64,000 nt of DNA, taken from assembly GCA_903819565.1 (NCBI GenBank), contig CAIJDY010000030.1:7128-71127 (forward strand), written 5' to 3'. The stretch comes from Candidatus Omnitrophota bacterium (GTDB lineage: Bacteria > Omnitrophota > Omnitrophia > Omnitrophales > Aquincolibacteriaceae). Shown here piece after piece: positions 1-64,000 of the stretch. Positions within the stretch are counted from its first letter, which is position 1. Every line of letters starts with the position of its first letter. The notes below the pieces were generated by a model, which was not told the origin of the DNA, did no database searches, and saw only the letters and a list, made by a program, of their open reading frames with translations. Position numbers and translations under genes: made by a program.

Positions 1-293
1 CTATTTTCTTTTCATTAATGGCGACTTGGACTGTCCTGACATCATTAATCAATGAACGAGAGTCAGGGCTGCAAACCCATAAAATTTAATGTGATGCAGT
101 ACTAGAAGCCTACTGATTTTATACGGGAAATCAAATAGAATGTGCCAACGGCTCGGACACGGGGTTCGTTCCTCGGGACTCGAAACGTTTCTTTTTATTG
201 TGTTATGCCGGACTTGATCCGGCATCCAAAATTTTCCTGAGGAATAACAGATTCCGGGTCACGGCCTAGAATGACAAAGTAAATGAATAGGTT

Positions 294-1529
294 ATGGCGA
301 AAAATAGTTTTCTGAAAAATTATTCCTTTTCCCTTCTCCTGATCGCTTCCATTGCGGCGGGCGCGGGGCTGGGAGTTCTCCTTCAGGGAAAAGCGGCGGC
401 CCTGAAGCCGTTCGGGGATATTTTCCTGAATCTTCTTTTTACGGCCGTCGTGCCGCTTGTCTTCTTTTCGATCTCGTCGGCAATCGCCGAGATGTCCGAT
501 CTCCACCGGCTCGGAAAGATCATGGGCTGGATGATCTTTCTTTTTATCATGACGGGCGTTCTTTCAGCCTCGCTCATGGTCATGGGAGTGAAGTTTTACC
601 CGCCGGTCCTGACGGGGCAACCGCTGTTGCCGCTCCCGGAAGCCGTCCGCCAAAGCCTGACCAGCGCCGAGTGGGTCAGCGCTTTCACGGTGCCGGATTT
701 CTTTAATCTTCTTTCGAAGCAGAACATGCTGGCCCTGATCGTTTTTTCCATGCTGGTCGGTCTCGGGGCCTCCCTGGCGCGCGAAGAGGGCAAGCCTTTC
801 GTCCATTTTCTCGTTTCGGGCAACAAGGTCATGATGAAAGTGATCCATTTGATCATGTTCTACGCGCCGGTCGGACTCGGCGCTTACTTTGCCTTTCTTA
901 CGGGGGTTTTCGGGCCCAGTCTCTTGGGTTCGTACCTGCGGGTCGTGACGCTTTATTACCCGCTCTCGATCTTGTACTTTGTCATCGGGTTCTCATTTTA
1001 CGCTTTTCTGGCCGGAGGGCTCCCCGCCATAAGGGTTTTTTGGGCGAATATTTTCCCCGCCTCCCTGACTGCGCTCGGGACGGGAAGCAGCCTCGCAACG
1101 ATACCGTCCAATCTCGAAGCCGCGGACAGGATCGGAGTTTCGCGGGATATTTCCAAGATCGTGATCCCGATCGGAGCGACGATCCACATGGACGGCACTT
1201 GCATTTCGGCGGTTGTGAAGATCGCGCTTCTTTTCAGTTTTTTTGGGATGAAATTCGCGGGGGTCGGAACGATCGTTACGGCGATCGGCGTCGCGCTTTT
1301 GAGCGGGATCGTGATGACAGGCATTCCGGGCGGCGGATTTTTGGGTGAGCTTCTGATTGTGACACTTTATGGATTTCCGCCCGCGGCGCTTCCGCTGATC
1401 TCCATGGTGGGGACGCTCGTGGATCCCCCCGCGACCATGGTGAACGCGATCGGCAGCAACGTGGTTAGCATGCTCATCGCCCGCATCCTCGGCGGGAATA
1501 AATGGATGAAGCAGGAGCTTGAGCGCTAG
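294..1529 (+). CDS. Dicarboxylate/amino acid:cation symporter (DAACS/SDF family, GltP/DctA-like)
   Basis: 411 aa polytopic membrane protein; N-terminal TM segment and overall hydrophobic profile typical of the sodium:dicarboxylate symporter family; ORF-track translation uninterrupted. Confidence 0.75.
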   Translation: MAKNSFLKNYSFSLLLIASIAAGAGLGVLLQGKAAALKPFGDIFLNLLFTAVVPLVFFSISSAIAEMSDLHRLGKIMGWMIFLFIMTGVLSASLMVMGVKFYPPVLTGQPLLPLPEAVRQSLTSAEWVSAFTVPDFFNLLSKQNMLALIVFSMLVGLGASLAREEGKPFVHFLVSGNKVMMKVIHLIMFYAPVGLGAYFAFLTGVFGPSLLGSYLRVVTLYYPLSILYFVIGFSFYAFLAGGLPAIRVFWANIFPASLTALGTGSSLATIPSNLEAADRIGVSRDISKIVIPIGATIHMDGTCISAVVKIALLFSFFGMKFAGVGTIVTAIGVALLSGIVMTGIPGGGFLGELLIVTLYGFPPAALPLISMVGTLVDPPATMVNAIGSNVVSMLIARILGGNKWMKQELER

Positions 1530-1771
1530 CCGCTGTTCAAATCGATGTCGCGGGTTCGTTCTTTCCGCAGTGTGATTAGTTTATTCGTGACGACGCGCCT
1601 CTTTTGCTGTAATATGCACCGATGCTTATATGAGAATATACCCATATATCTCATGAGACGGAATGTTTAAGACAGGGGTCATGCCGGTTTCCGTTAATAG
1701 CCAGGGCTTAATCATCCTAAATGAAGCATGGCCTCCTTTTAACAAACTCTATTTATTAGAAGGAGAGAGCT

Positions 1772-3436
1772 GTGTTTTCCCCAAAGCTGGCGACATGCCT
1801 TAAAGATTATTCCAAGGAGAAATTTTTCACGGATTGTATCGCGGGATTCATCGTCGGAGTTGTCGCGATCCCTTTGGCGATCGCTTTCGCGATCGCTTCC
1901 GGAGTGTCTCCGGACAAAGGTCTTTTTACGGCGATCATCGCCGGATTCCTCGTTTCCGCGCTGGGCGGGAGCCGGGTGCAGATCGGCGGGCCGACGGGCG
2001 CTTTTGTGGTCATTGTTTACGGTATTGTCCAGAAATACGGGATTGACGGACTGATTCTCGCGACGTTGATGGCGGGTATTATGCTTGTGGTCATGGGGAT
2101 CGCGAAACTCGGAACGGCGATCAAGTTCATGCCACATTCCGTGATCGTCGGGTTCACCAGCGGCATCGCGGTGATCATCTTTTCATCCCAGGTGAAGGAT
2201 TTCCTGGGTCTGAGTATTGAAAAAGTGCCGGCGGAATTTGTGGAAAAGTGGCACATCTTTTTTCAGCATTTGGGCACGGTGAATTACGTTGCGTTGTTGT
2301 TGGGCCTGGCCACGGTCTTGATCATTTCCGTGACTCCCAAATTTTCCAAAAGGGTTCCGGGCGCGCTTGTGGCCCTTATCGTCGTGACCGTTTTCGCGGC
2401 CGTGTTCCGTTTACCCGTCGAGACGATCGGCAGCCGTTTCGGGGAGCTGCCTCACGGCCTGCCCGTGCCGCATTTCCCTCTTCTGAATTTTTTAAAGATC
2501 CGGGAACTTCTTCAGCCGGCCGTGACGATCGCGCTCCTGGGAGCCATCGAGTCCCTGCTGTCCGCCGTAGTCGCGGACGGCATGATCGGGGCTCGACACC
2601 GTCCCAACACCGAGCTGATCGGTCAGGGGATCGCGAACATCGGCTCCGCGCTTTTCGGCGGGATCCCCGCGACGGGAGCGATCGCGAGAACCGTGACCAA
2701 TATTAAGAACGGGGGCAGGACCCCGGTTGCCGGGATCATTCACGCGATCACGGTCCTTCTCATCATGTTATTCTTCGGAGCTTGGGTCAAATTCGTGCCC
2801 CTGGCTTGTCTGGCGGGGATTCTCGTCGTGGTCGCGTACCATATGAGCGAATGGCGGTCTTTCCGCGAGCTGCTCAAAGGCTCCCGCGGCGGAAGGATCG
2901 TCCTGGGCATGACGTTCCTTTTGACGATCTTCGTGGACCTGAACGTTGCCATTGAGATCGGGGTGGTGCTGGCGGCATTCCTCTTCATGAAGCGGATGTC
3001 CGAGATAACGGATGTGAAGGTTTTTGCCCGGGAATATGAAGAAGACGAGAAAATGGAGCGGGGAGAGGATCGGCCCTTATCGGCCTTTTCACTTCCTCCG
3101 AAAGTCGAGGTTTACGAGATCAACGGCCCGCTTTTCTTTGGGGCCGCCAACAGCTTTGATGAGGCCGAGAGAGAGATCTCCGGAAAACGCAAGGTGCGGA
3201 TCCTGCGTTTCCGGGACGTGCCTTTGATCGATTCGACCGGCATGCACGCGCTGAAGGGTTTTTATAATAAGACCAAGCGGGAAGGCATCCGTCTTGTGAT
3301 GACCGGACTCCATGTCCAGCCGCTGAATGAAATGGTCAAATCGGATCTTTACGACCTGGTCGGCGAAGAGAACGTTTTCGCGAGCATGAAAGAGTCGATC
3401 GCGCGGGCGGAAGAATTGTTGAATGAAAAAAAATAG
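1772..3436 (+). CDS. SulP family anion transporter (sulfate/bicarbonate/dicarboxylate permease type) with C-terminal STAS domain
   Basis: 554 aa; GTG start preceded by AGGAGAG RBS; N-terminal region (…AIPLAIAFAIASGVSP…GGPTGAFVV…) matches SulP/BicA/DauA-type permeases; C-terminal soluble ~130 aa with STAS-like segment (NGPLFFGAANSF…IDSTGMHAL). Confidence 0.85.
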   Translation: MFSPKLATCLKDYSKEKFFTDCIAGFIVGVVAIPLAIAFAIASGVSPDKGLFTAIIAGFLVSALGGSRVQIGGPTGAFVVIVYGIVQKYGIDGLILATLMAGIMLVVMGIAKLGTAIKFMPHSVIVGFTSGIAVIIFSSQVKDFLGLSIEKVPAEFVEKWHIFFQHLGTVNYVALLLGLATVLIISVTPKFSKRVPGALVALIVVTVFAAVFRLPVETIGSRFGELPHGLPVPHFPLLNFLKIRELLQPAVTIALLGAIESLLSAVVADGMIGARHRPNTELIGQGIANIGSALFGGIPATGAIARTVTNIKNGGRTPVAGIIHAITVLLIMLFFGAWVKFVPLACLAGILVVVAYHMSEWRSFRELLKGSRGGRIVLGMTFLLTIFVDLNVAIEIGVVLAAFLFMKRMSEITDVKVFAREYEEDEKMERGEDRPLSAFSLPPKVEVYEINGPLFFGAANSFDEAEREISGKRKVRILRFRDVPLIDSTGMHALKGFYNKTKREGIRLVMTGLHVQPLNEMVKSDLYDLVGEENVFASMKESIARAEELLNEKK

Positions 3437-3803
3437 ATCCAGCGGAGTTTCTACGCGGGAAGGCCCCATGAAAAAAATAGATGACATGGTGTTCAAGATC
3501 AAAGCGGACTTTTTAAAAGCCCTGGCGCATCCGGCCCGTTTGCAGGTCATTGAATACCTCAAAAACGGGGAGGCCAGCGTGGGAAAACTTGTCCAGGCGC
3601 TGGGGATTGAACAGTCAAGCCTGTCGCGGCACTTGGCCACGCTGCGGAACCTCGGGGTCCTGGAGGCGCGCCAGGAAAAGACGAATGTTTACTATAACCT
3701 GCAGGATCATGATATTTTCAAGGTGTTGCGGCCGATCGCCGAGCTCCTCCGGAAAAAACTGAAAAGAAGCGAGAAAATGCTGGAGAGCCTCGGCGAAGAA
3801 TAA
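3423..3803 (+). CDS. ArsR/SmtB family HTH transcriptional regulator (no metal-binding Cys motif evident)
   Basis: HTH segment LKALAHPARLQVIEYLKNGEASVGKLVQALGIEQSSLSRHLATLRNLGVL is typical ArsR-family; start may instead be the internal ATG at 3468 (MKKIDDMVF). The 3' end of the SulP gene overlaps this ORF. Confidence 0.75.
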   Translation: MKKNRSSGVSTREGPMKKIDDMVFKIKADFLKALAHPARLQVIEYLKNGEASVGKLVQALGIEQSSLSRHLATLRNLGVLEARQEKTNVYYNLQDHDIFKVLRPIAELLRKKLKRSEKMLESLGEE

Positions 3804-3819
3804 GAAAGCGGGAAACGCC

Positions 3820-4503
3820 ATGCAATTGACTTTCCGTGAGATAGAAAACGCTTTTGAGGTCGAAGAGAAAACGCTTTATCAGTGGCTCAATGAGCGGGGA
3901 ATGCCGGCGGTCAAGGCCAACGATCAGTACTATTTCAACTCGGTCGAGGTCCTGGAATGGGCGCTCAAGTATAAGGTCCGTCTGACGCTCGGGGCCTTGA
4001 AGCTTTGTGAAAAAAACCGTCCCGGTCAGGATATTTTCACCCCGGCCCTCCTTCGCGGAGGCGTTCATTTCGGGATCAAGGGGGGCCGTCGCGAGGAGAT
4101 CTTCCGGGAAGTTTTGAGCCTCCTGCCGCTTCCAGGCCACATTGACCGTTCTTCTTTAATGGAAATGCTGATCTCCCGTGAACAGGCCGGCACGACCGGC
4201 ATCGGGAACGGGATCGCCATCCCTCACGTCAAACACCCCGTGATCTTTGCCGGCCTCGATCCCGTGATCGGGCTTTTTTTTCTTGAAAAACCGGTCGATT
4301 TTGCCGCCCTTGACGGAGAGCGGGTCCATACGCTGTTCGTGATACTGTCCGGCTCTTTTAAAGGACATTTGTCGCTCCTTTCTCGTTTGGCCTTTTGTCT
4401 GCAACGCGAAAGCGTTCAAGCGGTCCTGTGCCGCCGTTCGAATGCCGAAGATATCCTCGCGACGTTCCAGGTTGCGGAAGCAAAAACCGTGAAGACCTCC
4501 TAA
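3820..4503 (+). CDS. Two-domain regulator: N-terminal excisionase/MerR-type HTH (HTH_17-like) fused to PTS EIIA type-2 (EIIA-Ntr/PtsN-like) domain
   Basis: N-term LTFREIENAFEVEEKTLYQWLNERGMPAVKANDQYYFNSVEVLEW resembles HTH_17 DNA-binding domains; C-term REQAGTTGIGNGIAIPH carries the phosphorylatable His signature of PTS_EIIA_2; stop codon immediately abuts the next ATG (4504). Confidence 0.7.
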   Translation: MQLTFREIENAFEVEEKTLYQWLNERGMPAVKANDQYYFNSVEVLEWALKYKVRLTLGALKLCEKNRPGQDIFTPALLRGGVHFGIKGGRREEIFREVLSLLPLPGHIDRSSLMEMLISREQAGTTGIGNGIAIPHVKHPVIFAGLDPVIGLFFLEKPVDFAALDGERVHTLFVILSGSFKGHLSLLSRLAFCLQRESVQAVLCRRSNAEDILATFQVAEAKTVKTS

Positions 4504-6351
4504 ATGGAAACATTCTTCCGCGGGCCCTGGCAGGTCCCTTTCGGCGAACTCTCACTCAAGGTTGATCCCTTGAGCCTCGTTTTTCTTGTCGCGATCACGA
4601 TCCTTGTCCTGTGCGCCGGGGCATACGGTATCGGGTATATGCGTCCGTATCGAGGAAAGAAACCCTTGGGGATCCACGCCTTTTTTTACGGGGTCCTGGC
4701 GTTGGACCTTGTCCTTATCGTTACCGCCAACAACGCGATCCTTTTCCTGGGGGCGTGGGAGCTCATGACCCTTTCCACGTTTTTTTGTATTATTTTCGAT
4801 GACGAAAAATCCTCGGTGCGTAAGGCCGGATTTATTTATTTGATCGCGTCCCATTGCGCGACGTTTTTTCTTTTCCTGATGTTTTTTTTGATGGCCCGCG
4901 CCGCAGGATCGATGGATTTCGATATCATGGCGCGGACGGGTTTTTCGCCGGTCCTTGCGGGGATCGTTTTTCTCCTGGCGCTGGCCGGTTTCGGGGTCAA
5001 GGCGGGATTCCTCCCGGTGCATATTTGGTTGCCGTATGCCCATCCGGCCTCGCCTTCCCATATCTCCGCTTTGATGTCGGGGATCACGATCAAAATGGGG
5101 ATCTACGGGATCTGTCGCGTGCTGTGGATCATGAAAGTGCTGCCGAATTGGTGCGGGTATGTCCTTTTGATGATCGGCGTGTCCTCCGGCATTATGGGGG
5201 TCTTATACGCCCTCGGGCAGCACGAGTTGAAAAAATTGTTGGCCTATCACAGTATTGAAAATATCGGCATCATTGCGCTCGGGTTGGGTGTGGGATTATT
5301 GGGAAGGAGCCATCAGGTCCCCTTCCTCGCGGTTCTCGGATTCGGCGGAGGTCTCTTGCATGTCCTGAACCACTCGCTTTTCAAAAGCCTTCTTTTTTTT
5401 GGAGCGGGTTCCGTCATCCAAAAGACACACACCGGTGAAATGGACCGTCTCGGAGGCCTGGCCAGGACCTTGCCGGTCACAAGCATCCTTTTCCTGGTGG
5501 GGGCACTCTCGATCTGCGGTCTGCCGCTCTTTAACGGGTTCATCAGCGAATTCATTATTTATTTCGGGCTTTTCCAGGGACTTCTCGGTCTTCCAGTGCA
5601 AGGGGGGATCTTTTGTTCGCTGGGGATCCTTGCGCTGGCGCTTATGGGCGCGCTTGCCCTGGCCTGTTTTTGTAAAGTCTACGGGACCGTTTTTTTGGGT
5701 AAGCCCCGTGTGGATATCAATGGCCCTTTAAAGGATCCCGCGGCGCGGCAGGGGATCCGTGAAGGGACATCGCGGTGGATGCTTGTTCCCATGATGATCC
5801 TGGCGGGGCTCTGCGTCTGGATCGGTCTTGTTCCCCGGACAGCGGCGGGGTTGGCTTTCCGCGGAGGGGCCTACCTGACGCATGTGGATCTTGCCGCGGT
5901 CCCGCTGGGGCAGGTTTTCACGCCCTTGACGATGGTCGTCCGTATCGTCCTTCTGTTCCTCGCGCTCGTTTTGGGATTGATCGTGGTCCGGCGGTTTCTT
6001 TTGGGAGGAACGTCCATGCCAGTCCGGGAAACCTGGAGCTGCGGTTTTTCACAGGTCTCATCGAGATTTCAATACACCTCTGCTTCTTTTGCCCGATCGA
6101 TCGTCGATTTGATGAAAAACGTCCTTTTTTTCCGCCGCTACGGGGGACAGGTCGCGGGCGTTTTCCCGGAGAAAACGTCCTTGGTTTCCTCGGTTCACGA
6201 TGTTTCCGAAGAGATGGTTTACAGGCCCGGGTTGGCTTTGTTAAATTATATTTCCGAAAAACTCGGCCATAGCCGTATCCGTTATACGCAGCTCTACCTG
6301 GTCTACATTCTTCTGTTCCTGATATTTTTACTGGTCTGGAAATTAAAATAA
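4504..6351 (+). CDS. Complex I NuoL / hydrogenase-4 HyfB / MnhA-like antiporter-type membrane subunit
   Basis: 615 aa, ~15 predicted TM; conserved antiporter-subunit motif WLPYAHPASPSHISALMSGITIKMG (cf. [25 protein letters not shown] of NuoL/M/N family). Confidence 0.85.
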   Translation: METFFRGPWQVPFGELSLKVDPLSLVFLVAITILVLCAGAYGIGYMRPYRGKKPLGIHAFFYGVLALDLVLIVTANNAILFLGAWELMTLSTFFCIIFDDEKSSVRKAGFIYLIASHCATFFLFLMFFLMARAAGSMDFDIMARTGFSPVLAGIVFLLALAGFGVKAGFLPVHIWLPYAHPASPSHISALMSGITIKMGIYGICRVLWIMKVLPNWCGYVLLMIGVSSGIMGVLYALGQHELKKLLAYHSIENIGIIALGLGVGLLGRSHQVPFLAVLGFGGGLLHVLNHSLFKSLLFFGAGSVIQKTHTGEMDRLGGLARTLPVTSILFLVGALSICGLPLFNGFISEFIIYFGLFQGLLGLPVQGGIFCSLGILALALMGALALACFCKVYGTVFLGKPRVDINGPLKDPAARQGIREGTSRWMLVPMMILAGLCVWIGLVPRTAAGLAFRGGAYLTHVDLAAVPLGQVFTPLTMVVRIVLLFLALVLGLIVVRRFLLGGTSMPVRETWSCGFSQVSSRFQYTSASFARSIVDLMKNVLFFRRYGGQVAGVFPEKTSLVSSVHDVSEEMVYRPGLALLNYISEKLGHSRIRYTQLYLVYILLFLIFLLVWKLK

Positions 6352-6366
6352 AAAATGAGGTCCTGA

Positions 6367-7302
6367 GTGGATTTTATACTGAACAAGGCATTGCCGGTTT
6401 TGTTCCACTGGGGAGGCGTTTGCCTGTTCGCGCCGTTTTTTCTCGGCGTGATCGCCAGGGTGAAGGCATTTTTTTCAGGAAAAACGGGGCCTTCCGTGTT
6501 CCAGCTTTACTTTGATCTTGCGAAGCTCTTTCGCAAGAAGTGTGTCTACAGCGGCACCGCGACATGGATCTTTCGCGCGGCCCCCGCGGTGATCCTGGGG
6601 GTCATGCTGACCCTGTCCCTGATGGTCCCTTTCGGCAGATTCAAAGCGCCGGTGCAATTTTCGGGCGATGTCCTGTTGGCGGTCTATCTTCTGGCTGTAG
6701 GCAGATTTTTCATGATCCTCGCGGCCCTGGACACGGGGTCCAGTTTTGAAGGTATGGGGGCCAGCCGTGAAGCGTTCTTCTCGTGCCTGTCGGAATTGGC
6801 GCTCTTCATGAATTTCATCGTGCTGGCGCTGCTGGCCAAGAGCATTTCGCTCTCCCAGATGATCGGCGCGAATATCCCGATGTCCTGGGGAGGCATGGAA
6901 CCGGTGTTACTTCTGGTCGTGGTGAGTTTTTTCATCGTGCTTCTGGCGGAAAATTGCCGCATTCCGATAGACGATCCGGAGACCCACCTGGAACTGACGA
7001 TGATCCATGAGGTGATGATCCTGGACCACAGCGGCGTTGATCTGGCTTTCATGCTTCACGCCGCGGCAATGAAATTTTTTATTTTTTCCGGGATCCTTGT
7101 TTCCATCATCATCCCGGTGCGGACCGGGAACGCGGTGATGGACATGGCGATCTTTTTCGGCGGGATGCTGGGCCTGGCGGTCCTGGTGGGGGTCGTGGAG
7201 TCCACCACCGCTCGTTTCCGCCTTAACCGGGTAAGGCTCCTGTTGCTGATCTCGTTCGCGCTGGCATTTTTCGGTCTCATCGTAACGTTGTGGAGGGCCT
7301 GA
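6367..7302 (+). CDS. NuoH / HycD / HyfC-like membrane subunit of complex I / formate hydrogenlyase-type modules
   Basis: 311 aa; GTG start with GAGG RBS; N-term …FFLGVIARVKAFFSGKTGPSVFQLYFDLAKLFRKK…ATWIFRAAP… parallels HycD/NuoH conserved N-terminal region. Confidence 0.8.
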   Translation: MDFILNKALPVLFHWGGVCLFAPFFLGVIARVKAFFSGKTGPSVFQLYFDLAKLFRKKCVYSGTATWIFRAAPAVILGVMLTLSLMVPFGRFKAPVQFSGDVLLAVYLLAVGRFFMILAALDTGSSFEGMGASREAFFSCLSELALFMNFIVLALLAKSISLSQMIGANIPMSWGGMEPVLLLVVVSFFIVLLAENCRIPIDDPETHLELTMIHEVMILDHSGVDLAFMLHAAAMKFFIFSGILVSIIIPVRTGNAVMDMAIFFGGMLGLAVLVGVVESTTARFRLNRVRLLLLISFALAFFGLIVTLWRA

Positions 7303-7306
7303 GGGC

Positions 7307-7963
7307 ATGATGTCCTTGATCGATGTGTGTTGTATCCTGGCCGTGTTTCTGGCGCTGACGGTCCTGGCGACGCACCGTATTGTGGGAATGATCAAGCTCT
7401 TTGCGTTGCAATCCTTTTTCCTGAGCCTTGTGCCGCTGTTCCTGCACGCGGAGGCTCTTTCGGGCCGCGACCTCATGCTTTCTCTCGTGACGATGGTGCT
7501 CAAGGCCGCGTTGGTTCCTGCGATCCTCTTCTGGACGATCCGGCACATCTCGATGCGTTCCGAGATCAAACCAATCCTCGGGTTCGGGGCCTCGATCCTT
7601 TGCGGCGCGGCGTTGATCGCGGTCGCTTTCTGGATCTCCTTGTCTTTACGGTTGCCCGGAAAGCTGACCTCGAGCCTGGTCCTGCCGTGCTCGCTGGCGA
7701 CGATGCTGTTAGGTTTTATGACCATGGTGACCCGGACGCGTGCCATGACCCAGGTCTTGGGCTACATGGTGATCGAGAACGGGATTTTTCTTTTCGCGCT
7801 GTCGCTTTTTGACGCCATGCCGCTGCTCATTGAAATGGGCATCCTGCTGGATATTTTTGTCGCGGTCTTTATCATGGCCATCGTGCTCAATCACATCAAC
7901 GAGGAGTTCGAAAGGACCCGGGGCTCCGCGGTGAGCCGGCCTAAATGGGGGGAAAGTCAGTGA
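7307..7963 (+). CDS. Small polytopic membrane subunit, HyfE / NuoK / MnhC-like
   Basis: 218 aa, ~6 TM, sits between NuoH-like and NuoN-like genes as hyfE does in hyf operons; GGAGGG RBS; family call by position and size. Confidence 0.5.
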   Translation: MMSLIDVCCILAVFLALTVLATHRIVGMIKLFALQSFFLSLVPLFLHAEALSGRDLMLSLVTMVLKAALVPAILFWTIRHISMRSEIKPILGFGASILCGAALIAVAFWISLSLRLPGKLTSSLVLPCSLATMLLGFMTMVTRTRAMTQVLGYMVIENGIFLFALSLFDAMPLLIEMGILLDIFVAVFIMAIVLNHINEEFERTRGSAVSRPKWGESQ

Positions 7964-9375
7964 TCCTGTCCTTTTTGATCGCGATCCCGTTTATGGGAGC
8001 CCTGGCCGTATTGCTGCCGGTGAGGCCTCTGTTCAGACGGTGGTTTTTTTGGGCGGTGTCTCTCACGCATGCCTTGATCGTGACTTTTTTCTGGGCGCTG
8101 CGGCCGGCTCCGGAATGGCAGGGGTATCTGGTGCTGGACCCCCTAGGGCTTATCCTGCTCTCGGTGATAAGCCTTCTCTTTCTGGCCGTGTCTTTTTTCA
8201 TGATCGGTTATTTCCAGTATGAACAAAGGGGTAACCGGATATTCACGGCGTGTCTCTTGGCGCTTCTGTCCATGATGACGCTGGTTTCGGTGAGCTATCA
8301 CATGGGGCTTTTGTGGGTGGCAATAGAGACGACGACGCTTTTCAGCGCCCCTTTGATCGCTTTCCATCGTGATTGGAAAAGTCTGGAAGCCACCTGGAAG
8401 TACTTGCTGGTCTGTTCCGTGGGGATCGCTTTGGCGCTGATGGGGACCTTTTTCCTTGCGATCGCGGCTCACGATACGCACACGCTCCTTCTGCCGGCGA
8501 TCCTGAGCGCGGCGCCTTCACTTTCCGTCAATTGGCTGAAACTGAGCGTTATTTTCCTGTTCGTCGGCTACGGTTGCAAGATGGGACTTGCCCCGATGCA
8601 TAGCTGGAAGCCGGAAGCTTACGGCCAGGCGACCGGCATGGTGGTGGTTTTGATGGCCGGGGGCCTGACGCAGTGTTCTTTTTTGGCGCTCATGCGGGTG
8701 AGTCAGATCTGCTACAAGACAGGATTAAGCGATTTTTACGCTTCCATTCTGATCGTGACCGGGATCCTGTCGCTCGTGGTTCCGGCGGTACTTTTGTTGA
8801 GCGAGAAAAACATTAAAAGGTCGTTCGCTTTTTCCTCCGTCGAGCACATGGGGATCCTGGTCCTGGGGCTCGGGTTGGGAGGGCTCGGGATCTTTGGCGC
8901 CTTATTTCATATGGTCAATAACGCCCTGGCAAAGGTGGTGATGTTCCTTACGGCCGGGTCCATCGCCCAGAAATACGGGTCTTCCCGCGTCGAGGACGTG
9001 CGGGGGATCATCCACACCTATCCCATGACGGGCATTTTTTTGATCGTCTCGCTGTTTGCCGGGACGGGGATGTTCCCCTTCGCGACGTTCCATAGCGAAC
9101 TGTTGATACTCAACGCTTCGATCATTTCAAAGCACTACCTGTTGGCAGGGAGCTTCGTCCTGTGTCTGGCCGTTATTTTTATCGGAATGGCCAGGATCGT
9201 TTTGGCGTTCGTCTATGGCCAACCGACGGAACCGGTCCTGGCTAAAAAGGAAAATTTCTTTATGAATACGACCATCGTGGTTGCCGCGGTCGTCTTGCTG
9301 GGAGTTGGCTTGTGGATGCCGGTTTCCTTGAACAGGGCGCTCCACGAAGCGGTGACGTTGATCGGGGCGTCTTAA
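7945..9375 (+). CDS. NuoN/NuoM / HyfF-like antiporter-type membrane subunit
   Basis: 476 aa, ~13 TM, proton-pumping antiporter-like subunit profile; overlaps upstream gene (alternative GTG at 7960 gives GTGA start/stop overlap, suggesting translational coupling). Confidence 0.8.
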   Translation: MGGKSVILSFLIAIPFMGALAVLLPVRPLFRRWFFWAVSLTHALIVTFFWALRPAPEWQGYLVLDPLGLILLSVISLLFLAVSFFMIGYFQYEQRGNRIFTACLLALLSMMTLVSVSYHMGLLWVAIETTTLFSAPLIAFHRDWKSLEATWKYLLVCSVGIALALMGTFFLAIAAHDTHTLLLPAILSAAPSLSVNWLKLSVIFLFVGYGCKMGLAPMHSWKPEAYGQATGMVVVLMAGGLTQCSFLALMRVSQICYKTGLSDFYASILIVTGILSLVVPAVLLLSEKNIKRSFAFSSVEHMGILVLGLGLGGLGIFGALFHMVNNALAKVVMFLTAGSIAQKYGSSRVEDVRGIIHTYPMTGIFLIVSLFAGTGMFPFATFHSELLILNASIISKHYLLAGSFVLCLAVIFIGMARIVLAFVYGQPTEPVLAKKENFFMNTTIVVAAVVLLGVGLWMPVSLNRALHEAVTLIGAS

Positions 9376-9442
9376 TTCTTGTTTAAAAATTTACAGTGAA
9401 TTGGGGCGTAAACAAGGCCCGGTTTGGAACGAATGAGGACTT

Positions 9443-10957
9443 ATGGAATTGTTTAATGGCGGCAACATTTCTTTAAAAGATATCCCGGTTTTAGCGGAAA
9501 AAGAATTCCGCGAAGAAGTGATTCTTCGCTGCCGGGAGGACGCGCGGCTGATGAACTTTTTCGGATGCGCGGAGGACGGGGGCGACGTCCGCTTGATCGT
9601 GATCCTGGGACTCAGCGAAGAGTCTTTGTTGCGGGTGTTTGCGACAAAAATTCCGGCGGGATCTCCCCGTTATCAATCGTTGACCAGGGAGCTACCTCAA
9701 GCGCAATTATTCGAACGCGAGATCGCGGAGCAGTGGGCGGTCACCCCCGAAGGGCACCCTTGGCTTAAACCGGTGAGGTATCACGCGAATTACCGCGGCG
9801 TGCCGGACCTTTGGAAGGATGTCGCGCGGCAGACGATCCCGGGATCTTATCCTTTTTATGCCGTGGGCGGCGAGGAGGTCCATGAAGTGGGTGTGGGGCC
9901 GGTGCATGCCGGTATTATCGAGCCCGGACATTTCCGGTTCCAGTGTCACGGGGAAGAGGTGCTGCATCTGGAGATCCAATTGGGATACCAGCATCGCGGT
10001 ATCGAGCCCCTAATGGGCGTGGGAAAAGATCTGAAACGGGGAGTTCTTTTAAGCGAGTCCATTGCCGGGGACACTTCGATCGGTCATTCTACGGCGTATT
10101 GCGAGGCGATCGAATCGCTGGCGGGTTGCGCGGTTCCGCTGAGGGCGCAGGCCCTCCGCGCGGTGACGCTGGAGCTGGAACGGCTGGCGAATCACGTGGG
10201 CGACCTGGGCGCTTTGGGGATGGATGCCGGTTTTCTGCCGACCAGCGCGTATTTCGGCCGCATGCGTGGGGATTACTTGAATCTATTGCTGGAACTGACG
10301 GGAAACCGTTTTGGGAAGGGACTCTGCCGGCCGGGAGGTGTCCTTTTTGATATGGATACTGCCATGGCCGAAGATTTCTGCCGGAAACTGAAGCGCTATA
10401 AAAAAGAATTCGAAGAAGTAAGCGATCTTTTTTTCACCCGTCCGTCGGTCCTTGCGCGTTTTGAAGGTATCGGGATTCTTCCCCTGAAGACCGCGAAAGA
10501 CCTGGGGGTGGTGGGTCCCGTTGCGCGCGCGAGCCAGTCGGAGCAGGATGTGCGTATCGATTATTCCTCCGGGATATGGCAATTCTATCATGTGCCCATT
10601 TCTCTGGCCGCGACCGGGGACGTTTACGCGCGGGCTCTGGTGCGGCGGCAGGAAGTGATGCGCTCGCTGGAATTCTTGCTGAAACTTTTGCCGTCTTTAC
10701 CCAAAGGGGATATCAGAGCCCCCCTCGGTCCTTTAAAGCCGGAGAGGCTTGCGGTCTCTCTGGTAGAGGGATGGCGCGGCGAGATCATGCATGTCGGTAT
10801 GACCGACGGCCAGGGCGCCTTGTCCCGATACAAGATCAAAGATCCCTCGTTTCACAATTGGTTCGCATTGACCCACGCGATGCGCAATCAGGAAATATCT
10901 GATTTTCCGTTATGCAATAAAAGCTTCAATTTGTCCTATTGCGGGCATGATCTATGA
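9443..10957 (+). CDS. Fused NuoC-NuoD / HycE-like large subunit of a group-4 [NiFe]-hydrogenase-related complex; canonical Ni-Fe Cys ligands apparently absent
   Basis: 504 aa; N-terminal ~120 aa NuoC(30 kDa)-like, remainder NuoD/HycE-like (…HRGIEPLMG…GHSTAYCEAIE…RGDYLN…). Where HycE/EchE have the L1 motif R-x-C-G-I-C-x-x-x-H the sequence reads SIAGDTSIGH; the C-terminal DPCxxCxxR position reads NLSYCGHD (Cys offset, spacing broken). Confidence 0.8.
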   Translation: MELFNGGNISLKDIPVLAEKEFREEVILRCREDARLMNFFGCAEDGGDVRLIVILGLSEESLLRVFATKIPAGSPRYQSLTRELPQAQLFEREIAEQWAVTPEGHPWLKPVRYHANYRGVPDLWKDVARQTIPGSYPFYAVGGEEVHEVGVGPVHAGIIEPGHFRFQCHGEEVLHLEIQLGYQHRGIEPLMGVGKDLKRGVLLSESIAGDTSIGHSTAYCEAIESLAGCAVPLRAQALRAVTLELERLANHVGDLGALGMDAGFLPTSAYFGRMRGDYLNLLLELTGNRFGKGLCRPGGVLFDMDTAMAEDFCRKLKRYKKEFEEVSDLFFTRPSVLARFEGIGILPLKTAKDLGVVGPVARASQSEQDVRIDYSSGIWQFYHVPISLAATGDVYARALVRRQEVMRSLEFLLKLLPSLPKGDIRAPLGPLKPERLAVSLVEGWRGEIMHVGMTDGQGALSRYKIKDPSFHNWFALTHAMRNQEISDFPLCNKSFNLSYCGHDL

Positions 10958-10988
10958 AGCGCTTTGACCGTAGAAGCGGGGAGCCTTT

Positions 10989-11669
10989 ATGCTGAATATT
11001 TTAATGGAGCGTTTAAAACAGGGCCGCCGGACTTTATCCTTTCCCAAGGGGAAGCCCCCGGTCCTGCCGGCGCGTTATCGGGGCCGCCCCATCGTCGCGG
11101 GCCTGAAAGACGGTGTGGACTTGGGGAAGATCACCTTTATCCCCGACAGCGGCATTCAACATTCTAATGATTTTCGTATGGCGGCTTCTCGCCGGGAAGA
11201 TCTCGTTCTTAAGGGTGACGACGCGCACGCTTTGGCACATGCGTTGAATAAGAAGATCTTGGAGATGTTCGGCCGTTCTCTGAAGCTGCGGCAGGTTTCA
11301 GCGGGCGGGTGCAATGCCTGCGAGGCAGACATCAATGTCCTGAATACGCCCGTCTTTGATCTCAGCCGTTTCGGTATTCAATTCGTCGCGTCGCCGCGCC
11401 ATGCCGACGGGATCGTCGTCACGGGTCCCATTTCGCGCAATATGAAAGAAGCGCTTCTGAAAACTCACGAAGCCACACCGGACCCCAAGATCGTTATTGC
11501 GGTCGGTGCTTGCGCGATCTCCGGAGGTATTTTTTCCGAAAGTCCGGAATCTTCCAAGGGGCTGGACACCCTTCTTCCCGTAGACCTTTATATCCCCGGC
11601 TGTCCTCCGCACCCCTTGACCATTCTTGACGGGCTCCTGAGATTGATGGGAAGGCTCAGAAAAGAATGA
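10989..11669 (+). CDS. NuoB / HycG / EchC-like small subunit with intact [4Fe-4S] (N2-type) Cys set
   Basis: 226 aa; …RSLKLRQVSAGGCNACEAD… (CxxC), …AVGACAISGG…, …YIPGCPPHP… correspond to the four Cys of HycG/NuoB-type subunits. Confidence 0.8.
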   Translation: MLNILMERLKQGRRTLSFPKGKPPVLPARYRGRPIVAGLKDGVDLGKITFIPDSGIQHSNDFRMAASRREDLVLKGDDAHALAHALNKKILEMFGRSLKLRQVSAGGCNACEADINVLNTPVFDLSRFGIQFVASPRHADGIVVTGPISRNMKEALLKTHEATPDPKIVIAVGACAISGGIFSESPESSKGLDTLLPVDLYIPGCPPHPLTILDGLLRLMGRLRKE

Positions 11670-11782
11670 ATGGAGGTTTCACCCCGATTCATGTCTTCAG
11701 GAGTTAATTCTTCGCGGTATTTTTCTCGTTTTAGGGAAGGTCTCCACGAAATAGAAAACCAGACCCTGCTTCGTCCGGAGTT

Positions 11783-12259
11783 TTAATGAGAAGCCTGTTC
11801 GCCCGCGTCCGGAGTTTCCGGGGGAGCGACCTGGAGGGGGTTCAGATTGGCGTGGAAGGCCCATTTCCAGCCCTCCGGAGTCTTGATCCAGCCGCTGAGG
11901 CGCATCGCCGCCCGCGTGGGAAGGTCCAGGGGGCCGATGTTCTCTTCGGTCATGACCCGGTAGCTGACAAGAATGAGGGAATCGGTTTGCGTGGTTTTAA
12001 TATAGCTGAGCTCGTACTGGTCAATGTTCAGTTCCTTCAGAAGCGCCATTTCTTCCGCTCCGTTGCGGGCGATATCCTCATGGACGGACTGGAACTCCGG
12101 GGCCATATCTTTTTCGATCTGGGCCCAATTGCCTTCATGAACGTTCTTCCAGAGTTCACGGACAAGCGTTTCGCCCTGGGACATCTCTTCAGCGAAAGTC
12201 GGTGGAACGGAACCCAGTAAAAAGAAAACGAAACAAAGAACGACGAGTTTGTTTCTCAT
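11783..12259 (-). CDS. Secreted NTF2-like / SnoaL-like fold protein (unknown function)
   Basis: Start taken at internal MRNKLVVLCFVFFLLGSVPPTFA (Sec signal peptide); ~135-aa mature domain with W/E-rich pattern typical of NTF2-like (DUF4440/SnoaL-like) proteins; family call tentative. Confidence 0.45.
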   Translation of the reverse strand: MRNKLVVLCFVFFLLGSVPPTFAEEMSQGETLVRELWKNVHEGNWAQIEKDMAPEFQSVHEDIARNGAEEMALLKELNIDQYELSYIKTTQTDSLILVSYRVMTEENIGPLDLPTRAAMRLSGWIKTPEGWKWAFHANLNPLQVAPPETPDAGEQASH

Positions 12260-12298
12260 GGCGTCTCCTTCCATGCGGATCTTCATACCGTCTCAGGG

Positions 12299-12769
12299 TT
12301 AGTCGGACTCTTTCCAGATATCGCCGCGCCGTCCGATCTTAACAACGTCGTTTATCTTGATCTTCAGGATGGCGAATTTCTCCGAGATCTCCACTTCGAA
12401 ATGTTCGTGTTTTTTTCCCGTCCGGACCGCTTCGATCACGCGGTCGGCCGAGAGCTTGACGACTTTTTCATCCCATTCTCTCAACATGGCATCGTAGCTT
12501 TTGCCCCGCTCGATCACTTTTGCGGTCCCGTTCAGGCGGTAGGCCTCCAGAGCGTCCTGTTCCATAAAAGAAACGGAGACGAGGGGGTTCTCTTTGATGT
12601 TGACGACCGTCTGGCCCATGACGTGATCGATCAAATAGAGGGAATCCCTCTTGGCGTGGAGAAAAAGCTTCGGGGCGGAATTCGGCCGGCCGTCACGGGT
12701 GGCGGTGCCGACCGAGACGAACTTTCTTTTTCCGAGTAATTCCTGGATTTTTTCCGTGATCTTGGGCAT
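12299..12769 (-). CDS. Pyridoxamine 5'-phosphate oxidase-like FMN-binding protein (general stress protein 26-like)
   Basis: 156 aa; …FVSVGTATRDGRPNSAPKLFL…LYLIDHVMGQTVVNIKENPLVSVSF… pattern typical of PNPOx split-barrel family. Confidence 0.6.
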   Translation of the reverse strand: MPKITEKIQELLGKRKFVSVGTATRDGRPNSAPKLFLHAKRDSLYLIDHVMGQTVVNIKENPLVSVSFMEQDALEAYRLNGTAKVIERGKSYDAMLREWDEKVVKLSADRVIEAVRTGKKHEHFEVEISEKFAILKIKINDVVKIGRRGDIWKESD

Positions 12770-12942
12770 AAAAGTCCTTGAAGGTCCCCATTATACTCCC
12801 AAAACGGCAAAAGTTGTGCCAGTTTCGTGGTCTCTACTCAAATCAGGGCAGAGCGCAATAAGAATTGGATATTGCGGCAGACCTCAAACCTGCGCGAGCC
12901 AAACTGCTTGCCTCTATAGGTGAAATCCATTATAAGAAGGGC

Positions 12943-14094
12943 ATGCCCCGAGGATTGTATATTCATATTCCGTTCTGCAAGACCCGCTGCCACTATTGCA
13001 ATTTCATTTCGTTCGGAGAGACTACGCCGGAATTCCGGGAACGGTTCTTTAAGGCCTTATTTGAAGAGGTCCGTGAGGCCGGAAAAAAATATGGACAGCT
13101 GTTTTTCGACACGCTGTATCTCGGGGGCGGGACGCCGTCGCTGTTAAACGCTCAAGAGATGACCGGGCTTTTCGGGGAGGTCCGGAAAAATTTCGAAATT
13201 TCACAAGACGCCGAGATCACCTGCGAATGGAATCCGGGGGACGGGGAGGAAGAAAAATTCTCCGTTCTCAGAGCTCTGGGAGTCAACCGCCTCAGCCTCG
13301 GCGTCCAGTCTTTTCAGGACGGTCTATTGTCCCAGCTCGGGCGGAGGCATACCGTTCATGATACTTTGCGGACGCTCGAGAAGATCCAAAAAGCGGGCAT
13401 CGGCAATATCAGTTTTGACCTGATGCTTCGGATCCCGGGGCAGAAGCTCGCGGATTTTCAGGAGTCGCTTGAACGGTGCGTCGCATGCGGCGCCGCGCAG
13501 GTTTCGCTTTATGATTTGGAGGTCCATAAGGCCACGGTGTTCGGCGGGTTGCGGGAAAAAGGAGCGCTGGCGCTTCCGGATGAAGAGGAGCACGCGGGGA
13601 TGTATCAGGCGGCATGTGAAGGTCTGGTCCGCGCCGGCTACGAGCATTACGAGATCTCCAATTTCGCGAGGCCCGGCTTTGCGTCCCGGCACAATCTCAT
13701 CTATTGGCACAACCAGGAGTACCTGGGGCTGGGTCCCGGAGCTTTTTCCTATCTCGGCGGGATCCGTTCCCAATTCGCGGGCGAGGGGATCCGGTATCTT
13801 GAAAAGTGCGAGGCCGGGGACTGGCGGAACGATCAGGAAGACGTTCTCTCTGAAGCGGAACGGGAAACGGAGACTTTCGCGATGGGACTCCGTTTGGCAG
13901 AGGGCGTGAAGCTCCGGGATTTTCCGGGCATTTATCCGGGTCTTCGGGAACGCGTCGAGACCTTGTTGCAGAAAGGACTCCTTGAGCTCGCGGATGAAGA
14001 ATTACGTTTAACGGCCTGGGGGCGGTTCCTTTCGGAGGACATTTTCGGTTTTCTACTTCAAAAGGATAGGGGTTCCGAAGCGTGTTTTTTATGA
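12943..14094 (+). CDS. hemW: Radical SAM family heme chaperone HemW / HemN-like oxygen-independent coproporphyrinogen oxidase homolog
   Basis: LYIHIPFCKTRCHYCNF (CxxxCxxC radical-SAM motif directly after conserved LYIHIPFC); start moved to ATG at 12943 (AAGAAGGG RBS) rather than the TTG at 12865. Confidence 0.75.
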   Translation: MPRGLYIHIPFCKTRCHYCNFISFGETTPEFRERFFKALFEEVREAGKKYGQLFFDTLYLGGGTPSLLNAQEMTGLFGEVRKNFEISQDAEITCEWNPGDGEEEKFSVLRALGVNRLSLGVQSFQDGLLSQLGRRHTVHDTLRTLEKIQKAGIGNISFDLMLRIPGQKLADFQESLERCVACGAAQVSLYDLEVHKATVFGGLREKGALALPDEEEHAGMYQAACEGLVRAGYEHYEISNFARPGFASRHNLIYWHNQEYLGLGPGAFSYLGGIRSQFAGEGIRYLEKCEAGDWRNDQEDVLSEAERETETFAMGLRLAEGVKLRDFPGIYPGLRERVETLLQKGLLELADEELRLTAWGRFLSEDIFGFLLQKDRGSEACFL

Positions 14095-14151
14095 TATATT
14101 ATTCCCCAGCTTGATCTGCGAAACTCACCTTGCAACAAAGGAGAAATCAAC

Positions 14152-14904
14152 ATGAGAACCTTTTTCAGAATCTGTATCGTTGCGGTTTTATTTTCTTTGG
14201 CAATCACGCCTTACGCTCTCGCCGAAGAAGCCAAGACTTCCGAAAGGTCCGAAGGCGCGACGGTTCAGGTAACTCCCGTGGCGGCGACGATTGTCGACGC
14301 GTCGGCCCAGGCCCGGGTCATCGTCAGCGCCCCGGTACCGGCGACCGTGGTCTCGCCCGTGGTTGAAAAGACGACGCTGGATAATCTCCAAGCGGCGTTC
14401 AACGGTGAAAGCAACGCCCATGCCCGTTATTTGGCGTTCGCGAAGAAAGCGGACGAAGAAGGGTACGGGAAGGTCGCCAATCTTTTCCGCGCGGCCGCTC
14501 GCGCTGAGCAGGTTCATTTTGAAAATCACACCAAGGTCATCAAGGAGCTCGGGGGAACCCCGACCGCCAAGATCGAAACCCCGGTCGTGAAAACCACGGC
14601 TGAGAACCTTAAAGCCGCTTTTGACGGGGAAACTTACGAGACGACCGTGATGTATCCGGAGTTTCTCGCGAAGGCCCAGAAGGACAAGGTCAAAGGCGCG
14701 ATAGATACTTTCGAGGATGCCGGGCGGGCCGAGGCTGTTCACGCCGCTCTCTATAAAAAAGCCATGCAGGATTTGCCGGCATGGAAGGGCAAGGGGAAGG
14801 GGTTTTTTGTTTGCCCGGTTTGCGGGAATGTGGTCGAGAAAACGGATTTTCTAAGATGCCCGATTTGTGATACGAGCAAAAAGCTGTTCATAACGGTTAA
14901 GTAA
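14152..14904 (+). CDS. Rubrerythrin (ferritin-like diiron domain + C-terminal rubredoxin-like CxxC…CxxC) with N-terminal Sec-type signal peptide and T/V/A/P-rich linker
   Basis: MRTFFRICIVAVLFSLAITPYALA signal peptide; LQAAFNGESNAHARY…E…H ferritin-like E/H motifs twice; C-term CPVCGNV…CPICD rubredoxin-like Zn/Fe ribbon. Confidence 0.8.
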   Translation: MRTFFRICIVAVLFSLAITPYALAEEAKTSERSEGATVQVTPVAATIVDASAQARVIVSAPVPATVVSPVVEKTTLDNLQAAFNGESNAHARYLAFAKKADEEGYGKVANLFRAAARAEQVHFENHTKVIKELGGTPTAKIETPVVKTTAENLKAAFDGETYETTVMYPEFLAKAQKDKVKGAIDTFEDAGRAEAVHAALYKKAMQDLPAWKGKGKGFFVCPVCGNVVEKTDFLRCPICDTSKKLFITVK

Positions 14905-14915
14905 GCACCTGCGCG

Positions 14916-14955
14916 AAAAAAAAGGCGGGACCGGTTTTCCGGTTCCGCCTTTTTT
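14916..14955. terminator. Bidirectional rho-independent terminator between convergent rubrerythrin and gpmA genes
   Basis: AAAAAAAA-GGCGGGACCGG-TTTT-CCGGTTCCGCC-TTTTTT: 11-bp GC-rich stem (one G.U), 4-nt loop, A-tract upstream and T-tract downstream. Confidence 0.6.
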
Positions 14956-14973
14956 CCCTTAAGGGAGCGTTCC

Positions 14974-15723
14974 TTACTTCTTCGCTTTTCCCTGACTTGC
15001 CACCGCATCCATGGCCGCTTTGATCTTTTCCGGGTCGCCGAGGTAATAGTGTTTCACCGGTTTCAGGTTCGAGTCGAGCTCGTAAACAAGCGGGATGCCG
15101 GTCGGGATGTTCAAACCGAGGATCTCCTCTTCGGAGACGTTATCCAGGTATTTCACCAGCGCGCGAAGGCTGTTGCCGTGCGCCGCGATGAGGACTTTTT
15201 TCCCCGACTTGATCGCGGGGGCGGCGACCTCGTGCCAGAACGGAAGGACGCGCGCGACCGTGTCTTTCAGGCATTCCGTAAGCGGGAGTTCGGTTTTTTT
15301 AAGATCTTTATAGCGCGGATCCAGAGCCGGTGAGCGCGGATCGTTAGGTTCAAGCTTCGGGGGAGGAACATCGTAACTCCGGCGCCAGATCTTGACCTGA
15401 TCTTCGCCGAATTTCGCGGCGGTCTCCGATTTGTTCAGCCCCTGCAGGGAGCCGTAGTGGCGTTCGTTCAAACGCCAGTCCCTGACCACCGGGATCCACA
15501 TGAGGTCCATTTTATCCAGGACGATCCATAGGGTCCGGATGGCGCGCTTCAGAACGGACGTGAAGGCGATATCGAAGGCATAGCCCTCTCTTTTGAGTAG
15601 TGCGCCGCCTTCGCCCGCCTCCTGAAGTCCTTTTTCGGACAGGTCTACGTCGGTCCATCCCGTGAACCGGTTCTCTTTGTTCCAGGTACTTTCTCCGTGA
15701 CGGATCAAAACGATCTTATACAT
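14974..15723 (-). CDS. gpmA: 2,3-bisphosphoglycerate-dependent phosphoglycerate mutase
   Basis: [32 protein letters not shown]… with RHG catalytic His motif and full-length (249 aa) dPGM signature. Confidence 0.9.
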
Positions 15724-15826
15724 CCACAGCCTCCTTACGATGGGGATTAGTTTTACCGTGAAAGGGCGTTAGTTTAGCACCGAACCCGGGACCGGGAAAA
15801 CAAAAATAATGGCCTGTTTTTGCGGG

Positions 15827-16198
15827 TTATTCCTCGATGTCGATCGACAAAGCTCGCGCGCTGGGGATGGCGTTGGGGTCGTAACGGACCGTCGCGTGAT
15901 CCCCGGATTCAATGTCGTCCAGCTCGATCGGAGCGGAATTTTTCATAATGATCGTAGAGGGAAAAACCTTGAGGGCGATGTTCTCATAGCGCAGCATGAC
16001 CGGGTCGTTCATCCATCTCAGGGTGACGGTCTTTTTTTCGGTGTCCACGGAGTCGATGGTCCCCTCGGTGGTTTCCACGATCCCGCTAACAGAAGTTGCT
16101 TCGGAGGCGTTGGGCTCGATGGCACGGGCAAGATTGGCCGCGAGCAGGATCGACCAACCCGCGAGAAACGACAGAGAAACAATCGCGATTTTACGCAT
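15827..16198 (-). CDS. Small secreted protein of unknown function
   Basis: Start taken at MRKIAIVSLSFLAGWSILLAANLARA (signal peptide); 123 aa; no recognisable domain. Confidence 0.4.
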   Translation of the reverse strand: MRKIAIVSLSFLAGWSILLAANLARAIEPNASEATSVSGIVETTEGTIDSVDTEKKTVTLRWMNDPVMLRYENIALKVFPSTIIMKNSAPIELDDIESGDHATVRYDPNAIPSARALSIDIEE

Positions 16199-16333
16199 GT
16201 TAGGCACCTCTTTTGAGGAACGGCTTCCGCATCCAAATATAGCAGTTGAACCGTGGAAAGCAAAGCCAAAAAAGGCCCGGGCGCTTTCCGGTCTTCCCGC
16301 CACAAAGCTCCAGGCCGCCCCGTTCTTCGACGA

Positions 16334-16999
16334 ATGAGAAGGGTCGAGCATCAATCTTTGGCTCCCCGTGCCGTTAATGCAACCATGGCGTACGCGGATC
16401 TGGATCCTTCTTCCTCGACCAAGGAAAAAATTTATTCAAAGTGTCTCTTGGAGAGCCAGGAAGCCTGGTGGCGGCGCCTTTTAAACGTACAGGCTCCTTA
16501 CGGCTGGAATCTCCGGCGTCTTCATCCGGGGTTTACGCTCGACATCGGGTGCGGTCTGGGAAGGCATTTACTCCATTTAGGCGGGAACGGTGTCGGGATC
16601 GATCACAACCCGGATTCGGTCCGGTTTGCCCGGGCCCAGGGACTCGAGGTTTTTACACCGGAGGATTTTCGGGGTTCTCCGTTCAACATCCCGCAAAGAT
16701 TTGATTCTCTCCTGTTGTCCCATGTGGCGGAGCACATGACCCAGGCGGAGGTGATCACTTTATTGTCCTCTTATAGGGAACTTCTCAAGCCCCAAGGAAA
16801 GCTGATCGTTATCGCGCCGCAGGAAGCGGGTTTCAGAAGGGACGCCACGCACCGGGAGTTCGTGGATTTTCAAAAGGCTCGCGAGATAGCGGGAACCCTG
16901 CGGTTAGAAGTCATCAAGGAATATTCGTTCCCCTTGCCGCGCGTGTTCGGAAAGGTTTTCTACTTCAACGAGTTTGTTTCGGTGAGTCTTAAGAAATAG
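16334..16999 (+). CDS. Class I SAM-dependent methyltransferase
   Basis: LDIGCGLGRHLLHLGGNGVGIDHNPDSV (motif I GxGxG), …LLSHVAEHM… (post-II); start uncertain (GTG 16253, ATG 16334 or ATG 16385). Confidence 0.6.
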   Translation: MRRVEHQSLAPRAVNATMAYADLDPSSSTKEKIYSKCLLESQEAWWRRLLNVQAPYGWNLRRLHPGFTLDIGCGLGRHLLHLGGNGVGIDHNPDSVRFARAQGLEVFTPEDFRGSPFNIPQRFDSLLLSHVAEHMTQAEVITLLSSYRELLKPQGKLIVIAPQEAGFRRDATHREFVDFQKAREIAGTLRLEVIKEYSFPLPRVFGKVFYFNEFVSVSLKK

Positions 17000-17004
17000 G
17001 AGAG

Positions 17005-18258
17005 TTAGCGGTTCCGGCGGTAGGCGGGAGCGATATAACCGCGGCGCCGTCCACGGGAAAAACTGCGGCCGCCGAAAGAAGCGACCTTGACCGGTTTGTG
17101 TTCGATGAAGCTTTCCAGCGGCATTTCCGGATGCTCCGAAATAGGGAGCGCCATCCGCATGAGTTTCTCGATATCCTTCACATCCTTGCCTTGTTCCGGC
17201 GTCGCAAACGAGATCGCGTGACCTTTATCCCCGATACGGCCCGTGCGGCCGATCCTGTGGACATAATTTTCGGTATCATCCGGAAGGTCGTAGTTGAGCA
17301 CCAGTTCGATCCCCTTGACGTCGATCCCGCGCGCCGCGATGTCGGTCGCCACGAGCACGCGATACCGCCCCGATTTGAACCCGTCCAGGGCTTCGCGCCT
17401 TTGGGACAGGGAGCGATCCGCGTGGATCTCAGCAACCTTATGGCCCATTTCCCTGATGGAACGCGTGATCTTATAAGCACCGATCTTGGTTCGCGAGAAC
17501 AACAGGATCGTGCCGTGGTATTGTGACAGTATTTTCGCCAGGAGCTGCCTCTTGGCGTCTTTTTTGACGACGAATAATTCCTGAGTGATCTTTTCTGCGA
17601 CGGTCCCGGATTTTGCAATCTCCACACTGATCGGAAGTTTCATGTTGGAAGAAGCCATCTTCATGATCTGCTCGGGCATGGTGGCCGAGAAAAGCATGGT
17701 TTGACGTTCGCGCGGGATCTTGCGCAGGATCTGCTGGATCTGGGGGGCAAAACCCATGTCGAGCATGCGGTCGGCCTCATCCAGCACCAGGATGCTCACG
17801 TCATCCATAAAAACATAGCGTTGTTCCATGTGGTCGATGAGCCGTCCCGGAGTGGCAATGATGACGCGCGGGTGCTGGCGGAGCTCCTGGATCTGGTTGT
17901 GCATCGAAGCGCCCCCGATGAGGACCGCGAATTTGATCTTGGGATCGATCTTATGAAGGCTTTGATGGACCTGATAGGCCAGCTCACGGGTCGGGACCAG
18001 GATAAGCCCCCTGCCTTTTTTCTGGGCAAGCCGTTGGATCATCGGAATACCGAAGGCAAGCGTCTTTCCGGTGCCAGTTTGGGCGATGCCGATGACGTCC
18101 TGGCCTTCCAGGGCAATGGGGATTGCTTTTTGCTGGATCGGCGTCGGATTTGTGAATTTCATCCGGTCCAGGACCTCCAGGAGCTGCGGGGCAATGCCCA
18201 ACCCGTAGAACGTCACTGGGGCCGTCGGTTGTGATGCTGGGTGTGTTGTCATAAGCAC
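17005..18258 (-). CDS. DEAD-box ATP-dependent RNA helicase (RhlE-like)
   Basis: Q-motif/PTPIQ, AQTGTGKT (Walker A), DEAD, SAT, HRIGRTGR motifs all present; Arg/Gly-rich C-terminal tail. Confidence 0.9.
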   Translation of the reverse strand: MLMTTHPASQPTAPVTFYGLGIAPQLLEVLDRMKFTNPTPIQQKAIPIALEGQDVIGIAQTGTGKTLAFGIPMIQRLAQKKGRGLILVPTRELAYQVHQSLHKIDPKIKFAVLIGGASMHNQIQELRQHPRVIIATPGRLIDHMEQRYVFMDDVSILVLDEADRMLDMGFAPQIQQILRKIPRERQTMLFSATMPEQIMKMASSNMKLPISVEIAKSGTVAEKITQELFVVKKDAKRQLLAKILSQYHGTILLFSRTKIGAYKITRSIREMGHKVAEIHADRSLSQRREALDGFKSGRYRVLVATDIAARGIDVKGIELVLNYDLPDDTENYVHRIGRTGRIGDKGHAISFATPEQGKDVKDIEKLMRMALPISEHPEMPLESFIEHKPVKVASFGGRSFSRGRRRGYIAPAYRRNR

Positions 18259-18371
18259 AGTATAAGCTCTTTCTGCATAAAAGAGGTAATAATAAAAATC
18301 CTAAGAGAAATCCGCTGACCGGACAAGAAAACGGGATTTGCGCGGTCAGGCCGCGTTCACGGGCGCGGCTT

Positions 18372-19670
18372 TCAGCGGGGGACCGGAGGGCGGCGGTTTT
18401 TCTTCCGGTTCAGGATGTCACAGATCAGGAAGGCCACGACCGTCGCGATTAGGAGGGAAAGCGTCTTGTCGGCAATCTCGATGCAGAAGGTCTCGGAAAG
18501 AGACGCGGTGATCCGGCTGTGGATGAATTTGTGGAAGAAGTCGTAAACCGGGAGCGTGTTCACGTCGGGTTTGAGGCGGAAAACTGTGGCAACCGCCTGG
18601 ACGAGAAGGGCGTTGACGGCGCCGATCCCGATGCCGGCCGCGAGAAGTTTGTGTAACTTCCGTGGGCTGATCCATCCGAGACGCTCCAAAAGCCACGTCG
18701 CCGAAGCGATCCAGACACTGTTGAGCAGCCAGAACCAGGAAGTGGTTCCCCAGAAAGTGAACGCCATGAGGAGGTGGTAGAGGATCGCGGTAAAGATCCC
18801 GATCCAGAAACCGCCCAATAGCACGGCCAGGGAAGTCCCCCAGCTATCCAGGAAAAAAGGGAGATGCCATTTGATCAGCAGGACCGAAGCGCTGAAATTG
18901 AACAGCATCGCGCTCAACATGATCCCGAACGGCCGCTGCCGGAAAGGTTTGAAGAGAAAGTTCTCGACCGCCTCGATGTCTTCTTTGATCATTTCTTCCA
19001 TTTTGGAGTGGGGCTCGGGGTCTTGTTCGTGAATCCCGCTGATCGCGTTGATCAAACGGCCGATCAATACCGCCAGGTAAGTCACGCCGAGGATCATTTC
19101 CAGCGTCACGAAGCTCCGCACAAAAGGAGAGATTGCCGTGATGTCCCCGAAACCGGCGGTTGCTTGAACGACGAAACTGAAGTAGACGTATGTCGACATG
19201 AGACCCTGCCCTCCTCCCCGCGAAAAAAAGAAGGCGTTAGGCAGAAGCATTTCGGAAAGCCCGTAAATACAAGCGAAAAAGATCCCTATCAGGATGTACC
19301 CGCTGATGGCGCCGTAAAGTTCGTTAAGCGTCACATGCTTCACGGAAAGGACCTGCTTCAGGAGGACAATGCACGTGTAACCGATGAAAACGGTCATGCA
19401 GGTCAGGCCTGTGATTTTAATAAGCGGGTGATGTATAAAAACATACGTCCACTGGGTCAGGAAGCAGGGGATCGCGAACAGGACGCTCAAAGCGGTGTAG
19501 CGGAAATCATAGCTCATGGAGAAAATGGCCGCGACGAGGAGGCCGGTCAGGATCAGACGAAGGGCGATCTGCCCCAGCAGGGACTGTTCCAGCAAAGGGA
19601 GCAGGAGAATGTACCCGGTCAGCAGGATCAACAGCAAAAGATTGTTGTTCTTTTTGAACGGTTCGAACAT
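18372..19670 (-). CDS. Polytopic membrane protein containing a K+-channel-type pore domain (Ion_trans_2-like)
   Basis: …YFSFVVQATAGFGDITAI… matches the T-x-G-[YF]-G-D selectivity-filter signature preceded by a pore helix and followed by a TM helix; rest of 432-aa protein is additional TM helices. Confidence 0.5.
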   Translation of the reverse strand: MFEPFKKNNNLLLLILLTGYILLLPLLEQSLLGQIALRLILTGLLVAAIFSMSYDFRYTALSVLFAIPCFLTQWTYVFIHHPLIKITGLTCMTVFIGYTCIVLLKQVLSVKHVTLNELYGAISGYILIGIFFACIYGLSEMLLPNAFFFSRGGGQGLMSTYVYFSFVVQATAGFGDITAISPFVRSFVTLEMILGVTYLAVLIGRLINAISGIHEQDPEPHSKMEEMIKEDIEAVENFLFKPFRQRPFGIMLSAMLFNFSASVLLIKWHLPFFLDSWGTSLAVLLGGFWIGIFTAILYHLLMAFTFWGTTSWFWLLNSVWIASATWLLERLGWISPRKLHKLLAAGIGIGAVNALLVQAVATVFRLKPDVNTLPVYDFFHKFIHSRITASLSETFCIEIADKTLSLLIATVVAFLICDILNRKKNRRPPVPR

Positions 19671-19768
19671 AGACCCCGCTTTTCTTTGGATGGACCGGTC
19701 CGGAAAAGATTAAACGTTTCCTTCTTTCGATGCAAATGAAAAAATGGTCGCGAGTTTTGGGATCCCGC

Positions 19769-20992
19769 TCAGGCGCGCGATGCGGGTGCCGGGGAGAGGT
19801 CCGGACGGAAATGCCAAAGTAGCCACCCGCAGCCGGAGGCCAGAACGCCGGTCCAGGCCCACCACGTCAACAGCCGGTGATGGATGAGGGCGCCGCTTAT
19901 GAAAGGCATGAGGATCTGGCTGATGGACATGAATGACTGCGTCATTCCCAACGCGATGCCCTGGCGGTGCCTTCCGGCTTTTTGCGTGATCAGGCTCGTC
20001 AGGCTTGGCCGCAGCACGGACATTCCGAAGAACATGACCGAAACGGCGGCCAGAAGGTTGGGAAGGTCAAAGGTCCCGCTGAGATAGACGAAACCAACCG
20101 CCATGAAAACAAATCCCGCCTGGACCAGGCGGGACTCCCCGAATTTTTTCACCAGCCGCCCGATCAATCCCCCCTGAATGATCATCCCGAGCAGGCCGAC
20201 ATAGGCAAAAACATAGCCGACCTCCTTCGTGCCGAAAGCGATCGCGTGATGAGTGTAGCGCCGTTCGGCAAAAAGAGCGAACCCGGAGAAGAAGATGCCG
20301 AAAGCGCAAATGAACGCGAAGAATTGCCATAGGAGAGAGCCGAGCTCCGGTTCTTTTAACAAGGCGAGAGAACTTTTCCAGTCCAGATGACGGGTTTTCG
20401 GAACGGTTGTCCCGGAGGAGACGGACTGCGCCGCAAGTTGGGCAGCTTTCTTGGAGGACGGCAGCAGCACGGAAGTGGCGACGATGCTCGCGGCCGAAAG
20501 TCCCGCGGCGGCGAAGATCGGGTATTGGTGTCCGAAATGGGCCAGCAAGCCGGCGAGCGCGGGCCCCACCAGGAATCCGAAACCGAAGGCGATGCCGATA
20601 AGGCCGAAAGATTTCGCCCTCTTTTCGGGTTCCGTGACGTCCGAGATATACGCCTGGGCCACGGAAATATTCCCCGCCGTGAGGCCGTCGATGACGCGGG
20701 AAATAAAAACGGGGAGCAGGCTCGTGGAGAAAGCAAGGATCAGGAAGCCGATGAGAGTTCCCCCTTGGCTCAGCAGAAGAACGGGTTTGCGGCCGATCCG
20801 GTCCGAGATCTGCCCGAGGACGGGGCCGGCGACGAACTGGCAGATGCCGTAGGAGGAAAGCAGCCAGCCAACCACCAGGGGCGTGGCGCCAAGTTGTTCG
20901 GCGTAAAAGGGCAGCAGCGGTAGAATGATCGTAAAACCCAGAATGTCGATCAGAACGATCAGAAAAATGGAAAAAAGGGGCGATCTTTTCAT
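19769..20992 (-). CDS. MFS transporter (DHA1-like, 12 TM)
   Basis: 407 aa; …LPFYAEQLGATPLVVGWLLSSYGICQFVAGPVLGQISDRIGRKPVLLLS… (MFS motif A region G-x-x-x-D-R-x-G-R-K). Confidence 0.8.
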   Translation of the reverse strand: MKRSPLFSIFLIVLIDILGFTIILPLLPFYAEQLGATPLVVGWLLSSYGICQFVAGPVLGQISDRIGRKPVLLLSQGGTLIGFLILAFSTSLLPVFISRVIDGLTAGNISVAQAYISDVTEPEKRAKSFGLIGIAFGFGFLVGPALAGLLAHFGHQYPIFAAAGLSAASIVATSVLLPSSKKAAQLAAQSVSSGTTVPKTRHLDWKSSLALLKEPELGSLLWQFFAFICAFGIFFSGFALFAERRYTHHAIAFGTKEVGYVFAYVGLLGMIIQGGLIGRLVKKFGESRLVQAGFVFMAVGFVYLSGTFDLPNLLAAVSVMFFGMSVLRPSLTSLITQKAGRHRQGIALGMTQSFMSISQILMPFISGALIHHRLLTWWAWTGVLASGCGWLLWHFRPDLSPAPASRA

Positions 20993-21113
20993 GAAAGGGA
21001 TAAGGCCTCGAAATTTCGTTCAGTATGGCGCTAATTTTTCAGGAACTCAACAAAAAAGGGCCGGCCTGAAATCGCGCTTGTCCGGATCCTTTTTTTAAAG
21101 TAAAACAGACTCC

Positions 21114-21890
21114 ATGATCCTGGCATTCAACAAACCTTACGGCGTGCTTTCCCAATTTACAGCCAAGGGAAGCTCCGCTCCCAAGAGCGGGGCTTCCTTG
21201 CAGTCCATCCGTCCCGCTGCCGGCGGGAAGGATGTGATTTATCCGCCACAAAGCGTTGGGGGATCTTCGCCAGAGGACGGATCCACCCAGAGAAGTGTGG
21301 CGGAAAATTCTCGCAGCAACTTGTGTACCGCAAGGTTGCGCGATCATTTGACGCAGCAGCAATCCGGGCAGCGGACGCTTGCCGCGTTCGGATTTCCGAA
21401 GCACGTTTACCCGATCGGCCGTCTTGACTGGGACAGCGAGGGGCTTCTTCTCCTGAGTGACGAGAAAGAATGGAACGATCTTTTGCTCCACCCCCGCCAT
21501 GCCCACGAGCGAACGTACCACGTCCAGGTGGAGGGGCTTATTTCGGAAGCAGCTCTGTCGCGGCTACGCGAGGGAGTGATGATCCAAAACAGGCGGACAA
21601 AACCTTGCAGCGTGAAAATCCTGAAAGATCCCCGATACCCGCCGCGTTGTCCGCCCATCCGTTTCCGTTTATCGGTCCCCACTTGCTGGATCGAGCTTAA
21701 GCTGATCGAAGGGAAGAACCGGCAGGTGCGGCGCATGACGGCCGCGGTGGGTTTTCCCACGCTTCGTCTGATCCGTACGGCGATCGGCGCGTACGCTTCG
21801 GGAGATCTTCCGGAAGGAAAGTGGCGTGAATTGGGAATTTCTCAGAGGCAGCTGCTAACAGGGGGAGGAAGGGCCCGAAAAGTCAGCTGA
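21114..21890 (+). CDS. RluE/RsuA-family 16S/23S rRNA pseudouridine synthase with ~65-aa low-complexity insertion
   Basis: FNKPYGVLSQF… and …GRLDWDSEGLLLLS…YHVQVEG…GKNRQVRRMTAAVGFPTLRLIRTAIG match RluE; S/G/Q-rich insert between the first two conserved blocks. Confidence 0.7.
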   Translation: MILAFNKPYGVLSQFTAKGSSAPKSGASLQSIRPAAGGKDVIYPPQSVGGSSPEDGSTQRSVAENSRSNLCTARLRDHLTQQQSGQRTLAAFGFPKHVYPIGRLDWDSEGLLLLSDEKEWNDLLLHPRHAHERTYHVQVEGLISEAALSRLREGVMIQNRRTKPCSVKILKDPRYPPRCPPIRFRLSVPTCWIELKLIEGKNRQVRRMTAAVGFPTLRLIRTAIGAYASGDLPEGKWRELGISQRQLLTGGGRARKVS

Positions 21891-21902
21891 GTTTTTGGCG
21901 AA

Positions 21903-23912
21903 ATGCGCCGTTACTTGGATGACGCGTTTTTGAACAAAGAGGAGGCCATGGCATTGCAGTTCAAGGGAGCGTTTTTTTCGCGAGCGATGGAGAAGGGGCT
22001 GTTTTTTATTGCTCTTTTGTTCGCCTTTGCGATCGGTGTCCCGTGGATGCCTGATTTTTCCATTACGGGACTGGATCCGTCCTGGAGATTGTCGCTCCAC
22101 TATTTCTTCGAGCACGGGTACGTTTTTGGAAAAGACATCATTTTCACCTACGGCCCTTACGGTTTTATCACCACCTGCACTTATTATCCCGCCACCTATC
22201 AGATCTTGTTCTTCGCATATTTCTTTTTTGTGGCGGTCTACGCAGTCGTGAGCTGGAACCTTTTCAAGAGGGCTATCAGGAGCCCTTGGGGCGTTTTTTT
22301 TGCGGTACTTGGGGCGTCCCTTCTTTGGGCGCCGTTCCCGGAAAATTTTTTTTCGGGAGACACCTTTTTTTATTCCTGCGGGATTTTGTTTTTTACGTCC
22401 TATCTCGCGGAAATTGACGAGCCTTACCGGCCGAGAAATTTTTTTCTTGTTGGAATCCTGGCGGCTTCCAGCCTGATGAAATACAGTTTTTTTATTTGGG
22501 CGCTCGGTCTTCTCTTCTTCGTCAGTCTGGACGGGATCCTTTTCAGGAAGAAAGTCCCGTTCTTATTCCTTTGGTATTGGGGGGTTCTCGGGGGCCTTTG
22601 GGTCCTAGCGAAACAGCCGTTAGCGGGTTTGGGCGCTTTTCTTTTGAACGGGGCCCGGATGGCGCAATATTACGGTTCGGCGATGAGCTTTGTTTTGACC
22701 TCCTACCAGCTTAAGCTTGTTATTTATCTTGTCTTTACACTGTTTTTTTTGGCGGTTTTTTATGTCGCCCAGCGGCAGCGGATGGGCCGGCGCGCCCTTT
22801 TACCGTCGCTCACTCTGGCGGCCATGGGGTTCTTGATTTTTCGGGCCTCTTTTACGCGTCCCGATCACTACGTTCTTGCCATGAGTTATAGCGCGATTTT
22901 GGCGATCTATTTGATCCCTTTCATCGCGGAAGTCCTCAAATCGAAGGTTTGGAAAGTTTTTCTTATCATGTTGTTGATGGCAGCGCTGGGCCTGGGTTAT
23001 TCCGCCTGCCTGAAGCCTTTGGCGCCCTCATTCTCCAAGCTCGCCGGCAGGATCGGGAACTCCATCTTGAGAATACCTTACTGCACGTTCCGGGAGTCAC
23101 GTTTTTTGCCACGGCCCAAAGATTTGCAGGCGCGCTATGAAAATATCCGGGGAGCCATCCGGTGGACGGATCCGATGCCGCAGCTTTTCGGGACCGTGGA
23201 CGCCTATCCCTACGACAGCACCGGGTTGATCGCCTGGAACCTTTCGTACAAACCCCGGCCGGTTTTTCAAAGTTATGCCGCGTACACTCCCTTTTTGTCC
23301 CGGAAAAATGCGGACCATTTTAAAAGTTCCAACGCGCCGGAATTTCTTATTTTCGGACCGAACGTTACGGAAGACGGCAAGCCCGTCGATGCCCGTTATC
23401 CGACGCTGGACGACAGTCTGTCTTTGCCCGAGATCCTGAGCCGTTACGATTTACTGGCGACTCTTCGTGGGAAAGCCCTGTTGAAAAAAACCCCCGTCCC
23501 GCGGCCTTACGCACTTCCGTTGATCGAAAAAGTAACGGCGGAGTTCGGGAAACCCATTCCCGTTCCCGGCTTTGACAAAAACCCCGTCTGGGTCGAAATT
23601 GACATTGAGCCGACATGGTGGGGCAGGATCTTTGAATTTCTCGGCAGGGCGGGGAGGGTTTTGATCACTGTCCGGGCTTTGAACGGCACCGCGCATGCCT
23701 ACGAACTGCCTCCGGTGATGGCCCGAACGGGATTTTTACTTTCTCCTCTATTGGACGACGCTGGCGGGTTTATCGATTTTTGGACGCGTCATTTTGAAAA
23801 CTCGGGATTGCTTCAAAAGGAAGTGGTGGGATTGACTCTTGAGGTGCCATCCTCCTACCGAGGGTTCTTTGCTTCAAGGTTCCTGGTCCGTTTTTTCGAA
23901 TATAAGACCTGA
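21903..23912 (+). CDS. Large polytopic membrane protein with C-terminal soluble domain (paralog A; GT-C-like architecture, unknown family)
   Basis: 669 aa; ~11 TM in first ~400 aa then ~270-aa hydrophilic domain; ~70% identical to downstream paralog over long stretches (…SLHYFFEHGYVFGKDIIFTYGPYGF…). Confidence 0.55.
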   Translation: MRRYLDDAFLNKEEAMALQFKGAFFSRAMEKGLFFIALLFAFAIGVPWMPDFSITGLDPSWRLSLHYFFEHGYVFGKDIIFTYGPYGFITTCTYYPATYQILFFAYFFFVAVYAVVSWNLFKRAIRSPWGVFFAVLGASLLWAPFPENFFSGDTFFYSCGILFFTSYLAEIDEPYRPRNFFLVGILAASSLMKYSFFIWALGLLFFVSLDGILFRKKVPFLFLWYWGVLGGLWVLAKQPLAGLGAFLLNGARMAQYYGSAMSFVLTSYQLKLVIYLVFTLFFLAVFYVAQRQRMGRRALLPSLTLAAMGFLIFRASFTRPDHYVLAMSYSAILAIYLIPFIAEVLKSKVWKVFLIMLLMAALGLGYSACLKPLAPSFSKLAGRIGNSILRIPYCTFRESRFLPRPKDLQARYENIRGAIRWTDPMPQLFGTVDAYPYDSTGLIAWNLSYKPRPVFQSYAAYTPFLSRKNADHFKSSNAPEFLIFGPNVTEDGKPVDARYPTLDDSLSLPEILSRYDLLATLRGKALLKKTPVPRPYALPLIEKVTAEFGKPIPVPGFDKNPVWVEIDIEPTWWGRIFEFLGRAGRVLITVRALNGTAHAYELPPVMARTGFLLSPLLDDAGGFIDFWTRHFENSGLLQKEVVGLTLEVPSSYRGFFASRFLVRFFEYKT

Positions 23913-24027
23913 AGGGGATCCCTGTATCCGAGGGGCGGACGTAACCGTTCGACAGCATCCTGCGGGGGATGAAGTTTTGTATGGGAAACAATAGAACGAC
24001 GGGCTGTTTTCCGGAAAAAAGGTAGCC

Positions 24028-25989
24028 ATGGTGTTTCAGCCCAAAGGATCGATCGTAGCGCGAGGGATAGAAACCGCGTTGTTTTTCATTTCTCTCTTGG
24101 TCGCTTCCGCGGTCTTTATCCCGTGGAAGCCTAATTTTTCCATGATGGGACTGGACCCATCCTGGATGCTGTCGCTCCACTATTTTTTTGAACACGGGCA
24201 CGTTTTCGGGAAAGATATTATTTTCACCTATGGGCCTTACGGGTTTATCAGCACCTACCTTTATTATCCTGCCACTTACCAGATCATGGTTTTCGCGTAT
24301 CTTTTTTTTACCGTTGTTTATACCGCTGCGGGCTGGAATATCCTCCGGAAGGAGATCAAGCACAAGGGGGGCGTTTTCTGTGCCGTCCTTGCCGCGACTT
24401 TTTTTTTGGCACCGGCCCCCCATAACTTTTATGCGGGAGATATCTTCTTCTATTCTTGTGGGGTCCTTTTTTTCGCGTCCTATCTCGCGGAGAGCGATAA
24501 GCCTTACCGGTGGAGAAATTTTTTTCTTGTCGGAGTCCTGGCGGTCATCAGCTTGATGAAATACAGTTTTTTTATTTGGGCGGTCGGGCTACTTTTCTTT
24601 GTAAGTTTGGACGGGATCATTTTCAAGAAAAGATGGCCGTACTTATTTCTTTTGTACGGGGGATTTCTCGTTGCGTTCTGGGTTCTCGCGAAGCAACCGT
24701 TGGAGGGTCTTGGGGCCTTTTTCCTGACAGGGGCCCACATGGCACGGTATTACGGTTCCGCGATGGGCACTTCCTCGTCGCTCCATGATCCTCGTCTTGT
24801 TTTTTATATGATCCTTTCGTTATTGCTCACGACGGTTTTTTACATCGCCCAACAGCGGCGGACGGGACCCCGGGCCATTCTACCGTCCCTGACCTTGGCG
24901 GCCATGGCGTTCCTGATCTATCGCGCCTCTTTCACGCGGGACCACAGCATCATTGCCATGAGCTATCTCGCGGTTTTGGCGGTCTACCTGGTCCCGTTTT
25001 TAAATACGGCCCTGGGTGGCAGGGGATGGAAAATATTATGGGCAGTTCTTTTGGTGGTGACTTTTACGTTCGCCTATCTTTACAGCATCAGACCTTTCAC
25101 GCCTTCTTTCTCAGGGCTCGCTGGAAAGATCTGGAGTTCTTTTTCCAAGATGCCTCACTACACGTTCGTGGAATCACGTTTTTTGCCTCGCCCCAAGGAC
25201 CTGCAACTGCGCTACGAGGAGGTCCGGAAACTCGTCCGGGGGGACAATGCCGTCCCGCAGCTTTCGGGAACTGTAGATACCTATCCGTACGACAGCACCG
25301 GACTGATCGCGCAAGACCTTTCGTACAGGCCGAGGCCGGTTTTTCAAAGCTATGCTGCGTATACGCCATTTCTATCCCAAAAAAACGCCGATTATTTAAA
25401 AAGTCCGAGGGCTCCGGAATTTCTTGTCTTTGGGCCGAACGTCACGGCTGACGGCAAACCCATTGATGCCCGTTACCCGACGCTGGACGACAGTCTTTCT
25501 TTGCCTGAAATCATGAGCCGTTATGATTTTCTGGCCGCTCTTTACGAGAAGGCCCTGTTGCGAAAAACCCTCGTTCCGCGGCCTTATTCGTTCATATTAA
25601 TCGAAAAAGTTACCGCGGAATTCGGGGAGACGATCCCGGTTCCTCATTTCGATGAGGGGCCTATCTGGGTGGAAATTGAAATCAAAAAAACATGGCTGGG
25701 AGAATGGGGCGCGTTTCTGGGCCGGGCCGGGAGAGCCGGGATCGCCGTCAGGGCTCTGGACGGGAAAACTTATACTTACGACCTGCCTTCCGAAATGTCC
25801 CGAACAGGGTTCCTGCTTTCCCCCGTTCTGGACGACCCCGGCGGGTTTATCGCTTTTTGGACGCGTCATTTTAATCATGCCGGGCTTTCCCATAAGGGGG
25901 TGTTTGAATTCAAGCTTGAAGTCCCGGCTTCTTGCGGCCGGTTTTTTTCTTCGAAGATCGAAATCCGTTTTTTTAAGTATATAATTTAA
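24028..25989 (+). CDS. Large polytopic membrane protein with C-terminal soluble domain (paralog B of 21903-23912)
   Basis: 653 aa; same architecture and conserved blocks (…SLHYFFEHGHVFGKDIIFTYGPYGF…, …YPYDSTGLIA…PRPVFQSYAAYTPFLS…IDARYPTLDDSLSLPEI…). Confidence 0.55.
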   Translation: MVFQPKGSIVARGIETALFFISLLVASAVFIPWKPNFSMMGLDPSWMLSLHYFFEHGHVFGKDIIFTYGPYGFISTYLYYPATYQIMVFAYLFFTVVYTAAGWNILRKEIKHKGGVFCAVLAATFFLAPAPHNFYAGDIFFYSCGVLFFASYLAESDKPYRWRNFFLVGVLAVISLMKYSFFIWAVGLLFFVSLDGIIFKKRWPYLFLLYGGFLVAFWVLAKQPLEGLGAFFLTGAHMARYYGSAMGTSSSLHDPRLVFYMILSLLLTTVFYIAQQRRTGPRAILPSLTLAAMAFLIYRASFTRDHSIIAMSYLAVLAVYLVPFLNTALGGRGWKILWAVLLVVTFTFAYLYSIRPFTPSFSGLAGKIWSSFSKMPHYTFVESRFLPRPKDLQLRYEEVRKLVRGDNAVPQLSGTVDTYPYDSTGLIAQDLSYRPRPVFQSYAAYTPFLSQKNADYLKSPRAPEFLVFGPNVTADGKPIDARYPTLDDSLSLPEIMSRYDFLAALYEKALLRKTLVPRPYSFILIEKVTAEFGETIPVPHFDEGPIWVEIEIKKTWLGEWGAFLGRAGRAGIAVRALDGKTYTYDLPSEMSRTGFLLSPVLDDPGGFIAFWTRHFNHAGLSHKGVFEFKLEVPASCGRFFSSKIEIRFFKYII

Positions 25990-26070
25990 AGGGACACTTG
26001 TATTCGAAGACCAAACGTAATAGTTTGATAGTGTTCTCGCGGGGTTTCACCGTGGGAAAAGGAGACGGGT

Positions 26071-27267
26071 ATGGACCAGTACCAATATGATGTGTGTGTC
26101 ATCGGAGGCTGCGGGCACGTCGGGTTGCCGCTAGCGATCGCTTTCGCGAACGCGGGGAAAAAGGTTTCGATCTACGACGCGTCCGAGAAGAACGTCATGA
26201 CCGTGCGCCAGGGGACGATGCCTTTCGAAGAAGAAGGCGCTGAGGTCCTCCTCAAAAAGAATCTCGGGAAAAATCTTTTTGTTTTTTCCGACGACGCCGT
26301 GATCCGGGAAAGCCGTTTCCTGATCGTCGTCATCGGGACGCCGACCGACCGCCACCTGAATCCCGAATTCACGAAGTTCAAAGGCCTTTTCGAAGGGATC
26401 ATCGATCTGATTCGGGACGACCAACATGTCATTTTGAGAAGCACGGTGTTTCCCGGCACGAGCGACAATATCCGGACGTATCTAAAGGAAAAAGGAAAGG
26501 CCCCGCGGGTATCGTTCTGCCCCGAGAGGATCCTGCAGGGCAAGGCGATGGAAGAGCTTTGTTCGCTCCCGCAGATCATCGGCGCCTACGACGACGCTTC
26601 CTGGGAAGACGCGAAAGCGCTGTTCCTGTTATTGGCGCCGGAGGTCGTGCGTCTCACGCCGCTGGAAGCGGAGATCTCAAAACTCTTCACGAACGTCTGG
26701 CGCTACATCCAGTTCTCGATCGGCAACCAGTTCTACCAGATCGCGACGGAACACGACCTCGATTTTTACAAGATCTACAACGCGTTGACCCACCATTACC
26801 CCCGGGCCAAGGATTTCGCGCGCGCGGGTTTCGCCGCGGGGCCGTGTCTTTTCAAGGACACCGCCCAGATGGTCGCTTATACCGGCAACACGTTCTTCCT
26901 CGGGAATGCGGCCATCCTGCTGAATGAAGGACTGCCCAACTTCATCGTCAAAAGGCTGCATGACAAACATGCGCTCTCCGCGAAAACCATCGGGATCCTC
27001 GGCATGACCTTCAAGGCGAACATCGACGACAAAAGGGACTCTCTTTCCTACAAATTGAAGAACATCCTGGAGGTCGAAGCGAAAAAAGTGCTGTGCTCGG
27101 ATGTTTATGTTCACGAGGAAGGTTTTGTTTCTCCGGAAGTTTTGATCCGGGATTCCGACATCGTGGTCGTGGGCGCGCCGCACAGGGAATATGCCGGCCT
27201 GCGGATCCCCGAGGAGAAGGTCCTGGTCGATACCTGGAATTTCTTCGGCCGCGGAGGGCTGTTCTGA
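26071..27267 (+). CDS. Nucleotide-sugar 6-dehydrogenase (UDP-glucose/UDP-ManNAc dehydrogenase family)
   Basis: VCVIGGCGHVGLPLAIAFA Rossmann start; catalytic Cys context AAGPCLFKDT; 398 aa typical for Ugd/WecC/WbpA. Confidence 0.85.
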   Translation: MDQYQYDVCVIGGCGHVGLPLAIAFANAGKKVSIYDASEKNVMTVRQGTMPFEEEGAEVLLKKNLGKNLFVFSDDAVIRESRFLIVVIGTPTDRHLNPEFTKFKGLFEGIIDLIRDDQHVILRSTVFPGTSDNIRTYLKEKGKAPRVSFCPERILQGKAMEELCSLPQIIGAYDDASWEDAKALFLLLAPEVVRLTPLEAEISKLFTNVWRYIQFSIGNQFYQIATEHDLDFYKIYNALTHHYPRAKDFARAGFAAGPCLFKDTAQMVAYTGNTFFLGNAAILLNEGLPNFIVKRLHDKHALSAKTIGILGMTFKANIDDKRDSLSYKLKNILEVEAKKVLCSDVYVHEEGFVSPEVLIRDSDIVVVGAPHREYAGLRIPEEKVLVDTWNFFGRGGLF

Positions 27268-28286
27268 TGCGCATCCTGGTCACGGGGGCGGCGGGATTCA
27301 TCGCGGGCTATCTGGTCGAGGACCTTTTAAAACACGGTCACGCGGTCGTAGGCATCGACAACTTTTCCAAGTACGGGAAGGTCGGGAAGAGTTATGACAA
27401 CCACCCGCAGTACCGGTTCGTTCAGGGGGACGCGAAAGATGCGGCGCTTCTCACGGAACTGGCCTCGGATTGCGATCAGATCGTGGCGTGCGCGGCGATC
27501 ATCGGAGGCATTTCGCTTTTCCATGAATACGCGTACGATCTTCTAGCCGAGAACGAAAGGATCCTTGCCGCGACTTTTGACGCGGCGATCAGCGCTTTCC
27601 GGAACAAAAAACTGAAGAAGATCAACGTCCTGTCGTCTTCGATGGTCTTTGAAAGTACCACGACGTACCCGACGCCCGAAGGGGAGCAGATGCGGTGCCC
27701 GCCGCCGTTATCGACCTACGGGTTCCAGAAACTCGCGTGCGAATACTTCGCCAAGGGCGCGTGGGAACAATACCAGCTGCCTTACACGATCGTCCGTCCT
27801 TTCAACTGCATTGGGATCGGGGAGAAGAGGGCGCTCTGCGACAAGGAGATCTTGTCGGGGAACGTGAAACTGGCGATGAGCCACGTGGTTCCGGACCTTG
27901 TCCAAAAGGTCCTGAAAGGACAGGCGCCGCTGCACATTCTTGGCGACGGCAGCCAGATCCGTCACTACACCTACGGAGGCGATCTCGCGCGCGGTATCCG
28001 GCTGTGCGTCGAAAACGACAAGGCCCTCAATGAGGATTTCAATCTTTCCACGCCCGCGTCGACCACGGTGCTCGAGCTCGCCCGGTTGATCTGGAAAAAG
28101 ATCCGCGGCAACGAGCCTTTCCGGTTCGTGTCGGACCCGCCTTTCCAGTACGATGTTCAAAAAAGGGTCCCGGACGTCACAAAGGCCAGGAAAGTTCTGG
28201 GTTTTGAAGCGACGACTTCTCTTGAGGACGCTCTTGATGAGATCATTCCGTGGATCCAGCAGCAAATAGAGGCCAGAGGCATATGA
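27267..28286 (+). CDS. Extended-SDR NAD-dependent nucleotide-sugar epimerase/dehydratase/decarboxylase (UXS/ArnA C-terminal domain-like)
   Basis: MRILVTGAAGFIAGYL (GxxGxxG), catalytic YGFQK (YxxxK), …HPQYRFVQGD…, …IVRPFNCIGIG… parallel ArnA-decarboxylase/UXS blocks; ATG overlaps upstream stop (TGATG). Confidence 0.85.
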   Translation: MRILVTGAAGFIAGYLVEDLLKHGHAVVGIDNFSKYGKVGKSYDNHPQYRFVQGDAKDAALLTELASDCDQIVACAAIIGGISLFHEYAYDLLAENERILAATFDAAISAFRNKKLKKINVLSSSMVFESTTTYPTPEGEQMRCPPPLSTYGFQKLACEYFAKGAWEQYQLPYTIVRPFNCIGIGEKRALCDKEILSGNVKLAMSHVVPDLVQKVLKGQAPLHILGDGSQIRHYTYGGDLARGIRLCVENDKALNEDFNLSTPASTTVLELARLIWKKIRGNEPFRFVSDPPFQYDVQKRVPDVTKARKVLGFEATTSLEDALDEIIPWIQQQIEARGI

Positions 28287-28948
28287 GCGAACAATCCATG
28301 GATGTCCGGAAACTTTACCAGGAACGGTTTTCTTCCGAAGACCTCCGGAAGAAAAACGGGATCTGGAAAGTGCTGTGCGGCTCTTTTTTCCAGCGGTTCA
28401 TCCGGGAAGACCAGGCCGTCGTGGACGTCGGCGCGGGCTATTGTGAATTTATCAACCATATCCGGTGCGCAAAAAAATTGGCCGTGGACCCCAACGAGGA
28501 CACCGCGCGCCATGCCGCGCCGGACGTCCGGGTCTTTACGGATCTTTCTTTTTTGAAGGACGGGTCCGTCGATGCCGCGTTCATGAGCAATCTTCTGGAG
28601 CACATGAAATCGAAGGAAGACATCCTGAAGCTCTTCGCGGAAGTCCGGCGTGTTTTGAAGACGGACGGGCGGCTCCTGATCCTCCAGCCCAATATCCGGT
28701 TCCTGTCCCGGGAGTACTGGGATTTTTTCGACCACCACATTCCGCTCAGCGACCGGAGCCTGGCCGAAGGGCTTCTATTGGCAGGTTTTCAGATCGAAAA
28801 AGTCATTCCCCGGTTCCTGCCCTACACGACCAAGTGCCGCATGCCCCAGAACCCTTTGTGGGTCAAGCTGTACCTGAACATGCCCTGGGCGTGGGGGATC
28901 TTCGGCAAGCAAACCTTCGCGGTGGCAAGGAAAGCATGTACGGCCTAG
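28283..28948 (+). CDS. Class I SAM-dependent methyltransferase
   Basis: …AVVDVGAGYCEF… (motif I), …AAFMSNLLEHMKSKEDILKLFAEVRRVLKTDGRLLILQP (Methyltransf_11 post-II/III); ATG overlaps upstream stop (ATGA). Confidence 0.65.
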   Translation: MSEQSMDVRKLYQERFSSEDLRKKNGIWKVLCGSFFQRFIREDQAVVDVGAGYCEFINHIRCAKKLAVDPNEDTARHAAPDVRVFTDLSFLKDGSVDAAFMSNLLEHMKSKEDILKLFAEVRRVLKTDGRLLILQPNIRFLSREYWDFFDHHIPLSDRSLAEGLLLAGFQIEKVIPRFLPYTTKCRMPQNPLWVKLYLNMPWAWGIFGKQTFAVARKACTA

Positions 28949-29655
28949 TTCAGATCGTGATGCCGGTGTATAACGAAGGGAAGAATATCGCGAAAACGAT
29001 TGCCACGATCGAAGTGAAAGTAAAAACCCCGTTCCGCGTCCTCATGGTCTACGATTTCGATGAAGACGACACCCTTCCCGAGGCCCGGTCCCTGCAGGGG
29101 CGGTACGACATCCGGCTGATCCGGAACCGCTACGGCCGGGGAGTTCTTAACGCGATCAAGACCGGGTTTGAAAGCGCGGAGGACGGCGCCGTGCTGGTCT
29201 CGATGGCGGATCTCTCCGACGATTATTCCGTGGTCGATGTCATGATCGGAAAGCTCAACGAGGGGTACGATATCGTGTGCGGTTCCCGGTACATGAAAGG
29301 GGGACGGCAGGTCGGAGGGCCGAAGTTCAAAGGGTTCCTTTCGCGCGCGGCCGGTCTTTCGCTCCATTTTTTGACGGGGATCCCAACTCATGATATTTCG
29401 AACAGCTTCAAGATGTACACCAAAAAGCTTCTGGAAGCGATCCGGATCGAAAGCCGCGGCGGGTTCGAGCTCGGCATGGAGATCGTCGTAAAGGCTTTCC
29501 GCCAGGATTTCAGGATCGCGGAAGTTCCTTCCGTGTGGCAGGACCGGAGCGCGGGAACTTCAAAGTTCAAGCTGTGGGAATGGCTGCCGCATTATCTGCG
29601 CTGGTATTTTTTCGCGCTGACATCAACTTCGAGGAAAGCCCCGCTTCGTTCCTGA
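28936..29655 (+). CDS. GT2 polyprenyl-phosphate glycosyltransferase (ArnC/GtrB/DPM1-like)
   Basis: VQIVMPVYNEGKNI…, …SMADLSDD… (DxD-type), …EGYDIVCGSRY… blocks typical of DPM1/ArnC-like GT2; start overlaps end of methyltransferase by 13 nt. Confidence 0.8.
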   Translation: MYGLVQIVMPVYNEGKNIAKTIATIEVKVKTPFRVLMVYDFDEDDTLPEARSLQGRYDIRLIRNRYGRGVLNAIKTGFESAEDGAVLVSMADLSDDYSVVDVMIGKLNEGYDIVCGSRYMKGGRQVGGPKFKGFLSRAAGLSLHFLTGIPTHDISNSFKMYTKKLLEAIRIESRGGFELGMEIVVKAFRQDFRIAEVPSVWQDRSAGTSKFKLWEWLPHYLRWYFFALTSTSRKAPLRS

Positions 29656-29660
29656 CCCGC

Positions 29661-29701
29661 AAAAAATTAGGGGACAGACATGAAGTGACTGTCTGTCCCC
29701 T
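29661..29701. terminator. Hairpin terminator between convergent GT2 and fused MFS/spermidine-synthase genes
   Basis: AGGGGACAGACA-(9 nt loop)-TGTCTGTCCCCT perfect 12-bp stem; on the minus strand it is followed by AATTTTTT. Confidence 0.55.
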
Positions 29702-29720
29702 GGAAAATATCAGGCAGGGC

Positions 29721-31796
29721 TCAGCGTTCAAATTCGTTCGCGAACAGTTTGAGGCTGAGCAGCGATCGCTTGATCTCCCCCCAGTTAAGAAAAGGAAGGA
29801 TGTCCGAGTAGCCGTCCGTCCAGACACGGTGACGTTCCGTCAGCCGGTTGGCGATAGGCTCCCACCCGTGATCGACGACCAGCGTCTGGAACTTCGTGCC
29901 GTCCCATGTGAACGCCATCCAATGCGAAGGAAGTCCGGCGGGCTGTCCGGAGGTCATGCGGTAGAGCACCCACGCCTTCGCATCCCTGGCGGCTTCCACG
30001 AGGACCGGCTCCAGCCGGATAAAGCGGTTGCTGATATGGAACAGCAGCAGGCCGCCTTCGTTCAAATGTTCCTTGTATCCGGCGACGGCTTCCCGGGTCA
30101 CAAGATGGAAGGGGATGGAATCGCCGCCGAACGCGTCCACGACGAGGACGTCGTATTTGCGCTCCGGCGCTAGCTCAAGCGAGCGGCGCGCATCGCCATA
30201 GAAGACGCTGATCTTTCCCCGCGCGTTCGCCAGAAACGTAAAATATTTTTTGGCGATGACGCCGATGTCGGGATCCAATTCATAATAATCCATGGTGTCG
30301 CCGGGTTTCGTGTAGATCGCGAGCGATCCCGTGCCGAGGCCGATGATGCCGCAGGATTGAAAACGGAATTTCTCCGAGGAGAAAAGTTCTCCGGCCGGCG
30401 ACGTCGGACTGTAGAAGGAACTTGGCACAAGCTCCAGACCCGGTACTCGAAGCTGCGCTCCGTGCAGGGTCGTTCCGTGGCTCAGGATCCGCACGTCCTT
30501 CGTGTCGGTCACTTCGTAGATCCCGTAGTAATTCCGGGCCTTGAAAACGGCGTGGGAACTGGCGCCGGTTATTTCGGGAATCCAAAATATGCACAGCAAT
30601 GCCGGTACGATCGCCAGGGCTCCTGTTCGTAAATGGGCCAGCCACCTGGTCCCCGCCGTCTTTTTTTCGGCGATCCATACGGCCGCGGCGATCAGCGTCA
30701 GGGCCAAAAGGTATTCGATGACTGACTTCGAAACGAGCGGCATGACCCAGCTGGTCAGGAGTCCGCCGAGGAACCCTCCGAACGAGAGCGTCAGATAGAA
30801 CGCGGTCAGATGGCGTTCCGAAGACGGTTTGTGGGCCGCCAGCCGGTTCTGGCAATAAAGGCACAGAAGGAACAGGGCCGTGCTAAAAACGATCAGTTCG
30901 ATCGCGACCGGGAAACTCTTTTTTTTGACCGCGAAAAATAACAGGGCGCCGCCGGCGAGCAGGAAGGAAATATTTTTGAGTATCCATGGGGGGCACCAGG
31001 GCTTCGGCTTAAAACTCAGCACGAAAGCGAAAAGATAAATGGCCAAAGGCAGGACCCAGAAAAGAGGGACCGGGGCGATCGCGTAAGTGATGATGTTCGT
31101 GACGGCCATGAAAAGCATGACGCCGGCGGCGCTGAATAAAAACCAGAGGCCCATTTTCGTGCCGGGCATTTCTTTTTCCCGAGTTGAAGATACAGGCGCG
31201 GGAGGATTCACCGGGACGAGCATGAAGAGCAGAACATTAAAAACCGCCAGGAACCCGTAGCCCCACCGCCAGAACTGTTCCTGCTGCGGCAGCGTCAGAC
31301 ACAATTCAAATATAAAAGGATAAGTCAGGAGCGCGCCGAGGGAGCCGGCGTTGGAGGTCGCGTAAAGGGCGTAGGGGTTGGACCGCTGCGGGAGCGAAGA
31401 GGCCGCGAGCCACGATTGAAGTGCGACGCTGATCGTTGACAGGACGAAAAAGACCGGCCCGATGCTGGCCAGCAAACGCCCAAAAACGCTTCCGGCCAGG
31501 AAAGCGGAATTTTCCCCGCCGCCGATCCCGAGGACGTGTCCCGGGAAAAACAAAAAGGGAAGGAACACGAGCAGGAGCTGGATCTTCCGGTAGACGCGGG
31601 CGCCCCATTTTTGGACCGCGCAATGGACGGAGACGTATCCCAGCAGCAAAAAAGCCTGGAAGAAGACCAGGCAGGCGCCCCACACGAAATAACTTCCGCC
31701 GTAAACGGGGAGAAGCTTTTTGGCGATGATGAGCTCGATCTGGAACAGGAGGAACGCGGCAAGGAACGTGATTGTGTGCAAAAGGAAAATCGCCAT
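29721..31796 (-). CDS. Fused MFS-like membrane domain / spermidine synthase-like (aminopropyltransferase-fold) protein
   Basis: 691 aa; ~14 TM N-terminal region followed by C-terminal …KYDVLVVDAFGGDSIPFHLVTREAVAGYKEHLNEGGLLLFHISNRF… resembling spermidine synthase/class I MTase fold. Confidence 0.65.
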   Translation of the reverse strand: MAIFLLHTITFLAAFLLFQIELIIAKKLLPVYGGSYFVWGACLVFFQAFLLLGYVSVHCAVQKWGARVYRKIQLLLVFLPFLFFPGHVLGIGGGENSAFLAGSVFGRLLASIGPVFFVLSTISVALQSWLAASSLPQRSNPYALYATSNAGSLGALLTYPFIFELCLTLPQQEQFWRWGYGFLAVFNVLLFMLVPVNPPAPVSSTREKEMPGTKMGLWFLFSAAGVMLFMAVTNIITYAIAPVPLFWVLPLAIYLFAFVLSFKPKPWCPPWILKNISFLLAGGALLFFAVKKKSFPVAIELIVFSTALFLLCLYCQNRLAAHKPSSERHLTAFYLTLSFGGFLGGLLTSWVMPLVSKSVIEYLLALTLIAAAVWIAEKKTAGTRWLAHLRTGALAIVPALLCIFWIPEITGASSHAVFKARNYYGIYEVTDTKDVRILSHGTTLHGAQLRVPGLELVPSSFYSPTSPAGELFSSEKFRFQSCGIIGLGTGSLAIYTKPGDTMDYYELDPDIGVIAKKYFTFLANARGKISVFYGDARRSLELAPERKYDVLVVDAFGGDSIPFHLVTREAVAGYKEHLNEGGLLLFHISNRFIRLEPVLVEAARDAKAWVLYRMTSGQPAGLPSHWMAFTWDGTKFQTLVVDHGWEPIANRLTERHRVWTDGYSDILPFLNWGEIKRSLLSLKLFANEFER

Positions 31797-31903
31797 AAAG
31801 TCCCCGGTGATCTTTAAAAAGGACGTTCGAGAGGCGCCTGGAAAAATGCGCGCCCGGAAGACAGTCTAGAGCCCTGAAAATGCCCGGTCAAACAAAATGT
31901 CCC

Positions 31904-32560
31904 TCAGCGCTTCCTTTCATCCACGACCTGTTCAACCCCGGGGTTTGGACGGGGTGCTTCCGGCGGCGCCGCGTCCTCGGGAGGAAGGATCTTCACGGGC
32001 CTTCTTACCGATTCTTCCGTGGAGAACTCGTCCTGGCAGCGCGGACAGCGGCTTATCTTCGAGAAGCGAACGCAGTAGTGTTGGATCCCGACCGCGGCGT
32101 GATCGTTCTCGAAACATTTCGGACAGACGCACTCTCCGGAGGATTTGTGCCGGTAGACGGTGACGCCCGTCGGGAGTTTGTGGGCCTCATAAGGTTCGCC
32201 GCCGTTCCCGGGCAGCCGCTGCGACAGCTCCCTGAGCTTCGCGTTCTCTCTCTGGAGCTCGAGCCTTGACGTCTCGAGACCGGATAATTTTTCGTGGATC
32301 GAAAGAATGCCTTCCTGAAGGAGGTCCATCTGCTGTTTAAGAAGCGCGAGGTCGAAACCGACGGGGGAACGGTCCAGCAGCAGTTCACCGCGGGGGGCGC
32401 GCGGAGACGCTTTCTTCTTTCGCGGCGTTTTCTTTTCCTTCTGGGGCCGGAAGTAATCCAGGGAAGCGATTTTATCCCCGGGGATTTTTTCGAGAGCTTT
32501 TTTCATCGCGTCGCTGACATATTCTTTTTTCATGGCAAACCGTAAGGTCCTCCGGGCCAT
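31904..32560 (-). CDS. Hypothetical coiled-coil protein with C4 zinc-ribbon (CxxC…CxxC)
   Basis: Lys-rich N-term, central coiled coil (…LELQRENAKLRELSQRL…), CVCPKC…CPRC; start may be internal (MKKEYV…); lies directly downstream of the response-regulator array on the same strand. Confidence 0.4.
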   Translation of the reverse strand: MARRTLRFAMKKEYVSDAMKKALEKIPGDKIASLDYFRPQKEKKTPRKKKASPRAPRGELLLDRSPVGFDLALLKQQMDLLQEGILSIHEKLSGLETSRLELQRENAKLRELSQRLPGNGGEPYEAHKLPTGVTVYRHKSSGECVCPKCFENDHAAVGIQHYCVRFSKISRCPRCQDEFSTEESVRRPVKILPPEDAAPPEAPRPNPGVEQVVDERKR

Positions 32561-32648
32561 TCAAGTATCGGTCATGCCGGGATTTTCTAGAGTGCGGAGT
32601 GCCGGGGGCCGTTCCGGTGCCGGAAGAGGGGGGATCGGGTTTCGGGGA

Positions 32649-33020
32649 CTATCCGAGGAGCTCGTCGATGGCTTGGAACAGCTGTTCGCCGAAAAAAGGC
32701 TTCGTGAGCACATGCTTGATATGGGTGACGAATTTTGTCGCTTCCAAATAGTTTTCCCCGCTATTAAGCGCTCCGCCTCCTGACATGGCGATGATCTTCA
32801 CGGCGGGGAAGTCCTTTTGGATCTCCTGGATGGTCGTAACGCCGTCTTTGACCGGCATGATAATGTCCGTAATCACAAGGTCGACGGGGGTTGTTTTGAG
32901 CGCCTGGATCCCCTTTTCCCCGTCCTCCGCGGTGATCACCTGATAGTTTTTGCGCTCCAGCATTTCCTTCATCGTTTCCCTGAACAAAGGATTGTCTTCG
33001 ATCACAAGGATGCGGGGCAT
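32649..33020 (-). CDS. Single-domain CheY-like response regulator (copy 1)
   Basis: MPRILVIEDNPLFRETMKEML…DLVITDIIMPVKDG…IIAMSGGG…: receiver domain with acidic pocket and phospho-acceptor Asp. Confidence 0.85.
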   Translation of the reverse strand: MPRILVIEDNPLFRETMKEMLERKNYQVITAEDGEKGIQALKTTPVDLVITDIIMPVKDGVTTIQEIQKDFPAVKIIAMSGGGALNSGENYLEATKFVTHIKHVLTKPFFGEQLFQAIDELLG

Positions 33021-33393
33021 GGGAGCGTTCTCTTTCGAAGGAGTTCGTTGATGGCTTGCAATAATTGTTCGCTGGAAAAAGGTTTTTGGAGCACATGCTT
33101 GATATGGTTGATGTATTTCGCCGCTTCCAGGTAGCCATCACCCTTATTGATGACCCCGCCTCCCGACATGGCGATGATCTTGACCGAAGGGAAACCCGTT
33201 TGAATATTCTTGATGGTCGTGACCCCGTCCGAGACCGGCATGATAATGTCCGTGATCACGAGGTCCACCGGGACGCTTTTGAGGGTTTGGATCCATTGGC
33301 AGCGGTAATGACCTCATAGTGATTCTGTTCCAGCGCTTCTTTCAGTATTCCCCGGAAGGAGGCGTCATCTTCGATCACAAGGACGCGTGCCAT
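33002..33393 (-). pseudogene. CheY-like response regulator (copy 2) disrupted by a small deletion/frameshift
   Basis: ATG at 33393 encodes MARVLVIEDDASFRGILKEALEQNHYEVITAANGSKPSKASRWTS* ; receiver sequence resumes in another frame (IQTLKSVPVDLVITDIIMPVSDG…) and continues as the 88-aa ORF 33002-33268. Confidence 0.55.
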
Positions 33394-33399
33394 GAAATC

Positions 33400-33507
33400 G
33401 TTTCCTTTCTGAGACGGTCGTTGGTGTCTTGCAATAACGGTTCGCCGAAAAACGGTTTCGGAAGCAACCGGTTGATAGGGGGAATGTCTTTCGTCGTTCC
33501 CGAGAGG
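33400..33507 (-). pseudogene. 3'-terminal remnant of a further response-regulator copy
   Basis: Minus-strand frame reads …RLLPKPFFGEPLLQDTNDRLRKETISWHASL*, paralleling the C-termini …HVLTKPFFGEQLFQAIDELLG of the intact copies; no N-terminal portion present. Confidence 0.35.
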
Positions 33508-33879
33508 CTACCCCAGGACCTTCTCGATGGTTTGGAACAACACTTCGCCGGAAAAAGGTTTTTGGAGCACATGCTTGATGTGGGTGATGAACATCGTGGC
33601 TTCCAGGTAGGTTTCCCCTTTATTGATCGCGCCGCCCCCTGACATGGCGATAATCTTGGCCGCGGGGAATTCCCTTTGGATGTCCTGGATGGTCGTGACG
33701 CCGTCTTTGACCGGCATGATGATGTCCGTGATCACCAGGTCGACCGGGTTGCTTTTAATCGCCTGGAGCCCTTTGTCCCCGTCTTCCGCGGTGATGACCT
33801 GATGGTTTTTCCGTTCCAGCATTTCCTTCAGGGTCTCCCGGAACGAAGCGTTGTCTTCGATGACAAGGATGCGTGCCAT
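33508..33879 (-). CDS. Single-domain CheY-like response regulator (copy 3)
   Basis: MARILVIEDNASFRETLKEMLERKNHQVITAEDGDKGLQAIKSNPVDLVITDIIMPVKDG…; ~80% identical to copy 1. Confidence 0.85.
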   Translation of the reverse strand: MARILVIEDNASFRETLKEMLERKNHQVITAEDGDKGLQAIKSNPVDLVITDIIMPVKDGVTTIQDIQREFPAAKIIAMSGGGAINKGETYLEATMFITHIKHVLQKPFSGEVLFQTIEKVLG

Positions 33880-33893
33880 ACAGGCTCCCTTCT

Positions 33894-36800
33894 TTATGCG
33901 TGAGCAGCGACGCGAGGTAAAAAGATGCTAACGACGGTTCCTTTGCCGACTTCGCTTTCCACCGCGATCTTTCCGTTGTACCGAGCGACGACGTTATGGG
34001 TCATGAAAAGTCCGAGGCCGGTCCCTTCGCCGATTTCTTTAGTCGTAAAAAACGGCTCGAAGATGCGGTCGAGCGTTTTCGGGTCCATGCCGCGCCCCGT
34101 GTCTTCGAGGGTCATTTTAACATAGTCGCCTCCCTCAAAGAGCGCATATTTTTTCGCCGTTTGTTCATCCGCCAGGATCCACGAAAGGCTGAAGGTGATG
34201 ATCTCTTCTTTCGCGGGATCCAGCGCCTGGTAGCTGTTGGAAAGGATGTTGAGCAGGGCGTGTTGTATCTCGTTCGGGTCCGCCCGGACAAGTCCGCAGT
34301 GGGGAGCCAGATTCTCACGGAGCTGAATGTCCCCTTTGACCGAGGCCCGGAACAATTTCAGCGTGTTCGCGACGACGGGGTAGATCTCGATCTCGTTGAT
34401 GTCGCGTTCCTGCGCCCGGCTGAAAGAAAGCATTTGCCCGATCAATTGTTTTGCGCTGTCGACCCCTTCGATGGCCCGGAGAAGGTCCTTGTGTGTCCGG
34501 CTGCCCGGCGCGATATCTCCGAGCGCCATCTCCGTGCAGCCGCGGATCGAGGCCAGGATGTTATTGAAATTATGGGCGATCCCGTTGGCCATGGTCCCGA
34601 TCGATTCCATTTTTTGAGCCTGCATCAGCTGTTTGATAAGCATTTCCTTTTCTTGGATGGCTTTCAGCTGTTCCGTGATGTCATGCATGACGGCGACCGC
34701 GCCTAAAATCCTGCCGTCTTCCGCTTTGATGGGAGAGGCCTCGGCGATGACATGCCGTTGGGGGCCGCCTTTCGGGGCGATCACCATCCCGGCATCGTGG
34801 ACTTTTTCACCGCGGAAAGCCCGCAGCAAGGGGATCGTGCGGACATCTAAGGGGGTGATCCCGTCTTCCTCATAGAGGTTATAATGACCGGCCCAGTTCT
34901 CCTGCGATAAAGAGCTCTCGGCGCTTAACTCGTGCCATTCGCGGGCCGTACGGTTAAAGAGGATCAGTTCGCTTTTTTCGTTACAGGCGATCACTCCCGC
35001 GTTCATGTTCTCAAGAAGCGCGGAGGAAAAAAGCTGTTCCAGTGCCAACTTTTCCTCAGCTTGTTTTCGCTCGGTGATGTCCTGGAACGTGCCCAAGACG
35101 TAGGAGCGTTCCCCCTCGACCACCGGTGCGATCCCCCGCACTTCGGTCCAGATCATCCTGCCTGTGCCCGTGATGCCACGGCACTCTATAGCAAATCGTT
35201 CGCCGGTGGCCAGACAGCGGGCGATGCTGTCCTTGATCTTGGGAACGTACTCCGGCAGATAAAATTTCAGACCTTCTGTCAATCCGAGCTGGTTCCCTTT
35301 GGGATATTCGATGATTTCGAAAACTCCTTCGGTCCATTCGAGATAGTCTGTCAGAGGATTCGCTTTCCACCCCGACAAGCGGGCGATCCGCTGCGTTTCC
35401 TGGAGAAAGACTTGGCTTTCCCGCAACGCCTCTTCCGCGCGTTTGCGTTCGGTGATGTCGCGAAACGTCCAGATCCTTCCGTAGTATTTTCCGTCCTTGC
35501 CCCAAACGGGCGCGGAATACCTGTCCAGGACCATCCCGTTCTTGAACTCGATCTCGTCACGGCTGGTCTCTCCCGGGTGGTTGTAAAGATCCCGGACCCT
35601 TTCGAGAAAAGAATCGGGGTCCCGGGTCAGGCTGACCACATACTTGAGCAGCGCGGCATCATCCGGGTCCTCCGCGATGTGTTGGGGGACATTGAAAATC
35701 TCGAGCATCCGCTGGTTCGTAAGGACCCGCTGCTGTTTCTCGTCGACCACCAGGATCCCGTCGAGGGACGCGTTCGTTTGAGCTTCCAGCAAAGCCGTTT
35801 TCGATCGCAAAGCCACGTCGGCCTGACGGATCTCCGTCATGTCCCTGTCCGATCCGCGATATCCGGTGAGATTGTTCTGAGAGTCCAAAAGCGGGACACC
35901 GTTCGTGATCATTAAAAGGATCCGTCCGTCCTTGGCTTGAACCTGGTTGGGCAAATTGCGGAACGAGCCCTTTCGCTCAAAAACGGCCAGGGTGATTTTT
36001 CTAAAAACCTCGCGACCTTCTTCGGGGTGGAGGTCGTAAAAATATTTTTTTCCGACCAATTCCTGCGCTTCGTAGCCGATGACTTTTTTGCAGCTCTGGC
36101 TCAGGTAGGTGTAGAGGCCCGCGGCGTCAGTTTCCCAGATCATTTCCGAACTCAGGGCCGCGATCTGATCGAAACGTTCTTTGCTATCCCGCAACAAGTC
36201 TTCCGCTTTCTTGCGCTGGGAGATGTCGTTCAAAAGAGCGACGACATATTCCACGTTTCCCTGGGGATCCCGTACGCAGCCCACGGCCAGATCGACCCAG
36301 ATCACGGCGCCGTTTTTGCGGACGAACCGTTTCTCCAGGTCGTACTGTTTGATTTCGCCAGACAGCAGGCGGTTAAATTGTGCGACGTCCTCGGCAAGGT
36401 CATCGGGGTACGTCATTTCCGCCCAGGTCATGTCGACAAGTTCCTCCCGGGAATAACCCAAAAGGGAACAGACCTGATCATTTACCTGGATCCAGCCTTT
36501 TGTGGGAGAGGTGATCGCGATGCCGGTCAGGGCGAGATCAAAATAACTGCGAAAGCGGGCCTCACTTTTTCGGAGGTCCGATTGCTGGGCCTGGATGCTT
36601 GTGTCGGTGTGGCGGAGCAGGATGTAGATGAATCCCAGGATCAGCGTCATCAGCACCAGAGCGCTCATTCCTCCGAGGATTAACGGGCGTGAAAAGTTCT
36701 CCTTGTCAGTCGAAAGATCGCGTGTGACGATCAGATGGCCGACCTCCTTGCCCGAAGCGTCCGCAAGAGGCAGTGCGGATACCCGCCACTCATTTCCGTC

Positions 36801-38261
36801 GATGGTGACTTTCTGGCCCGGGTCTCCACGGATATGTTCGCCCGCCGGGCCTTGATCCGCGAGGGGCACGAAGGCATCAGGAAGCTTGCCGAAAGAAGTG
36901 TAGAGCACGACGTTCTGTGACAAACGGTCCCACTCGGGTTCGCGTCCGAGCAGGCGCATGCTCTCTTCCCAATTCTGGCGGTTCAAAAGTTGCTTCTGGA
37001 TGGTGACGGTCAAGTGTTTTCCGGACCGGAGGTACAACGTGCGCAGGATGTCTTCGATCTCTTTCCCGAGTTCCACATAACCGACGAGCGTGCCCGCTTC
37101 GAAAACCGGCTGCACCACCCGCAAGGGGAAGGTCCCTAATGTGCCCAACTCGACGCCAGATGAGGCTTTGCCGGTCCGTTCCGCTTCGAGGGCCGTAAAA
37201 CGGTCGATCCGGTCGCCGTGGTTTTCCGGTCTGTGGACGCGCAAGAGACAGACGCGGTTCTTGTCTAAAAAATAAAAATGGGTGATGCCGCTATCCCGGC
37301 GCAAGGTTTCGAAGATAGGGCTCCAAACGGCAAGCAGGTTTTCAATGTTCCCTTCGCGCAGGGCCTTTTGCGCGCGCGGATCTGTGGCAATAGCTTGCGT
37401 CGCCACCTCCAGACCGGAGGATTGCTGGTGCAGGGCCACCTGGAGATCGTTGGAAACGTCGGCCATATCGGCCGCAAAACTGTCAGCCAAGCGTTGCCGC
37501 TGTTGTTGCCAAAGTAGAAATCCGGCGATCGCGGTAAAGACGATCACAAGGGTTGCCAGCGGAACCAACAGACGCCTCATCACGGGTTTTGGCGAAGCTT
37601 TGACACGGCGGTTGGAAATAAAGCCGGTGGCCAAGCCGATAAGAAGTACGAGCATGAACCCCACGGGTTGGGCCACCTTTGCGGCCACATTCCATTTCCA
37701 GACGCGGGCGTCAATATCCATGCCCAGAACGGCGATGAGGGTGTTGGTTTTCGGGTCGATCACCGGGTCCAGTGCTGAAACCCACATGCCCCAGCGATCC
37801 GTGACGGGGCCTTCGACGGTCGCGATCTTGGAGTCGAAAACACGGCGATAATTTTCCGAGACTTCCGTGTAGGGTTGCCCCGGCGGGGAATAGTCCTTTG
37901 AATGGACCGGTTCGCTGTCCACGAAGAAAAATACCGAACCGTCAGCTTTGCGTCCCATGAAATAGACGAACCGGCAGAGCGGGTTGGCCGAACGGACGGC
38001 GGTCAGTTGTTCCTTGAGTCGCAGGTAGTGGGGGTTGTCAAGGTCCGCCGCCGTCCCCGAGAGGGACCGGAGGTGATTGAAATCGACGGATCGTGCCACC
38101 AGGTGTGTTTCCAGAAGCAGGCTTTCGCGCATTTTGCGGTCGGTTTGCGTGACCGTCCACCAGGTAAAGAACGTTCCGGCGACGAAGATGGTCAGAAACA
38201 GCAGCGTTGGTAAGCGCGGGTATCTGATCCTGGAGAGAAGCGCCGTCTCCTTATCTTTCAT
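33894..38261 (-). CDS. Multi-sensor histidine kinase: two extracytoplasmic sensor domains, 4 TM, about five PAS/PAC domains, HisKA + HATPase_c (no receiver)
   Basis: 1455 aa; TM helices at ~25-45, ~215-235, ~245-268 and ~560-583; repeated PAS-type blocks with …DITERK… PAC ends; H-box …GIAHNFNNIL…, N-box …NILSNSYQA…, G1 …DTGRGM…, G2 …GTGLGL…. Confidence 0.9.
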   Translation of the reverse strand: MKDKETALLSRIRYPRLPTLLFLTIFVAGTFFTWWTVTQTDRKMRESLLLETHLVARSVDFNHLRSLSGTAADLDNPHYLRLKEQLTAVRSANPLCRFVYFMGRKADGSVFFFVDSEPVHSKDYSPPGQPYTEVSENYRRVFDSKIATVEGPVTDRWGMWVSALDPVIDPKTNTLIAVLGMDIDARVWKWNVAAKVAQPVGFMLVLLIGLATGFISNRRVKASPKPVMRRLLVPLATLVIVFTAIAGFLLWQQQRQRLADSFAADMADVSNDLQVALHQQSSGLEVATQAIATDPRAQKALREGNIENLLAVWSPIFETLRRDSGITHFYFLDKNRVCLLRVHRPENHGDRIDRFTALEAERTGKASSGVELGTLGTFPLRVVQPVFEAGTLVGYVELGKEIEDILRTLYLRSGKHLTVTIQKQLLNRQNWEESMRLLGREPEWDRLSQNVVLYTSFGKLPDAFVPLADQGPAGEHIRGDPGQKVTIDGNEWRVSALPLADASGKEVGHLIVTRDLSTDKENFSRPLILGGMSALVLMTLILGFIYILLRHTDTSIQAQQSDLRKSEARFRSYFDLALTGIAITSPTKGWIQVNDQVCSLLGYSREELVDMTWAEMTYPDDLAEDVAQFNRLLSGEIKQYDLEKRFVRKNGAVIWVDLAVGCVRDPQGNVEYVVALLNDISQRKKAEDLLRDSKERFDQIAALSSEMIWETDAAGLYTYLSQSCKKVIGYEAQELVGKKYFYDLHPEEGREVFRKITLAVFERKGSFRNLPNQVQAKDGRILLMITNGVPLLDSQNNLTGYRGSDRDMTEIRQADVALRSKTALLEAQTNASLDGILVVDEKQQRVLTNQRMLEIFNVPQHIAEDPDDAALLKYVVSLTRDPDSFLERVRDLYNHPGETSRDEIEFKNGMVLDRYSAPVWGKDGKYYGRIWTFRDITERKRAEEALRESQVFLQETQRIARLSGWKANPLTDYLEWTEGVFEIIEYPKGNQLGLTEGLKFYLPEYVPKIKDSIARCLATGERFAIECRGITGTGRMIWTEVRGIAPVVEGERSYVLGTFQDITERKQAEEKLALEQLFSSALLENMNAGVIACNEKSELILFNRTAREWHELSAESSLSQENWAGHYNLYEEDGITPLDVRTIPLLRAFRGEKVHDAGMVIAPKGGPQRHVIAEASPIKAEDGRILGAVAVMHDITEQLKAIQEKEMLIKQLMQAQKMESIGTMANGIAHNFNNILASIRGCTEMALGDIAPGSRTHKDLLRAIEGVDSAKQLIGQMLSFSRAQERDINEIEIYPVVANTLKLFRASVKGDIQLRENLAPHCGLVRADPNEIQHALLNILSNSYQALDPAKEEIITFSLSWILADEQTAKKYALFEGGDYVKMTLEDTGRGMDPKTLDRIFEPFFTTKEIGEGTGLGLFMTHNVVARYNGKIAVESEVGKGTVVSIFLPRVAAHA

Positions 38262-38509
38262 CGGAAAGGAAACCCCATGAAGCCTCCGTCGAGCATACGT
38301 TGAGGGCGTTCAAAGCGCAAGACGCTACGCGCCAATATAGTTCGCGGTCAGGCACAAGTCAAGGTTACCCGGAGCTGTGTAGTGTTCGCACGAGATCGGG
38401 AGGATCTGGAAATCTAGGTTCTGTTGACATTCCCTTCTCCCACAAGGGAGGAGGTTGGCTTTGGGAGAAAAAAGGCGAAAAGGAAAAACACAAGAAAGTC
38501 TGGATGTTT

Positions 38510-40480
38510 TTACTCGTACCTCAGCGCGGAGATCGGATCCAGGGCCGCGGCTTGTTTGGCGGGCCAAAGGCCGAAAATAATACCGACTGATGCCGAACAA
38601 AAAAAGGCCAGGAGTAAAGAGTCCAGCGTGATAATCATTTTCCATTGTGCGATCAGGGCGATCAGCCAGGAGATTACCGCGGCGAGCAAGATGCCCGCGA
38701 GTCCGCCCAGAAAAGTGACCAGGACCGCCTCAACAAGGAATTGCATCAGGATATCGCGCGGCGTCGCGCCGATGGCTTTGCGCAGGCCGATCTCACGGGT
38801 CCTTTCCTTGACCGAGACCAGCATGATGTTCATGATCCCGATGCCGCCGACCACCAGCGAGATCGCGGCCACGCAGCCGAGCAGGACGGAAAAGGTTTTT
38901 GTCGTGCTCGAGAGGGCCTGCTGGATGTCCGCGTAATTCCGGATATTGAAACTGTCGTAACGGTCCGGGGTCAGGTGGTGCCTGCGAATGATCATGGAGT
39001 TGATCGCCTCTTCGGCCAGGGGCATTTTCCCAAGGTCCGTGATTTCGGCATCGATCTGGTCGAGGTAGTCTTTCCCCATGAGCCGCCGCATGGCCGTCAT
39101 GAGCGGGATTACGACCACGTCGTCCTGGTCATGGAAGGCATTGGCGCCAAGGGAAGGAAGGATCCCGAGGACCTGGAAGCTGACGCGATTGATCTTGATC
39201 GCTTGTCCGATGGGATCTTCACCGCCGAAAAGTTCGCGTTGGACCGTTTGTCCGATCAGGACCAGCCGTTGCCGCGTCTGGTTCTCGCCCGCGGTAAAAA
39301 AGCGGCCGGCCGTGGGTTCCTGATTCCTCACGCTCGCGTATTCGGGAGTCACTCCGATCACCTGCGTGCTCCAGTTCTTATTCCCGTAGACCAGCTGTCC
39401 CTGCCCCGTGACTTGGGGGGCGACTTTCTTCACATACGAGATCTCTCCGATCGCCTTCACGTCCTCAAAATCCAGACGTGTTGCGGCTCCGGCCTCGGTG
39501 CTTACCCCGTGGACCTTGACCGAACCCGGGCGGACCGAAAGCAGGTTGGAGCCCAGGCGCGACAATTGCTCGGTGATCGATTCCCGCGCGCCCCGGCCGA
39601 GCGCGAGCATGGTGATTACGCACGCGACCCCGATCAGCACGCCCAGCATCGAAAGGAAGGACCTTAATTTATTGCTGAGGATCATGCGGCAGGCTTGCTT
39701 GAAATGGTCCCGGAATTCTTCGAGGCTGTATTTTTTCTCTTTGGAGAGCTCCCGGGAGGGGAGTCCCGGAGGGAGCGGCCCGGACCGCCCGGAGGACCCG
39801 GTTTTTTTTTCATCGCTGACGATTTTGCCGTCATGCATGCGAATGACCCTTTCGGCGGTATTTCCGACATTTTCGTCATGGGTCACCAGCACGATGGTCA
39901 TGCCCCGGGCGTGAAGCGATTGAAAGATCGCCATGATCTCTTTTCCCGATTGAGAATCAAGATTTCCCGTGGGTTCGTCGGCAAGGATCATCAGTGGATC
40001 GTTCACCAGCGCCCGGGCGATCGCGACCCGCTGCTGCTGGCCGCCGGAAAGTTCGTTCGGTCGGTGCTGCACCCGCGCGGCCAGGCCCACCTGCTCCAGC
40101 ATTTTTCGTGACCGCGGGATATCTTCTTGGCCTCGTGTGCCGGAATAGATCAGCGGCAGGCAGACATTTTCCAGCGCCGTGGAACGCGTCATAAGATTAA
40201 ATTGCTGGAACACAAAACCGATCACGCGGTTCCGGAGGAAGGCGTATTCCTCTTCCTGCAGTCGGGTCGTATCCTTCTCGAGTAGACGGATCGTGCCGCT
40301 GTCCGGCGTATCGAGAAAACCGAGAAGGTGCATTAACGTGGATTTTCCAGATCCTGACGGCCCCATGATCGCGACGAACTCCCCGGCATCGATATTCACG
40401 GAAACGCCCTGTAGTGCGCGGATATCCACTTCGCCAATGCGGTAGGTCTTCGATATGTTCTCGACTTCGACTAATTTCAT
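38510..40480 (-). CDS. MacB-family ABC transporter, fused ATP-binding and permease domains (FtsX-like)
   Basis: N-term ABC: [10 protein letters not shown] (Walker A), [15 protein letters not shown] (signature), [11 protein letters not shown] (Walker B); C-term 4-TM FtsX-like permease with large periplasmic loop. Confidence 0.9.
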
Positions 40481-40522
40481 CAGAACCTCTAGAACGGGTT
40501 ACGATCCGGTCTTGCGACGGTC

Positions 40523-41521
40523 CTAACGCCCCTGTTTGTCACTCTTTTTGGGCGCGCCGCCCATCGCGAACGGGCTGACGGACATCTCTTTTTGTTTCTT
40601 CTGGACGATCTGGATCTCCTGGCCGTCGCTCAGGCCTTCCGTGATCTCGGTCACCCGGCCGTCCGAATCTCCGATGCGGACCGGAAGCGGGACCAGTTTC
40701 CCGCCGAACGTTTTTTCGTAAGCAGCGAACTCCGCGTTCTTGGGTTTGGGGACTTTCCGCGGCCATTCCACGATCGCTTCGGAGGGCGCCAGGAGAACCT
40801 CTTTTCTTTCTTTCACGATAAAAGTCACGTTCGCGGTCATCCCGCTGCGGAACGCCGGTGGGATCTTTTCGGGAAGGATATCCACCGCGTAGACGTTCAC
40901 GTTATTCGTGAGCTTGCTTTCGTACATGATGTGGTCGACTTTTCCCCAAAAGGTTTCCTTGGGATAGGCATCCAGCTGGATGCCGGCTTTTTGGCCGAGC
41001 GCGATCAAGGCAAGGTCGGTCTCATCGACCAGGGCCTCTACGATCAACCGGTCGGAAAGGACTACCACAGGATCTGCCGTGGTCACGGTCTGTCCCGGTT
41101 CCACCGCGCGGACGATGATTGTTCCATCCAGTGGAGCAAGGAGCGGCGCCATTTTGTAGGCCTCTTCCCACCGTTTCATTGTTTCGGCCCCCCGCGCTCT
41201 CGCGGCATCCAGCAGTGCGGCCCTTTCGGTGGAGCTCATCTGGGCAAGGATCTGCCCCTTTTTCACTTCATCCCCTTCCTGGACCAAGACTTCCTCCACG
41301 CGGCCCGGGATCGGCGGTTTGATCTCTACGCGGTTGTACGGCTTCACCGTTCCCGTAGCGGTCACTTTGACCTCCAGGTCGCCTCTGTAAACTTTTGCGG
41401 AACGGAGCGCTTGTAGGGGATCTTTTCCGGGCGCGCAGGAAGAGAATATTTTGATCAGGATAAAGACGAGGATCAGGAAGACGCCGAGCTTCCATCGTTT
41501 TAATAGATTATTTAATCGCAT
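40523..41521 (-). CDS. Efflux periplasmic adaptor (HlyD/MacA-family membrane fusion protein)
   Basis: 332 aa; N-terminal anchor, coiled-coil/lipoyl-like …GTVKPYNRVEIKPPIPGRVEEVLVQEGDEVKKGQILAQM… typical of RND/MacA adaptors; overlaps upstream TolC-like gene by 14 nt. Confidence 0.8.
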   Translation of the reverse strand: MRLNNLLKRWKLGVFLILVFILIKIFSSCAPGKDPLQALRSAKVYRGDLEVKVTATGTVKPYNRVEIKPPIPGRVEEVLVQEGDEVKKGQILAQMSSTERAALLDAARARGAETMKRWEEAYKMAPLLAPLDGTIIVRAVEPGQTVTTADPVVVLSDRLIVEALVDETDLALIALGQKAGIQLDAYPKETFWGKVDHIMYESKLTNNVNVYAVDILPEKIPPAFRSGMTANVTFIVKERKEVLLAPSEAIVEWPRKVPKPKNAEFAAYEKTFGGKLVPLPVRIGDSDGRVTEITEGLSDGQEIQIVQKKQKEMSVSPFAMGGAPKKSDKQGR

Positions 41522-42854
41522 TCAGGTCATCCTCCAAAGTTTTGCCCCGGACCAGTTCCCAATTCGCCTGGGCATTCAGCACATCGGCAAGCCCTTGCAC
41601 GTAATCATTCTCCGAATTATTCTGCTCCTGCTCCGCCGTATCAAAATCCTGGAAACTCATCAATCCGGAAGCGTATTCCGCGCGGACGATTTCCGCTCGT
41701 TTCTGTGAGGCCTCCAGGAATTTCCTGAGAACCTCGATGCTTTCGACCGCATCCACGTATTTGGTCCAGGTGTCCGCGAGTTGGGCGACTGCTTCGTCGC
41801 GGGCGCTCACGGTGGCCGCGTGTGCCGCATCGTAATCCGCTTTGGCTTTGCGGATCGCGTTCACGTTCTTTCCACCGTTAAAAAACGGAACGGCAATGTT
41901 CAGTCCCCAGGAGTGTTCGCTTTTTAAATTAGACGCCCGTTCCCCGGAAACGCCATAATCCATGGTTCCAGTCGCTTGAGGCCAGACGACCGATTGCACC
42001 GCGACCACATTGGCTTTGGCGGATTCCGCGATCTTTAAAAGCCGCTGTACCTGGGGAGTGTTTTCGGCGATCTCTGCGTAGTCCGGCTCTTTCATCATCG
42101 CCGCGGGGATCGTCTGTTCGAGAGAATCCTGGATCGATACCGGGAGCACGAAGTCGCCGCCGCACTCGCGTCCGAGACGTATCGTTTGGCTTTCGATGTG
42201 ACGTTCCGCCGTTCGGACATCGAAGGCAGCACGGTCCGCCAGGGCTTCGGCCCGCAAAGCGGAGCCCAGGTTTTCGCGCCCGGCTTCATAACGGAGCCGG
42301 ACCATTTCCGCGTTATGTTTTCGGCGTTCCAGGATCCCCTGGTTCACCTTCAAAAGGCGGTTCCAGCGGAGAACGTCGACATAGGCAAGCTTCAATCCGT
42401 TGCGAACATTCGCGCTGGTGACGACGTACTGGAACTTTGCAGCATCCAGGTCTTTCCGGGCTTTGAGGAAGCTTCCGGTTGTTCCGAACCCGTTGAACAG
42501 CGATTGATTGCCGACAATGTCCAATGAAAGACTGTCCTGCAACGTGTTCCCGCCCCCGCCGCCGCTAAAGCCACCGCCGAATGAGGCGTTGCGGGAAGCG
42601 CTGCGCTGAAGGTCGCCCTCGAAAGAAGGCAGGTAATTCCCGAAAGCGATATCACGGCTTCTCGCGGTAGAAGTCACGACATACCGGGCGCTTTGAAGAT
42701 CAGGATTGAACTGGAGCGTCTGGCGGACCAGGGAGTCCCAAGACAGGACCCGGGGTTCGGCGTTGCGTTCGATCCTCGCCTCCGGCAAACGGACTGTGAG
42801 GCATCCTGACAAAAGGAAACCTGTCAATATCGTTGCGAATATTTTCTTAAGCAT
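41508..42854 (-). CDS. TolC/NodT-family outer-membrane efflux lipoprotein
   Basis: Lipoprotein signal MLKKIFATILTGFLLSGC; 448 aa with two-repeat coiled-coil/beta pattern of outer-membrane factors. Confidence 0.8.
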   Translation of the reverse strand: MLKKIFATILTGFLLSGCLTVRLPEARIERNAEPRVLSWDSLVRQTLQFNPDLQSARYVVTSTARSRDIAFGNYLPSFEGDLQRSASRNASFGGGFSGGGGGNTLQDSLSLDIVGNQSLFNGFGTTGSFLKARKDLDAAKFQYVVTSANVRNGLKLAYVDVLRWNRLLKVNQGILERRKHNAEMVRLRYEAGRENLGSALRAEALADRAAFDVRTAERHIESQTIRLGRECGGDFVLPVSIQDSLEQTIPAAMMKEPDYAEIAENTPQVQRLLKIAESAKANVVAVQSVVWPQATGTMDYGVSGERASNLKSEHSWGLNIAVPFFNGGKNVNAIRKAKADYDAAHAATVSARDEAVAQLADTWTKYVDAVESIEVLRKFLEASQKRAEIVRAEYASGLMSFQDFDTAEQEQNNSENDYVQGLADVLNAQANWELVRGKTLEDDLNAIK

Positions 42855-42996
42855 CGGAGTATTCTACGCCCAATTCCTTGGACGTGCCTTCTTAAAATCG
42901 GCTCGGTACGTTGGCGGACGCCGTCCGCTGACGAAAGCTGTAAAACGAGTAAGAGCAAAAGGTTAGACAGCTCAACGACGGAAAAGTTCCGGATAT

Positions 42997-43031
42997 CACC
43001 CTCAATTCAACCCCCGGGGTTGGATTGAGGG
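42997..43031. terminator. Hairpin immediately 3' of the 43033-43464 gene (minus strand)
   Basis: CACCCTCAATTCAACCC-CCGG-GGGTTGGATTGAGGG(G): ~15-bp stem with one mismatch, ends 2 nt after the stop codon. Confidence 0.45.
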
Positions 43032-43032
43032 G

Positions 43033-43464
43033 CTATCGTTGCCGCTCCCAAGGCTCTACCGGGCCGGCTTTTACGGAAAATAAAGGATGGGATTCAATCC
43101 TTGCCTTCGAACGTAGTTCCTTTTGTCGTGCCGGATCCCTTTTTTTTAGTTTCTGGACGAGCCAGGCGGCCTCGTATTTGATTTGTCCGCGTGTCACGGC
43201 GATCTTCATCCGAGAGCGTTTTCCCAGGATCTTCTTCCCGTCAAAGTGGTAGCCTCTTCGGACGGCTTCTTCATGGACGCCGTATAAGTAAGAAGCGATG
43301 GCGCGCGCTGGATTCGTGGAGTTTTTGAAACGCTCAAGTTGAGGATGATGCCTGTAGCCCTTTGTCTTGCCGCGCAGGATTTTTTGGGCGAGAAGAGCTT
43401 CCCTCCAAAGCGCGACGATCCCTTTGGCGTCCAGATATCGGGGGTGGAGGCTCCAGAGGCGCAT
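43033..43464 (-). CDS. Small basic protein, tentatively pyrimidine-dimer DNA glycosylase (Pyr_excise)-family
   Basis: 143 aa, N-terminus MRLWSLHPRYLDAKGIVALWREALLAQKIL recalls annotated bacterial DNA-lyase/pyrimidine-dimer-glycosylase homologs of this size; assignment from memory only. Confidence 0.35.
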   Translation of the reverse strand: MRLWSLHPRYLDAKGIVALWREALLAQKILRGKTKGYRHHPQLERFKNSTNPARAIASYLYGVHEEAVRRGYHFDGKKILGKRSRMKIAVTRGQIKYEAAWLVQKLKKRDPARQKELRSKARIESHPLFSVKAGPVEPWERQR

Positions 43465-43470
43465 GGGGTG

Positions 43471-45108
43471 TTACCGGTGATCCATTTTTGATTCGAGTCG
43501 TTGAAGATTTTCGCGGGGCAGTGGGTAAGAAGGCTCGAGTTTTATCGCCGTGCGGTATTCCTGTTCCGCTTCCTTCCACTGGCGGTTTCCTTCCAGCGCC
43601 GCGCCGAGACTGTTGTGCGCGTCCGCGAGCCGGGCGGCGGGTGCGACATCGAGGTTCTTCCGGAACATTGCCGCGGCTTCGGGAAAATGCTTCTTGTTCA
43701 GGTAATGAAGCCCCAGCAAATGGTACCCGGCTGAAGGCGTTCCTCCGTAAATATTGATAAAAGCCCTGTCAGAAGAGATCGCCAGCAGGACCACGATCAC
43801 GATGACAGCTGCGATCTTTTTGGTCCTGGAAACGTTTTTATTAAAAAAGGCAACGACTCCGGACGCGGCATAAATGGCCCAAAGCGGGTACAAAGGGACC
43901 TTGTACCGCTCATGGACCAGGACGACCAGGATGGACGCCGCGTAAGACAACACAACCAGCGCCGGGAGCAGCTGTTTTTTCTCCAAGGAAAAACAAAGGA
44001 CCGTGCCGCCTAGGGCCAGAGGGAGTAGCCAGAAAAAATTCAGCGGGAAAAGGCAGAGCGTGGGGAGGAAAGGGGAAAGAAAAGAAATGGAGAAAATATC
44101 CGGCATTTCGAACCCGCTGACCAGAAGGCGGAATTTTGTAAGGAGTAGTTCCAGGAATTTTTTGGGATGTTTTTGGACGTAATCCAGGGTCTCCCGGTAC
44201 CAGAAAGAAGAGAGCTCCGGATCGGTGAACCGTTTTCCCGTTTTCCACTCCGCGGCGGAGCGGAAAGCCTGGGGGAGGTCCTTGTCACTCGGGGGCACCC
44301 AAGGGAAACGAAGGGAGCGCCCGTCCGCGTAAGGCCCGTTCCCGACAAAAAAAGAAATGCCCGTGTTGTGTCCGGTCAGGAAAAAACTTTTTCCGGAGCC
44401 GTGATTGACAAGGTTGAAAGAGGCCAGAACGAAGGCCGCGCCGCACAAAAACGAGAGCAGGACTTTGGTCCGTTGGCGGGGGAATGCAACGATGAGCCAG
44501 AGGACCAGCGCCGGGAAAACAGCCCCATAGTTGGCCCTTGTGCCGAGCCCCAGGCCGGCAAGGCTTCCCGCGAAAAAAAGTTCAAGGAGGGAAGTCCGCC
44601 CGCAGGACTTTAGGAGGAGAAACACCAGGAAAACGCAAAGGAAGGCGGAAAACGTTTCAGTCAGCGGGAACATTTCATAAAAAACAGCCGGCCTGAACAA
44701 AAGAGCGGTCGCGAAAGCCGTGGCCGCGGCCTTGACGCTTCCGGTCAGGTCTTTCGCGAGCTGGTAGGTCAGGACACAGGTCAAAGCCCCCATCAGGATC
44801 TGGGCGATCCGTATGACCCGCAGATCATGGCCGAAGAGGCGGTAGAGGCCGCCGAGAAAATGAGCGTAAAAAGGCAGGCCGGGGAAGTTCTCACTTTCTG
44901 CGCCGCCGTTCGCCAGCAAGCCGCCCCACCGGTCATAACCCGCGGCATCGAGCGGCAGGTAATCTACCAGGACGGAATGCTGCATTTGCCAGAGGCAAAG
45001 AACGCGAGGGAGCAGGGCAATGAAAAATAAAAAAAAGAACGGGAGATAGCGATCCTGAGAACGGGCGCCTGGCAAGTCCGTTTTTATTCTATCGAAAAAT
45101 ACGAACAC
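43471..45108 (-). CDS. GT-C fold glycosyltransferase (family 39 / ArnT / PMT-like) with C-terminal TPR repeats
   Basis: 545 aa; ~11 TM N-terminal region typical of ArnT/PMT_2 proteins; C-terminal …AAAMFRKNLDVAPAARLADAHNSLGAALEGNRQWKEAEQEYRTAIKLEPSYP… TPR motifs. Confidence 0.6.
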   Translation of the reverse strand: MFVFFDRIKTDLPGARSQDRYLPFFFLFFIALLPRVLCLWQMQHSVLVDYLPLDAAGYDRWGGLLANGGAESENFPGLPFYAHFLGGLYRLFGHDLRVIRIAQILMGALTCVLTYQLAKDLTGSVKAAATAFATALLFRPAVFYEMFPLTETFSAFLCVFLVFLLLKSCGRTSLLELFFAGSLAGLGLGTRANYGAVFPALVLWLIVAFPRQRTKVLLSFLCGAAFVLASFNLVNHGSGKSFFLTGHNTGISFFVGNGPYADGRSLRFPWVPPSDKDLPQAFRSAAEWKTGKRFTDPELSSFWYRETLDYVQKHPKKFLELLLTKFRLLVSGFEMPDIFSISFLSPFLPTLCLFPLNFFWLLPLALGGTVLCFSLEKKQLLPALVVLSYAASILVVLVHERYKVPLYPLWAIYAASGVVAFFNKNVSRTKKIAAVIVIVVLLAISSDRAFINIYGGTPSAGYHLLGLHYLNKKHFPEAAAMFRKNLDVAPAARLADAHNSLGAALEGNRQWKEAEQEYRTAIKLEPSYPLPRENLQRLESKMDHR

Positions 45109-45148
45109 GCAACAGCCTCCTGCGGATCTGTCGGGGCGCGATCTTTGT

Positions 45149-45625
45149 TTATTTCATGCACTCCGTCATCAATTCCACATACTGCTGTTCAAGGATCTCG
45201 TTGAACATGTTCGGGTGGACCGAACCGTCTTTTTTCAGGAGTTCCGCAATGCGGGAAGATGAGCGGTTGAACCAGAGGTCGAAAAGATCCTTCAAATTGA
45301 CCTTTTTCGTCAACTCCTCTTTCAGTTCCTGCTCCGCCTCGATCCAGTCGTCAAAGGCCGTGCGTAAGGACCCGATCTTCTCTTCGCGGATCGCCTGCGC
45401 CCGAGCCTTAATTTTGGCGACTTCCTCATCCGTATACTGGTCGGACCTTTTGTTCTGGATCCCGATGGTCGTGCGGAGTTCCTGTTCCGCCTGGAGCCAG
45501 TCATCGAGCGCGGTGTTGAACGACAGGCATTTTCTTTTCCAGATCTCGCGCGCACGCTTCCGTATTTTTTCAAGGTCCGCTTTAGAGTATTTTTTATCAG
45601 TATTGGATTTTTTTGTCATAGTCAT
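45149..45625 (-). CDS. DUF2934-repeat protein (two tandem copies of the motif)
   Basis: …ADLEKIRKRAREIWKRK…LDDWLQAEQELR… and …EEVAKIKARAQAIREEK…FDDWIEAEQELK… both fit the DUF2934 pattern (I-R-x-R-A-x-x-[LI]-W…D-W-x-x-A-E-x-E-L). Confidence 0.5.
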   Translation of the reverse strand: MTMTKKSNTDKKYSKADLEKIRKRAREIWKRKCLSFNTALDDWLQAEQELRTTIGIQNKRSDQYTDEEVAKIKARAQAIREEKIGSLRTAFDDWIEAEQELKEELTKKVNLKDLFDLWFNRSSSRIAELLKKDGSVHPNMFNEILEQQYVELMTECMK

Positions 45626-45827
45626 CCTTCTCGCCAGGTTACTGGACGAATTGCACCATCGAAGCGGTCATTCCTTTAACGGCCGCCTGCCTTCAGTCTA
45701 GCATGCTGAACCCCGGACCTTAAGCCCTAAATCCCCGGAAAAATGACGGCGATTCCCGAGACGGAGCAAATGTGCGGGATGAATTTCCGCTTTTCTGTGA
45801 GTTTTCAATTTTTAGGTCTGAAAAGCT

Positions 45828-45865
45828 AAAAAAAGAGCCGCTTTTTTTGGGCGGCTCTTTTTGCA
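45828..45865. terminator. Bidirectional rho-independent terminator
   Basis: AAAAAAAGAGCCGC-TTTTTTTGG-GCGGCTCTTTTT: stem flanked by A-tract and T-tract; lies 3' of the 45948-46145 gene. Confidence 0.55.
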
Positions 45866-45947
45866 GAAGCACGGTTTTCAAAAACTCAGTGAAGCTGTCA
45901 AGTCCCGCATTTCCGAAGTACGGAAATTAGCAGGTCTTGGGACTGTC

Positions 45948-46145
45948 TTAGGCCACCTTCTTGGCTTCGACCACGTGGCCTCCTAAGGCTTTGCAGGCAT
46001 CGACGGTCTGGACCCATTTCGTTTTACCCTTGACGCTACATTCCACCGGCTTGGGAGCTGTCGGGGTCGGCTGGTTGATCAGTGAGGCATAAGCGGCAGT
46101 TCCCGCAATCGATAACATGACCGCAACCAAAAGTATTTTTTTCAT
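45948..46145 (-). CDS. Small secreted two-Cys protein (65 aa), unknown function
   Basis: MKKILLVAVMLSIAGTAAYA signal peptide; mature ~45 aa with two Cys. Confidence 0.4.
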   Translation of the reverse strand: MKKILLVAVMLSIAGTAAYASLINQPTPTAPKPVECSVKGKTKWVQTVDACKALGGHVVEAKKVA

Positions 46146-46329
46146 GGTATTTTCCCTCCGTTAAACTGTTTTTGATTTATGTTCAGAGCATAAACTCAAT
46201 GTTTCAAAGCTTCAGCCACGAAACTTAATCCTGACAGAAGTATAACGCCCCGAGATTACGGAGGGATGAATTCAAAATTACATTTTCTTCATCTCTGTCC
46301 GTTTTTGAGGAAAAGAGATCCCCCGGCAA

Positions 46330-46424
46330 TTAGAACCGGATCGTATGTCCGAGCCAAAAGACCAACGGTATAGCTATGACATGAACAACCCACCACCCGG
46401 GTTTCAAGAAGCGGAATTGTTCCA
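46330..46424 (-). CDS. 31-aa single-TM peptide (not in ORF track) with strong Shine-Dalgarno
   Basis: Minus-strand mRNA reads …AAATAA-AAAGGAGGG-CGCC-ATG GAA CAA… -> MEQFRFLKPGWWVVHVIAIPLVFWLGHTIRF*; SD AAGGAGGG 4-5 nt upstream; immediately follows the stop of the 46439-46936 membrane protein gene. Confidence 0.35.
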
Positions 46425-46438
46425 TGGCGCCCTCCTTT

Positions 46439-46936
46439 TTATTTAAAAAGAACGATTCCCAAAAAATAGATGAAAGAGACGGAAAAGAAATGTGCCCACC
46501 ACCACCCCATGTTCGGGTAGCGGAAGAAATGGCCTTTCGGGCCGATATCCGTCTCAGACTTCAGGAATTCCAATTGAAACAGGGACCGGGATATCGCGAA
46601 GCGGCCCCACAGGATCGCGATGTCGGGAAGCGTGGTGTTGAGAAAAAGGCTCGCCAGCGTTAGCGGTCCTTGAAAATGAATGATGGAAAAGTGGGCCATC
46701 AGGATCGTCCCGAGGATCGCAATGAATCCGCTGAGGATATAAGCCAATGAGAGCGTGCGTCTGAAGCAGAAAAGGAGCGGGAGGCAGAAAGCACCGACGA
46801 GCCCCGTGATAAAAGGGATAATGTTCCACGAGTTCTTTCCTGGGGGATGGATCCTGAGGTGCAGGCACCACCCGCCGAACGTCAGAAAAAACAGGGCGAG
46901 AATCAAAGTCGCTTTGAGGGATTTTTTCTGATTCAT
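46439..46936 (-). CDS. Membrane protein (5 TM), unknown function
   Basis: Start at internal ATG 46936 (MNQKKSLKATLILALFFLTFGGW…); 165 aa. Confidence 0.4.
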   Translation of the reverse strand: MNQKKSLKATLILALFFLTFGGWCLHLRIHPPGKNSWNIIPFITGLVGAFCLPLLFCFRRTLSLAYILSGFIAILGTILMAHFSIIHFQGPLTLASLFLNTTLPDIAILWGRFAISRSLFQLEFLKSETDIGPKGHFFRYPNMGWWWAHFFSVSFIYFLGIVLFK

Positions 46937-47243
46937 GAACACTTCCTCTTTCTTAATAATGGATTGGATAGGGACTTTTTTATTGATATAGGCCTTTTCG
47001 CGACGAGATAACTTTGCTTCTACGTCAATCCTGGGTACCAGTCTAGACCCGAACGGGGAAAAAAGCCATAGGGTAGCGGGCGCTTTCGCCGACTTTTTTC
47101 TGCCAGATCGCATGCGCGGATCTTCATATTTTCCAGGATACAGTCGCTAGTGAGCTTTTTCGGTCTTCGGGGCCGCGACGGGGATGGACTTTCTTGACCT
47201 CAGAGAAGCTGAGATCCCCGGAACTCTGGAAAGAAATTTTAAA

Positions 47244-48851
47244 TCAATGGCTTGCGATGGGGGCGCTGCCGTGGGTGCGCACTTTCTTGAATAAAAACAC
47301 GGTGGGGGTGAAAATAAAACAGACGAGCCCCACGCCGCGGAAATTGTCCACGAAAGCCATGAGGGTCGCCTGGCGGACAAGTTCCTGATAGATCAATCCA
47401 TAAGTCAGGGGGTCCGCCATTCCCGTTCCGGCGTGGGCCAAAAGCCCCTGGATCTTCTGAAAAGTGATCTGAGAGGTGGGATCGTAGGGTGTCAGGTGAC
47501 TGATCAGGGTGGCCTGGTGGGCCTGGCTCATTCGCGCGAGAGCCGTCGTGGTCAGCGCGATCCCGACGCCACCTCCGATGTTCCGCATGAGATTAAAAAG
47601 CCCGGAGGCATTGCCCATTTCCTCTTTGTGCAAAGTCCCCATTGTGAGGATGGTCAGTGGAACAAAGATCGCGCTGATCCCGATCCCGGTACCGATAATG
47701 GGCCACACGACATTCGACATGCCGATCTGCAAATTAATATTCCCCAGCTCGTAGCAGGTCAGGCCCAGGAGTGCGAGACCGCCGGCGACAAAGATCCGGG
47801 CATCCACTAACCCGATCACGCGGCCGACCACGAGGGCGGTCAAAAAAGCGCCGATCCCGCGCGGGCTGATCGCCAGTCCGCTCAGGTACGCCGAATAATT
47901 CATGAGGCTCTGCAGGAAAAGTGGCAAGAGCGCCGTGGTGCTGTAGAGGACCGCGCCGATGGCGGTGACGATGCAGACGCCGGTAAAAAAATTCCGGTCC
48001 TTGAGAATGCGCAGGTCCACGACGGGGTGGTCGGTCCGCAATTCCCGGAAAACAAAGGCCACCAGCGAAACGACGATAATGCCGCTGGACCAGCAGAGCC
48101 AGCTCGCGGAGAACCAATCCACTTCCTGGCCTTTATCCAGCACCACTTGCAGCAGGCCCAGCCCGATCGCCATGAGGGAGAACCCGATATAATCGATGGA
48201 GAGGGCCTTGTTCTTTTTGATGTAAGGGGGATCTTCGACGAACGCCTTCGTCATGAACACGGCCCAGATCCCGATGGGAAGATTGATCAGGAAGATCCAG
48301 CGCCAGGAATAATTGTCCGTGATCCATCCTCCGATCGTGGGGCCGATGATCGGCGCGACGATCACACCCAGGGCATAAACCGCCATGGCCTGGCCGCGTT
48401 TTTCTTTCGGGAAACTTTCCAGCAGCACGGCCTGCGCGATGGGCTGCAGTGCACCGCCGCCAAGGCCCTGAACGATCCGTGCGAAGATGAGGAATCCCAG
48501 GCTGTTGGCCAAGCCGCAGAGCGCCGAAGAAACGGTGAAGATCATGATGCAAAGGATCAGGAACCGTTTACGGCCGAAAAACCCGCCGAACCACGCCGCC
48601 GCCGGCAGGATGATGGCGTTCGATACCAGATAACTCGTGAGAACCCACGTGGCTTCGTGATTGCTGGCCGAAAGATTTCCCGCGATATGCGGCAGTGAAA
48701 CGTTTGCCACCGAAGTGTCCAAGACCTCCATGAAGGTCGCCAGCATCACCGAAAAGGCGATGAGCCACGGACTGTGGCGGGGATGCCATTCTTCCGCCGC
48801 CATAACGGCCTGCGCCTGTGCGTGGTTTTCCTCCGGGGGTTTTTGGGCCAC
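47244..48851 (-). CDS. DHA2-family (14-TM) MFS multidrug efflux transporter, EmrB/QacA-like
   Basis: 535 aa; …LIAFSVMLATFMEVLDTSVANVSLPHIAGNLSAS… is the hallmark EmrB N-terminal block. Confidence 0.85.
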   Translation of the reverse strand: MAQKPPEENHAQAQAVMAAEEWHPRHSPWLIAFSVMLATFMEVLDTSVANVSLPHIAGNLSASNHEATWVLTSYLVSNAIILPAAAWFGGFFGRKRFLILCIMIFTVSSALCGLANSLGFLIFARIVQGLGGGALQPIAQAVLLESFPKEKRGQAMAVYALGVIVAPIIGPTIGGWITDNYSWRWIFLINLPIGIWAVFMTKAFVEDPPYIKKNKALSIDYIGFSLMAIGLGLLQVVLDKGQEVDWFSASWLCWSSGIIVVSLVAFVFRELRTDHPVVDLRILKDRNFFTGVCIVTAIGAVLYSTTALLPLFLQSLMNYSAYLSGLAISPRGIGAFLTALVVGRVIGLVDARIFVAGGLALLGLTCYELGNINLQIGMSNVVWPIIGTGIGISAIFVPLTILTMGTLHKEEMGNASGLFNLMRNIGGGVGIALTTTALARMSQAHQATLISHLTPYDPTSQITFQKIQGLLAHAGTGMADPLTYGLIYQELVRQATLMAFVDNFRGVGLVCFIFTPTVFLFKKVRTHGSAPIASH

Positions 48852-48853
48852 GG

Positions 48854-49765
48854 TCAGCGGACCTTCACCTCTGGGACGGCGGACATGCCTAACGCCAGAG
48901 GGTATTTTTTATTCGGGGCTTCGTCAAAAACGATCTTCACGGGCACGCGCTGGACCACTTTCACATAATTGCCCGTCGCGTTCTCCGGAGGAAGCAGGCT
49001 GAAGCGGGCGCCGGTCCCTCGCTGGATGCTGTCCACGCGGCCTTTGAAGGTTTTGTGCGGGTAAGTGTCGATCCGGATGGAGACTTTCTGTCCGGGATGC
49101 ATCGCGGTCAGCTGCGTTTCCTTGAAGTTCGCGACCACCCATTTTTCCCTGGAAACGATGGCCAGGAGCGGCTGTCCGACCTGGATGAGCTGACCGACCT
49201 CCACGCTTTTTTTGGTCACGTGGCCGTCGATCGGCGCGTAGATCTTGGTGTAAGAAACCTCCAGATCGGCCTGCTCCACGCGCGCTTTGGCGGCGGCGAC
49301 TTTCGCGTCCGCGATCTGGGTCCGGAGCACGGCCATGTCGAGCTGCTGCTTCGAGACCTCGTCTTCGGTGTTCAGTTTGCTATAACGCGCGGCGTCGGTG
49401 TGGGCCTTTTCCGCCTCCGCTTCCGCGGCCTGCAGGTCTGCCTTCGCCATTTGGTCCCGGACCCTGTAGTCGTTGGCATCCAGTTCGATCAAAGGGTCCC
49501 CGGCCTTCACTTCCTGGTTGTCGTTCACGAGGACGTTCGTCACGTGGGCCGACACCTTCGGGCTGATGGGGACGACGTGTCCTTCGATGAAAGCGTCGTC
49601 CGTCGACACGTAACAGAGGCCGTGCTGAATGAACCAGAGCACCAGGATGAGAAGCAGTCCTCCCGCGCACGTGACCGCGACCCGGAACGTGGGATCTTCG
49701 GCGTGGAGTTGTTTTTTGAATTCCTGCCGGTTCATGCCCTTTAATTTTCTTAAGAGATTCCACAT
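48854..49765 (-). CDS. HlyD-family membrane fusion protein (EmrA-like)
   Basis: 303 aa; N-terminal TM anchor then coiled-coil (…QADLEVSYTKIYAPIDGHVTKKSVEVGQ…) typical EmrA; 2-nt gap to emrB-like gene. Confidence 0.8.
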   Translation of the reverse strand: MWNLLRKLKGMNRQEFKKQLHAEDPTFRVAVTCAGGLLLILVLWFIQHGLCYVSTDDAFIEGHVVPISPKVSAHVTNVLVNDNQEVKAGDPLIELDANDYRVRDQMAKADLQAAEAEAEKAHTDAARYSKLNTEDEVSKQQLDMAVLRTQIADAKVAAAKARVEQADLEVSYTKIYAPIDGHVTKKSVEVGQLIQVGQPLLAIVSREKWVVANFKETQLTAMHPGQKVSIRIDTYPHKTFKGRVDSIQRGTGARFSLLPPENATGNYVKVVQRVPVKIVFDEAPNKKYPLALGMSAVPEVKVR

Positions 49766-49771
49766 AACGGC

Positions 49772-51217
49772 TTACTCCTTTTCTTGATCCGTATTTTTCA
49801 GATAAAAAGCGCCGGTTTGGCCCAAGGCGTAGAACAAATTAAGGCGGGCGACATGATATTGGGTCAGCGCGGAAATGTGGGTTTCGCGGGCGCGCGCGAG
49901 GGTCGTCTGGGCGGCGATCACTTCCACGTTGTCCCCGAGGCCTTCCCCGAACCGGTCCTGCGCCATTTTCAGCTCCCGGGAAGCAAGCTCCAGGATCGAG
50001 GTCGCGGTCTTGACCTGCTGTTTCTCCGTTTTGATCTTCAGCAAAGCCAGACGGACATCTTCCTCGATCTGCCTCCGGAGGTCCGCCAGTTTTTGTTCTA
50101 GCTGACGTTTCCGGCTTGAGGCTTCCTTGATCGCGCCCCAGATCTTGCCGCCTTCCAAAAGCGGCATCGAGCCGCCGATCATGATCTCGCCCGTCCCGCG
50201 GTCGTTCCGCCGCGGACCGTTCCCGCTCAAGCCGTAATCGCCGTTCAGGGCGATCTTGGGAAGCATCTCGGCTTTGGCGGCCCGCAAAAGATAATTTTCG
50301 GTCCGGATGCCGTCGCCGAGGATCCGCATTTCGAGGCGATTTTTCTGGGCAAGGTCGATGGCATCATCGATGGGGATCTCCGGCTCGTCCAGGTAAGAAA
50401 GGGAATCGCTCAGGTCCAAAAGGTCTTCGTAGGGAAGTCCCGCGACCCTTTGGATTTGCAGGTAAGACTCGGTAAGCCCCAGGCGGAATTGTTCGAGCTG
50501 GAAGGTTTCTTCCGCAGTCCTAGTGGTCGCACGGGCGACGTCGACCCCGGTCGCGATCTCAACTTCATGCTGATGCTCCGCCTGTTTCAAGAGGCGTTCG
50601 GCCAGTTCGACGTTCGCTTCGGCGGCTTTGAACCTTCCTTTGCTCTGAAGGGCGGCGAGATAGGCCAGAGAAGCCTCCAGCATGACCTTCTGTCTGGCGA
50701 ATTCCTCCTCGTATTGTTTGACCTTGACGTTGGCGTTCCCGGCCTGAAAGCGTGAGAGGGCGCTTAAGTCAAAGATCGTCTGGGTCAACCTGAAACGCGC
50801 ATCGAAAGTGTCAAAGGGCCCGATCAGGGGTTGGTTTTTAAAACCCATGGCCTCGAGATTCATGCGGCCCACCCGGTTTTCCGACATGGTGGCTTCCACG
50901 TGAGGCAAAAGCTCCGAACCCGCCTGGAGTCTCTGGGCTTTGGCCTCGCGGATTTGCTCCAGCGCGAGCTTCGTGAGTAAATGATTCTTCAGCGCGAATT
51001 GAATGACCTGCTGAAGGCTCAACGAGGAGGAGTTAATTTCTTCCGTCGGATGCTTCTTCCCCAAAGGCAATATTTTTTCGAAGAAAGAGCTCCACGAAGC
51101 CGTCGCGGAAATCGGGGAAACCACGATTAATATCCCCAGAGCGAGCATGATGCGCCGGAAACCTTTGAATCCAAACGTCCGGCTGCGATCTTTGAAGATT
51201 TTTAGAAAGAAACTCAT
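49772..51217 (-). CDS. TolC-family outer-membrane efflux protein
   Basis: 481 aa; signal peptide; two-repeat outer-membrane-factor architecture. Confidence 0.8.
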   Translation of the reverse strand: MSFFLKIFKDRSRTFGFKGFRRIMLALGILIVVSPISATASWSSFFEKILPLGKKHPTEEINSSSLSLQQVIQFALKNHLLTKLALEQIREAKAQRLQAGSELLPHVEATMSENRVGRMNLEAMGFKNQPLIGPFDTFDARFRLTQTIFDLSALSRFQAGNANVKVKQYEEEFARQKVMLEASLAYLAALQSKGRFKAAEANVELAERLLKQAEHQHEVEIATGVDVARATTRTAEETFQLEQFRLGLTESYLQIQRVAGLPYEDLLDLSDSLSYLDEPEIPIDDAIDLAQKNRLEMRILGDGIRTENYLLRAAKAEMLPKIALNGDYGLSGNGPRRNDRGTGEIMIGGSMPLLEGGKIWGAIKEASSRKRQLEQKLADLRRQIEEDVRLALLKIKTEKQQVKTATSILELASRELKMAQDRFGEGLGDNVEVIAAQTTLARARETHISALTQYHVARLNLFYALGQTGAFYLKNTDQEKE

Positions 51218-51748
51218 TTAGCGAATCCCGCTTTTGAATTTGCAAAGGAGCCGGAACAGCTCTTTTTTTTCATCGGGCTTGAATTCCGAAAAGATCCGAT
51301 GGATCGTCGTGTAATGATGGGGAAGATAACTTTCGAGCAGGGCTTTTCCTTTTGGGGTGATCTTCACAAGCCAGGCGCGGCCGTCACTCCGGTCCGCTTC
51401 CCGTTTGGCCAGGCCTTTGCGGACCAGCGCGTTCACAAGGCCTGTGACATTGGCCCGGCTCACGAGGAGTAGTTTGCTGATATCGTGCTGTTTGAGTTTT
51501 TTCCCCGAGCTCCGGCTCAGGATCATCAGGACGTTGAACACCGCGGGGGACAGGCCGTAACCCGCCATGAGTTTCGTAAAATGGACCATAAGTACGTCGT
51601 AGGTATAAACAAAAGTCAGCAGGGTCCGGACGGCGGGCCAATCGAACGCTTTGTATTTTTTTCCGAACTCGCGGATCCGGGTCCAGTAATAGCTGGCGCG
51701 CAGGTCTTCCGCGACGGGCAGGGCTGGGGGAATGGGGCGCTTTTTCAT
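51218..51748 (-). CDS. MarR-family transcriptional regulator
   Basis: …LSPAVFNVLMILSRSSGKKLKQHDISKLLLVSRANVTGLVNALVRKGLAKRE… winged-HTH of MarR type; first gene of the MarR-TolC-EmrA-EmrB unit. Confidence 0.8.
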   Translation of the reverse strand: MKKRPIPPALPVAEDLRASYYWTRIREFGKKYKAFDWPAVRTLLTFVYTYDVLMVHFTKLMAGYGLSPAVFNVLMILSRSSGKKLKQHDISKLLLVSRANVTGLVNALVRKGLAKREADRSDGRAWLVKITPKGKALLESYLPHHYTTIHRIFSEFKPDEKKELFRLLCKFKSGIR

Positions 51749-52192
51749 GGGAGGATTCTAGCCTGAAGTCGTTATTTTGTAAATATCTTAACAAACCAAA
51801 AAAGCGGGCGAAGGGGCCGCACCGGAAAGACGCCGTGATGCATGACGCAAAAGACCTGGGCAGCGGGACCGTTAGGGAGTGTCCATTTATTGATCGTTCG
51901 ATCTTTCTACCATGGGGGAGTTACGAAGCGACGGGGGGAACGCAGGCTCTTTCTTTTTCCAGTCGGGTTTCTTGGGCGATCGCGAAGATCAGGACGATGC
52001 AAAAGAATATCGAGGAAGCCACCGTGCCGATGTTGATGCCGCCCTTTGCGATCGGTTTGGTAAGAAGATCGCCGAACGTGGCGCCGAACGGTCTTGTCAA
52101 AACAAAGGCCAGCCAGAAGAGCCATGTCCCGGAAACTTTTGTAAAAAAGTGCTGCAGGATTATACACCCGCCGCGCCTTTTCTGTGGAAACT

Positions 52193-53821
52193 CTACCGCC
52201 TTGGCGGCTTGCCACGGCCTCTTGATTTATCGCCTTCACTTGCGCTGGCGAAGTTTGAAGGGGGTGTTAATTGACCCGCGTTTTGCGGTATGCTGCCGAC
52301 GCCGAACAGAAAGTCGGTGTTGGGGATTTCCGGCATAGTGACCAGCGTCGAAAACCGGTAGGCGCCCTGGGGTACCACGTCAAGATTCCGGAGTTTTACA
52401 AGCGCCGTTCGCTGGTCTGCCGTGAGCGTTTTATTGACCTCTGAAAATCGGGAGGCATAGAGCGCCGACATCTGTCCGTCCAGCGCCCCATAACGCTCGA
52501 TAAGGGAATACACCTTTTCTTTGTCGGGGGGTTCTCCGGTGATGGCCTTGCGCAACTCCTTGGAGACAGCGATTCTTAGCTGCTTTATTTCTGCGAGCGC
52601 AGGTCGCTGCTCATCAATGATCCCCGTAATCAACGCTCTCTGATTGCGGTCCAGAATATTGAGGAAATCCTTTCCGCTGTCTCCTGTGATGGCCGTGCTG
52701 ATGAAGTAATTCGGGTTATGCATCGCCGGATAATCCTTCATGAAGAAACCGCCGAAGTAAGTACCGTGACGTTCCGGGCAGAAATACACATCCGCCTCAA
52801 GACCGCCTTTATACCAGGAGAACAGTTCGCTGGCATACGTCATCACGGCCACGAACTCAGGATTGGTCATGCTTCGCTTGAGCGTTTCATCCTCTGCCAC
52901 TTCCGGCCATGAGGCGTAGTTATTGAACTGCATTTTTGCCAGGTAGGCCTTTTGCTCCGAAGTAAAAGAGCTGATGATCTCACCGATCGCCGAGGCGCGG
53001 TGGTAGCTCAGATCTGCGTCATTCTTGTAGAGGCCTGCCGTGTACTTTGAAACCGCCTGAATATCAAGGCCGGCTGATCCGGAAGGGACCTTTCCCTCCA
53101 AACTGCGCCGAAAGGCGTTTGATAGGAGCAGACGGTTATAAGCAAACCGGGTATAGATCGGCGCCTGTTCTTTGGCCAGCGCCACCAGTTTCGCTTTTTG
53201 AGCGTCATTTAATATGTAAAGAACATTGCTGGCAACCCGAGTGAGGAACGTGGTGTTATGTCCGTAACCGGCCGTATCCACATCGCGCATATACTGGAAT
53301 CCGAAGAAATCCGCTACTTTGCCTGGGGGAAAGAAAGTATCGCCGCCGGCGCTCCCGGTAATAAAAGCCAGGCCGCTGAATGCAATCGTGGAAAGCTGCG
53401 CGTTGTCGCTCATGGCCTGCTCGATCGTGTATTGATTTCCCTGCCCTCCGGGATTTGACTTTGGGTCTTGGCTTTGGGGTTGTTGATGATCGTTTTCTGG
53501 TTGTTCCCGGGAATTGTCCGGTTTCTCTCCTTGTTCTGCTTTACCGGGACCGCGGCGATCCGAGGAGCCCCGTTCAGGCCGACAGGCGAAATATTGCTTG
53601 TCCGGTGTGTAGGCACAATCTCCGGTCTTGGTTCCTTCGGGGGTGGAAATTTCACAAGCTGTTCCTTCGGATTTTCCGGCGCAGGCGTCTATAGCAGATT
53701 GCGGGGGAATGCGGGTCGGGCTATTTCTTTGACCTTCCTGCGGGGGCATGGGATCCTGCGCGCAGACGATGCCTGTTAGCAAGAATAAGAACAAGACGAT
53801 TCCTGAAATTTTCTTGGTCAT
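52193..53821 (-). CDS. Secreted protein of unknown function (542 aa) with Q/P/G-rich low-complexity N-terminal region
   Basis: Signal peptide MTKKISGIVLFLFLLTGIVCAQ; Cys-containing segment then ~60 aa Gln/Pro/Glu/Asn-rich linker; large C-terminal domain without recognised motifs. Confidence 0.45.
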   Translation of the reverse strand: MTKKISGIVLFLFLLTGIVCAQDPMPPQEGQRNSPTRIPPQSAIDACAGKSEGTACEISTPEGTKTGDCAYTPDKQYFACRPERGSSDRRGPGKAEQGEKPDNSREQPENDHQQPQSQDPKSNPGGQGNQYTIEQAMSDNAQLSTIAFSGLAFITGSAGGDTFFPPGKVADFFGFQYMRDVDTAGYGHNTTFLTRVASNVLYILNDAQKAKLVALAKEQAPIYTRFAYNRLLLSNAFRRSLEGKVPSGSAGLDIQAVSKYTAGLYKNDADLSYHRASAIGEIISSFTSEQKAYLAKMQFNNYASWPEVAEDETLKRSMTNPEFVAVMTYASELFSWYKGGLEADVYFCPERHGTYFGGFFMKDYPAMHNPNYFISTAITGDSGKDFLNILDRNQRALITGIIDEQRPALAEIKQLRIAVSKELRKAITGEPPDKEKVYSLIERYGALDGQMSALYASRFSEVNKTLTADQRTALVKLRNLDVVPQGAYRFSTLVTMPEIPNTDFLFGVGSIPQNAGQLTPPSNFASASEGDKSRGRGKPPRR

Positions 53822-53863
53822 GGAGGCTTCCTCCCGTGATAGTTTTGGTGGTACGGCTTGCCC

Positions 53864-55024
53864 TTACCGGTCGCTGCGCATGATCCAGTAATCGATGTCC
53901 TTATCCACATTCACGAGATAGAGCTGGCGGTTGTGGTGTGAGGATGCGTCAAAAAGGCGCATGTAAAAATCATCGTAAAATTCGGGCGCCTGCAGGTCGT
54001 ATTGATGGCCGTAGCTGGCCCGGTTGACCGGGGTCACGTCCACGATCGACAGTCTGTCCGGGATCAAATATTTAAGGGAAAGAAACCCGTGGGCCTCTTC
54101 GAACTGTTCCTGCTCGGTGACGGCAGAATGTTGCCGGCCGAATTTTTTCTCCCAGTCGATGATCCGCGCCATGAGGAGCGCTTTGTCGTTGGAAGAAACG
54201 TAAACGGCGAGTTTTTCCGATAACGCCAATATTTCGTCCCGGAACTTGTCATTAAATTCATTCTTCGAGACATCCGGTGCCGCCATCACCGTGAGCGCTA
54301 TTTCCGCTTCGGGGTCGGCAAGGTCCGGCTGCTGGTACATCCACTCAAAGGCACTGCATACCACCTGACAGCCGAGGCTCGAAGACTCGATCCACAACTT
54401 TTCGGGTTTCACCTCACGGATGACTTTAGTCAAAACACCCCCCAGCTGCGCCCCTGAAGCGGCGGCAAGTTTTTCTGCCTTCCGGTATCCCCAGGGAGTC
54501 ACCGATTGGTCTCCGGGCCAGTCGAAGATCAGGACCGGCGTATTGACATCCAGAAGATAGGTGAAATAGGCGAGCTTGGTCGCGGTCAGTTCAAAATCGT
54601 CCTTGAAGCCGTGGACCAATACCAGCAAAGACTTGCGCGGCGAGCTTTGGACCGCCTGCAAAAGTTCCCTGATAAAAGCATCGTCGTTCAATCGCGCGAC
54701 ATCCTGGACCCGGATGATCCCTTTTTTCTTGAGTTCCGCGGCGGTTACTTTGGCGATCTTGACCAACGGATCGATCCTGCAATTGAGTTTCCCCAGCGTC
54801 GGGCTGTCAGCCATTTCGGAATTGAAATAAAGCTGGCCGTCCTGTTCTCTGACCTGGCGGCTGCTGGCGTAAAAGAGCCCGATGATCCTGTGGTTGCCTT
54901 CCATTTTGGACGGGGCGCGGCGATAAAGTGTTTTGTCGTTATAGGCAGTAGTTTCTTTTAAGGGGACAGAGGTGCAGCCGGGCAGGAGCAGGATCACGAT
55001 CAGGAGATAGGATATTTTTTTCAT
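53864..55024 (-). CDS. Alpha/beta-hydrolase-fold lipoprotein (DUF900-like)
   Basis: Start at MKKISYLLIVILLLPGC (lipobox); …LLVLVHGFKDDFE… and …SSSLGCQVV… (nucleophile-elbow-like) blocks. Confidence 0.45.
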   Translation of the reverse strand: MKKISYLLIVILLLPGCTSVPLKETTAYNDKTLYRRAPSKMEGNHRIIGLFYASSRQVREQDGQLYFNSEMADSPTLGKLNCRIDPLVKIAKVTAAELKKKGIIRVQDVARLNDDAFIRELLQAVQSSPRKSLLVLVHGFKDDFELTATKLAYFTYLLDVNTPVLIFDWPGDQSVTPWGYRKAEKLAAASGAQLGGVLTKVIREVKPEKLWIESSSLGCQVVCSAFEWMYQQPDLADPEAEIALTVMAAPDVSKNEFNDKFRDEILALSEKLAVYVSSNDKALLMARIIDWEKKFGRQHSAVTEQEQFEEAHGFLSLKYLIPDRLSIVDVTPVNRASYGHQYDLQAPEFYDDFYMRLFDASSHHNRQLYLVNVDKDIDYWIMRSDR

Positions 55025-55103
55025 AGTCGAAACAAGCGGACTGATTATATTGGCACTATTCCGGGATATCAAAGGATATCTTCGCGAATGCGAGGGAAAC
55101 AGG

Positions 55104-55823
55104 TTAGGAAGGCTTTGTCTGTTGTTTGAATTTTTTGATGATTAAAAAAGAATGGATCCACACGAAAAAGATGCCCCAGGGACTAAAAAGGGTTGAGCGT
55201 AAAATGTTGTTGGGAGATGGATCCATTACCACTGCCGCCTTCATAAGGTAAGCCCGGATCCTCCAAAGGGTCATGATGAAGGTGATGAGCAAGGCAATAT
55301 TCAGCAGAATGGCCGATCCCTTTTCCGCGATGCCCATGGATTCCTCCGTCAGGATCTTGGCGATCAACAAGACCGGGCAGGATAAATTGATGGTATTGAA
55401 AATTTTAATTTTACGGATGTACTTCGCCAGATCGTCTGCTTGGGCGTGATCGATGGATTCCAGGCGGGGCTTCACCGTGGCGTCGCGGCTGAACAGACCG
55501 CATAACAAATAGGACGCTCCGATCACCAGGCACATGAGAAAGAGGATCGGGAAAACAAAAAAGAACAGCCCCAAAAGAAAGGGGGTCCGCTCAAGTAAGG
55601 GCATGAAGGAACAGGCGGTGACGGCGACGAATGAGAAAAGCCATGCCGCGAAGACGCAATAAGCCGTTCCGGCCTGCCGCAATTCCGCTTTCGGGTATTT
55701 CCGGTCCTTCAGGATCCGGGGGATAAAATAAGGCGTGATCCTGTTGCCTGAAAATGTTTTATGAGCGATGAAAACGACCAGCGGAAGAGCCAGAATGAAA
55801 GTTTCGGACAATATGTTTTTCAT
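55104..55823 (-). CDS. Membrane protein, unknown function (239 aa, ~6 TM)
   Basis: Hydrophobic profile only. Confidence 0.4.
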   Translation of the reverse strand: MKNILSETFILALPLVVFIAHKTFSGNRITPYFIPRILKDRKYPKAELRQAGTAYCVFAAWLFSFVAVTACSFMPLLERTPFLLGLFFFVFPILFLMCLVIGASYLLCGLFSRDATVKPRLESIDHAQADDLAKYIRKIKIFNTINLSCPVLLIAKILTEESMGIAEKGSAILLNIALLITFIMTLWRIRAYLMKAAVVMDPSPNNILRSTLFSPWGIFFVWIHSFLIIKKFKQQTKPS

Positions 55824-55911
55824 GCGGTCCTTCTCGCGATATTTTTTCGAGCGAACAGCAAGGCCGTTGTGCTGTCCTCAGCGGTATCGGCCCCCTCTTT
55901 GATTTTCTTTG

Positions 55912-56484
55912 TTATTTAGAACGGGATTGGTCCCGTTTGTATTTTTTATATAACGTCGTGAAAACGATCCCGCTCACGATGACCGCGATGCTGATGCCCA
56001 AATTGACCCGGTCAGGGCATAACGCCGGGTATAAATTCCTAAAAAAGGCCACCAGCGTTAAAAACGTCAGTAGAAATCCCCAAACAATCGCCATGAACCG
56101 GCAGCTGCGGAATAGCAGGGGATCGTCCCACCGTTCTTTCGGGAGCTCGGCTCTCGCGTATTGCAATGTGAAAGGTTTTCTGATCAAGACCGTTCCCCAG
56201 ATCAGGCACGCGAGAAATCCGTTGGAGATGATCCCCATGCTCTTCGCGACCGCGACCGATTTCATCAGGTCCACGGTGACCGCGCAGGCGGCGAAGAAAA
56301 GAAGGGTCCCCCATTGCAGAAGGAAGCCTTTTCGCAGTTCCCGAAAGCCCAATATCAGGCTCGCCAAAAGCCCCAGGATGATCGATCTTTCAAGGCTGGC
56401 GAATGTCTGGCCAGAAAAAAAGAGGAACAGCAGCCACGGCATAAATCCCAGGAGGAAATTTACCAACTCTTTAAGTTCTTTCAT
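55912..56484 (-). CDS. Membrane protein, unknown function (190 aa, ~5 TM)
   Basis: Hydrophobic profile only. Confidence 0.4.
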   Translation of the reverse strand: MKELKELVNFLLGFMPWLLFLFFSGQTFASLERSIILGLLASLILGFRELRKGFLLQWGTLLFFAACAVTVDLMKSVAVAKSMGIISNGFLACLIWGTVLIRKPFTLQYARAELPKERWDDPLLFRSCRFMAIVWGFLLTFLTLVAFFRNLYPALCPDRVNLGISIAVIVSGIVFTTLYKKYKRDQSRSK

Positions 56485-56653
56485 TACGAGTCCTTTTTGG
56501 AGACGATATCTTCAGGGATATCTGTTCGCGTGCGTTGATTCCGAGAAAGGAAAAAGCCGTTTTTCCTATCCACAGTGTTATCGGCAGCCGCGACGCCTTT
56601 TGTAGCCCTTGTAAGGCGCAACGTTTGTACCGAAAGCCGGGGTGATGAGAGGA

Positions 56654-57721
56654 TTATCGTTTGTCGTTACTCAATAGCCATTGCTCGACATATTTTGCAA
56701 TTTGGCGGTAGCCGTAACGGTTAGGGTGGCCGTCATTTTCATAGAACATGCTTTTATCCCAAGGGTATTCGTAGAGTGCGGGAATATAAGAGATCCCCAG
56801 AGACTCTATGTGCTTCTGAAAATCCACTTCATAGGCTTTCATTTCCGCCTCATTTTTCTGAGGAAGGTGGAAAAAATAAATTCTTGCTTTAGGGAAAAGC
56901 GCTCTTATGGTTTCTAAGGGGTAAAAGCCTATGGGGGGATTCGTCCTCTTCTTGTGCTGGAGCCATAGCCGCGCCTGATGAATCCAATAGAACAACACAG
57001 ATTCCTTCGGGAAGCGTTTGACGCCTCCAGTTGCTTCGCCCTGCAGAGAAGCTGACTCCGACTTTTTCACACGACGAATGATCTCTGCCTGCGACGTATC
57101 CGGCTCTATGATCGCGGCAACTGCGCGGCTACATAACGCGCCGGCATAGAAATACATTTTTCCGTCTCGGGTTAACGGCTTCCAGTAGCGGCGACAAAAG
57201 TCGTCAGTGATTGCGCAAATGACGATGTCCGTAAAGTGAAGTTTATGGGAAGCGCTCTCCAGCATCTTTTTGAAATGGAAAAATCCGCCTCCCGGAAGCG
57301 AAAAGTTGTAGAGCGCTATGTCTTTTCGGGTGGCAGCCAGTTTGTCGCGCAATTCTGAAATCCATTCATATCCCCCAGCTCCGGCAGCGAAAGAATCGCC
57401 AACGAAGGCGTAGCTTCTGACTGCGGTATCGTTATTTTTATAATCCAGATTGTCGGGGGATCCAAAATTATTCGTTTTGTAAAACATGTCATATTCGATT
57501 TTGTCGTTATATACGGCAACTTCTCTGACGGAATCATTTTTCGCAAGGGTTACAGCACCGTAAGAATCCACTTCAAATGTGGGATGACTCCATATCAGGA
57601 ATCTTGGGGGAGTTTGGTTGTCCGGGAATATTTGTAAAAAAAGATTCGCAGGGAAAAAAAACAAAAATAAGCAAAAAATAAGCAATGTGATGTTTAGAAT
57701 AGTTTTGCGGTCCAATCCCAT
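56654..57721 (-). CDS. SGNH/GDSL-family hydrolase with N-terminal membrane anchor
   Basis: …FVGDSFAAGAG… (GDS block I) and …NDGHPN… (block V D-x-x-H). Confidence 0.6.
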   Translation of the reverse strand: MGLDRKTILNITLLIFCLFLFFFPANLFLQIFPDNQTPPRFLIWSHPTFEVDSYGAVTLAKNDSVREVAVYNDKIEYDMFYKTNNFGSPDNLDYKNNDTAVRSYAFVGDSFAAGAGGYEWISELRDKLAATRKDIALYNFSLPGGGFFHFKKMLESASHKLHFTDIVICAITDDFCRRYWKPLTRDGKMYFYAGALCSRAVAAIIEPDTSQAEIIRRVKKSESASLQGEATGGVKRFPKESVLFYWIHQARLWLQHKKRTNPPIGFYPLETIRALFPKARIYFFHLPQKNEAEMKAYEVDFQKHIESLGISYIPALYEYPWDKSMFYENDGHPNRYGYRQIAKYVEQWLLSNDKR

Positions 57722-58026
57722 ACTTCATCCTTCTAGGGCTTTTCCAGCGCCTGATGACGGAAGGCAGCGTTTCTCAGGCGCTCCAAGCGAACAAAAAGTT
57801 TGCCTCCGCTAGTTATCGGTAACAATGGAACCTGGATTGAATTATAAAAATGACGCTGCCGGCGGTTTTCCGCGCGGAAGGAGTCGGCCCTGTCTATGGG
57901 ACAGTCCATTGAGGCACTGACTTTCCCCGAAATGGTGCTATCGCCCGGGACCTCGGGAGAGGCGGAAATCCTTGAGCCCTATGCGGGGACTGCCGGTTGC
58001 CGCAGGTGAATCCGGATAACCTGTCG

Positions 58027-59082
58027 TCATGCTTTCAGCGATTCCATATTGATCGCGAAGCGGTACTTCACATCAGACTTGAGCAGTCTTTCATAGGCTT
58101 CGTTGACTTTTTGAATGGGAATGATCTCGACATCCGCGGTGATGTTATGGGCGCCGCAAAAGTCGAGCATTTCCTGGGTTTCGGCAATGCCCCCGATGAG
58201 AGAGCCGGAGAGACTGCGGCGTCCCATAATGAGACTGAAAGCCGAAAACTCAAGATGCTTCGCGGGTGCGCCGACCAGGGTGATGTTGCCGTCGGGGCGA
58301 AGCAGGTCGAGATAGGCGTTAATATCGTGATGGGCCGAAACAGCGTCGAGAATGAAGTCGAAGCTGTCATGATGCTTCCTCATTTCGGCGGCGTTACGGG
58401 AAACAACAACTTCTTGGGCGCCAAGCCGGAGGGCATCTTCCTTCTTGCCGGGGGAGGTCGTGAAAACCACGACGTGGGCTCCGAGGGCGTGAGCGAACTT
58501 CACGCCCATGTGACCTAAACCGCCAAGACCGACCACGCCGACCTTCTTTCCCTTGGTGACATTCCAATGCCGCATGGGGGAGTAGGTGGTGATCCCGGCG
58601 CAGAGAAGCGGCGCGGTTCCGGCAAGATCGAGATTCGATGGGACACGCAAAACAAAGCGTTCATCAACCACGATATTCTCGGAATAGCCGCCATAAGTGA
58701 CTCCTCCGAGATGTTTGTCGGGAGAGTTGAAAGTGAGCGTCATGTTCGAGCAGAACTGCTCGTGGCCAGCCTTGCAATGAGGGCAGCTACCATCCGAGTC
58801 AACAAGACAGCCTACCGCGGCAAGGTCTCCCGGTTTGAACTTCTTAACGGAGGGTCCCACTTTTGTGACGCGCCCGACGATCTCATGACCTGGAACGATC
58901 GGATAAGTGGTGGGCACGGTGCGGTTCCACTCGTCGCGGACCGAATGGACATCGGAGTGGCAAATTCCACAGAACAGGATCTCGATCTGGACATCGTAAT
59001 CCGTCAGATCACGGCGTTTAATTTGAGCAGCGGTCAGTGGCGATTTCGCGCTGGCAGCGGAGTAAGCTCTGGCGTTGGACAT
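58027..59082 (-). CDS. Zinc-dependent NAD(P)-dependent alcohol dehydrogenase (cinnamyl-ADH/YahK-like)
   Basis: …GICHSDVH… catalytic Zn motif, structural-Zn Cys cluster (…CPHCKAGHEQFC…), GVVGLGGLGHMGV Rossmann. Confidence 0.9.
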   Translation of the reverse strand: MSNARAYSAASAKSPLTAAQIKRRDLTDYDVQIEILFCGICHSDVHSVRDEWNRTVPTTYPIVPGHEIVGRVTKVGPSVKKFKPGDLAAVGCLVDSDGSCPHCKAGHEQFCSNMTLTFNSPDKHLGGVTYGGYSENIVVDERFVLRVPSNLDLAGTAPLLCAGITTYSPMRHWNVTKGKKVGVVGLGGLGHMGVKFAHALGAHVVVFTTSPGKKEDALRLGAQEVVVSRNAAEMRKHHDSFDFILDAVSAHHDINAYLDLLRPDGNITLVGAPAKHLEFSAFSLIMGRRSLSGSLIGGIAETQEMLDFCGAHNITADVEIIPIQKVNEAYERLLKSDVKYRFAINMESLKA

Positions 59083-59113
59083 GGATCTATCCTCCTCTGT
59101 AAGGTTTTAAAGG

Positions 59114-60145
<1,032 letters not shown>

Positions 60146-60158
60146 TTATAAAAGACGT

Positions 60159-60190
60159 TGCAGGATTATACACCCGCGGCGTCTTTTCGG
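60159..60190 (-). promoter_or_regulatory. Putative sigma70 extended -10 promoter for the AKR-ADH pair
   Basis: Minus strand reads …GCGGGTGTATAATCCTGCAA…: perfect TGnTATAAT ~37 nt upstream of the AKR ATG, followed by GGAGGA RBS; core repeated at 52153-52182. Confidence 0.4.
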
Positions 60191-60587
60191 AAAAAGCCCT
60201 TCCCCGTTTCTCGGCAAGCGGCCGCTGCAGGTCTTTGAGCCGATGATCTCCTGAAAGATTGAGTGCGGTTAACGTTCCCACTCAAGCGGTTACTCAGGTT
60301 CGGGCCAAGAAGAATATCCCTCCGACGGGAGACGCCCCATTTAGGCCGGCTAAACATTGGGTGTGGCTTGGTAAGCCAAGAAAAGGCTGCAAAATGCAGT
60401 CCATGATTAAATGTGTCCGAGAGCTTGAAGAAGAGGGCCTCAAAAAGCGCATGCCCCAGGAAGAACATGCGCGAAGACTCGATATCGCTTTCTCAACCAT
60501 CAATCGCCGGATCAACGGCAAAACAAAACCCAGCGTTACCCGATCGAAAAATTTCAATACAAAATAAGATATCAAAAAGGTTAGACC

Positions 60588-61329
60588 ATGCATGAGCCTT
60601 CGGGAGGGTGTATGAACGACAAATCTTTTGTATTTAAATTTTTTATTGGGGGCAGGGAGATGGTTTTTGAGGATCTGTTTCGCGCCCTCCGCCAATACTG
60701 CGGCGGCCACGTATTGGATGTGGGAGAATGGGATTTTTACCTAACCGCAAAAAGAAAAAAACAAAGTCCGCTTCCTGGACAACTTAAGACTGCTCTGAAG
60801 CAAAAAAGCCGGCCATCAACGATGAAGAATTTGCCTTTGCGGCGGAAGACGGCTGTTATACGGAATTTAAAGACAATAGTTTTGATACCGTGCTTAATAT
60901 CCAGGTGCTTGAACATGTCGTAGAGCCTATAAAAATGCTCCAGGAGACCGGACGGGTACTTCGAGGGGGAGGCTATGGTGTGTTTTTAATTCCTAAAATA
61001 GCGTTCTGCATCTTGCGCCGTGTCACCGCTATAATTTTACAAGATATTGGATTGAAAAAGCCATGGAAACGGCGGGTCTCGAAATTATTGAGCTGAAACC
61101 GTTGGGCGGGCTTTGGTCTTCCTTTGCAGCACGGTTTTTTTATTTCTTTCTTCAGAGCGTCAGGTGTAAAGGGATGTCAACGAAAGAGGTTCGCCGGAGC
61201 CTTTTCTTTTACATTTTGTATCCCCTGATGGTCTTTTATTCGATTTTAAGCATAGCCATCTGTCTGTTCTTAAGCCTCGGCGACCTGCAAGAAGAGCCCA
61301 ACAGCCATTTGGTGGTTGTAAGAAAATAA
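60588..61329 (+). pseudogene. Decayed class I SAM-methyltransferase (paralog of the 28283-28948 gene) broken over three reading frames
   Basis: Frame 1 …GGHVLDVGEWDFYLT… (degenerate motif I); frame 2 …DEEFAFAAEDGCYTEFKDNSFDTVLNIQVLEHVVEPIKMLQETGRVLRGGGYGVFLIP… (intact Methyltransf_11 core); frame 3 …METAGLEIIELKPLGG… (C-terminal part); frameshifts near A-rich homopolymers. Confidence 0.5.
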
Positions 61330-61804
61330 GTCTTTGTTACTTAGAGTTGCGGAAAATTTAGGTCTTCATGGGAAACCGTTATTCTTGCCAGCGTTTCGAC
61401 CGAAGAACAAATTCCCGAGGGGGGAAATCCATCCCGGCCCAGACTGAAGTAGGCGCAGTCCTACGTCTTGCGCAAAGGGTTTGCAATCAAGAGAGCGAAC
61501 AACCCGTTCGATGAATCCTTCATTCAAGACCAAAGATAGAGGAATCAAAGGCTTCTGAAGAGCCGATTGTCTTGATTGTCGAGACTATCGACCGCCTTCA
61601 ACGAAGTTTCAAGGGATCCGTCCTCTTTGAGGAAACAGAGAGGCGGATGCAACTGGTTATTGGAATCAAGTGAGGCTGAAACAATGAAAGTGTTATTGAA
61701 AACTGCTCTTCCTGCACATCTTGCACTCCAGATAAAGTCCTATGAAGGTATCCAGGATCGGGATTGATTTCTAGGGCTTTATTAAAATCAATGATGGCTT
61801 GGCT

Positions 61805-62791
61805 TTACTCTTTTTCAAAAGGGTAGACGATCTTCCAATCGTCCTTCATGCTCACCACTGTCCAGCCTTTGACCAAGGCTTCGTCGAGACCTTTGTCGAG
61901 TCGGCCCACGACCGACTCGCGGTCATAAGCCCACTCCCGTTTGGCATCGGTATGGTGAACATAAAGACAAAAACGGGGGCCGCTGCCAGCGGAAGTCCAT
62001 TGCATCATTTGCAGGTCGCCGTCGGAATTGCCGAACGAGGCGATCGGACGACGGCCGATCCGGGACTGGATGCCGATGGGTTTCCCGTCACTGTTGTCAA
62101 TGAAGTCCAACTCCGGCACGTAGATCAGCACGGGCTTGCCGCCGCGAAATTCAAACTTCGTCTTGATGCTGCTTCCGACGACCTGTTCAGGCGGGATGCC
62201 ATAGACTTTTTCCGACCACGGACGCATGAAGTCGACACCGCCGCCTGAAACAATAAAGGTCTTGAATGCGTTCGCGCGCAAATAGGCAAGCAGTTCCAGC
62301 ATGGGCTGGTAGGCCATCTCCGTATAAAGTCGCCGGGTCCGGGGATGTCTCGCGGTCGTGATCCAATCCGTCACGACTTTTCCGAATTCATCGGGGGTCA
62401 TTCCCGACTGCGTGGCCATAAACATCCCCAGGACTGTCTTATCGCCGCCGGACAGAGCGTCCTTCAGATCGTCTTTCAGGACGGAGGCAAAAGGCTCCTC
62501 GCTTTTCCACTCCGGATGCTGCGGCGCGAGGGCTCGGATGCGGTCAAAGATAAAGGTATACTGGAAATAGATCGGCTGCTCCGCCCAAAGCGTGCCGTCG
62601 TTGTCAAAAGTGGCGATACGTTCGGACTGCGGCACAAAATCCGGCGAGCCTTCCTTGGTCACTTCTTCGACAAAAGCGATGATGGCCTTCTTCGGGGCAG
62701 TGTCGTTCCAGGAGGGCAAAGCATCGGCAGCGAGGGCTGTGTTTGCCGCTAAAAGGAAAACAAAAATACACCTCAAAGCCAACTTTTTCAT
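61805..62791 (-). CDS. Secreted HAD-superfamily hydrolase (phosphatase-like)
   Basis: Signal peptide MKKLALRCIFVFLLAANTALA; motif I FDNDGTLW (DxDGT); 328 aa. Confidence 0.6.
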   Translation of the reverse strand: MKKLALRCIFVFLLAANTALAADALPSWNDTAPKKAIIAFVEEVTKEGSPDFVPQSERIATFDNDGTLWAEQPIYFQYTFIFDRIRALAPQHPEWKSEEPFASVLKDDLKDALSGGDKTVLGMFMATQSGMTPDEFGKVVTDWITTARHPRTRRLYTEMAYQPMLELLAYLRANAFKTFIVSGGGVDFMRPWSEKVYGIPPEQVVGSSIKTKFEFRGGKPVLIYVPELDFIDNSDGKPIGIQSRIGRRPIASFGNSDGDLQMMQWTSAGSGPRFCLYVHHTDAKREWAYDRESVVGRLDKGLDEALVKGWTVVSMKDDWKIVYPFEKE

Positions 62792-62825
62792 AACGAGATT
62801 CCTCTTTTGCAGAGCGCCTGTGATT

Positions 62826-64000
62826 TTATTTCCCGTAGTTTTGCATCCGCGTCCGCATTTGGGGACTCAATGGTTTGACAAGTTCCGCATTGTACGAACC
62901 CGTTGGCATGGGCTTTATCGTGGGATCCTTCGTCGGATTATAATCAAAGATATCAGCGCCAATGATCTGCCCTGCCGCAATGGCGCAGGAACGCGATATC
63001 GCGGCAAGCGATCCTTCTTTAACCGCAGGATCAACATCGGTCGTCATGATGGAGAGGGTATTGTCGTTATTGAGATAGATCTCAAAAGTGCGAAACTCCT
63101 GAGGAAAATCCCTCAAGGAGGATGTTTCAACCTCCCAGAATCCTTTTTCGGGGGCGTTGACCGGATCGGGCGATATAAACGCTTTAACAATATTTAAATG
63201 GCGATGTCCCGAGATCCATAGGATTAAATTCGGATGGCTTTGCAGTTCAGCGATCAGATCCGGCAGCGTGACGGCATTTTTAGGGTCCGTCCACCAACCC
63301 ATCTCGGACCTGGGCCCGGTCTCTTCGACGTTGATCGGGACGTGCGCCGCGATGATCATGAGCTGGCCGGCCGCATCGCCATCCGCAAGTTCTTTTTTGA
63401 GCCAGTCCCAGCGTGCCGGGTCAAGAAAACCATGCCCATGGATGTCGGCGGAGCCGTCATCTTCCCTTTGGGTATCATCAAGAACAATAACCTTGATCGG
63501 GACTGCCGCCTTTGGGACAAAGCTATAACAGGCAAAACCCTTGGCGGCATCGGCCAGGTTAAAACCGTGGCCAACCGGATCTGAAGACGTTGTAAAAAAT
63601 TCTTTCATCCACTCCGTTCTCAAAAGTGAACGGCGGTCCGGATCGGCCGCGACTTTCGGAGGACTCTTGAAATCTGCGACAGGTCCCGCGTACCGGATAT
63701 CACCGTGAGGGGTCGAACCGTCGAGAACCCCCATATAGTAATCAGGGCTGTTTATTTTTCGGGGGTCCGCAAGAACATCTCCGGCGGCCAAAACCGTATC
63801 GCTGATGTAGGATCGACGGAGGAATTCATCCACAGGGAGCGAACCCATCCAAAAATGATCATGATTGCCAAGGACCTGATACCAAGGGATCGTCTTGTCA
63901 AGCCCTGCCGCCTTGTAGGGTTTCTGATAATCGGTGGTTTCGGCTCCGCGATGAGCCCCGGAACTTGGGGTAATAGTCTTGCCGTCAAGAACATCGATAT
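62826..64000 (-). CDS. Calcineurin-like metallophosphoesterase, 5' end beyond window
   Basis: …VLGNHDHFW… (GNHD), …ISGHRH… (GH-x-H) motifs; reading frame stays open upstream of the ORF-track ATG (63848) to the window edge, so the true N-terminus lies outside. Confidence 0.7.
   Translation of the reverse strand, partial: IDVLDGKTITPSSGAHRGAETTDYQKPYKAAGLDKTIPWYQVLGNHDHFWMGSLPVDEFLRRSYISDTVLAAGDVLADPRKINSPDYYMGVLDGSTPHGDIRYAGPVADFKSPPKVAADPDRRSLLRTEWMKEFFTTSSDPVGHGFNLADAAKGFACYSFVPKAAVPIKVIVLDDTQREDDGSADIHGHGFLDPARWDWLKKELADGDAAGQLMIIAAHVPINVEETGPRSEMGWWTDPKNAVTLPDLIAELQSHPNLILWISGHRHLNIVKAFISPDPVNAPEKGFWEVETSSLRDFPQEFRTFEIYLNNDNTLSIMTTDVDPAVKEGSLAAISRSCAIAAGQIIGADIFDYNPTKDPTIKPMPTGSYNAELVKPLSPQMRTRMQNYGK

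What the first reader, a model, noticed from the sequence alone, without database searches (positions are those of the whole stretch)
9443..10957. Large subunit has lost both canonical Ni-Fe cysteine motifs while the small subunit keeps its [4Fe-4S] cysteines
At the N-terminal L1 position, group-4 large subunits carry R-x-C-G-I-C-x-x-x-H-S-T-A-Y. This protein reads S-E-S-I-A-G-D-T-S-I-G-H-S-T-A-Y, so both Cys are replaced by Ala and Thr. At the C-terminal D-P-C-x-x-C-x-x-R position it reads N-L-S-Y-C-G-H-D, leaving one off-register Cys, and there is no C-terminal extension for HycI-type processing. The partner NuoB/HycG-like subunit (10989-11669) retains all four cluster Cys (GGCNACE, GACAISGG, PGCPP). 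This is the hallmark of Ehr-type energy-converting hydrogenase-related complexes and of complex I itself: a quinone or unknown-substrate site rather than an H2 site.
Basis: partly seen in the sequence, partly recalled or inferred. Interest (0 to 1): 0.8.

Follow-up and report, generated by a model that had tools for sequence, protein, structure and literature searches.

The report
Hydrogenase-like membrane complex without nickel site
This gene encodes the large subunit of an "Ehr" complex, a widespread hydrogenase relative of unknown function that cannot bind nickel-iron; in this Omnitrophota lineage its partner subunit has also lost two of its three iron-sulfur clusters.

Summary
Aligned to E. 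coli HycE, the four Ni-Fe cysteines read Ala208, Thr211, Ser498 and Gly501. The protein ends exactly where mature HycE ends. The NuoB-like partner keeps all four cysteines of the proximal [4Fe-4S] cluster.

The locus is a seven-gene Ehr operon: a PtsN-like HTH-EIIA gene, then ehrA, B, C, D, L and S. Ehr ("Ech/energy-converting hydrogenase related") is a known family of unknown function. At least 592 species genomes carry Cys-less relatives.

The former Ni-Fe site is redesigned rather than decayed. Its signature is conserved family-wide (E-x-x-x-G-D-[T/S] and N-L-S-Y-x-G-x-D-L-stop), and dN/dS is 0.05-0.15. It also lacks complex I's quinone ligands: Tyr87 is Gly and His38 is Ile.

- The first ~95 residues of EhrS are a HycF/NuoI relic.
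- Most Ehr lineages keep two ferredoxin-type clusters in that module, but Omnitrophota have lost both. Other lineages have lost one or the other.
- No redox-partner gene is conserved nearby.

Best reading: a functional ion-translocating Ehr variant with a single cluster. What drives it is unknown. This is a new variant of a known kind, of moderate interest.

The parts
3820..4503 (+). HTH_17 plus PtsN-like PTS EIIA(Ntr) protein (227 aa). It is the first gene of the unit, and its stop abuts the ehrA start.
   Evidence: Pfam finds HTH_17 and PTS_EIIA_2. The best PDB matches are PtsN proteins (2a0j, E 1.8e-15), and the phosphorylatable His in GIGNGIAIPH (H136) is retained. The gene sits directly upstream of ehrA on the same strand in 28 of 58 informative loci from many phyla, and the His is conserved in 28 of 29 of these proteins.
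4504..6351 (+). EhrA, an antiporter-like subunit of the HyfB/NuoL type (615 aa).
   Evidence: Pfam finds Proton_antipo_M. NCBIfam best match is hydrogenase 4 subunit B, E 3e-159. The family-wide conserved charges are E86, K166, H286, K294 and E349.
6367..7302 (+). EhrB, a NuoH/HycD-like subunit (311 aa).
   Evidence: Pfam finds NADHdh, E 3e-32. Many acidic residues are conserved across 65 loci, including E128, E135, E143, E195, D202, D203, E209 and E215.
7307..7963 (+). EhrC, a HyfE-like membrane subunit (218 aa) with a NuoK-like C-terminal part.
   Evidence: NCBIfam finds hydrogenase 4 membrane subunit, E 5e-25. Pfam gives a weak Oxidored_q2 hit. E86, E157 and E176 are conserved.
7945..9375 (+). 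EhrD, an antiporter-like subunit of the HyfF/NuoN type (476 aa).
   Evidence: Pfam finds Proton_antipo_M. In the alignment to MbhH and across the family, the TM5 Glu (E128, 67/70), TM7 Lys (K212, 70/70), TM11 Lys (K330, 70/70) and TM12 Glu (E385, 64/70) are kept. The TM8 Lys is replaced by N/S/T/Q throughout the family.
9443..10957 (+). EhrL, a fused NuoC+NuoD / HycE-like large subunit without Ni-Fe ligands (504 aa).
   Evidence: The AlphaFold2 model has pLDDT 91.4. The best fold match is HycE 7z0s_E, TM 0.90.
10052..10099 (+). Former L1 motif, S204-Y219. A208 and T211 replace the two Cys. E205, G209 and D210 are conserved across the family.
   Evidence: Alignment to HycE and Nqo4 and family conservation.
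10925..10957 (+). Former L2 motif and C-terminus, F495-L504 plus the stop codon. S498 and G501 replace the two Cys. G501, D503 and L504 are invariant. There is no C-terminal extension.
10989..11669 (+). EhrS, the small subunit (226 aa): a NuoB/HycG-like domain carrying the proximal [4Fe-4S] Cys (C108, C111, C175, C205).
   Evidence: Pfam finds Oxidored_q6. PDB best matches are MbhJ (1.8e-38) and HycG (1.6e-34). The four Cys are invariant in 40 homologues.
10989..11273 (+). N-terminal ~95 residues of EhrS: a relic of a HycF/NuoI-type 2x[4Fe-4S] ferredoxin module with both Cys motifs removed.
   Evidence: The only PDB matches to this part are NuoI and HycF, and they are weak (E 0.01-0.16). hhalign of the relic profile against the canonical EhrS N-terminal module gives probability 99.9% and E 3.8e-36, with gaps exactly at the two Cys motifs. 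The canonical module matches HycF at 9.8e-23, MbhN at 8.7e-19 and NuoI at 4.5e-18.
1772..3803 (+). SulP/STAS anion transporter (1772-3436) and an ArsR-family regulator (3423-3803). They are tightly spaced upstream and conserved with the ehr genes in close Omnitrophota relatives. Whether they belong to the unit is uncertain.
   Evidence: Pfam assignments. The same SulP-ArsR-EIIA-ehr block occurs in L081, L083 and L084, and SulP lies next to EIIA in L001. SulP is near only about 6 of 80 loci overall. dN/dS is 0.01-0.06.

Best explanation
ORF 9443-10957 is EhrL, the large subunit of an Ehr (Ech/energy-converting-hydrogenase-related) membrane complex. The complex is encoded by ehrA-B-C-D-L-S (4504-11669) and preceded by a PtsN-like HTH-EIIA regulator gene.

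Shown:
- It cannot be a [NiFe]-hydrogenase, because all four metal ligands and the L1 Arg are replaced.
- It lacks complex I's quinone-binding Tyr and His.
- The replaced site has a family-wide conserved polar signature (E205, G209, D210, T/S211, D261, S498, Y499, G501, D503, L504-COOH) next to one hydrogenase-type proximal [4Fe-4S] cluster.
- All genes are under strong purifying selection.
- The charged residues that define the ion-translocation path of complex I, MBH and Mrp are conserved in EhrA, B, C and D.
- In this Omnitrophota lineage the HycF/NuoI-type two-cluster module, which most Ehr complexes carry fused to EhrS, is reduced to a Cys-free relic. Only the proximal cluster remains.

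Inferred: the complex is a working ion (H+ or Na+) translocator. A charge or conformational event in the redesigned EhrL/EhrS/EhrB pocket is transmitted through the conserved beta1-beta2 loop (GPVHAGIIEPGHFR), through EhrB, and through the two antiporter-like subunits. In canonical Ehr the event is most likely reduction of the proximal cluster by a soluble ferredoxin via the two relay clusters, with an unidentified non-H2 acceptor or protonation reaction in the pocket. In this variant, the donor must reach the proximal cluster directly at the surface vacated by the ferredoxin core. Otherwise the cluster has become structural or regulatory. Expression or activity is probably tied to the PTS(Ntr) phosphorylation state through the EIIA protein.
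For: Identity as Ehr:
- Domain content and order agree.
- HycE is the best sequence match and the best fold match (TM 0.90).
- At least 592 species loci carry the same Cys-less signature, and synteny is nearly universal, including Geobacter, Geomonas, Geothrix and Desulfogranum.
- The literature definition of Ehr matches.

Redesigned rather than decayed site:
- The L1 and L2 signatures and the invariant C-terminus are conserved down to 33% identity.
- dN/dS is 0.05-0.15 for all seven genes against two relatives.

Not a quinone site: Nqo4 Y87 aligns with G209 and H38 aligns with I159.

Single cluster.

Ion path kept.

No conserved partner gene within 5 kb in 80 loci.

EIIA partner.
Against: - No biochemical data exist for any Ehr complex. 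The papers read call the role unknown or never investigated, so the driving reaction and the transported ion are inference only.
- Two clusters are lost here. Gemmatimonadota have lost one cluster and Desulfobacterales the other. This weakens the idea that an external-donor relay is essential.
- The pocket geometry could not be examined. Only a single-chain model was available, and its two pocket elements (residues 153-158 and 502-504) have low confidence. The EhrS model was unusable.
- The whole genome was not available, so hyp genes, ferredoxins and quinone synthesis could not be checked.
Confidence: 0.75

Rival explanations
1. The Omnitrophota complex no longer performs redox chemistry. It would work as a regulated, Mrp-like cation/proton antiporter or ion-homeostasis device. 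The single [4Fe-4S] cluster would be structural or a redox/O2 sensor, and the carboxylate/hydroxyl pocket would bind a cation or relay protons.
For: - Both relay clusters are lost here, and different single clusters are lost independently in Gemmatimonadota and Desulfobacterales.
- No redox partner gene is conserved near 80 loci.
- The Cys ligands are replaced by conserved hard-ligand residues: Asp, Thr/Ser, Ser, Glu.
- The antiporter residues are conserved.
- The context is ion transport. SulP is co-conserved in Omnitrophota and a CLC channel gene overlaps ehrS in L081.
Against: - The four proximal-cluster Cys are invariant in 40 Omnitrophota sequences and present in 66 of 72 loci.
- 51 of 69 resolvable loci keep all three clusters, which argues for electron transfer in the family at large.
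- No precedent is known for a NuoB/D/H module driving antiport without redox chemistry.
Confidence: 0.25
2. It is a complex-I-like ferredoxin:quinone oxidoreductase. The pocket would bind menaquinone or ubiquinone in a non-canonical way.
For: - The NuoB/D/H architecture is homologous to the complex I Q-module.
- The Asp equivalent to Nqo4 D139 (D261) is conserved.
- Many Ehr carriers are quinone-containing respirers.
Against: - The Tyr87 equivalent is an invariant Gly and the His38 equivalent is Ile.
- The proximal cluster has the hydrogenase-type CxxC, not the complex I CC motif.
- The beta1-beta2 loop is of the hydrogenase type.
- Quinone synthesis is absent from some Omnitrophota (PMC10066038).
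- The electron relay is missing here.
Confidence: 0.12
3. It works like P. furiosus MBS (Mbx). The proximal [4Fe-4S] cluster itself would reduce a small soluble acceptor, such as a sulfane sulfur compound, in the former Ni-Fe pocket, coupled to ion pumping.
For: - The proximal cluster is the one redox centre that is retained.
- MbsL and MbsJ are detectable homologues (6u8y_L at 8.5e-20; 6u8y_J at 1.6e-23).
- MBS is cited as a hydrogenase-related complex in PMC6349859.
Against: - MBS is a more distant match than HycE or MbhL.
- MBS has 13 subunits with an Mrp module and a full MbsN ferredoxin subunit (recalled from the literature), and these are absent here.
- There is no sulfur-metabolism context in the window.
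Confidence: 0.1
4. It is a decaying, non-functional hydrogenase remnant, as stated for Geobacter Ehr in PMC13194489.
For: The catalytic site and, in this lineage, the relay clusters are lost. quotes this view.
Against: - dN/dS is 0.05-0.15 at saturated dS.
- The seven-gene synteny is conserved across many phyla and at least 592 species.
- The replacement residues are invariant.
- All Ehr subunits were detected and regulated in the Geobacter proteome (PMC7894505).
Confidence: 0.02
5. It is a true [NiFe]-hydrogenase and the by-eye register was wrong.
For: None was found.
Against: - The HMMER alignments to HycE and MbhL and the family alignment agree on the register.
- True hydrogenases in the same alignment show CGxC and CxxC at these columns.
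- Only one Cys lies anywhere near either motif.
Confidence: 0.01

Closest known systems
Ehr complex of Geobacter sulfurreducens (EhrA-1/A-2/B/C/D/L/S, GSU0739-0745; named by Coppi 2005, family extended by Marreiros et al. 2013). These two papers are cited in papers I read; I did not read them myself.
   Same: It has the same subunit set and gene order. The large subunit is Cys-less with the same L1 and L2 replacement signature. The small subunit has the proximal [4Fe-4S] Cys. Geobacterales loci share 47-50% EhrL identity. The HTH-EIIA gene is also present in Geomonas, Pelobacter and Geobacter loci.
   Different: There is one EhrA copy here, against two in many Geobacterales loci. EhrS here has lost both ferredoxin-type clusters and about 30 residues, whereas most lineages keep eight Cys and the two Geobacter-type loci (L032, L047) keep a reduced set. 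SulP and ArsR are co-conserved only in Omnitrophota.
E. coli formate hydrogenlyase / hydrogenase-4 (HycE/HyfG, HycG/HyfI, HycF/HyfH, HyfB, C, E, F; PDB 7Z0S)
   Same: It is the best sequence and fold match for EhrL (E 2.7e-51, TM 0.90). The membrane subunits score best against the Hyf models. The beta1-beta2 loop EPGHFR and the hydrogenase-type CxxC in the small subunit are shared. The protein ends at the mature HycE C-terminus.
   Different: There are no Ni-Fe ligands, no separate HycF subunit (it is fused and degenerate), no HycB/FdhF electron-input module, no C-terminal extension, and no hyp or hycI genes in the window.
Respiratory complex I Q-module (NuoB/CD/H/I)
   Same: The modules are homologous, NuoC and NuoD are fused as in E. 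coli, the Ni-Fe site is lost, and the Asp equivalent to Nqo4 D139 is conserved.
   Different: The Tyr87 and His38 equivalents are absent. The cluster motif is CxxC rather than CC. There are no NuoE/F/G, NuoA or NuoJ genes in the operon. The NuoI clusters are gone.
P. furiosus MBS/Mbx and MBH (PDB 6U8Y, 6CFW)
   Same: They are group-4-derived membrane complexes with antiporter-like subunits. MBS is a precedent for a homologue without H2 chemistry. MbhL, MbhJ and MbhH are strong matches.
   Different: Those complexes have a much larger Mrp-type membrane arm and an intact MbhN/MbsN two-cluster subunit.
M. tuberculosis Rv0081-Rv0087 ('hyc', regarded as an EHR complex; PMC6728331)
   Same: It is a hydrogenase-related six-gene cluster preceded by an ArsR-family regulator gene, and its function is unknown.
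   Different: I did not compare the sequences. The gene order differs (NuoB-like gene first, recalled from memory). No EIIA gene is reported there.

Membership tests
Group 4 [NiFe]-hydrogenase large subunit | L1 motif R-x-C-G-x-C-x3-H providing two Ni-Fe ligands | tested here: not met
   The sequence reads S206-I-A208-G-D-T211-S-I-G-H under HycE R-V-C-G-I-C-G-F-A-H. The same replacement is found family-wide.
Group 4 [NiFe]-hydrogenase large subunit | L2 motif D-P-C-x-x-C-x-x-R/H providing two Ni-Fe ligands | tested here: not met
   The sequence reads N496-L-S498-Y-C-G501-H-D-L504. S498 and G501 occupy the Cys positions.
Group 4 [NiFe]-hydrogenase large subunit | Homologous fold (NuoD/HycE) | tested here: met
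   PF00346 is found. The AlphaFold2 model has pLDDT 91.4 and TM 0.90 to 7z0s_E.
Group 4 [NiFe]-hydrogenase large subunit | Dedicated maturation genes (hypA-F, endopeptidase) | tested here: inconclusive
   None was found among all ORFs of 90 aa or more in the 64-kb window. Shorter ORFs were not scanned, and HypA and HypC can be about that small. The rest of the genome was not available.
Ehr (Ech/energy-converting hydrogenase related) complex | Large subunit related to group 4 hydrogenases but lacking the Ni-Fe cysteines | tested here: met
   The definition is as given in PMC6349859, PMC10284858 and PMC7304191.
Ehr (Ech/energy-converting hydrogenase related) complex | Subunit set EhrA (NuoL-like), EhrB (NuoH-like), EhrC (HyfE-like), EhrD (NuoN-like), EhrL and EhrS in one cluster | tested here: met
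   The subunit names follow PMC7894505. The same order is seen in about 70 of the 80 loci.
Ehr (Ech/energy-converting hydrogenase related) complex | Orthology with the Geobacter type cluster | tested here: met
   The Geobacter, Geomonas and Pelobacter loci L032, L034, L052 and L066 were recovered with the family-specific peptide NKS[FC][ND]LSY. They show 46-50% EhrL identity and the same synteny. G. sulfurreducens itself was not fetched.
Ehr (Ech/energy-converting hydrogenase related) complex | EhrS carrying a 2x[4Fe-4S] ferredoxin module in addition to the proximal cluster (the majority state in the family, established here) | tested here: not met
   There are no Cys in residues 1-94 and about 30 residues are deleted. 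By contrast, 51 of 69 loci have two full motifs. This makes the window a reduced variant.
Respiratory complex I (NuoD/NuoB Q-module) | Quinone head-group ligands Tyr87 and His38 (T. thermophilus Nqo4 numbering) | tested here: not met
   The corresponding residues are G209 and I159 (alignment to 2fug_4).
Respiratory complex I (NuoD/NuoB Q-module) | Cluster N2 ligated by tandem Cys-Cys in NuoB | tested here: not met
   The sequence is GGC108-N-A-C111-E, the hydrogenase-type CxxC. In the alignment to NdhK (CCFIE), A110 aligns with the first Cys.
Respiratory complex I (NuoD/NuoB Q-module) | NuoI with clusters N6a and N6b, and an electron-input module | tested here: not met
   Only a Cys-free NuoI relic is present. 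There are no NuoE/F/G genes in the operon or the window.
PTS EIIA(Ntr)/PtsN (for the upstream protein 3820-4503) | EIIA-2 fold with a phosphorylatable His in G-x-G-I-A-I-P-H | tested here: met
   The best match is 2a0j_A at 1.8e-15. GIGNGIAIPH136 aligns with the PtsN active-site His. The score is below the NCBIfam PtsN equivalog cut-off (68 against 139 bits) and the protein carries an extra HTH_17, so it is PtsN-like rather than PtsN itself.

The most novel reading that the evidence does not exclude
In Omnitrophota, Ehr has been stripped to a single iron-sulfur cluster and no longer needs an electron relay. It would be a natural intermediate between redox-driven complex-I/hydrogenase-type pumps and redox-independent Mrp antiporters: an ion translocator gated by a redox-sensing cluster and a cation- or proton-binding carboxylate pocket, under PTS(Ntr) control. 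The mosaic loss of different clusters in other phyla would mean that the whole Ehr family is drifting away from oxidoreductase chemistry.
Probability: 0.2. Interest if true: 0.75.

Novelty: new variant of a known kind. Interest (0 to 1): 0.45.

Why it matters
Ehr complexes occur in hundreds of bacterial species, including Geobacter and M. tuberculosis. They sit on the evolutionary path between membrane hydrogenases and complex I, yet no function is known.

This locus adds three testable constraints:
- The former Ni-Fe pocket is a conserved Asp/Thr/Ser/Glu site, not debris.
- The electron-input relay is dispensable in several lineages and is completely absent in Omnitrophota.
- The only conserved partner gene is a PtsN-like regulator.

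There is also a practical consequence. Such genes are annotated as "hydrogenase" or "NADH-quinone oxidoreductase". A published Omnitrophota survey used PF00346 as its marker for complex I. H2 metabolism or respiration can therefore be over-called in metabolic reconstructions of uncultured phyla.

Tried and rejected
- The first literature search was swamped by "EHR" (electronic health records) and "Ehrlichia". The Marreiros 2013 paper is not held.
- Single-sequence and profile searches of the EhrS N-terminus against the PDB gave only marginal NuoI and HycF hits (E 0.01-0.16). The full-length profile listed only NuoB-type chains. Homology was established transitively through canonical EhrS modules.
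- The AlphaFold2 model of EhrS was unusable (pLDDT 49.6), so the fold of the relic was not assessed. No multimer prediction was possible, so the pocket geometry, the cavity and the exposure of the cluster could not be examined.
- Clustering of all flanking ORFs within 5 kb in 80 loci found no recurrent redox partner: no Fdh, NuoEF or HycB. Only histidine kinases (11 loci) and SulP (6 loci) recurred.
- The Rfam, tRNA and promoter/terminator scans added nothing.
- I considered and rejected the pseudogene reading (dN/dS), a misaligned true hydrogenase, and a canonical quinone site.
- I did not assign which of the two ferredoxin clusters is adjacent to the proximal cluster, because I could not verify the ligand assignment from held sources.
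Full report
**Observation.** The ORF at 9443-10957 (+) encodes a 504-aa protein with a NuoC-like N-terminus (PF00329) fused to a NuoD/HycE-like body (PF00346). Its best solved relative is E. coli HycE (7z0s_E, E 2.7e-51), followed by MbhL and T. thermophilus Nqo4.

That alignment places S206-I-A208-G-D-T211 under HycE R-V-C-G-I-C, and N496-L-S498-Y under D-P-C-Y. The four Ni-Fe ligands are therefore Ala208, Thr211, Ser498 and Gly501, and the L1 Arg is Ser206. Cys500 is off register. The chain ends at Leu504, which is equivalent to HycE Arg537. From the literature as I recall it, that is the residue after which HycI cleaves, so there is no C-terminal extension.

The next ORF (10989-11669) matches MbhJ and HycG (E 1e-38 and 1e-34). 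It has C108, C111, C175 and C205 in GGCNACE, GACAISGG and PGCPP.

**What the locus is.** Upstream on the same strand, with gaps of 0-67 nt or short overlaps, lie five genes:
- a HyfB/NuoL-like antiporter subunit (4504-6351);
- a NuoH/HycD-like subunit (6367-7302);
- a HyfE-like subunit (7307-7963);
- a HyfF/NuoN-like subunit (7945-9375);
- ahead of all of these, a 227-aa HTH_17 plus PTS-EIIA protein (3820-4503).

This is the subunit set named EhrA, B, C, D, L, S in Geobacter (PMC7894505). Several papers define Ehr complexes as relatives of group 4 hydrogenases that lack the Ni-Fe cysteines, and state that their function is unknown (PMC6349859, PMC7304191, PMC10284858).

The closest proteins (up to 86% identity) come from Candidatus Omnitrophota MAGs, where they are annotated "hydrogenase" or "NADH-quinone oxidoreductase subunit C".

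I scanned one genome per species with the family peptides VGP[VI]HAG[IV]I and NKS[FC][ND]LSY. The taxa include Omnitrophota, Planctomycetota, Verrucomicrobiota, Gemmatimonadota, Acidobacteriota, Spirochaetota, Desulfobacterales and Geobacterales, with cultured Geomonas limicola, Geothrix paludis and Desulfogranum marinum among them. tblastn mapping shows the order ehrA(-A2)-B-C-D-L-S in nearly all 80 retained loci.

**The former Ni-Fe site is redesigned, not decayed.**
- In 119 representatives of 50%-identity clusters and in a 40-sequence alignment reaching down to 33% identity, the Cys-less members share E205-[S/T]-[I/V]-[A/S/C]-G209-D210-[T/S]211...H215 at L1. They share F-N-L497-S498-Y499-x-G501-x-D503-L504-stop at L2.
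- G209, G501, D503 and L504 are invariant. E205, D210, L497, S498 and Y499 are conserved in at least 90% of sequences.
- Cys500 varies (C/A/S), so it is not a ligand.
- True hydrogenases in the same alignment read ERICGxC and FELCYxCxDR.
- The beta1-beta2 loop GPVHAGIIEPGHFR is shared by both groups.
- Against Nqo4, the quinone ligand Tyr87 aligns with Gly209 and His38 aligns with Ile159, while Asp139 is conserved as D261. The small subunit uses the hydrogenase CxxC rather than complex I's CC. The pocket is therefore neither an H2 site nor a canonical quinone site.
- The AlphaFold2 model is confident (pLDDT 91.4, pTM 0.92), except at residues 153-158 and 502-504, the two elements that line the old site. 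Its best PDB fold match is HycE (TM 0.90), followed by E. coli NuoCD.

**The small subunit.** EhrS has about 95 N-terminal residues that MbhJ and HycG lack.
- Searched alone or as a 30-sequence profile, this part hits only NuoI and HycF in the whole PDB, and weakly (E 0.01-0.16). Residues 13-42 match NuoI 28-56 and residues 51-78 match NuoI 109-136. The roughly 52 NuoI residues that carry the cluster cysteines are reduced to 8 residues.
- In the other phyla the same region is a complete 2x[4Fe-4S] module (C-x3-4-C-x2-C-x3-CP ... C-x2-C-x2-C-x3-CP) fused to the NuoB part. This holds in 51 of 69 resolvable loci.
- A profile of that canonical module matches HycF over its full length (E 9.8e-23), MbhN (8.7e-19) and NuoI (4.5e-18).
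- hhalign between the Omnitrophota relic and the canonical module gives probability 99.9% and E 3.8e-36, with two gaps exactly at the two Cys motifs.
- All 40 aligned Omnitrophota EhrS sequences lack Cys motifs in this region, and all 120 listed homologues are of the short (210-229 aa) length.
- Other lineages show partial losses. Gemmatimonadota keep Cys 1-3 of motif 1 plus the last Cys of motif 2. Desulfobacterales keep Cys 1-3 of motif 2 plus the last Cys of motif 1. In a 2x[4Fe-4S] ferredoxin fold, by established knowledge, those patterns correspond to opposite clusters. Two Geobacter-type loci show a third pattern.
- The proximal-cluster cysteines are complete in 66 of 72 loci. Four loci show apparent substitutions and two are truncated; I did not examine these.

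**Is it functional, and what is conserved around it?**
- Against two Omnitrophota relatives (L081 and L083, 83-86% EhrL identity), dN/dS is 0.05-0.15 for all seven genes, with dS about 1.
- In EhrD the TM5 Glu, TM7 Lys, TM11 Lys and TM12 Glu of antiporter-like subunits are kept in 64-70 of 70 sequences. Only the TM8 Lys is replaced family-wide. EhrA, EhrB and EhrC likewise keep sets of membrane-embedded charges.
- Clustering of all flanking ORFs within 5 kb over 80 loci found no recurrent redox partner.
- The one conserved extra gene is the HTH-EIIA protein. It lies directly upstream on the same strand in 28 of 58 informative loci, and nearby in other arrangements in several more. Its EIIA domain is PtsN-like and keeps the phosphorylatable His (H136) in 28 of 29 sequences.
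- In Omnitrophota a SulP/STAS transporter and an ArsR regulator are co-conserved upstream, and in L081 a CLC channel gene overlaps the ehrS stop.
- No hyp or hycI family member occurs among the window's ORFs of 90 aa or more.

**Mechanism.**

Shown: this is a selected, intact Ehr complex that cannot bind Ni-Fe. It lacks the complex I quinone ligands, keeps one [4Fe-4S] cluster next to a conserved polar pocket, and keeps the ion-path residues.

Inferred: it translocates ions, with an event at the EhrL/EhrS/EhrB interface as the trigger.
- For canonical Ehr, the fused HycF-like module and the absence of a partner gene point to a soluble ferredoxin as donor, as in Ech and MBH. The acceptor is unidentified.
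- For this variant, either a donor reaches the proximal cluster directly where the ferredoxin core has been excised, or the cluster is no longer catalytic. The second, a redox-independent and PtsN-controlled ion translocator, is a serious rival at about 0.25.
- A non-canonical quinone reductase, an MBS-like cluster-catalysed reductase, a pseudogene and a misread true hydrogenase are less likely or excluded. The Rival explanations section gives the reasons.

**Comparison and novelty.** The loss of the Ni-Fe cysteines is the defining and already published hallmark of Ehr, so the finding as written is a correct recognition of a known family.

Three things appear not to be described in the papers I could read.
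- The HycF/NuoI-NuoB fusion nature of EhrS.
- The complete loss of both relay clusters in Omnitrophota, and the mosaic loss elsewhere.
- The conserved replacement signature, and the conserved PtsN-like partner gene.

I therefore file the locus as a new variant of a known kind.

One practical note: a survey of Omnitrophota scored "respiratory complex I" by PF00346 (PMC10066038). EhrL matches PF00346 at 130 bits, so Ehr may inflate complex I or hydrogenase calls in this phylum.

**Limits.**
- There are no biochemical data for any Ehr complex.
- Only single-chain modelling was possible.
- The EhrS model failed.
- The rest of the genome was unavailable.
- Most comparison loci are MAGs, although the lineage-specific patterns recur in several independent assemblies.

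Noticed in passing
window 3820-4503 (+): A small HTH_17 plus PtsN-like EIIA protein with the phosphorylatable His retained. It abuts ehrA and is conserved upstream of Ehr clusters in many phyla. It may link Ehr to PTS(Ntr) signalling.
   Followed up: partly
window 1772-3803 (+); L081, L083, L084: A SulP/STAS anion transporter and an ArsR-family regulator are co-conserved with the ehr genes in close Omnitrophota relatives. The M. tuberculosis EHR-like operon also starts with an ArsR-type gene, Rv0081 (PMC6728331).
   Followed up: partly
L081 12224-13594: In an 86%-identical relative, a CLC-type chloride channel gene overlaps the stop of ehrS. An extra Usp gene and a stand-alone EIIA gene lie upstream.
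   Followed up: no
L028, L020, L029, L015 (Gemmatimonadota); L041, L070, L062, L073, L053, L078, L042 (Desulfobacterales); L032, L047 (Geobacter-type): Different lineages have lost different halves of the two-cluster ferredoxin module of EhrS. Four loci (L065, L059, L011, L031) appear to lack proximal-cluster Cys.
   Followed up: partly
window 7945-9375 (EhrD) and family: The TM8 Lys that is typical of antiporter-like subunits is N/S/T/Q throughout the Ehr family, while the TM5, TM7, TM11 and TM12 charges are kept.
   Followed up: partly
literature (PMC10066038) versus window 9443-10957: The Omnitrophota survey called 'respiratory complex I' by PF00346, which EhrL also matches. NCBI names relatives 'hydrogenase' or 'NuoC'. 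There is a risk of systematic mis-annotation.
   Followed up: no
window 21903-23912 (+), 24028-25989 (+), 29721-31796 (-): Three large ORFs (650-690 aa) have no Pfam match. The first two are adjacent on the same strand.
   Followed up: no
window 33508-38261 (-): A 1455-aa histidine kinase with dCache and multiple PAS domains sits next to a stand-alone response regulator.
   Followed up: no
window 11783-14904: Genes with a redox or haem-related flavour lie immediately downstream of the operon: DUF4440, a PNPOx/F420-like flavoprotein, HemW and rubrerythrin. The PNPOx-like gene and HemW are also found next to ehrS in L083 and L084.
   Followed up: no
L066 13473-20530; L071 311-9911: Some genomes carry a second, more distant paralogous cluster (large subunit 39-41% identical) adjacent to the Ehr cluster. 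I did not check whether it keeps the Ni-Fe Cys.
   Followed up: no
window 38510-42854 (-) and 47244-51748 (-): There are two efflux systems: MacB-type ABC + HlyD + OEP, and MFS + HlyD + OEP with a MarR regulator. No tRNA or Rfam hit occurs anywhere in the 64 kb.
   Followed up: no

What the first reader, a model, noticed from the sequence alone, without database searches (positions are those of the whole stretch)
32649..33879. Tandem array of near-identical single-domain response regulators in mixed states of decay beside a 1455-aa kinase
Reading 5'->3' on the minus strand: an intact CheY-like gene (33879-33508), a 3'-terminal remnant of another copy (33507-33400), a copy with a small deletion/frameshift after codon ~33 (33393-33002), and an intact copy (33020-32649). 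Junctions are stereotyped: each unit's reading frame runs into the next ATG as …CPASL*/…WHASL* over ATGCCCCGCATCCTTGTGA / ATGGCACGCGTCCTTGTGA. This points to repeated unequal crossing-over on a ~375-bp unit. A coiled-coil zinc-ribbon protein (32560-31904) follows on the same strand as a possible output partner. Such an array could be a phosphate-sink buffer for the giant kinase, or an actively recombining locus.
Basis: seen in the sequence. Interest (0 to 1): 0.55.

Follow-up and report, generated by a model that had tools for sequence, protein, structure and literature searches.

The report
Old response-regulator paralogue cluster, partly decayed
Downstream of a large sensor kinase in an uncultivated Omnitrophota bacterium sit two intact and two dead copies of a small CheY-like signalling gene; they are old, diverged paralogues undergoing ordinary gene birth-and-death, not a near-identical or actively recombining repeat.

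Summary
On the minus strand it runs: kinase, intact receiver A, a 3' remnant (b'), receiver B broken by a 10-nt deletion after codon 34, intact receiver C, then a coiled-coil zinc-ribbon ORF (Z).

It is not an assembly artefact. The same 1.1-1.5 kb, frameshift and remnant included, is 100% identical in nine contigs from eight assemblies.

The copies are not near-identical: 73-83% at the nucleotide level, 67-79% at the protein level, dS 0.6-0.9. B groups with the receiver upstream of Z in related genomes (88% bootstrap), and A with the receiver after the kinase in another relative (77%). A+B+C never form a clade. Relatives carry one or two receivers here.

So this is an old paralogue cluster with one ancient 373-bp-register duplication (b'/B) followed by decay. 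The most likely function is a branched kinase-to-A-and-C pathway, which is inferred and untested.

Z is not family-less. It belongs to PHROG 1244, the family of the anti-phage pore protein Rip1, and it has its own perfectly conserved 22-nt upstream element. Distant relatives of Z are not next to receiver genes.

The array is ordinary. Z is the more interesting lead.

The parts
38334..38362 (-). Sigma-70-like promoter match (TTGACT-17-TATATT, 10/12) about 70 nt upstream of the kinase start. Candidate operon promoter.
   Evidence: A consensus match only, not evidence of function.
33894..38261 (-). Sensor histidine kinase, 1455 aa: dCache_3, several PAS domains, HisKA and HATPase_c. It has no receiver domain, so it is not a hybrid kinase.
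   Evidence: Orthologue fragments in relatives are 58-75% identical at the protein level.
33508..33879 (-). RR-A: intact single-domain receiver, 123 aa, starting 14 nt after the kinase stop. Carries E8-D9, D52, S80 and K107.
   Evidence: Groups with P0002, the only receiver after the kinase in L091/L092 (85% identity, 77% bootstrap).
33394..33500 (-). b': decayed 3' remnant (last ~35 codons) of a B-type receiver. It begins 7 nt after the stop of A, contains a 1-nt gap, and runs into the ATG of B.
   Evidence: 93/127 identical to the B 3' end plus junction; score 82 against shuffles 15 +/- 2.4. (tblastn 50% over 38 aa, E 2e-5).
33002..33393 (-). RR-B: receiver pseudogene. A 10-nt deletion between 33293 and 33292 (after codon 34) shifts the frame. 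The family stop codon is lost, and the 3' end overlaps the start of C by 19 nt. Otherwise the reading frame is open.
   Evidence: Orthologous to P0007/P0008, the receivers upstream of Z in relatives (88% bootstrap). The same frameshift is present in all eight assemblies.
32649..33020 (-). RR-C: intact single-domain receiver, 123 aa, with all catalytic residues. 79% identical to A at the protein level.
32552..32573 (-). 22-nt element GACCGATACTTGAATGGCCCGG upstream of Z. It is 100% conserved in the window, L093 and L096, at a variable distance (about 20 to 125 nt) from the Z start codon. Candidate promoter or operator.
31904..32533 (-). Z: 209-aa protein with a basic N-terminal extension, one long helix and a four-cysteine zinc ribbon. 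A distant member of PHROG 1244, the Rip1 family.
29721..31796 (-). Fused MFS/spermidine-synthase-like membrane protein, 691 aa. It is the conserved downstream anchor of the locus (86-92% identical in relatives).

Best explanation
This is a two-component operon in an uncultivated Candidatus Omnitrophota bacterium. A large dCache/PAS sensor histidine kinase is followed by a small family of CheY-like, receiver-only response-regulator paralogues undergoing birth-and-death evolution.

History of the array (inferred):
- The paralogue lineages are old. The B lineage split from the A/C lineages before these species diverged.
- A B-type unit was later duplicated once in a 373-bp register, giving b' and B.
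- b' then lost its 5' two-thirds and decayed.
- B was knocked out more recently by a single 10-nt deletion.
- Related genomes retain one or two receivers at this locus. One relative has lost the whole 1.6-kb b'-B-C-Z block.

How it works (inferred, not shown):
- The working parts today are the kinase, A and C.
- On sensing its signal, the kinase autophosphorylates and transfers phosphate to D52 of both A and C, a one-to-many branched pathway.
- A and C have no output domain, so they must act by protein-protein contact or by competing for phosphate.
- B and b' are dead.
For: Anatomy and domains.

The structure is real:
- 100% identity in nine contigs from eight assemblies.

The copies are old:
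- 73-83% nucleotide identity, with shared exact runs of at most 30 nt.
- dS 0.60-0.94 and dN/dS 0.19-0.29 between copies.
- TRF finds no array.

Phylogeny (NJ, 500 replicates):
- B+P0007+P0008: 88%.
- A+P0002: 77%.
- A+B+C: 0%.

Copy number and synteny in relatives:
- HK-RR-M691 in L091/L092, colinear with the window except for 33503-31905.
- HK-RR1-RR2-Z-M695 in the ERZ1426827 contig.
- RR-Z-M691 in L093.
- HK plus a single 130-aa RR in L097 and L098.

Other points:
- b' is homologous to the 3' end of B plus the junction.
- B is open apart from the 10-nt deletion, and B-P0007 dN/dS is 0.19, which suggests recent inactivation.
- A and C keep E8-D9, D52, S80 and K107 (alignment).
- Their closest solved relatives are single-domain regulators: a CheY, T. 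maritima RR468 (3DGE) and CheY2.
- Taxonomy: helicase homologues at 84-91% identity are all named Omnitrophota/Omnitrophica.
Against: - No expression or phosphotransfer data exist. That both A and C are substrates of this kinase rests only on adjacency and intact catalytic residues.
- The placement of C is unresolved: A+C+P0002 38%, C+P0005 15%. C could be a younger duplicate of the A lineage.
- dS values are near saturation and come from only ~120 codons. Within-array dS (0.60-0.65 for A-C and A-B) is slightly lower than for the A-P0002 pair (0.76). This could reflect shared codon usage or some old gene conversion.
- The order here (B-type then C) differs from the ERZ1426827 relative (P0004 then B-type), so the rearrangement history is not fully reconstructed.
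- All eight assemblies may sample one clonal population, so absence of within-population variants is weak evidence.
Confidence: 0.78

Rival explanations
1. One reading: a young, actively recombining tandem array made by repeated unequal crossing-over on a ~375-bp unit, with copy number in flux in the population.
For: - 373-nt register between the b'-B and B-C junctions.
- Copy number differs between related genomes.
- Several short contigs end at 32849-32853, inside the longest exact run shared by A and C (23 nt).
Against: - Copies are 17-27% diverged and dS is at least 0.6.
- Shared exact runs are only 21-30 nt, poor substrates for homologous recombination.
- A+B+C are never monophyletic, and B and A have orthologues elsewhere.
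- Eight assemblies are identical, and several blocks carry 50-200 kb contigs through the locus.
- TRF sees no repeat.
Confidence: 0.05
2. The frameshift and remnant are assembly or sequencing artefacts of a simple two- or three-copy array.
For: None found. This is only the general risk attached to repeats in short-read metagenome assemblies.
Against: - The same sequence, to the base, is seen in ENA, JGI and Logan assemblies of different runs and with different assemblers.
- The copies share no exact run longer than 30 nt, so k-mer collapse is not expected.
- The remnant is only 73% identical to B, which is not what a collapse would produce.
Confidence: 0.02
3. B is still functional, either through a programmed -1 ribosomal frameshift that joins the 45-aa and 88-aa frames or as a truncated receiver started at the internal GTG (33268).
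For: - The two frames overlap by about 20 codons, and a -1 shift would restore the receiver C-terminal part.
- Both halves are otherwise free of stops, and dN/dS against P0007 is 0.19.
Against: - Reading the overlap directly (CAC TAT GAG GTC ATT ACC GCT GCC AAT GGA TCC AAA CCC TCA AAA GCG TCC CGG TGG ACC TCG TGA) shows no X XXY YYZ slippery heptamer.
- The joined product would lack 3-4 residues of helix alpha-2.
- The 88-aa ORF lacks the E8-D9 acidic pocket.
- Orthologues P0007 and P0008 are normal uninterrupted 123-aa genes.
Confidence: 0.04
4. The receivers nearest to Z (B-type in relatives, C here) form a functional module with Z. A phosphorylated single-domain regulator would gate or localise the Rip1-like coiled-coil zinc-ribbon protein, so that Z is the output of the pathway.
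For: - In three of the four loci that carry close Z homologues, a receiver gene lies immediately upstream of Z: the window, L093 and the ERZ1426827 contig.
- b'-B-C-Z is present or absent as one 1.6-kb block relative to L091/L092.
- Single-domain regulators are known to act by binding partner proteins (titles and abstracts of PMC12802240 and PMC5964349).
Against: - Z has its own 100%-conserved 22-nt upstream element at a variable distance from its start, which suggests independent transcription.
- L096 has Z with no receiver gene in the 240 nt available upstream.
- More distant long-form relatives P0126 and P0130 sit next to NTP_transf_5 and VIT1 genes, not receivers.
- The characterised family member Rip1 works as a single protein triggered by phage rings (PMC13434031).
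- The B-type partner is a pseudogene here.
Confidence: 0.12

Closest known systems
HK853-RR468 of Thermotoga maritima (PDB 3DGE): a histidine kinase with a cognate single-domain response regulator in one operon
   Same: A sensor kinase is followed directly by a receiver-only regulator of ~120 aa. RR468 is among the best solved-structure matches to A (E 4e-11). A has the same catalytic residue set.
   Different: Here there are several paralogous receivers, two of them dead, instead of one. The kinase is far larger (dCache plus multiple PAS). No biochemistry exists for this system.
Multiple CheY paralogues with phosphate-sink roles (Sinorhizobium meliloti CheY1/CheY2, Agrobacterium fabrum CheY1/CheY2, Rhodobacter sphaeroides CheY1-6)
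   Same: Several receiver-only paralogues are presumably served by one kinase. S. meliloti CheY2 (1P6Q) is a detectable solved relative (E 3e-9). A paper on the Agrobacterium paralogues was found (PMC8225110). The sink concept itself is from my own knowledge (Sourjik & Schmitt 1998).
   Different: Those regulators depend on CheA and sit in chemotaxis operons. Here the kinase is a classical HisKA transmembrane sensor and no che genes are nearby. Sink behaviour is untested.
Single-domain response regulators acting as hubs or protein-binding switches (Caulobacter MrrA; Myxococcus EpsW)
   Same: Receiver-only proteins whose output must be a protein-protein interaction or phosphate routing (PMC5964349, PMC12802240, PMC4671073).
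   Different: No orthology. Those are single genes, not tandem paralogues with pseudogenes.
Lineage-specific expansion and loss of two-component genes by duplication (Alm et al. 2006, PMC1630713)
   Same: Local duplication followed by divergence and loss is the described general mode of two-component gene family evolution (abstract).
   Different: That work concerns whole kinase repertoires. This locus is one small example that happens to have visible decay intermediates.
Rip1 (ring-interacting pore 1), a prophage-encoded single-protein anti-phage defence; PDB 9OOX; PHROG 1244. Comparator for Z only.
   Same: - Z and its three close homologues hit phrog_1244 at E 1e-12 to 1e-13.
- The Rip1 fragment hits the same PHROG at 5e-44.
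- Rip1 is the top hit for Z by both sequence profile (E 0.01) and Foldseek (E 2e-4).
- Both have a coiled-coil helix followed by YE.H..VYR.K..C..C.E...C.RC, with four invariant cysteines.
   Different: - Z is 209 aa against 164 aa. A ~60-residue basic extension stands where short members have their N-terminal segment (which forms an amphipathic helix in Rip1).
- The context is chromosomal, beside two-component genes, rather than between prophage terminase genes.
- The host is Omnitrophota rather than Proteobacteria.
- Identity to the short members aligned is only 18-26%.
- The AF2 model is of low confidence (pLDDT 61.6).

Membership tests
CheY-like single-domain response regulator (receiver only, Pfam PF00072) | Significant match to the receiver domain across its whole length | tested here: met
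   A: E 4.8e-21, profile positions 1-110 of 111. C: E 3.2e-23. The 88-aa ORF of B matches only profile positions 43-111.
CheY-like single-domain response regulator (receiver only, Pfam PF00072) | Catalytic residues present: acidic pair after beta-1, phospho-acceptor Asp at the end of beta-3, Ser/Thr at the end of beta-4, Lys-Pro after beta-5 | tested here: met
   A and C carry E8-D9, D52, S80 and K107-P108, read from the alignment. In B the acidic pair and D52 lie in different reading frames.
CheY-like single-domain response regulator (receiver only, Pfam PF00072) | No output domain | tested here: met
   The proteins are 123 aa and the receiver domain covers residues 4-118.
CheY-like single-domain response regulator (receiver only, Pfam PF00072) | Phosphorylated by a cognate histidine kinase | not testable with these tools
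   The only evidence is adjacency: A starts 14 nt after the kinase stop, and the kinase-then-receiver order is conserved in L091/L092, L097 and L098.
Phosphate-sink response regulator | Competes with another regulator for phosphate from the same kinase and drains it (fast autodephosphorylation or reverse transfer) | not testable with these tools
   A kinetic property. No sequence signature was tested.
Young tandem repeat array maintained by unequal crossing-over | Near-identical units with long shared exact tracts | tested here: not met
   Units are 73-83% identical, the longest shared runs are 21-30 nt, and TRF finds nothing.
Young tandem repeat array maintained by unequal crossing-over | The copies within one genome are each other's closest relatives | tested here: not met
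   A+B+C form a clade in 0% of bootstrap replicates. B groups with P0007/P0008 (88%) and A with P0002 (77%).
Young tandem repeat array maintained by unequal crossing-over | Copy-number polymorphism within the population | tested here: not met
   Nine contigs from eight assemblies are identical. Raw reads were not examined, so minor variants cannot be excluded.
Rip1 / PHROG 1244 family (for Z) | Significant match to the family profile | tested here: met
   - All four Z-family members match phrog_1244 at E 1e-12 to 1e-13, profile positions 36-148 of 157.
- The Rip1 fragment matches the same PHROG at 5e-44.
- 24 of 26 sampled relatives of Z match it.
Rip1 / PHROG 1244 family (for Z) | Coiled-coil helix followed by a four-cysteine zinc ribbon | tested here: met
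   C137, C140, C163 and C166 are invariant in 26 sequences. The AF2 model has a confident helix at 62-106 and small beta strands at 115-171 of moderate confidence.
Rip1 / PHROG 1244 family (for Z) | N-terminal amphipathic helix that forms the pore | tested here: inconclusive
   The profile match starts at position 36. Z has instead a ~60-residue basic extension with two short, low-confidence helices.
Rip1 / PHROG 1244 family (for Z) | Prophage context, between the small and large terminase genes | tested here: not met
   The neighbours are receiver genes, a fused MFS/spermidine-synthase-like protein, a kinase and MacAB-TolC. tblastn of Z against 50,697 phage records finds nothing. The context criterion comes from PMC13434031.
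Rip1 / PHROG 1244 family (for Z) | Binds phage portal or small-terminase rings and confers phage resistance | not testable with these tools
   Needs experiment.

The most novel reading that the evidence does not exclude
The conserved pairing of a single-domain receiver gene with Z in this Omnitrophota clade may reflect a new kind of module. In it, a two-component phosphorylation signal would control a chromosomal, N-terminally extended relative of the anti-phage pore protein Rip1. This would couple an environmental or envelope sensor kinase to a pore-forming or ring-binding effector. The decay of the B-type receiver and the presence of C in its place would then be partner turnover within that module.
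Probability: 0.1. Interest if true: 0.6.

Novelty: new member of a known kind. Interest (0 to 1): 0.2.

Why it matters
The array itself matters little. It is a tidy example of birth-and-death evolution in a two-component gene family, with all stages side by side: an intact gene, a freshly frameshifted gene, and a nearly erased remnant. It also shows that a 'repeat with stereotyped junctions' seen by eye can be ancient.

Practical value:
- The frameshift and remnant are genuine and should be annotated as pseudogenes rather than 'fixed'.
- The ORF called a zinc-ribbon output partner is a distant, non-prophage, N-terminally extended member of the recently characterised Rip1 anti-phage family, in Omnitrophota. 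The review read here describes Rip1 relatives as widespread in Proteobacteria and mostly in prophages.

If Z is functionally tied to the receivers, the locus would become considerably more interesting.

Tried and rejected
- **Tandem Repeats Finder** on 32000-34500: no array. The copies are too diverged.
- **Genome-contig scan with the kinase**: 80 loci, but only modular PAS/HATPase similarity of 50% or less. None carried A-like receivers or Z, so they were useless for synteny.
- **Metagenome-contig scan with the 691-aa membrane protein**: no relatives.
- **Cluster look-up for names and accessions**: none given.
- **Pfam on Z and on the 691-aa protein**: no hit.
- **tblastn of Z against phage genomes**: no match.
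- **Rfam on the whole window**: no match.
- **Foldseek against AFDB50**: library not available.
- **Terminator scan**: a 5-bp stem inside the remnant (33470-33453), but the count of such sites equals the shuffle expectation, so it was dismissed.
- **dN/dS**: intended to date the inactivation of B, but dS is near saturation on ~120 codons, so it is only qualitative.
- **First bootstrap script**: timed out and was redone with my own NJ code.
- **Homology between the 3' flanks of A and C**: would have suggested that A plus its UTR is a copy of C. Only an 8-nt match was found, so the idea was rejected.
- **Conserved ATG at 32560 as the Z start**: rejected, because it is not in frame with Z in L093.
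Full report
**1. What is in the sequence**

Read on the minus strand, 38261-31904 holds the following:
- A 1455-aa sensor histidine kinase with dCache_3, several PAS domains, HisKA and HATPase_c. It has no receiver domain.
- After a 14-nt gap, an intact 123-aa receiver-only gene, A (33879-33508).
- A 107-nt stretch, b' (33500-33394).
- A disrupted receiver gene, B (33393-33002).
- An intact 123-aa receiver gene, C (33020-32649), whose start overlaps the end of B by 19 nt.
- After 115 nt, a 209-aa ORF, Z (32533-31904).

Details of the disrupted parts:
- B differs from A and C by a 10-nt deletion between 33293 and 33292, after codon 34. The deletion splits B into a 45-aa and an 88-aa ORF.
- If the 10 nt are restored, B reads as a complete receiver (...ITAANG[xxx]IQTLKSVPVDLVITD...).
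- b' aligns almost without gaps to the last ~105 nt of B plus the B-C junction and the first 19 nt of the next gene. Identity is 93/127, with a score of 82 against 15 +/- 2.4 for shuffles.

**2. The structure is not an artefact**

Exact-protein look-ups found the locus in many public assemblies. Nine contigs from eight assemblies are 100% identical to the window over 1096-1501 nt, including the frameshift and the remnant. These are ENA ERZ18629311, ERZ18624489, ERZ27313068 and ERZ27245625; Logan ERR4195937, ERR4194907 and SRR5754711; and JGI 3300022555. Several collection blocks hold 50-200 kb contigs that carry the gene.

The copies share no exact run longer than 30 nt, so k-mer collapse is not expected. 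Three short contigs end at 32849-32853, inside the 23-nt exact run shared by A and C. That is the likely reason for the breaks at low coverage. This explanation is an inference and was not tested on reads.

**3. The copies are not near-identical**

- Nucleotide identity is 82.8% (A/C), 76.8% (A/B) and 73.5% (B/C).
- Protein identity is 79%, 69% and 67%.
- Nei-Gojobori dS between copies is 0.60-0.94, with dN/dS 0.19-0.29.
- Tandem Repeats Finder reports nothing.

The 'stereotyped junctions' are real but have a simple cause. A and C end ...LG-TAG. B and b' have lost that stop (CGA AAG / AGA AAG in place of GGA TAG). They therefore read through the ribosome-binding region into the conserved MARILVIE coding sequence of the next gene, out of frame, where GTG ATC supplies TGA.

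**4. Relatives**

The organism is a Candidatus Omnitrophota bacterium. The window's DEAD-box helicase has 84-91% identical homologues, all named Omnitrophota or Omnitrophica.

| Locus | Gene order at this site |
|---|---|
| L091/L092 | kinase (73-75% aa), one receiver (P0002, 85% to A), then the 691-aa membrane protein (89-92%) |
| ERZ1426827 contig (35 kb) | MacB, two extra genes, 1856-aa kinase, P0004, P0008, Z homologue, 695-aa protein |
| L093 | unrelated gene, P0007, Z, 691-aa protein |
| L097, L098 | kinase (58-62%), one 130-aa receiver |
| L090 | an A-like receiver (P0006) alone, beside an ion-channel-like gene and the helicase |

The DNA of L091/L092 is colinear with the window except that 33503-31905 (b', B, C and Z) is absent. 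Copy number at this locus is therefore one, two, or three plus a remnant.

**5. Phylogeny**

In a neighbour-joining analysis with 500 bootstrap replicates:
- B groups with P0007 and P0008, the receivers immediately upstream of Z in relatives (88%).
- A groups with P0002 (77%).
- A+B+C never form a clade (0%), and A+C do so in only 15% of replicates.
- The position of C is unresolved (A+C+P0002 38%).

At least the B lineage and the A/C lineages therefore separated before these species did. The array was not built recently in this genome.

One duplication in the unit's register did occur. b' and B share both their 3' ends and their downstream junctions, with 373-nt spacing. At 73% identity, and with most of b' gone, that event is also old.

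B looks recently inactivated. It has one lesion, is otherwise open, and has dN/dS 0.19 against P0007.

**6. How it most likely works**

Shown:
- A promoter-like site lies upstream of the kinase.
- Gene spacing from the kinase through C is tight.
- A and C have intact catalytic residues (E8-D9, D52, S80, K107).
- The closest solved relatives are single-domain regulators, such as a CheY (6ER7), RR468 (3DGE) and CheY2 (1P6Q).

Inferred:
- The kinase phosphorylates both A and C, a branched one-to-many pathway.
- Because they lack output domains, A and C act by binding partners or by competing for phosphate.
- B and b' are dead.

Whether either copy is a phosphate sink is a kinetic question that sequence cannot answer. 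A programmed frameshift in B is unlikely, because the 20-codon overlap of the two frames contains no X XXY YYZ heptamer (direct reading).

**7. Z**

It is nevertheless not family-less:
- All four family members match PHROG 1244 at E 1e-12 to 1e-13.
- A profile search of the PDB puts Rip1 of phage HK446 (9OOX) first (E 0.01).
- Foldseek with a low-confidence AF2 model (pLDDT 61.6) also puts 9OOX first (E 2e-4).
- The Rip1 fragment taken from that alignment matches PHROG 1244 at 5e-44.
- An exhaustive HMM search found 54 relatives. Of 26 sampled, 24 match PHROG 1244, and the four cysteines are invariant.

Rip1 is described as a single-protein anti-phage defence that assembles around phage small-terminase or portal rings to form a pore (PMC13434031).

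Z differs from Rip1 in three ways:
- It has a ~60-residue basic N-terminal extension, shared with a few 231-265-aa relatives.
- It is not in a prophage.
- It has a 22-nt element (32573-32552) that is 100% conserved in the window, L093 and L096, at a variable distance from the start codon. The coding sequence itself is only 66-72% identical.

The element suggests that Z has its own promoter or operator. More distant long-form relatives are not next to receiver genes. The 'output partner' idea is therefore unsupported, but it is not excluded: in three of the four close loci a receiver gene lies directly upstream of Z.

**8. Verdict**

- The interpretation as an actively recombining array is not supported.
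- The array is an ordinary, old paralogue cluster with visible decay intermediates, so it is a new member of a known kind and of low interest.
- The Rip1-family identity of Z, in Omnitrophota and beside receiver genes, is the most interesting by-product and deserves its own follow-up.

Noticed in passing
window 31904-32533 (-): Z, which has no Pfam match, is a distant member of PHROG 1244. The anti-phage pore protein Rip1 (PDB 9OOX) belongs to the same family. Z has an extra ~60-residue basic N-terminal extension and sits in a non-prophage, Omnitrophota context.
   Followed up: yes
window 32552-32573 (-); also L093 786-807 and L096 104-125: The 22-nt element GACCGATACTTGAATGGCCCGG is 100% conserved upstream of Z in three species whose Z coding sequences are only 66-72% identical. 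It lies about 20 to 125 nt from the start codon. It is a candidate promoter or operator, and no sigma-70 consensus fits it cleanly.
   Followed up: partly
window 33503-31905 compared with L091 700-768: The closest relative with DNA (L091/L092) lacks the whole b'-B-C-Z block and has 69 unrelated nt instead. The block behaves as a single 1.6-kb indel between the stop of A and the stop of Z.
   Followed up: partly
window 32849-32853 and 34381: Several independent short contigs end at the same points. Three end inside the 23-nt exact run shared by A and C, and three begin 502 nt upstream of A, inside the kinase 3' end. The first is probably repeat-induced. The second is unexplained and could mark a strain-variable boundary.
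   Followed up: no
L090 5232-5603: In a closely related genome (helicase 96% identical) an A-clade receiver (P0006, 75% to A) is an orphan. It lies upstream of a 432-aa Ion_trans_2-like gene and the DEAD-box helicase. The window has the same 432-aa and helicase genes (18372-19670 and 17005-18258, minus strand) but no receiver gene there.
   Followed up: partly
ERZ1426827 contig (no DNA held): The orthologous kinase in a relative is 1856 aa with an added GAF domain, and two extra genes (Phosphoesterase, Pyr_excise) are inserted between MacB and the kinase. The sensor part of this kinase is evolving by domain gain and loss.
   Followed up: no
window 38510-42854 (-): A TolC-like, membrane-fusion and MacB-type ABC efflux operon lies immediately upstream of the kinase on the same strand. 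MacB-kinase adjacency is conserved in the ERZ1426827 relative, so the efflux system is a possible regulatory target of the two-component system.
   Followed up: no
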